Shown: positions 1-22,652 of the stretch, in pieces | How the letters are laid out: the number at the start of each line of letters is the position of its first letter | Numbering within the stretch: position 1 is the first letter of the stretch | Assembly (NCBI GenBank): GCA_038108555.1 | Contig: JAYNIA010000034.1 | Location: 7,687-30,338, forward strand | Length of the DNA: 22,652 bases | Source of the DNA: Nitrospinota bacterium | Lineage (GTDB): Bacteria > Nitrospinota > Nitrospinia > Nitrospinales > VA-1 | Reading direction: 5' to 3' | Translations under genes and position numbers: made by a program | Notes under the pieces: generated by a model | Databases searched by the model: none | What the model saw: the letters and a program-made list of their open reading frames with translations, nothing else | What the model was told of the DNA's origin: nothing

Positions 1-28
1 ACAGGTAGCAGGAATGTATAAATAAGAA

Positions 29-604
29 ATGAAACCCAACTCCCTGAACAAAATTCAAATTTTTGTTTCACTCGCCATTACCATTTTGCTTTTCCCATCA
101 TTGGCAAAATCAGATGACATGAGTCTTTATGCTCCCCGGGAGCCTTATGTTGCGCCTCCTTATGTTCCACCCCCACCTCCCCCCTCCCGGTTGAACCTCA
201 TTGATAACGGCGATGGAACCATTACGGAAACCAAATCGAAATTGATGTGGACCAAAAAAGACAGCTATGCAGACCTGGGAAAATGTTTGAACTGGCACGA
301 TTCCAAAACTTATGTTGAAAACCTGAACACCGGCGGCCACACAGACTGGAGAATGCCCGAGGTTTGGGAGTTGGGAGAGATTTACGATAATACTGAATCC
401 AATGTCATGGCAATGGATCATGATCCGGCCCATCCCCTGGCGTTATCCGATTTATTTGCAGATGGAGCGGCTTACTGGTACTGGTCATCGGAACACGGTG
501 AATGCTGCGCCCGTACCGCTTACTTTGTTACCGGTGTGGCTTTCGTTCGCACTCTGGACAAATGCACCAATGGAGGTGTTCGAGCGGTTCGCAACCTTCC
601 TTGA
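29..604 (+). CDS. Secreted DUF1566 (Lcl C-terminal domain) protein with Pro-rich linker
   Basis: N-terminal signal peptide (..LLFPSLAKS), a PPYVPPPPPPS linker, then the family motifs DNGDGTITETKSKLMW, GHTDWRMP..EL, YWSS and C-terminal VRAVR. Confidence 0.85.
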   Translation: MKPNSLNKIQIFVSLAITILLFPSLAKSDDMSLYAPREPYVAPPYVPPPPPPSRLNLIDNGDGTITETKSKLMWTKKDSYADLGKCLNWHDSKTYVENLNTGGHTDWRMPEVWELGEIYDNTESNVMAMDHDPAHPLALSDLFADGAAYWYWSSEHGECCARTAYFVTGVAFVRTLDKCTNGGVRAVRNLP

Positions 605-613
605 AACAATCGC

Positions 614-3100
614 TCAATCCATACTATCCATCTCAACCCTCTTTTCTGCCGTTTCAGATAAAATTCCTCGAAGTTCCGGATTTTCGTCTAAGAATAGATT
701 GAAATCAGAATCTCTCAAAACAAGCAGGTCGCAATAACCCAGGGCTTTGACTGAAAAAGTTCTTGGATATTTTTTTATCAATGCTATCTCACCAAAAAAA
801 TCACCACTCCCCAGCAGAACAGGTTCCGGTTCCATCTCCACTTCCACACAACCGGAAGAAATAAAATACATGAAATGTCCGATGTCCCCCTTTTTAAAAA
901 TTACCTCACCGGGTACGGCTAACATGGGTTTTAGGAGCCTGGTAATATGGCTTAAACGCTCTTCGGGAATTTTTTGAAAAAGAGAAACACGACGCACCAG
1001 TATTTCCGGTTCCAGTTTGAGATCCAAAACAGGCCGGAGCTGGTTTTTTTGAAATCGTTCCTGTAAATCTTCTTTGAGATTTTCAAAAACCTCTCCACTT
1101 ATAACCGTTTCCCTGCGGAGCTGTTCATAGTCGGACTCTTGAATCCTCAAGGCCACGTGGTTTAAATAACGCTTCTGCAACATCAGGAAATAATCGGGGT
1201 ACTGTAGCTGCAACAACTGCAATGCTTCTCCCGTTTTTCTCAATCTTTCTTGAATCAATCCCTGGATTATTTCTCTGGCCTTTTTCCCAATAACCGGTTC
1301 CATTTTTGGCAGTGCCTGGAGCAGGTTATCTTTCATCACAGTCTGGCTTGCAAGCAGGATTCCGAATCTGTCTGCCAGGTGAATAGAAAGCATTTTGCTG
1401 TATCCAAATTTGCGGTGAAGGAAAAGTGCAAATTGAAATCGCCAATTAAATTTCAAAATTTTTTCTGAACAATTTTTGTAATCAATATTTTTGGTTTGAA
1501 GTCCGTCCTGAATATTATCAACTTGTGCCAGAAGACGGCGGATGATATAGGTTGATATATAACCTTCTTCAAACTGTTGCAGATAGCCCTCTCTCTCCAA
1601 AGCACAAATATCAAAAAGGCCAACTCGAACCCAATCGGATTCAGATAGTTCCTCCGCCCTTGCCAGCAAACTGTCTACCTTTTTTTCATCTTCTTGATAA
1701 TGTTTAAGGATATTTTCCGACAACTCAGGATTTATACCATTATCATGTGCCTTGCTTTTGAGGGAATTTTGAATTTTCGAAAAAGAATGTTTTAAAGCTC
1801 TATTACGAATAGTCTGGTCGACTGGGTCCAGTTGATCCAGTCCAAACCATTTTAAAACACCTGCAATTGTAGTAGCGTTAACCAAAAGGGTGAACAAAAC
1901 AAAGCCTGTGACTAAAACGCCAATAAACCTTTGAATTTCTAAATCAAATAAAACGTTCTCCATAACAGAAAGGGCCAGAGCCAGAGAAACCGCACCCCGA
2001 AGCCCTCCCCAGAGCATGACAACTTTGAAGGAACTTTTTATTTTTTCAATTGTAAGACCTCTTTCCAAAGTGGGAAGAACCCCAAAGAGAATCAATGCCC
2101 TTGCTCCAAAAGCAGCCAATATTAATACCGCCAGGAATAATAAATCTTCCCCGCTGATATTCCCCATTATTTTGGGAACCACCATTCCCACTAAAACAAA
2201 AATTACGGAATTGGCCCAGAAGGCGAAATGATCCCAGGATTCATGTAATTTTTCCCAGGTGACAGGAGAAAGTGTTGCATGCCCAAACGAACCGACCACT
2301 AAAGCGGCACCCACTACAGCCATAACCCCCGATATATGGAGGTAGTGCTCTGCAAGAATAAAGGAAAAATAAGCAAGCGATAAGGTGAGGGTAATTTGTA
2401 CGAGAGGATATTTCCCCATTCCTGACAAGACAGAACAAAAAATATAACCTATTAGCAGACCAACAAAAATTCCCTGAAGAAAAACTTTTAGAAAAGATTG
2501 TATGCCGGATAAAATTTCTATATTGGAATTTCCTGAAAGCATGGCAGTCAAAATTCCAAATAGAACGATTGCAGTGGCATCGTTAAAAAGACTTTCCCCC
2601 TCAACCAGCACGGACAAACGCTTTGGCGCCTGCAAATCCTTAAAAATAGCCATGACAGCAACAGGATCTGTAGCGGAAACAATGGTACCTAAAAGTAAAC
2701 AAGCGATAAGCGATACACCTGACACCCAATGAAGCACAAAACCCACTACAAAAGCTGAAATTAAAAGCCCGAGAATGGCGAGCCAAAGAATGGGACTAAT
2801 GTCATCTATCAAACGATGGGAATCAATTCCCAATGCTGCTTCAAACACCAGAACAGGTAGAAATATAAAAAGGACCGCATCTGAAGAAATGCTGAAAGAG
2901 TTTAAACTGACAAGAAAATCGCTTAAGATCCCCATGGGTGGCAGGTCGGCTCCCCATTTTCCAATGACACCGAGAAGACAACCAATCACAGCTAGCAATA
3001 CCGTGTATGGGATATTTAGTCGGTGGGCTGCCGGGTACATCAGGACAGCCAACCCGAGCAAGCCACTCAAGCCTAATACGGGCAACCAGATAGGGTCCAA
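614..3100 (-). CDS. CPA1-family (NhaP-like) Na+/H+ antiporter with long cytoplasmic tail and C-terminal cyclic-nucleotide-binding domain
   Basis: About 12 hydrophobic segments with SATDPVAV, EGESLFNDATAIV and GGLRGAVSLALAL. C-terminal GDFFGEIAL...PRTFSV is the cNMP phosphate-binding cassette. The ORF track starts at 3154, but TTG at 3100 has AGGAG (3110-3106) 5 nt upstream and is the preferred start. Confidence 0.9.
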   Translation of the reverse strand: MDPIWLPVLGLSGLLGLAVLMYPAAHRLNIPYTVLLAVIGCLLGVIGKWGADLPPMGILSDFLVSLNSFSISSDAVLFIFLPVLVFEAALGIDSHRLIDDISPILWLAILGLLISAFVVGFVLHWVSGVSLIACLLLGTIVSATDPVAVMAIFKDLQAPKRLSVLVEGESLFNDATAIVLFGILTAMLSGNSNIEILSGIQSFLKVFLQGIFVGLLIGYIFCSVLSGMGKYPLVQITLTLSLAYFSFILAEHYLHISGVMAVVGAALVVGSFGHATLSPVTWEKLHESWDHFAFWANSVIFVLVGMVVPKIMGNISGEDLLFLAVLILAAFGARALILFGVLPTLERGLTIEKIKSSFKVVMLWGGLRGAVSLALALSVMENVLFDLEIQRFIGVLVTGFVLFTLLVNATTIAGVLKWFGLDQLDPVDQTIRNRALKHSFSKIQNSLKSKAHDNGINPELSENILKHYQEDEKKVDSLLARAEELSESDWVRVGLFDICALEREGYLQQFEEGYISTYIIRRLLAQVDNIQDGLQTKNIDYKNCSEKILKFNWRFQFALFLHRKFGYSKMLSIHLADRFGILLASQTVMKDNLLQALPKMEPVIGKKAREIIQGLIQERLRKTGEALQLLQLQYPDYFLMLQKRYLNHVALRIQESDYEQLRRETVISGEVFENLKEDLQERFQKNQLRPVLDLKLEPEILVRRVSLFQKIPEERLSHITRLLKPMLAVPGEVIFKKGDIGHFMYFISSGCVEVEMEPEPVLLGSGDFFGEIALIKKYPRTFSVKALGYCDLLVLRDSDFNLFLDENPELRGILSETAEKRVEMDSMD

Positions 3101-3288
3101 GGGATCTCCTGTAACGAGGTTTACCTTACCCTTATTAAGATAGTTTTCCAACAATCGTTCGTCAACTACATATCAGTTGTAAAATAATTATTCTGGAAAG
3201 TTCAAATTTTAGGGAATATTTTTTTCCTTGTTAGTTTCTTAATTTAATCATAGATTATTAGTGTCTGATAAACTAAGGGGTTTTGCCT

Positions 3289-5055
3289 ATGGCGCAGGGA
3301 ATACGGTTTGGGGATTTCGTAAGGGAAGTCAGCCTTAAACAAAACTTTATTTCCTATAATGCGCTCACCCCTACTTTAAAGACCGACGAAAATGGTAAAG
3401 AGATCCCCTACCAACCTGCCAAGCTTCAATTACGTAGTATAGATATTTACCGGCTTTTAGGTCCTTATGTTGGAACACGCCTTGTCAGCCAGGTAAAAGC
3501 GGTTGTTCCATTGGCCGCCTACCTGTTTCTTTTCCAAATACTCATTCTTCGTCAAGGAGTCCTTGATCATTGGGTCATTTCCGCTGGATTGATCGCGGTA
3601 ATTTTAGGGCTGATGATTTTTATGGAAGGGCTGAAGCTGGGCCTGATGCCCTTTGGAGAAATTATCGGTCATACCCTTCCAAAAAAATCAAAACTTGGCG
3701 TGGTGCTGTTCATTGCTTTTTTATTAGGGATAGGAGTCACTTTTGCCGAACCCGCCATAGGAGCATTGCAGGCGGTGGGCTCAATCGTGGATGTGAAAAA
3801 AGCACCCTATCTTTTTACTTTATTGAACAACTGGACCGGGGCTTTGGTTCTAGTGGTGGGAATGGGAGTCGGACTCGCAGCGGTTTTAGGAACGTTACGT
3901 TTCCTGAATGGTTGGAGTCTGAAACCAATGATCTATTTTTCACTGATCCCCACACTTGGACTAACGATTTACTGCATGGCTGATCCTGAATTGAACAAGG
4001 TTTTGGGACTCGCCTGGGATTGTGGTGCAGTAACTACGGGTCCTGTAACCGTACCATTGGTTCTTTCCCTGGGAATTGGAATTGCCTCTGCGGCTGGTAA
4101 GGGGAATTCATCCCTGTCTGGGTTCGGAATTGTAACGCTTGCTTCGCTATTTCCAATCATCGGTGTTATGGGTCTTGCAATATATGTTTCCTCAACCGTC
4201 AGTGTAGAGTCGATAATCCAGGCTTCCCAATCCGTAGTAGCACAATCACAAATAGGGTGGTGGCAGGAAACACCCTACACAGAAATTATTGCAGGAATAC
4301 AATCCATCGTTCCACTGGTTTTATTTTTGTTCCTGGTTTTAAAGTTGCTGCTAAAGGAAAAAGTTTCTGAACCCGGTATTCTTTTTTATGGCCTATGCCT
4401 TTCCGTTCTTGGAATGATCGTATTCAATATTGGTTTGAGTTACGGCCTGGCAAAACTGGGAAGCCAATCAGGAAGTTTTGTTCCAGCAGCGTTTGCGCCC
4501 ATAGAAAATGTTGAAGGGTCTCCTTTATATGTTTATGGGGTCGGAATTTTTATTGCTGTATTCTTTGCATGGATTCTTGGTTTTGGTGCCACCCTGGCAG
4601 AACCGGCTTTGAATGCTCTGGGAAAAACCGTGGAAAATCTTACCAATGGAGCCTTTAAAAAAAGCATGCTTATGTATGCCGTTTCCATTGGAGTGGGTTT
4701 CGGGATTAGTCTTGGAGTTCTAAAAATAATTTTTGAAATTCCAATCTCTTATCTTTTGTTACCGGGTTATATTCTGGGAATCCTACTCACCTCACTTTCA
4801 TCAGAAGAATTTGTTAACGTTGCATGGGACAGCGCCGGGGTAACCACAGGACCGGTTACTGTTCCTCTGGTTTTAGCCATGGGTCTTGGCTTTGGCAATG
4901 CCGTTAACGCTATTGAAGGGTTTGGAATTTTATCTATGGCATCTATCTGCCCTATTTTGTCGGTTTTAATTACCGGTCTATGGGTTCAATTTAAAAGAAA
5001 GCAAGCGGATCGTGCTCGTGTTGAATTATTAAAAGGCCAGGAAGGAGTGGCATGA
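3289..5055 (+). CDS. Tandem DUF1538-domain integral membrane protein (putative transporter)
   Basis: Two internally homologous hydrophobic halves: GVTFAEPAIGAL / GATLAEPALNAL, AWDCGAVTTGPVTVPLVL / AWDSAGVTTGPVTVPLVL, GFGIVTLASLFPII / GFGILSMASICPIL. ATG 3289 follows AAGGGG; an alternative TTG start is at 3283. Confidence 0.85.
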   Translation: MAQGIRFGDFVREVSLKQNFISYNALTPTLKTDENGKEIPYQPAKLQLRSIDIYRLLGPYVGTRLVSQVKAVVPLAAYLFLFQILILRQGVLDHWVISAGLIAVILGLMIFMEGLKLGLMPFGEIIGHTLPKKSKLGVVLFIAFLLGIGVTFAEPAIGALQAVGSIVDVKKAPYLFTLLNNWTGALVLVVGMGVGLAAVLGTLRFLNGWSLKPMIYFSLIPTLGLTIYCMADPELNKVLGLAWDCGAVTTGPVTVPLVLSLGIGIASAAGKGNSSLSGFGIVTLASLFPIIGVMGLAIYVSSTVSVESIIQASQSVVAQSQIGWWQETPYTEIIAGIQSIVPLVLFLFLVLKLLLKEKVSEPGILFYGLCLSVLGMIVFNIGLSYGLAKLGSQSGSFVPAAFAPIENVEGSPLYVYGVGIFIAVFFAWILGFGATLAEPALNALGKTVENLTNGAFKKSMLMYAVSIGVGFGISLGVLKIIFEIPISYLLLPGYILGILLTSLSSEEFVNVAWDSAGVTTGPVTVPLVLAMGLGFGNAVNAIEGFGILSMASICPILSVLITGLWVQFKRKQADRARVELLKGQEGVA

Positions 5056-5442
5056 TACAACGAGAAATAACCGTTTTAACAGATATTGCTTTAATCACCT
5101 GTATTGTTCAACGAGGTGTTGCAGATGACATTATTCAGGCTGCCCGCGAAGCCGGGGCACAGGGGGCCACCGTTCACTTTGCCCGAGGTATGGGGATTAG
5201 GGAAAGGTTGGGGATTTTGGGGGTTTCTGTTGAAGTAAAAAAAAGAGGTTATTGAAATTGTAGTATCTAAAGAACAGGTGGAAAGAGTATTCGAACGAAT
5301 GTATTTAGCCGGTAACCTGGATACTCCAGGAATGGGAATCATGTACATCACCCCTTTGGATAAAGCGGCTACTTACATTCCTCCCGATGTTCTTGCAAAA
5401 TTTTCAACAGATGAACAAAAGCCAGAAACCAAAACTGATTAA
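5052..5442 (+). pseudogene. P-II-family (GlnB-like fold) regulator, frameshifted at an A8 homopolymer (5237-5244); may be intact in vivo
   Basis: The first frame reads LITCIVQRG..AAREAGAQGATVHFARGMG..LGVSVEV and stops at 5255. A second frame from 5245 continues EVIEIVVSKEQVERVFERMYLAGNLDTPGMGIMYITPL to TAA 5440-5442. Removing one A gives a 129-aa P-II-like protein. ATGA overlap with the DUF1538 gene. Confidence 0.85.
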
Positions 5443-5802
5443 TTGAGCGAACCGATCTTCATGGAAGAAAAAATAATTAGAAAAGAAAAACGCATCACTT
5501 GTTTTTTACCCAAAGGTGCCGGGTTAAAAATTGTTGAGATGCTCCATGTCGAAAAAAAAATTGACTCGACCAATGTTCATACGGGAAGAGGATTGAGAAC
5601 TGTCGAAAGCGTGAAAGATTATGGGGCCTGGTCTGAACAGGATATTTTAACGGTGATTGTTGATGCCGACCGAGCAAAAGAGATTTTTGATTATATTTTT
5701 TTTCAGGGAGAACTCAATAAACCTGGAGGAGGCTTTATCTTCCAAGCAGACATCCAACGCTCCACACCCTTTTATCTTCCTGAGATTGAAGAGAGCAAAT
5801 AA
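5443..5802 (+). CDS. Second, divergent P-II-like protein
   Basis: KRITCFLPKG..HTGRG..EQDILTVIVD..EIFDYIF..ELNKPGGGFIF parallels the upstream P-II-like gene. It abuts the upstream stop codon; an alternative ATG is at 5461. Confidence 0.7.
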   Translation: MSEPIFMEEKIIRKEKRITCFLPKGAGLKIVEMLHVEKKIDSTNVHTGRGLRTVESVKDYGAWSEQDILTVIVDADRAKEIFDYIFFQGELNKPGGGFIFQADIQRSTPFYLPEIEESK

Positions 5803-5814
5803 TCTGGGGTTCCA

Positions 5815-6900
5815 TTAAACGTTTTCGTTTGCATGAACCATGCGGATGGCCTTGATCATTGCATAAATTGTTTGACTGGGCTGCAAATTCAAATTCGATA
5901 ACGATTTTCGAGTGATGGTAGCAAGAAGGGGGCGGCCTGCATCCAATTCTATATCTACGGAGTAACCGGTTTTCTCTCCAATCTTTTGAACCTTGGTCTC
6001 CAGGATATTTAGCACACTGGTTAATCCCTGCGGAGGTTCCGTCGCCAAACTCACATCCTTGGAATGGATATGCACACGCAACCCTTTCCCGGGTGGAATT
6101 TTCTGAAGGGGCACACTCAATTCTTGTCCCATAAAATCCAGGCGGGTGATTCCAAACTCGGTGTCATGTTCCAGGACCGTGGTGTCAAGAACCGCCCCGG
6201 AATTTTCATCGCCTATGGCATCGCGCAATTGCAGATCGGAAAAAACTTTTTCAACCGGACCGCATTTCACCACCTTTCCATTTTTCAAAATCACCATGGT
6301 GTCGACCAATTGCAACACTTCGCTCATCGAATGGGTAACATAGATGATGGGAATGGAGAGATCCCTTTTCACTTTTTTGATAAAAGGAATAATTTCCGCT
6401 TTTCTTTTGGCATCCAACGCTGCGAGAGGCTCATCCATAAGTAGAAGTTTAGGACTGGTAAGCAAAGCCCGACCCAATGCCACCCGTTGTTTTTCTCCTC
6501 CGGATAATTTATGGACTTCTCTCTCCAGCAGATTTTCAAGGGAAAGAACCTGCACAATTTCGTCCAAATGCAACCTTCTTGAACCTTCCGGGGTTCGCTT
6601 GTATCCATACACAAGGTTATCACGAACCTTTAAATGGGGGAAAAGTCTGGAGTCTTGAAAGACCATTCCAATAGCCCGGCGGTTAACCGGAATAAATATA
6701 TTTTCATCTTCCCAAACCTGCTCGGCCAATTCCATTTTTCCAGATTTTTCCAATCCTGCCAAACAACGCAGTAAGGTGGTTTTTCCTGATCCCGAAGGCC
6801 CAAACACAACGGTAATTCCAGATGCAGGAATTTTTAAATCCACATCGAAATTAAAATCCGGGTACTCGATGCTGAACTTCGCTTTTAATAATTCAGTCAT
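5815..6900 (-). CDS. modC: Molybdate ABC transporter ATP-binding protein
   Basis: Walker A GPSGSGKT, signature LSGGEKQR, LLMDEP, YVTH, C-terminal TOBE-like region (SVLNILETKV..LLATITRKS..L.L). 4-nt overlap with modB. Confidence 0.95.
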   Translation of the reverse strand: MTELLKAKFSIEYPDFNFDVDLKIPASGITVVFGPSGSGKTTLLRCLAGLEKSGKMELAEQVWEDENIFIPVNRRAIGMVFQDSRLFPHLKVRDNLVYGYKRTPEGSRRLHLDEIVQVLSLENLLEREVHKLSGGEKQRVALGRALLTSPKLLLMDEPLAALDAKRKAEIIPFIKKVKRDLSIPIIYVTHSMSEVLQLVDTMVILKNGKVVKCGPVEKVFSDLQLRDAIGDENSGAVLDTTVLEHDTEFGITRLDFMGQELSVPLQKIPPGKGLRVHIHSKDVSLATEPPQGLTSVLNILETKVQKIGEKTGYSVDIELDAGRPLLATITRKSLSNLNLQPSQTIYAMIKAIRMVHANENV

Positions 6901-7580
6901 GAAACATGCACCGGTAATTTTTTGTTAAAGGAATAAACCATTAATAAAACCAGAAAAGAAAACGCTAACAATCCCGCAGAAAGGATATGCGCCTGGGCAA
7001 ACTCCATCACTTCCACCCGGTCATAAATTTCAATGGATATGACTTTTGTTTTTCCCGGAATATTTCCTCCGACCATTAATACGACTCCAAACTCTCCCAG
7101 GGTATGAGCAAAACCCAAAACCGTTGCCGTCAGATACCCGCGACGGCATTGAGGAAAGATGACTGAAAAAAAGGCATCCCACCTGGAGGCTCCTAACGAA
7201 GCCGCCGTTTCTAAAGGTATTTTTCCAAGAGATTCAAAATTACTTTGTAAGGGTTGAACAACAAAGGGCAGGGAATAAAGGGTCGATGCAAAAACCAACC
7301 CAGAAAAAGTGAAAGAAAGAGGCGAACCTGTTAAAGCTTGAACCGGTCCCCCTATCCATCCATTAGGGCCCAACAGGATTAACAGGTAAAACCCCAGGAC
7401 GGTAGGGGGAAGAACCAACGGTAATGCAACGACAGCCTCTACTGCCACCTTGAATTTTGCACGGCTATGGGCCAGCCACCAGGCCAAGGGGGTTCCGATA
7501 GTTATCAGAATAACCACCGTTACGGCTGCCAGTTGTAAAGTGAGCCAGACAGGCCCTAAATCGAGTGAATTTAAATTCAT
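6897..7580 (-). CDS. modB: Molybdate ABC transporter permease
   Basis: LPLVLPPTVLGFYLL, ETAASLGAS (EAA loop), FAHTLGEFGVVLMVGGNIPGKT; lies between modA and modC. Confidence 0.95.
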   Translation of the reverse strand: MNLNSLDLGPVWLTLQLAAVTVVILITIGTPLAWWLAHSRAKFKVAVEAVVALPLVLPPTVLGFYLLILLGPNGWIGGPVQALTGSPLSFTFSGLVFASTLYSLPFVVQPLQSNFESLGKIPLETAASLGASRWDAFFSVIFPQCRRGYLTATVLGFAHTLGEFGVVLMVGGNIPGKTKVISIEIYDRVEVMEFAQAHILSAGLLAFSFLVLLMVYSFNKKLPVHVS

Positions 7581-7585
7581 AAAAA

Positions 7586-8359
7586 TTATTTTTCCAGTGA
7601 ATAACCAAAACTTTCGATTAAATTTTGGATGGAATTACTTTTAAGAAATTCCAAAAATTGAAAGGCGGCTGGATTCGACTTTGCCCGTTTTAATAATATG
7701 GCCTGTTGCCGAATAGGATCGTGCCAGTCATTTGGAATAGTAAAAGTGTGTCCGCCGAGTGTCATCCGCTCATTCTTTAATTGAGAAAGTGCGATGAATC
7801 CCATATCTGCATTACCCGTAACCACAAACTGCAAGGTTTGGGAAATATTTTCTCCCCTTACCAAGCGATTTTGAAGCTTTTTCCAAAATCCTTTCTTTCT
7901 TAAAACCTGCTTAGCTGCTTTGCCATAAGGAGCCGTTTTGGGATTTGCAATTGCGAGATACCGGAAATTTTTTTGATTTAAAAACTGCAAATCGTTTTTT
8001 ATAACAAATCTGGAATCAGCACTCCACAAAGCTAACCTTCCGACCGCATAAGTGAAGCGGGTTCCCAACACTCCTATTCCTTCTTTTTCAAGAATCTCGG
8101 GACGAACGGAATCAGCAGCCAATAAAATATCAAAAGGAGCTCCCTGTTTGATTTGCGCAAATAACTTCCCCGTCGATCCGGAAATGACAACCACATCGTT
8201 TGAAGTTGATTCCTTAAAGTTCCGGGTGATTTCTTTTAAAGGCAGAAGGAAATTGGAAGCCACGGCGACACGAACTTCATTTGCACTTGCAGATGACATA
8301 TGAAAGAGGAAAAAAGACAACCCCAAACCGAAGACCCATTTACTTTTTAAACTGCCCAT
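7586..8359 (-). CDS. modA: Molybdate ABC transporter periplasmic binding protein
   Basis: VAVASNF, GSTGKLFAQIKQGAPFDI, AIANPKTAPYG, GENISQT, IRQQAILL. The start is moved from 8413 to ATG 8359, which gives a signal peptide MGSLKSKW..SSASA and has AGGGTG upstream. The longer ORF would run through the ModE-type boxes. Confidence 0.95.
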   Translation of the reverse strand: MGSLKSKWVFGLGLSFFLFHMSSASANEVRVAVASNFLLPLKEITRNFKESTSNDVVVISGSTGKLFAQIKQGAPFDILLAADSVRPEILEKEGIGVLGTRFTYAVGRLALWSADSRFVIKNDLQFLNQKNFRYLAIANPKTAPYGKAAKQVLRKKGFWKKLQNRLVRGENISQTLQFVVTGNADMGFIALSQLKNERMTLGGHTFTIPNDWHDPIRQQAILLKRAKSNPAAFQFLEFLKSNSIQNLIESFGYSLEK

Positions 8360-8371
8360 CCAACACCCTAA

Positions 8372-8424
8372 CGTTATGTTTTTTAAAATATAGCGATAAT
8401 CGTTATATATCAAAAAACATATCG
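8372..8424. promoter_or_regulatory. Two tandem ModE-type operator boxes upstream of modA
   Basis: CGTTATGT-N7-AATATAGCG (8372-8395) and CGTTATAT-N7-AACATATCG (8401-8424). Both are 24-bp dyads of the CG(T/C)TATAT..ATATA(A/G)CG type and sit immediately upstream of modA. Confidence 0.8.
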
Positions 8425-8518
8425 AATGTCAAAAAAATCAAAAAATCCGATTCGCTATCTTATTTCAAGGAAGCGGCCTAAAAATTTATGAAAAATCACA
8501 TTTTTTTGGAAAAGGAGC

Positions 8519-8545
8519 TAAAGTATTAAAGTTTTCTGCCGAAAA
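8519..8545 (+). promoter_or_regulatory. Sigma28 (FliA)-type promoter
   Basis: TAAAGTAT-N11-GCCGAAAA versus consensus TAAAGTTT-N11-GCCGATAA (7/8 and 7/8, exact spacing), 40 nt upstream of ATG 8586. Confidence 0.75.
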
Positions 8546-8585
8546 GACCCCCACGTACAGTTGCGCCAATTTTTAGGGATTTGAC

Positions 8586-9335
8586 ATGGAAGTTCAAATA
8601 ATTCAAGCCCGTCCCCAAATCGTATTCGTCGGCAACCCTGGCCGGTGCGAAGATTGTGAAGATGAGGAACGGAAAGAAGCCCTTCAAGAAGAAATAATCG
8701 AGGATAGAGTCAATCTTTCCCAGGAATCCTTAAAACTCGCCCAAAGCTCCGGTTCGGAAAATGATCTTGAGGCAGAAACCGAAGAAGAAGATTCCGGGTC
8801 TCAAGCCGTCGGTCCCAAAACCGAACAGCAACTAACAGAAGAAGAACGAAGAATTGTAAATGAACTCAAAGCCAGGGATGCAGAAGTGCGTGCACACGAG
8901 CAAGCACATGTAGCAGCGGCAGGTCCCTATGCCAATGGCGGTCCGACCTATGAATATCAAACCGGACCGGACGGACGGCAATATGCGGTAGGAGGTGAAG
9001 TATCTATAGACACTTCTCCTGTTCCGGGAAACCCTGAAGCCACCGTCCGAAAAGCACAAACCGTTAAAAGAGCTGCACTGGCACCCCGGGAACCTTCGGC
9101 ACAGGACAGGCAGGTAGCAGCACAGGCAGCACAGCTTGAAGCCCAGGCCAGAAAGGAAGTTCAAACTAAAAAAGCTGAGGAAAGAGAAGAAGCACGCGAA
9201 AAAAATAGTGAAGAAAATTCCATTTCAGAAGAAAGCAATTCTGTTGAACCTGAATCTCCATTTTCAAGACGGGTAAAAAATAATTTTTCACCCCCTACCG
9301 TTTCCCTGGGGAATTTGCTCAATATAACTTCTTAA
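8586..9335 (+). CDS. SprA-related family protein (putative HExxH metalloprotease-like)
   Basis: Conserved core [59 protein letters not shown] with acidic low-complexity flanks. Confidence 0.85.
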
Positions 9336-9513
9336 TCACCCAACCTTATACCCAGCGCCAATGGCTCTAGGTCGAGGATTCCCATCTTTTTACATTCACC
9401 CTCCTTAACTTTTTACAATTGGTACTTCTTCTGAGTTAATGAGAGATAGCTTTATTTCTTATTTCGAAAATTAAGGAACTTGTTTAGAAAAAAATAATTT
9501 TAAAAAAGATTCC

Positions 9514-9682
9514 ATGGAAAACGATAAAAGGCTGCTTGTGGTTGAAGTCTTAAAACAAAATTCCATCGATCTGATTTTGTCAGATTGGGATATGCCCAGG
9601 ATGGATGGTGAGGTGGGCCGATATCATTAAGGGAAGTTTCGACCAGTCCAATCTTTTTGCAACCATCCAGAGCCTGATCTAA
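9514..9682 (+). pseudogene. Remnant of a response-regulator receiver domain (CheY / CheA-hybrid type)
   Basis: 9514-9630 translates MENDKRLLVVEVLKQNSIDLILSDWDMPRMDGEVG. A shifted frame at 9617-9682 gives ADIIKGSFDQSNLFATIQSLI*. The receiver motifs are in order but the intervening segments are missing. Confidence 0.75.
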
Positions 9683-9737
9683 CTCACTAGTACCCCTGCG
9701 GGGCATGAAGAATTAAGGAAGGGATATAACACGTGTG

Positions 9738-9821
9738 GGGCAAAATAAGTTCCCTGTCAGAGGGAAACCAAAAACAGCCTAGAGTCCTTGGACTGTAGGT
9801 CGTAAAAATGGCGGGGCCGAC
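9738..9821. repeat. Diverged direct repeat of the tRNA-Asp 3' end and downstream terminator (att-like, distal copy)
   Basis: Three identical blocks are shared in the same order with 22516-22602: GGGCAAAATAAG (9738-9749 / 22516-22527), AAAAACAGCCTAG (9770-9782 / 22549-22561) and TGGCGGGGCCGAC (9809-9821 / 22590-22602, the last 13 nt of the tRNA including CCA). Confidence 0.9.
9770..9803 (-). terminator. Degenerate intrinsic terminator within the att-like copy
   Basis: CCTA/TAGG and AGTCC/GGACT stem followed by T5 on the minus strand, about 45 nt downstream of the 9848 stop codon. Confidence 0.5.
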
Positions 9822-9847
9822 ACATGATCTCCCCTCAGATAACATCC

Positions 9848-10612
9848 CTATTTAAAAAATAAATTCAGAGTTTGAAAAAATTTTTCTCTAAGCTCTTCCA
9901 GCCGGTCAGGTAAAACCGTCATAAATTTTGGATTAAACCAAGGCGAAGATAAATATAGAGCCCGGCTCATTTCGATTTGAATACAGGGGATAGGCTGGTT
10001 TCCGTAGGTCCGCGTTATATGTCCGCCAGAGAAGGGTTTGTCTATGACAACATCCTCTTGATTTAATTTATAAACTTTTCTAATGCAATCTGCCATTTTT
10101 TGAACGATATCTTCAGGGCAGCTTTTACCAAAATTGCTTCCCAAACAAAACTTGGGTCTGGTTTTTCCTGGATCGGGAGAAATTTCAGGGCCAACCGCTT
10201 CCATAGTATGACAGTCCAACATCAGTTGGAGCTCGCTATTTGAATCTAAAGTTTTACGAATCAAGTCATGGTAGGGGTAATAGTATTTTTCTAAAACTAA
10301 ATCAGTCATTTCCTGATCCAATTCTTGTCCTTTATGATAAATAGGTTGGCCAAGACAAGTCATGGATTTAACCACTCCATCAGGATTTTCCGGTGGGCGA
10401 TCGTTAACATCCCGATTCAAATCAACAAAAGCCCTTGCGATTTTTCCCTCCACACACGCTGATACACTGTCATTTATTCCATATATCTGGCGTGTTAAAG
10501 CATCACCATCTTCAAATTGGTCTTTTGCAGTAATAAATACTCTAGAAGATATTTCGGGAGGGACATCGGTTCCACCATGTGGAATGGATAACAGAACCGG
10601 AAATTTACTCAT
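9848..10612 (-). CDS. N-formylglutamate amidohydrolase (HutG/FGase)-family protein
   Basis: LSIPHGG, ARAFVDLNR, YYYPYH, LDCHTM, PFSGGHIT, IQIEMSR motifs. Confidence 0.9.
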   Translation of the reverse strand: MSKFPVLLSIPHGGTDVPPEISSRVFITAKDQFEDGDALTRQIYGINDSVSACVEGKIARAFVDLNRDVNDRPPENPDGVVKSMTCLGQPIYHKGQELDQEMTDLVLEKYYYPYHDLIRKTLDSNSELQLMLDCHTMEAVGPEISPDPGKTRPKFCLGSNFGKSCPEDIVQKMADCIRKVYKLNQEDVVIDKPFSGGHITRTYGNQPIPCIQIEMSRALYLSSPWFNPKFMTVLPDRLEELREKFFQTLNLFFK

Positions 10613-10615
10613 TAT

Positions 10616-12247
10616 TTAAAACCCTGAAGCAGTTCCATCTCTACGGATTTCTGCAACACCTTGAAATTCACCTGTTGTTTGAGATTTTAATATGGCATGA
10701 ACAGCACCCAGGTAAAAAGAATAGGGTTCCCTGGAATCTATTTTATAGCCCGCCCTTTTTAAATAATCGACAATTGTAGGGTCAAATCTTTCTTCCTCCA
10801 ATGTTAATTTTCCTCCAACTGTACAATGCATTCTAGGCCTTAGCATTGCTTCACTAATGGGTAGGTCACCATCAATGATATGAGAAAGAAATTGACTCAT
10901 TGCAGAAAAAATCCGCTCACTTCCAGGGCTCCCCGCTACCATCCAAGGTTGATTATTATAAAAAGCAATAATTGGAGCTACTGAACTCCATGGAATTGCA
11001 TTAGGTCTCAAGTAATACGGATGAGATGGATCACTCGTATCAAGAGAACTCATATAATTGTTATACAAAAACCCCAACCCACGGGCAGCAACCTTGGACC
11101 CATAAACCAATTCAATAGATTGGGTTATACCAATGGCATTTCCTTCCTTATCCATGACCGAAAGATGGGTTGTATCATTGTTCAATGTGAAAAGCTCTGT
11201 TAAGGGCAACGTGGGATCAATTTCATCACGAATGGAGGCTGAAAGATTCCTGGCGAATTCCAGACTGAGAATTTTTTTATCATGAGGGAGTTGAGGATAA
11301 ATATTTGGATCGAAGGGTCGTTCTTTATGGTTCAGCAAACCCTTGCGGAAAGTTTCTGCAAGAAAATGAAAGGTTTTGGGAGTTGGATTTTTGAAAAACT
11401 TTGAAGGAAGGTTTTTCATCATTTGTAATACAAGCATCAAAGTCCTTCCAGCTCCGGGAGGAGGGCAGGTAAAGATTTTTACCTTGCGATAGTTTCTCCT
11501 TATGGGTTTTCTCTCGACAGGCCAGGGAATTAAAGCGAGGTCTTCCAACCTAAGAAACCCTTCATTAAACCGCATGTCCTCATCAATTTGTTTGGCAATA
11601 TCTCCTGAATAAAAAGATTTTATCCCGTGCAACAATAAATGTTCGAGCAAACCCGCCAGGTCTTCCTGAGTAAATTTCTCACCTTCTTCATATGGTTTCT
11701 TGCCATCCTTTAAAAAATATTTTGCTCCCGAGAGAGAATCCATATTGAGAAACTTTTCCAATTCTCTCATTTGCAGATCGTGTTGCAACTTGGATATCCT
11801 ATAACCTTCTCTAGCAATTTTAATGGCGGGCTTTAGAACTTCAGACCAATTCAATTTGCCATAACGGAAATGAAGATAACCTAAAACCGCAGGAGTGCTG
11901 GGAACGGTAGTGGCTTTATATCCCTGGAATCTCTGTGTCTTTTTATCGATTCTGTCTATATGAGCCAGAGAGGGAACCCGGCTTGAGCCATCCAGGGCTA
12001 CAGTCTTTCCTTGATAATGGAGTATGGCCATAGATTGCCCGCCAAGACCACTGGCCTGAGGTTCACAAACTCCCAATGCAAAAGCAGAGGCTACAGCCGC
12101 ATCAACGGCATTCCCACCCATGCGTAGCATCTCGACCCCAGCTTGGGTAGCATCTGGAAAAGCAGTCGATACCATCCCGTTTTCAGAGGTTGCGCATTTA
12201 CCATCTTCAGTAGGCGCAAATTTTCCCTCTATATTTCCAAGTTTCAT
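10616..12247 (-). CDS. ggt: Gamma-glutamyltransferase-family Ntn hydrolase with atypical donor pocket
   Basis: GGNAVDAAVA, EPQASGLGG, TVPST, PPPGAG, autoprocessing site ND/TTHLSVMD, PWSSVAP, GSPGS, PRMH. ATGA overlap with the upstream gene. Confidence 0.9.
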   Translation of the reverse strand: MKLGNIEGKFAPTEDGKCATSENGMVSTAFPDATQAGVEMLRMGGNAVDAAVASAFALGVCEPQASGLGGQSMAILHYQGKTVALDGSSRVPSLAHIDRIDKKTQRFQGYKATTVPSTPAVLGYLHFRYGKLNWSEVLKPAIKIAREGYRISKLQHDLQMRELEKFLNMDSLSGAKYFLKDGKKPYEEGEKFTQEDLAGLLEHLLLHGIKSFYSGDIAKQIDEDMRFNEGFLRLEDLALIPWPVERKPIRRNYRKVKIFTCPPPGAGRTLMLVLQMMKNLPSKFFKNPTPKTFHFLAETFRKGLLNHKERPFDPNIYPQLPHDKKILSLEFARNLSASIRDEIDPTLPLTELFTLNNDTTHLSVMDKEGNAIGITQSIELVYGSKVAARGLGFLYNNYMSSLDTSDPSHPYYLRPNAIPWSSVAPIIAFYNNQPWMVAGSPGSERIFSAMSQFLSHIIDGDLPISEAMLRPRMHCTVGGKLTLEEERFDPTIVDYLKRAGYKIDSREPYSFYLGAVHAILKSQTTGEFQGVAEIRRDGTASGF

Positions 12248-14436
12248 ATTTTAAAATTCTTCGATGAAAGAAAAATAAGGTAGGCAAGCAGGACACTCCT
12301 GTCAATCAAACTGTCGCGAACGACATTCTCATTATTAGTTCCATAACCACCGGTTACTGGACCCATTCCATCAAGCGCAGGAATTCCTTCTCCAATATTG
12401 GACAGGCAGGTGACAACACTGTTTTCAGCTTTTTTTACGCGAACCTCAACCGCCTTGGCGGCTTTTTCCACTTTTTCATAGAAACTAAGCGTTTTTTCAT
12501 TTTCACGAAAAGGTTTGCTTTGCGGTTTTTTAGTTATGTGGACCTTAATTTGATCTTGTGCCTTTGTGGCAAATATCTGGTTCACTTGTTCTTCCAATCT
12601 GGCTCTTTGGTCCGGGCTGCGATATCGAATTACAAATGACAAGGCTGCATGGTAGGTAGGCTGGTCCTCCATTCCTTTGGTTTGCAAACCAGTAACAGTG
12701 ACAAAAATCCCGTCCGATTCATAATTTAGTTTTCTTAGTGAATTGATTTTTTGAGAAGCATATAAGACCGGATCACTAACCTCAGAAGAGACTTTCAGAC
12801 CCTGCTTATTCTGACGTCTGTTTATTTCAATCTCATATCGAAGAGTTCCCGAGCAGGAGGTCATGATTTCTCCACTCAATCCCGCTCCACTCAAACCCAA
12901 AACGTATTTTGATTTTTTGGAATGCTCTTCAATAACCGGTTTTGAAGTACGTTGTCCATAAGACTCGTCGGGGATTAAAAGGATTCCACATTTCACTTTT
13001 CGTAAATTCCGCGTGTATCGCAAGGCTTTCAGGGCACCGAGCAATACGGTAAGGCCCCCTTTCCCTCTTGCAACCCCAGTACCGTAGATCCTTCCCTTTT
13101 CTTCATGAAAGGAATTAAAATCTTCAAAATCTATTGGGTTATCCATATTTCCAATAATCAAAACATCATTGATCTCGTCCATATGATTTGTGAGATATAC
13201 AATATTTCCGAATTCTGCTCTTGAAAAAACATGCCTGTTAAATCCCATCCGTCCAAGCTGATTGGATATCCATCTACCTAATGAATTCACACCCTCAATA
13301 TTTTCAACAAATGAATTTATTTCGACCATGTTTGAAAGATATTCTTCCATGGAAGCAAGGTTTCCTCTTAGGTAACTCCGCAAACGAATCCTTAGAGGAT
13401 CTTTTTTAGTATTCGACTCGGGCTCTTCAACCGCGACCTGTTCAATCTGCTGGCTGCCGAAGTAACGCTCAACGGCTACATCAAGCATACGGTTTACCAT
13501 GGCAGGAAAAGAATATCCTGCAACCTTGGCTGCATGGACATAAGAGCCCGTATCCCCCAAACTTGCCATTGAGTTGAGTTCAAGAATATAAAGATTCCCA
13601 TCTTTGTCCATTCGGTAATCGACCCGGCAAAAATCATAGATTCCCAAGACTTTGAAAGTTTCCCGGGTTAACCGTCGAAGTTCTTCCGCAAGGTTTTGGT
13701 CAATGTTGGCAGGGCAGATTTTCTCTTTAGGTTTTTTCAGCTTATCTTCTAAAGACTGAATTGCATTCGGGTCCCCTTCAAGATCGATTTCCAATATTGG
13801 CAAAATTTCCGGGTTATGGTTGCCCAATAGACCCACCGCAAATTCCCGACCTGGTATAAATTGTTCGACTAAAACGGGCTGTTTGAATTGGTCAACAAGA
13901 TCTGAAATTGCAGTTTTCAATGAAGGCAAATCATGAATAACTTGAATTCCCATTGAAACTGCTTCCATTTTAGGTTTGGTTATGACCGGGAAAGGAAGGT
14001 CATCGGGAATTTGATCCGCATTATAGAAAACCCAGTAGGGGGAGGTAGGCAACCCCGCTGCCTGAATCATAACCTTGGTAGTTACTTTGTCTAATGCGAT
14101 TCCATGACCCGCAGGACTGGAACCTACATACGGCACACCCAACATCTCCAACAAAGAAGGAATATGAGTATATCGACTTACTCCTTGTAGACCATAAGCC
14201 ATGTTGAAAACCATACCCGGTTGCTCCCCCTGAACAACACGAGGCATGAAGGTTTGTAATTGTTCAATAACGTTGATATTGCCATCAATAATCCGGACAT
14301 TATGACCGCCTTTTTCAAGGGAACTTGCTACGCGCTCAACAGTTTTGGGATTATATGTTTCCTGGTTTTGCATCCCAAATACGTTAAGCACACCTTCAGC
14401 ATCTTTTTGTTTATTGTAAATAACGGCAACCTTCAT
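12244..14436 (-). CDS. Fusion of a D-Ala-D-Ala-ligase-like ATP-grasp domain and a degenerate M20 peptidase-like domain
   Basis: N-terminal half: VFNMAYG, LEMLGVPYVGS, ALDKVTTK, PVITKP..SMGI, LVEQFIPGREF, RVDYR, LELNSM. C-terminal half: MVEINS..EGVN, VLIIGNMD, GRIYGTGV..KGG, IPDES, GIPALDGMGP (M20 scaffold). Confidence 0.85.
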   Translation of the reverse strand: MKVAVIYNKQKDAEGVLNVFGMQNQETYNPKTVERVASSLEKGGHNVRIIDGNINVIEQLQTFMPRVVQGEQPGMVFNMAYGLQGVSRYTHIPSLLEMLGVPYVGSSPAGHGIALDKVTTKVMIQAAGLPTSPYWVFYNADQIPDDLPFPVITKPKMEAVSMGIQVIHDLPSLKTAISDLVDQFKQPVLVEQFIPGREFAVGLLGNHNPEILPILEIDLEGDPNAIQSLEDKLKKPKEKICPANIDQNLAEELRRLTRETFKVLGIYDFCRVDYRMDKDGNLYILELNSMASLGDTGSYVHAAKVAGYSFPAMVNRMLDVAVERYFGSQQIEQVAVEEPESNTKKDPLRIRLRSYLRGNLASMEEYLSNMVEINSFVENIEGVNSLGRWISNQLGRMGFNRHVFSRAEFGNIVYLTNHMDEINDVLIIGNMDNPIDFEDFNSFHEEKGRIYGTGVARGKGGLTVLLGALKALRYTRNLRKVKCGILLIPDESYGQRTSKPVIEEHSKKSKYVLGLSGAGLSGEIMTSCSGTLRYEIEINRRQNKQGLKVSSEVSDPVLYASQKINSLRKLNYESDGIFVTVTGLQTKGMEDQPTYHAALSFVIRYRSPDQRARLEEQVNQIFATKAQDQIKVHITKKPQSKPFRENEKTLSFYEKVEKAAKAVEVRVKKAENSVVTCLSNIGEGIPALDGMGPVTGGYGTNNENVVRDSLIDRSVLLAYLIFLSSKNFKI

Positions 14437-14521
14437 AACGAAACCCTCAATTTTAAACTTTGGCAGAAAATAACCTGTCTTTATTAGTCCATTATCATCC
14501 CTTTAAAGGGAAATAAATATC

Positions 14522-15898
14522 TTAAATTAGAAAAATAGCTGCTAATCCCAAAAACACAAAAAAACCAATAACATCCGTCACAGTTGTAAGTAATACTGTA
14601 GAAGAAATGGCTGGGTCGCTTCCAATTTTATTCAAAAAAATTGGAATTCCAGCTCCAAAAAATCCTGCAACGATAAGATTGATAATCATGGCAACAGCTA
14701 TGATTATTCCTAATTCAATATTGTGAAACCACATACCTGCAATCAACCCAACAATAATAGCGAAGAAAACACCATTCAAAGTTCCAACCAAAGTTTCCTT
14801 CCAGATCACTCGAAAAGAATTTATGTTGGAAATTTCCCGCATGGCCAACCCACGAACCGCTATGGTTAAAGCTTGTGTCCCCGCGTTTCCACCCATCGAA
14901 GCTACAATTGGCATCAAAATGGCCAACGCTACAATCTCCTGAATGGTTGCATCGAAAAAAGAAATGACGACTGAAGCAAGGATAGCTGTTAAAAGATTTA
15001 TAAACAGCCAGCGAAACCGGGAGCCACTTGTGGTAATTACGTCTCGATAAAGTCCCGGAGCTTGGACCCCTGCCAATTGCAGGATTTCTTTTTGTGCTAT
15101 TTTGTCAATTACATCCACAACATCATCAATGGTGATAACTCCGATCATGCGCTCTTCAGTATCCACAACCGCTGCGGACAATAAATTTTCACGTCGAAAA
15201 ATCTGTGCCACTTCATCCTGATTCATTGTTGCTGGTATAGAAAATATTTTCTCTTGCGCAAGAGTTTCCAGAACTACCTGACTTCCAGATCGAACCAAAA
15301 CAGCCAAAGGAACTTTTCCGGTAACCTTAGAATCGGATGTGACAATAAAAATATCAGAGAAAATCGCCGGCAATTCTTCTCCTGAAGAAGCTCGAAGGGA
15401 TTCCAGGGTTTCTTCAACTGTCCAAGACTGTGGAATGGCAACAAACTCTCTTTGCAACAAACGACCCGCACTATCTTCTGGAAAATTTAATCCTTCCTCC
15501 AGGGAAATTCTTTTCTTAATAGGTAATTTGCGAATTACATTTTTTTGAAAGTTTTCCTCAAGGTTTTTAATCACCTCAAGGGCATCATCACTTTCTAGTG
15601 ATGAAACCAGTTCAGCAACCTGGGGAACTTCCATATTCTGTAAAACATTTTTGCGAAGCTCTGGGTCGAGCTCTGCAAATGCATCGGGAGTAATTGCTTC
15701 AGAATGTTGCTCCAATAGAATTTGACGATTGTCCTCGGTAACCTTGCCCAAAAGCTCGGCACAATCGGAAGCATTCAGGCTGGCTATAGCAGAATCAACC
15801 GCTTTTTCCCTGCCCTCTTTTAAATCTTCTTCAATACTTTGGATTTCGGAATCACTGATAGAAAAGGAGGCTCCCTCTTCCTTAGGTTCATCTTGCAT
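14522..15898 (-). CDS. mgtE: Magnesium transporter MgtE
   Basis: Acidic N domain, CBS pair (EDSAGRLL, GVITIDDVVD), transmembrane region with RFRWL, MGGNAGTQ, DPAISS..TTVTDV. ATG 15898 is preferred over TTG 15916. Confidence 0.95.
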   Translation of the reverse strand: MQDEPKEEGASFSISDSEIQSIEEDLKEGREKAVDSAIASLNASDCAELLGKVTEDNRQILLEQHSEAITPDAFAELDPELRKNVLQNMEVPQVAELVSSLESDDALEVIKNLEENFQKNVIRKLPIKKRISLEEGLNFPEDSAGRLLQREFVAIPQSWTVEETLESLRASSGEELPAIFSDIFIVTSDSKVTGKVPLAVLVRSGSQVVLETLAQEKIFSIPATMNQDEVAQIFRRENLLSAAVVDTEERMIGVITIDDVVDVIDKIAQKEILQLAGVQAPGLYRDVITTSGSRFRWLFINLLTAILASVVISFFDATIQEIVALAILMPIVASMGGNAGTQALTIAVRGLAMREISNINSFRVIWKETLVGTLNGVFFAIIVGLIAGMWFHNIELGIIIAVAMIINLIVAGFFGAGIPIFLNKIGSDPAISSTVLLTTVTDVIGFFVFLGLAAIFLI

Positions 15899-16074
15899 AA
15901 CCCACTTTAGGCTCAAAAATATTTAGTTAAATTTGGGGAAATTAATATAAAATTTACAGCACTCCAAGTGGAGCCCAATGGTTCATTTTAATTCAACGGG
16001 ATTAAATACCTATCAATTATTTTTAATAATTCATGAATTTTTAGGGGTGTAATTACCCCTTTTTTGGAGAAAAA

Positions 16075-16506
16075 ATGCGTTATTGGATCGGATTAATCTT
16101 TGTGCTTTTGTTTACCAGCTCGGCTTTTGGACAGGGGGATTTTGACGATTATTTTGGAGCTTCTTTTGTTGGTGTTCAAGATGCAAAAACGATAATTTTT
16201 GAGCTTCCAAACTATCCACCCATAATTGGTCAAAATATTCGGGTTCGTATCCCCGGAATAGCAGTCCCAGAATTGAAGGGCAAATGTAAAAAGGAAAGGA
16301 ATTTGGCTAAAAAAGCCCAGGCTCTTTTAAAGTCTGTTCTTAACAATTCGGATGAAATAGAACTCAAAAATATGAACCGAGGGGTTAGTTTCCTAATCGT
16401 GGCAAAGGTAGTTGCCGACGGCCAAAGCCTGGACGACCTTTTGATAGAAAAGGGATATGCTGTAAAAATCTCAAAAAAGAAGAAATCTCCTGACTGGTGT
16501 AAATAA
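16075..16506 (+). CDS. Secreted thermonuclease (SNase)-fold protein, catalytic motifs degenerate
   Basis: Signal peptide (..SSAFG), VQDAKTI, VRIPGIAVPE, KC..E..LA..A, L..LIEKGYA. GGAG RBS upstream. Confidence 0.75.
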   Translation: MRYWIGLIFVLLFTSSAFGQGDFDDYFGASFVGVQDAKTIIFELPNYPPIIGQNIRVRIPGIAVPELKGKCKKERNLAKKAQALLKSVLNNSDEIELKNMNRGVSFLIVAKVVADGQSLDDLLIEKGYAVKISKKKKSPDWCK

Positions 16507-17093
16507 TTGATATTTTGGGCTTTTTCAATTTGCTCATTTGGTGGGCCCTGAATTTTGGCCTGGAAAATTATTTTAGATAAATCGTCATTATTATATTGCA
16601 AAAGTAAAAATTTCTGTGATAACTAGGTTAGTTCAACTACGCATTTCTTTTATAAAGGAATCATAAAATGTTAACGGTCTTCACAGTTTCCATCGTCCTC
16701 TTCCGTAAAACCGGAAACCCTGGCTCTCGCCTTCCTCTTGTTGACTGCCCTAAAAATATTTCTGAATCCACAATTGATAAATTAGAGCAATCCTATTTCT
16801 CTACAGGTTACATGTAATCCCCCTCTTGTTTGTTCGTAAGTTGAGCATCTTCATTTTTCAATAAGCATATTTTGTTTTTCAACTGACGAACTGCTGTATC
16901 CCCATTTAAATTAGATTTTCATCAATCAATAAATCTGGGTCACATTTCCGTCTTATTTGATTGGAGTAGTGTGTCTCCAGGTAATTTGGAAAGGAGGGAT
17001 AAGGATTCCGCCTAAAAGGTCGCCTATGGACGGAAATCTTGGTTCATAAAAAAAATGATATTAAAAATAATTTCAATTTAAGGAAAAAAAACA

Positions 17094-17411
17094 ATGAAAA
17101 AATTCTTGTCCATAGTTTTATCAATTGCTTTTCTCTCGGCTATGTTCGTTGGGTCAGCCCTTTGCGAACCTCACAAGATTGATGAAAATGAGCTCTCAAT
17201 TTCTGATGATGAATCAAAGAAAGAAGAATCCATTTTAGAAATGTTTGATTTGGATGAGGCGGAGGCCCATCCCTCTGAAAAAGGTGAAGGCACTGGTCAC
17301 CCAGATGATGAAATTCTTGAAAAAGGAGACGACCTTCCTCTCGGTAGTTCTGATGATGAGGATGAAAAGTTTAAAAGAGACGAAGATGAAAAAGAAAACC
17401 CTATTTTGTAA
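17094..17411 (+). CDS. Secreted, highly acidic low-complexity protein
   Basis: AAGGA RBS, signal peptide MKKFLSIVLSIAFLSAMFVGSALC; 32 of the remaining 81 residues are D/E. Confidence 0.75.
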   Translation: MKKFLSIVLSIAFLSAMFVGSALCEPHKIDENELSISDDESKKEESILEMFDLDEAEAHPSEKGEGTGHPDDEILEKGDDLPLGSSDDEDEKFKRDEDEKENPIL

Positions 17412-17489
17412 TTTAGTTGAAAATCAGCTGGTTTATAGAGACCGGTTTAAATCCTAACAACAATAGCTCCAATATTTTTGAGGTAATTC

Positions 17490-17864
17490 ATGAGAATCTA
17501 TATTCCTCTTAAGGGATTAATAATTTTTGTTTTTGTTTTTTTAATTTCCAGTTCTTCTGCCTGGGCTTCATTTGAAAAGTTTGATTTGGGGCAAGCGGGC
17601 GATATTAATTTTTCAGGTCAGATTTATGACAAGGATAAGTCTATTGATAAGGATGACTTGCCAGAAGAATCATCTCCTGCAATTTTAGCTGCATCTGATA
17701 AAGCTGAAAAAAAGAAGAAAAAAGCCAGAAAAAAGAAAAGAACCAAGAAGAAAAAAAATAAATCAAAAAAATCAAAGGAAAAAATGAAAGATAAAGACAG
17801 GGATGATGAGTTGGATAAAGGTAAAGATGAAAATGAAGAACACACTGGAGAAAAAGGAGATTAG
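17490..17864 (+). CDS. Secreted charge-blocked protein with poly-Lys tract
   Basis: GAGG RBS, signal peptide ending SAWA; central KKKKKARKKKRTKKKKNKSKKSK flanked by acidic segments. Confidence 0.75.
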   Translation: MRIYIPLKGLIIFVFVFLISSSSAWASFEKFDLGQAGDINFSGQIYDKDKSIDKDDLPEESSPAILAASDKAEKKKKKARKKKRTKKKKNKSKKSKEKMKDKDRDDELDKGKDENEEHTGEKGD

Positions 17865-17886
17865 AAACTGATTTCCTTTTTAATTT

Positions 17887-17914
17887 AAGGCAAGGGGGTT
17901 TTCCCCCTTGTCTT
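17887..17914 (+). terminator. Terminator-like hairpin
   Basis: AAGGCAAGGGGG-TTTT-CCCCCTTGTCTT, a 12-bp stem with one G-U pair, 22 nt after the 17864 stop; short U-tract. Confidence 0.6.
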
Positions 17915-17951
17915 TATAAAGTAGTTAAGGTCCAAAAGGAAAATAATATCA

Positions 17952-19133
17952 ATGAAAGATGAAAAGATTATTTATCTCAAGGGTAACAGAATTTGCCCTG
18001 ATCCAATAGATGGCAGTTTGACGATAAAGAATTTGGTGAATGAATATTTCAATGGCTATAACGCAGCCCGGTTAAAGGAAATCTGCCAACTCGTTTCTCT
18101 GAAAATGTCTCAACCTGATGTGTTCATTGGGGTGAGTCTTTCCGGAGCTCTGACTCCAGCAGGATTAGGGTCCTCCTGCATTGTTCCTCTGATGCGGATG
18201 GGAATGATTGATTATATTATCAGCACAGGCGCAAACCTGTATCACGACCTGCATCATTCTTTAAACCTTGAATTGCTTCAGGGTAGTCCTTTTGTGAATG
18301 ATAACGAATTGTTTGAAAACAATATTATTCGTATATATGACATTTTTATGGATTTCAATGTGCTGACCAATACGGATCATTGGCTTATCACTACCATGGC
18401 GCAACCTGAGTTCCAAAAACGTATGGGTACACGGGAATTACATCAGTTGATAGGTAAATACGCCGATCAGGTCGAATCAAAACTCAATACTACCGGAAAA
18501 AGTATTATTGCTGAAGCTTATCGCCTGGGAGTCCCTATCTACACTTCATCTCCAGGGGATAGCACCCTCGGAATGGATATTGCTGCGCTAAATTTGATTG
18601 GAAAAGAAATATTCATTGATCCGTCAATAGATGTGAACGAAACATCCGCAATAGTTCTTGAAGCTAAATTAAAAGGAAAAAGCGGGGTGATTGTTTTCGG
18701 GGGAGGTTCACCGAAAAACTTTATTCTTCAAACTGAGCCTACGCTTCAAGAGGTTTTGGGAATTGATATTAAAGGACATGATTATTTCGCGCAAATAACT
18801 GATGCCAGACCCGATACGGGTGGACTTTCCGGGGCTACTCCCTATGAAGCTGTAAGCTGGGCAAAAATCGATCCAGAAACTGTTCACCATTCAGTTGTTT
18901 GTTATTGCGACACCACAATAGTCATGCCAATTCTGGTGGGATATCTTCAAGACCTTGGAATCAGAAAAACCCCTAGAAAACTTTGCGAAAAGATTCCGGT
19001 TTTAATTGAGAATCTTCGAAAGGCATTTTTAGCAGAAAATAATTCTGGAGATGGAAATCGTAATGTTTCTGAAGTGGTTAAGTTTTTGAAGGAGACCTGG
19101 AAAGAAACAAAGGTTTTTTCAAGACCTAAATAA
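17952..19133 (+). CDS. Deoxyhypusine-synthase-family protein (bacterial; homospermidine/polyamine synthesis type)
   Basis: SLSGALTPAGL, STGANLYHD, IRIYDI, SPGDSTLG, GGGSPKNF, DARPDTGGLSGATPYEAVSWAK (catalytic Lys retained). AAGGA RBS. Confidence 0.9.
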   Translation: MKDEKIIYLKGNRICPDPIDGSLTIKNLVNEYFNGYNAARLKEICQLVSLKMSQPDVFIGVSLSGALTPAGLGSSCIVPLMRMGMIDYIISTGANLYHDLHHSLNLELLQGSPFVNDNELFENNIIRIYDIFMDFNVLTNTDHWLITTMAQPEFQKRMGTRELHQLIGKYADQVESKLNTTGKSIIAEAYRLGVPIYTSSPGDSTLGMDIAALNLIGKEIFIDPSIDVNETSAIVLEAKLKGKSGVIVFGGGSPKNFILQTEPTLQEVLGIDIKGHDYFAQITDARPDTGGLSGATPYEAVSWAKIDPETVHHSVVCYCDTTIVMPILVGYLQDLGIRKTPRKLCEKIPVLIENLRKAFLAENNSGDGNRNVSEVVKFLKETWKETKVFSRPK

Positions 19134-19186
19134 TTTTAGGGCCTTTGAATTTTTATCTAACTTTATTAAGAGGTTGAAGTAGAAAA

Positions 19187-19486
19187 ATGGGTAAAAAAAG
19201 CGGTAGCAAAAGAAATTGGGACAACGATAATAATCATTATCCAAAATTTGATGAGGAATATCCAGAGTTCAGTGAGCTTGTAAATTTAAATGATTTTGAG
19301 GAGTTTGAGGATTCTGAGTATGACGAGGATTTGAAGGATTTCAAGGAATTTGGTGGGTATTCAATGTACCCCTTTGAAACCAGTTTTCTCAAGCCCGAAA
19401 GAATTAGAAATAAGGAGAGTTTGGACTCTCCAAGAAACAACCAACTAAATAATAAACCAAAAAGATCTTCGAGAAAAAAGAAATAA
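19187..19486 (+). CDS. Hypothetical small protein, basic-acidic-basic
   Basis: GAGG RBS; acidic/aromatic core FDEEYPEF..DFEEFEDSEYDEDLKDFKEF with Lys/Arg-rich termini. Confidence 0.6.
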   Translation: MGKKSGSKRNWDNDNNHYPKFDEEYPEFSELVNLNDFEEFEDSEYDEDLKDFKEFGGYSMYPFETSFLKPERIRNKESLDSPRNNQLNNKPKRSSRKKK

Positions 19487-19558
19487 TTTTTTTAACCACT
19501 AAGAAATTTGGTTCAAAATTTCCTAATTTAACCTAAAACCCTGTAAGGGAATTTAAAA

Positions 19559-19813
19559 ATGATACAAGAACTGGTTTCAGATTTTTGGCTAAATGGAAAA
19601 GATTTAAAAGAAGAAGGTACGTTTCGAGCTGCTTTAAACCTGTTGTTAAAGGAAGTGAGAACAATGCTTGACAGTTCAAGTCAATTGGCAAAATCCATTG
19701 ATAGGGGTGACTCCCATAAAGTTATGGCTAAATTTGCTACCGAAGAAGGTTATGGAGATTTAGCTGAAATACTTCAAGTTGGTGAAGATGAAAAAGAAAA
19801 GACAATCATGTGA
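19559..19813 (+). CDS. Hypothetical protein with partial-repeat C-terminus
   Basis: AAGGGA RBS; its C-terminal part is duplicated at 22433-22487 with several synonymous changes, supporting coding status. Confidence 0.6.
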   Translation: MIQELVSDFWLNGKDLKEEGTFRAALNLLLKEVRTMLDSSSQLAKSIDRGDSHKVMAKFATEEGYGDLAEILQVGEDEKEKTIM

Positions 19814-19896
19814 GTGAAGTTGGGTTCGGGTCGGTAGGAGGGGGCCGGCCTGAATTCCTATTTTAAAATTTAATTTCCCAAAGGAAAAATAAACGT

Positions 19897-20115
19897 ATGA
19901 AGTACGACAATATAAAATACCTAAAAGGTACGACAGAACTTTATAGATTGGCAGAAGAAGAATATGAAAAATTTATATTTAACCGATCCTTTGATGGTTT
20001 CTTCAGGCCTGTCAGATTTAAAAATAGATACAGAAAAAGCCGGTTTGAAGACGAGGATAATATTTATAAACGGCCAAAGTTTTCCGCCATAAAAAAATGG
20101 TCAAACCAGAATTAA
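19897..20115 (+). CDS. Hypothetical small basic/aromatic protein
   Basis: AAGGA RBS upstream; 72-aa ORF co-oriented with its neighbours; no recognisable family. Confidence 0.5.
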   Translation: MKYDNIKYLKGTTELYRLAEEEYEKFIFNRSFDGFFRPVRFKNRYRKSRFEDEDNIYKRPKFSAIKKWSNQN

Positions 20116-20350
20116 AATTTTTTAATACGCTTGACGTTTGAAGCAAAAGTCTTATTTGCAGGTTGCCAGATCTCCCCAGGGTTGGTGTGGTAGAAATCGA
20201 AGAAGTCGATGCTGTAGATTTCGAATGAATCACAGTGTTTTATAACTTCAATGATCGCCTTTGATCTTCTATTGCATCAACCCCTTTTTTGTTATATTGA
20301 AATGCCTGTAATGGTGTTATTTTTCTTTACGATTTACAAAACCAATTTAT

Positions 20351-21409
20351 ATGGATTTATTAGAAATAAACCAAACCTTTTTAGTCCATTTGGGGACAGC
20401 TCTTGGTCTAGCGGGTTTAGCTTTTGGTTTACTTCAGTTATTAAAATCAAAAATACTGGCTCAATCCCCACCCAAAAACCCTACCTTTAGAAAAACCTAT
20501 GACTTGATCCAAGGACTACTTTCAAAAACCAGATGGTTTTTTGTATTAATCCTTTCAATTTACTTTGGGTCTCTTGTCTTAAACCTTCCTGGACCAGTTG
20601 CCAAAAAAATCGGTCAAGTAGTTTTTATTGTTTTACTTATTCAAATTGGCTTGTGGGGTACTTGGTGGCTTAGCCATTGGGCCAAAGTTACATTTAAAGC
20701 AAAGAAAGAATCCGATTCTGCTCAGGCATCTGCTATAGGCCTGCTTAAAATAATCGGCCAAACTGTGCTTTGGGTAATTCTTATTGTTGCGGGTTTGTCC
20801 AATTTAGGATTTGAAGTATCCACTCTGGTCGCTGGGTTGGGAGTTGGTGGTATCGCCATTGCCCTGGCATCACAGAAAATTTTGGGAGATTTGTTTGCCT
20901 CCCTAACCATAATCCTCGATAAACCATTTGTAGTTGGTGATTATATTGTTTCTAATGATATCCGGGGGACAGTAAAGAAAATAGGACTCAAAACTACATT
21001 GGTCAGAAGTCTGGAAGGGGAAATGTTAATTCTACCCAATTCAGACCTATTGGAAAGTCGTTTAAGAAATTTTCGAAGGATGGAAGAACGGCGAGCACTG
21101 ATAAGCATTGGCGTTGTATATCAAACACCCCTTGAAAAATTAAAAATTATTCCAAAATTAGTTCGGGAAATTATTGAAGGCCAGGAAAACACCCGTTTTG
21201 ATCGGGCCCATTTCAAGGAATACGGCCCACATTCCCTTAATTTTGAAATAGTTTATTTTTTAACATCAAGGGATTACCACTTATACATGGATACCTTGCA
21301 AGAAGTTAATTTAAAGATTTTTGAACTTTTTGAAAAAGAGAAGATTGAGTTCGCCTACCCAACTCAAACGGTGTTTCTTGAAGGAAAGGATGAAAATAAG
21401 AACTCATAA
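20351..21409 (+). CDS. MscS-family small-conductance mechanosensitive channel
   Basis: LVAGLGVGGIAIALASQKILGDLFAS, DKPFVVGDYI, GTVKKIGLKTT, LILPNS, IEFAYPTQT. Confidence 0.93.
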   Translation: MDLLEINQTFLVHLGTALGLAGLAFGLLQLLKSKILAQSPPKNPTFRKTYDLIQGLLSKTRWFFVLILSIYFGSLVLNLPGPVAKKIGQVVFIVLLIQIGLWGTWWLSHWAKVTFKAKKESDSAQASAIGLLKIIGQTVLWVILIVAGLSNLGFEVSTLVAGLGVGGIAIALASQKILGDLFASLTIILDKPFVVGDYIVSNDIRGTVKKIGLKTTLVRSLEGEMLILPNSDLLESRLRNFRRMEERRALISIGVVYQTPLEKLKIIPKLVREIIEGQENTRFDRAHFKEYGPHSLNFEIVYFLTSRDYHLYMDTLQEVNLKIFELFEKEKIEFAYPTQTVFLEGKDENKNS

Positions 21410-21450
21410 CTTGTAATGAAATCACCGCCTCTTCTTTTTCGCTCTACCTT

Positions 21451-22185
21451 ATGAACCCTACCCACAAAAGTTTTAGTACATTTGACCTTCAACCTGGAAG
21501 AAAGCTGGCAGGGAAATTTGAAGTTATTTCAAAGTTAGGCAATGGATGGGAAGGGGAAGTTTATAAAGTCCGCGAGATTAAAACCAAAATTGTGCGTGCC
21601 GCAAAACTTTTTTTTCCTAATAGAAATTTACTAGAAAAATCATCCAAGGCTTATGCCCAAAAACTTCATAAACTTCGAGAATGTTCTTTATTAATCCACT
21701 ACCATACTCAAGAAACCATTATTTTTAGGAAGCAAGCCATTTCGGTTTTAATTTCTGAATATGTAGAGGGGGAGCTTTTATCTGATTTTATTGAAAATTT
21801 TCCGGGGAATCGGCTGGACCCTTACAAAGCTCTTCATTTGCTTTATGCCCTTGTAGTAGGGCTGGAAGAAGTTCATTTGATGAGGGAATACCATGGTGAT
21901 TTGCACCTGGATAACATCATTGTGCAAAGGTTTGGACTTGTCTTTAATGTCAAGGTTTTGGATTTGTTCCACTGGAAGTTACCGAAAAGCGAAAATATGC
22001 AGGATGATGTTATCGGATTAATTAAAGTTTTTTATGAAAGTATGGGAGGGTCAAAATATTATTCCAAGCACCCCGAGATTGTAAAAAATATTTGTTGTGG
22101 CTTAAAGCGAAGTTTAATTCTCCACAAATTTAAAACAATTTCACACCTAAGAAGTTATCTGGAAACCTGCGAGTTTACAGACTAG
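21451..22185 (+). CDS. Single-domain Ser/Thr protein-kinase-like protein
   Basis: Gly loop LGNGWEGEVY, AAKLF, ISEYVEG, HGDLHLDNII, VLDLF in place of DFG. Confidence 0.85.
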   Translation: MNPTHKSFSTFDLQPGRKLAGKFEVISKLGNGWEGEVYKVREIKTKIVRAAKLFFPNRNLLEKSSKAYAQKLHKLRECSLLIHYHTQETIIFRKQAISVLISEYVEGELLSDFIENFPGNRLDPYKALHLLYALVVGLEEVHLMREYHGDLHLDNIIVQRFGLVFNVKVLDLFHWKLPKSENMQDDVIGLIKVFYESMGGSKYYSKHPEIVKNICCGLKRSLILHKFKTISHLRSYLETCEFTD

Positions 22186-22434
22186 TTGGAAAACAGCTAT
22201 AAGAGCAATTCCATGGTTGAATCTATACTGAGATAGCCACTCCACACAGGTTTTTATTTATTTAGCGATGGGTAGTTTTTCCTTAGTAATTATTTATCCA
22301 CCCAACCCTTTATAATTACGAAAAACATCCATTCAGCGTTATTTCTCGGACTAAATTTCTCAATATATTTTTTCTGTGAGTATGAATTTTCCTGGGGCTC
22401 TGGTGGGGGCCGGTCGGGATTCCCTAAAAAAATT

Positions 22435-22506
22435 ATGGTTAAATTTGCTACAGAAGAGGGTTATGAAAACCTGGCTAACATACTTCACGCTTATAAGGTA
22501 AATTAA
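22435..22506 (+). pseudogene. Fragment paralogous to the C-terminus of ORF 19559..19813
   Basis: MVKFATEEGYENLANILH versus MAKFATEEGYGDLAEILQ; 45/55 nt identical (22433-22487 versus 19722-19776). Confidence 0.7.
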
Positions 22507-22547
22507 GAGTTTGCCGGGCAAAATAAGAGGAAATTTGGGGGGAACTT

Positions 22548-22583
22548 AAAAAACAGCCTAGGGTCCATGGACCATAGGCTGTT
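22548..22583 (-). terminator. Intrinsic terminator downstream of tRNA-Asp
   Basis: Near-perfect palindrome AACAGCCTA-G-GGTCCA/TGGACC-A-TAGGCTGTT ending in T6 on the minus strand, 6 nt after the CCA. Confidence 0.85.
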
Positions 22584-22589
22584 AAAAAG

Positions 22590-22652
22590 TGGCGGGGCCG
22601 ACGAGACTCGAACTCGCGACCTCCGGCGTGACAGGCCGGCGTTCTAACCAAC
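22590..22652 (-). tRNA. tRNA-Asp (anticodon GTC), 5' end outside the window
   Basis: Reverse complement GTTGGTTAGAACGCCGGCCT-GTC-ACGCCGGAGGTCGCGAGTTCGAGTCTCGTCGGCCCCGCCA shows the D-loop, anticodon arm, TTCGA T-loop and encoded CCA. Confidence 0.97.

Follow-up and report, generated by a model that had tools for sequence, protein, structure and literature searches.

The window, that is, the whole 22,652-nucleotide stretch of Nitrospinota DNA analysed here, carries on its minus strand three consecutive open reading frames, encoding a 730-residue ligase in which an ATP-grasp domain is fused to an M20 domain (14436–12244), a 543-residue GGT-like Ntn hydrolase predicted to be cytoplasmic (12247–10616; Pfam G_glu_transpept), and a 254-residue amidohydrolase of the FGase/HutG fold (10612–9848; Pfam FGase). 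The ligase stop and the GGT start overlap in an ATGA, and 3 nt lie between the stop of the GGT gene and the start of the FGase gene, so that the ORF coordinates confirm the coupling of the three genes claimed in the original prediction. The trio constitutes one operon inside a 12.8-kb island of a Nitrospinaceae-type genome. The island, also predicted, is borne out by its boundaries: a copy of the tRNA-Asp 3′ end with the downstream 39 nt lies at 9770–9821 (minus), and the other copy, 82% identical, lies with tRNA-Asp (GTC) itself at 22549–22652 (minus), where the tRNA 5′ end is cut by the contig end. As had likewise been noted, neither hut nor cell-wall genes occur among the Pfam matches of the window. 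Searches of the window and of 10 distant loci revealed no riboswitch, and promoter-like sites were not above chance in count (12 versus 15.5). A terminator-like hairpin lies at 9769–9748.

The non-core cargo of the island includes genes for an mgtE Mg2+ transporter (14522–15916, minus; 85 nt upstream of the ligase and a frequent neighbour), an MscS channel (20351–21409, plus), and a small protein kinase (21451–22185, plus). A Mg transporter adjoins in 21 of 40 long loci of close relatives and an MscS-like gene is near in 19 of them, as compared with 4 and 2, respectively, of 25 in distant relatives; being enriched near close relatives and weak near distant ones, they represent context rather than parts. 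Thus, the osmotic context read from mgtE and MscS in the original prediction is supported, but these neighbours do not belong to the system. The kinase, directly upstream of the ligase in loci L004, L005, and L018 and present as a fragment in L008, is non-core cargo here and was rejected as a partner. A homospermidine-synthesis gene is part of the same island; it was found beside the ligase in 0 of 31 related loci and was rejected as a partner. Also rejected were GGCT and dimethylargininase, core genes at an insertion site, which in the own genome are located elsewhere. Neighbours in some lineages include amino-acid permeases and a chemoreceptor, the latter confined to one lineage and for that reason not retained as a partner.

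Active-site residues of the three enzymes

The ligase comprises a Ddl-fold ATP-grasp domain (residues 1–327; 13456–14436, minus; Dala_Dala_lig_C at residues 124–318) and a carboxypeptidase-G2 (CPG2)-like M20 domain without metal ligands (residues ~345–730; 12244–13404, minus; Peptidase_M20 at residues 439–721), to which CPG2 is the closest solved M20. Its membership in the Ddl branch of the ATP-grasp enzymes is evident from the complete set of ATP/Mg and catalytic residues: K117, K154, E191, E198, K232, R271, D273, E286, and N288 are conserved in at least 98% of 111 homologues, and so is E26, which corresponds to the donor-amine Glu15 of Ddl. As judged from alignments, however, the Ddl specificity pocket, which we take to be formed by Glu15, His63, Ser150, Tyr216, and Gly276, retains only the Glu15 equivalent, the others being replaced by Y81, V160, L233, and S292, respectively, with an invariant R88 adjacent to the pocket. 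The ligase also scores below the cut-offs of both NCBIfam Ddl models (152 versus 243 and 133 versus 245.65 bits), and the genome has its own true ddl in the dcw cluster (380 versus 243 bits). From the altered pocket and the low scores, it may be concluded that the protein is not a D-Ala-D-Ala ligase. It shares with Ddl/Van enzymes the fold, the ATP and catalytic residues, and the donor-amine glutamate (30% identity to the own Ddl), but differs in four pocket positions, in the fused pseudo-M20 domain, in lying outside a cell-wall cluster, and in being found in archaea. The five metal-ligand sites of M20 are occupied by N430, R457, S492, S516, and G699 (reference, the intact M20 of a sister locus), in agreement with its original description as pseudo; none of the 111 aligned homologues restores the canonical ligand set, His/Glu being partly kept in distant ones only. 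The domain may serve as a binding or oligomerisation module.

The GGT-like enzyme scores 343.6 against a cut-off of 357.85 for the NCBIfam GGT model. Its nucleophile Thr359, aligned with residue 1 of GGT small subunits, is present in 75 of 75 sequences, and the Ser-Ser pair is retained, whereas the γ-glutamyl pocket is altered (Arg114 to S88, Gln430 to Y398, Asp433 to S401, and Gly483-Gly484 to G442-S443). The motifs DGSSR.P, TQS.E, YNNY, GSPGSERI, and RRDG define a GGT subfamily of its own. By a crude hydropathy check, none of the three proteins has a signal-like N-terminus, in line with the predicted cytoplasmic location: maximum 11-residue hydropathy is 0.67, 0.44, and 1.12 for ligase, GGT, and FGase, respectively, versus 2.25 for the canonical secreted GGT of a related locus. 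Intracellular true GGTs of extremophiles can also show loss of Arg114 and of the signal peptide, according to the part of the source consulted (PMC8062742). Canonical secreted GGTs with complete ligands adjoin the operon in five loci. The enzyme is thus atypical, as had been claimed, and with its pocket ligands gone and its score below the cut-off it is not an ordinary GGT. The same portion of that source describes Asp433/445 mutants of GGT, from E. coli and from B. subtilis, that keep hydrolysis and lose transpeptidation (PMC8062742). Since the equivalents of both Asp433 and Gln430 are lost here, a second eraser is more likely than a transferase, an assignment made by analogy with these mutants. 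Of the originally proposed writer/transferase/eraser set, a conserved, glutamate-linked make-and-break set therefore stands, but the transferase role probably does not. Within the GGT family, class IV cephalosporin (glutaryl) acylases, YwrD, and CapD share the Ntn fold, the Thr nucleophile, and the Ser-Ser pair; glutaryl acylases have likewise lost Asp433, whereas the present enzyme has lost Gln430 too and is operonic with a ligase.

The FGase-like enzyme shares with HutG (PF05013) the fold and the metal/catalytic residues; when aligned to PDB 2Q7S, H11, D37, R67, H115, H135, and E214 are invariant in 12 of 12 sequences. It was rejected as HutG because its score lies far under that model (TIGR02017; 114 versus 278.75) and no hutU was found in its own genome, which is 92% complete; unlike for HutG, no hut pathway was found here. 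Nor was gshB found in that genome.

Distribution of the cassette and its link to aminomutases

Among 92 Nitrospinota genomes, the ligase was found in 35, the GGT in 34, and the FGase in 34, with all three in 33 and none in 56; the exceptions to this all-or-none pattern are contig ends or a fragment. Thus, 33 of the 34 genomes having the FGase-like gene also have the ligase. Of 9 full-length loci from Planctomycetota (33% identity), 7 have the trio intact; it also occurs at archaeal loci (Nitrosopumilaceae), and in Nitrosomonas the ligase and GGT recur together. The GGT-like gene lies immediately downstream of the ligase in 84 of 99 informative loci and the FGase gene is near in 57 of 63, counts that include duplicates as well as two checked loci (L038 and L042) with only a 5′ fragment of GGT. 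This linkage exceeds chance, and the neighbourhood survey on which the original prediction had been made to depend shows the triad to be conserved in Nitrospinota, Nitrosopumilaceae, and Planctomycetota. Where other hydrolases replace the usual ones, they are of glutamate-amide types, namely, CPG2/PRK07338-like M20, class-I glutamine amidotransferase, and other GGTs.

In five loci (four distinct), the ligase is preceded by an intact M20 and a KamA best matched by TIGR04368 (glutamate 2,3-aminomutase), the three scored giving 564–595 bits, under the cut-off of 650, and 435–454 with the lysine model. The ligases of these loci nest within the triad clade and have identical pocket motifs. At the positions of Asp293 and Asp330 in lysine aminomutase 2A5H, the eam-like KamA carries Lys and Thr, respectively; in the partner aminomutases, a basic residue replaces Asp293 and Asp330 is lost. 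Lys or Arg at Asp293 is presumably the mark of glutamate specificity. A Bradyrhizobium plasmid operon combines an Arg-type kamA with a sister-subfamily GGT, an RloB-like 7TM protein, and a stand-alone ATP-grasp enzyme. An aminomutase with Lys/Arg at the Asp293 site was found in 33 of 35 Nitrospinota genomes with the ligase versus 34 of 57 others, and in 8 of 12 versus 41 of 389 in the full count of 401 Planctomycetota genomes, where two further ligase genomes have Lys-type enzymes (an earlier hand-picked control gave 3 of 14 for the basic type). Among Nitrosomonadaceae, any KamA was found in 11 of 13 versus 17 of 138, with Arg at the site in each of the 12 sequences belonging to the 440–540-residue type. 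This association is inflated by kinship and a shared marine habitat, so that its strength is overstated by the Fisher p values.

The cassette is absent from most genomes with an aminomutase, and the ligase genomes in which no such KamA was found are G063, G006, G220, G221, G641, G093, and the incomplete G094/G095. G093, G094, and G095 probably carry mis-binned contigs; in the taxonomic order around G094, the only ligase match among 201 genomes is itself probably mis-binned. Neither this window nor the triad-type loci surveyed show an aminomutase linked to the triad, and 0 of 92 Nitrospinota genomes exceed the TIGR04368 cut-off. The own genome has an unlinked Arg-type KamA (G000 C16; 242 bits with TIGR04368); the lysine-type KamA of C30, with Asp/Asp at the two sites, was rejected as a partner. 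From these residues, the two Arg-type KamA subfamilies are putative glutamate aminomutases.

A proposed β-glutamyl amide cycle

The nature of the amide had been predicted only as N-acyl-glutamate-like or dicarboxylic; the link to glutamate holds, but the operonic eam-like genes and the KamA association favour β-glutamate in particular as the acyl donor. With confidence just short of even, we propose that the operon makes and hydrolyses a β-glutamyl amide of glutamate or β-glutamate and thereby stores the osmolyte β-glutamate reversibly. An unlinked Arg/Lys-type KamA (here G000 C16) would supply β-glutamate. The ligase, given its complete ATP-grasp site and donor-amine glutamate, would activate a β-glutamate carboxylate and couple a second glutamate, yielding a dipeptide or short oligomer. 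The GGT-like enzyme, with its nucleophile kept and α-amino ligands gone, would hydrolyse the β-glutamyl bond, the FGase-like enzyme would release C-terminal glutamate, and the dead M20 domain might bind the product or build an oligomer. Condensing two anionic monomers would lower the particle number while keeping the charge and the fixed carbon and nitrogen, and would thus suit fluctuating salinity. It is a more doubtful proposition that such an osmotic capacitor is present throughout the three guilds of marine nitrifiers, namely, nitrite-oxidising bacteria, ammonia-oxidising bacteria, and ammonia-oxidising archaea, as well as in planctomycetes and further marine bacteria, with β-glutamate condensed to β-peptide dimers or oligomers by the ATP-grasp enzyme and freed by the two hydrolases.

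As to the salt solute itself, eam is among the genes controlled by Na+ riboswitches (PMC9337991), and β-glutamate, at 730 mM, is reported in the part of the source consulted as the identified metabolite of highest abundance in Nitrosopumilus maritimus SCM1 (PMC8269262), a strain for which cassette carriage is not established here. On the other hand, methanogen β-amino-acid pools turn over little (PMC1224877), and the main text on the endometabolomes of N. gracilis Nb-211 and N. adriaticus mentions no dipeptide (PMC11428151).

Were L-glutamate the substrate, the ligase would make γ-Glu-Glu or oligo-γ-glutamate as a non-Mur-type polyglutamate synthetase, with the hydrolases trimming either end. 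A GGT without α-amino ligands would fit an N-blocked γ-glutamyl donor, no solved M20 is closer than CPG2, RimK/RimB or CP-ATP-grasp genes occur at 12 of the 40 long loci of close relatives, and stand-alone relatives adjoin a CapA-family gene (NGR234) and an RloB-like 7TM gene, with a 7TM fusion in L220. However, the CapA-like neighbour occurs in 1 of 10 plasmid loci and is best matched by an epimerase in NCBIfam, no PGA_cap gene was found in the own genome by a search covering CapA, and the operonic eam-like genes and KamA association would be left unexplained; we regard this version as unlikely. Somewhat less likely again is amidation of β-glutamate with ammonia or a small amine to β-glutamine or a β-glutamyl-amine, the GGT-like enzyme being the matching amidase. 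β-Glutamine is a known osmolyte, but its known route is glutamine synthetase (PMC1224877). Nitrifiers live on ammonia or nitrite, and in L094, L096, and L101 the start of the ligase is overlapped by a gene for a class-I glutamine amidotransferase; yet the near-obligate FGase-like enzyme and CPG2-like M20 would have no C-terminal glutamate to release, and the homospermidine gene, although in the same island, was not found beside the ligase in the 31 related loci.

Attachment of (β-)glutamate to a protein or cofactor, with the dead M20 as substrate adaptor and the hydrolases detagging, has a precedent in RimK/RimB acting on RpsF, as described in the part of the source consulted (PMC12239564). 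Every fused form keeps the M20 domain and a kinase is at times adjacent, but no small carrier or target gene is conserved across 111 loci, and stand-alone ATP-grasp relatives have no M20 domain. Ddl-fold ligases, moreover, form dipeptides and bind a donor whose amine is free, and tagging appears improbable. More improbable still is a transient amide of β-glutamate or another imported solute formed for disposal and not storage: there are two hydrolases to one ligase, and permeases and a chemoreceptor adjoin in some lineages, but conservation alongside the trio extends to no dehydrogenase, lyase, or transporter, and hydrolysis of the product would merely give the substrates back. That the three are ordinary enzymes, as their top family and PDB matches (Ddl, GGT, and HutG) would have it, is largely refuted by their scores below all NCBIfam equivalog cut-offs, the lost Ddl specificity residues, the separate ddl, the archaeal carriers, the missing hutU and gshB, and the secreted GGTs beside the operon.

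The proposed β-glutamyl amide cycle resembles RimK/RimB and RloABC of Pseudomonas in pairing an ATP-grasp ligase with cognate glutamate-peptide hydrolases; RimK/RimB genes turn up repeatedly in the same islands, and the stand-alone relatives are accompanied by RloB-like 7TM genes. Rlo is tied to hypo-osmotic survival, and losing its ligase rescues peptidase loss, as stated in the part of the source consulted (PMC12239564). In contrast to these systems, the present ligase is of the Ddl fold, the erasers are of the Ntn and FGase folds instead of retropepsins, all are cytoplasmic by prediction, and the predicted linkage is β (or γ) rather than α; neither a retropepsin nor a 7TM protein was found in the operon, nor a RimK over the cut-off in the genome. 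The Eam (β-glutamate/β-glutamine) and AblAB systems likewise use an aminomutase-made β-amino acid, modified by a second enzyme, as a salt solute, but their second steps are amidation by glutamine synthetase or acetylation (AblB), the portions of the literature consulted describing no ATP-grasp conjugation or dedicated hydrolases. NAGGN synthesis is also a three-gene amide-osmolyte operon (presumably TIGR03103/03104/03106) that includes a dedicated peptidase beside an ATP-grasp-like ligase; unlike it, the cassette has no GNAT or asparagine-synthase-like amidotransferase, and the hydrolase families differ. No description of the trio as a pathway was found in the literature searched; Iyer et al. 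(2009), who reportedly surveyed ATP-grasp gene neighbourhoods, may list it.

To date, marine nitrifiers have few assigned osmolytes; ectoine is encoded by few AOA, for which no alternatives had been identified according to the same source (PMC11428151). A horizontally mobile cassette shared by Nitrospina, Nitrosomonas, and Nitrosopumilaceae, and carried by cultured strains such as Nitrospina gracilis/watsonii, Nitrosomonas aestuarii, and Nitrosopumilus sp. K4, now offers a short list of candidate substrates. If the proposal is true, three mis-annotated families (Ddl, GGT, and HutG) would be explained, Arg-type KamA families would be assigned as glutamate aminomutases of oxygen-respiring hosts, and a β-peptide ligase and a β-glutamyl hydrolase of possible biocatalytic use would be at hand. 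Marine organic nitrogen would also gain an amide metabolite new to it, and a route of conjugation and turnover would be known for the first time for β-glutamate, among the most concentrated solutes measured in a marine ammonia-oxidising archaeon.

The operon and its island

Re-reading of the sequence bore out the original prediction of three coupled minus-strand ORFs, joined by an ATGA overlap and a 3-nt gap, that is, a 730-residue ligase (12244..14436), a GGT-like protein (10616..12247), and an FGase-like protein (9848..10612); signal-like N-termini were seen in none of them, as predicted. Relatives of this cassette with 81–88% identity occur mostly in Nitrospina/Nitrospinaceae MAGs. The operon is the terminal cargo of an island of 12.8 kb, because a repeat search revealed, at 9770–9821, a copy of the 3′ end of a tRNA-Asp gene (22549–22652, 5′-cut by the contig end) and the subsequent 39 nt; the 13-nt 3′ end is exact and present twice (chance mean, 0.17). 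Further cargo includes mgtE, a nuclease-like gene, a homospermidine-synthesis gene, MscS, and a kinase gene, and no integrase was found in the island, where every integrase-sized ORF has another assignment.

The homospermidine-synthesis gene, a second deoxyhypusine-synthase-like gene (17952–19133, plus strand), passed the homospermidine biosynthesis cut-off (503 versus 450), and a further paralogue lies on contig C7 of the same genome. Two 81% identical copies of a 59-nt repeat were observed, one (19718–19776) inside an 84-residue ORF (19559–19813) and the other (22429–22487) remnant-like. Immediately outside the island is a 38-codon remnant like a response-regulator receiver domain (9514–9630, plus strand), and farther out (3283–5802 and 614–3154) a double DUF1538 gene, divergent from a Na+/H+ antiporter gene with a cNMP-binding domain, is followed by a 119-residue ORF without a Pfam match. 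The cassette insertion site differs in relatives, being after GGCT-DDAH or, in Nitrosomonas, beside fliLM.

Active sites of the three enzymes

The N-terminal domain of the ligase is a Ddl-fold ATP-grasp domain, with the catalytic set kept at 98% or more in 111 aligned sequences (the query and 110 of the 120 matches listed, each of at least 700 residues). Compared with the true Ddl of the same genome, encoded in a murG-murC-ftsQ-ftsA-ftsZ cluster, the ligase retains the equivalent of Glu15 (E26) and has altered equivalents of His63, Ser150, Tyr216, and Gly276, all five of which have pocket roles in Ddl; an invariant Arg88 adjoins the pocket. The C-terminal domain is nearest to carboxypeptidase G2 among solved M20 structures, with all five metal ligands substituted relative to an intact sister M20 and at most one His and one Glu left at these sites in distant homologues. 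Judged from these residues, the ATP-grasp site is intact and the M20 site is dead. A frameshift near codon 480 splits the ligase gene in one genome (G020:C1:1996997-1999184), and 90%-identity cluster 2 contains both ligase and GGT sequences of one estuarine archaeon, perhaps owing to a ligase-GGT fusion or to an artefact of the clustering.

The GGT-like protein retains Thr359 and the Ser-Ser pair, and is substituted at the E. coli positions Arg114 (S88), Gln430 (Y398), Asp433 (S401), and Gly484 (S443). A YNNY motif is constant across the triad-type sequences compared, and five canonical secreted GGTs at the same loci have every ligand. Asp433/445 of GGT binds the donor α-amine, and its mutants lose transpeptidation, retain hydrolysis, and gain glutaryl-acylase activity (PMC8062742). 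The alignment indicates an intact Ntn nucleophile and the loss of the α-amine ligands. The FGase-like protein has an intact site, retaining the metal and catalytic residues, yet scores far under the HutG cut-off; a search of the genome, which is 92% complete, found neither hutU nor gshB. In loci L037–L042 the GGT gene is broken after about 40 codons (checked in L038 and L042) with the ligase ORF intact, and an integrase gene lies downstream in L038–L041. One archaeal FGase-like protein (L111:5105-6646) has a 260-residue C-terminal extension without a Pfam match.

Conservation and partner exchange

The predicted conservation of the triad was confirmed in 33 of 92 Nitrospinota genomes and extends to Planctomycetota and to archaeal members named Nitrosopumilaceae. 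Among the 92 genomes, 35 have the ligase, 34 the triad GGT type, 34 the FGase, and 56 no trio gene, the exceptions being contig ends (G006, G075) and an FGase fragment (G071). GGT lies downstream of the ligase in 84 of 99 informative loci (from 111, including duplicates and one over-sampled metagenome), with FGase nearby in 57/63, showing near-obligate linkage. The ligase occurs in 13/151 Nitrosomonadaceae genomes, with GGT next in 14/14 loci read, which cover the ligase and GGT (beside L023 FGase is absent), and in 12/401 Planctomycetota genomes, where 7/9 distant full-length loci retain all three genes. Some carriers have been cultured, among them Nitrospina gracilis, N. watsonii, Nitrosomonas aestuarii, and Nitrosopumilus sp. 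K4. Three contigs (L006, L008, L013) match Nitrospinaceae ligases at 81% identity and come from MAGs with the labels Planctomycetota, Woeseiaceae, and Phycisphaerales; they are probably mis-binned. In one lineage (L059–L064, L070, L080, L083), a methyl-accepting chemoreceptor gene with a 4HB sensor lies between GGT and FGase; its ligand may be the cassette substrate or product.

Fifteen loci lack a downstream GGT. Eight have an intact CPG2/PRK07338-like M20 upstream, five of these additionally carrying an eam-like KamA aminomutase gene, and their ligases fall inside the triad clade with the same pocket motifs (FastTree, midpoint root); the others include a class-I glutamine amidotransferase (two), other GGTs upstream (two), a GGT about 10 kb away (two), and a chemoreceptor gene instead (one). 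Stand-alone ATP-grasp relatives (39–45% identity) were found on 13 rhizobial plasmids; among ten loci examined, one holds a kamA-GGT-7TM-ATP-grasp operon, in another ATP-grasp follows kamA, and in a third it precedes a CapA-family gene, no neighbour pattern being found in the rest. An RloB-like 7TM protein is beside or fused to such a relative in Bradyrhizobium (L117:3282-8047) and a planctomycete (L220:6521-8968). At L085/L086:2979-10172, whose ligase cluster is named Latescibacterota, two Lys-type aminomutase genes (598-residue type and eam-like) diverge from the adjoining M20-ligase operon. A separate cassette of Ddl-like ligase(s), an intervening small gene, and a lysine-type KamA (L132:4954-8888, L131, L112, L150, L151) occurs in Nitrospinota of other families and in part of the Nitrosomonadaceae-group genomes; it is an outgroup to the triad ligase.

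Aminomutase association and proposed function

In the eam-like KamA, Lys and Thr occupy the positions equivalent to Asp293 and Asp330 of lysine 2,3-aminomutase (numbering, 2A5H), whereas lysine-type controls have Asp at both. These aspartates presumably hold the lysine side-chain amine, and Eam presumably carries Lys at 293. No eam was found in the genome under study, whose second KamA (L127:4836-6002, contig C16) carries Arg at that position. By raw genome counts, inflated where kinship and marine habitat are shared, Arg-type KamA occurs in 33/35 ligase genomes versus 34/57 others in Nitrospinota and 8/12 versus 41/389 in Planctomycetota, and any KamA in 11/13 versus 17/138 in Nitrosomonadaceae, where the main type has Arg in 12/12 sequences read. 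Two other planctomycetal ligase genomes (G524, G540) have a Lys-type KamA, and in two (G641, G093) no such KamA was found. The association is one-way, the cassette occurring mostly with Arg/Lys-type KamA and not vice versa, which is consistent with a cassette that uses what the aminomutase makes. Two widespread Arg-type subfamilies (L127; L153–L163) fall under every equivalog cut-off tested, and are candidate glutamate aminomutases of oxygen-respiring hosts.

N. maritimus SCM1 contains β-glutamate at 730 mM (PMC8269262), the compound is a known osmolyte of methanogens (PMC1224877), Na+ riboswitch targets include eam (PMC9337991), and the KamA-like IdnL4 is the proposed β-glutamate maker of a streptomycete pathway (PMC11284099). 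RimK/RimB and RloABC (PMC12239564) are closest to the cassette in way of working. The cassette falls outside both, as well as outside Ddl, HutG, active M20, and canonical GGT. With the altered pocket residues, this upholds the predicted distinction of the ligase from D-Ala-D-Ala ligase and of the GGT-like protein from canonical GGT, and a set of ordinary enzymes is very improbable. The cassette is real and of a ligase-plus-eraser kind, with β-glutamate as a candidate substrate; no description was found in the literature searched, whose scope excluded key subscription papers, and within it the cassette is undescribed.

Among other products, a γ-glutamyl oligomer is unlikely but the foremost alternative. 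β-Glutamine or an amine amide is somewhat less probable, a tag on a protein or cofactor seems doubtful, and a salvage role slightly more so. The predicted osmotic context of mgtE and MscS holds strongly in close relatives (Mg transporter, 21/40; MscS-like gene, 19/40; other glutamate-ligase genes, 12/40) and weakly in distant ones (4/25, 2/25, and 1/25). We tentatively favor, with confidence a little short of even, a ligase that would join β-glutamate as donor to glutamate or β-glutamate, giving a dipeptide or short oligomer that the GGT-like and FGase-like hydrolases would both undo; the cassette may thereby buffer the osmotic state and K+/Mg2+ charge of its hosts.
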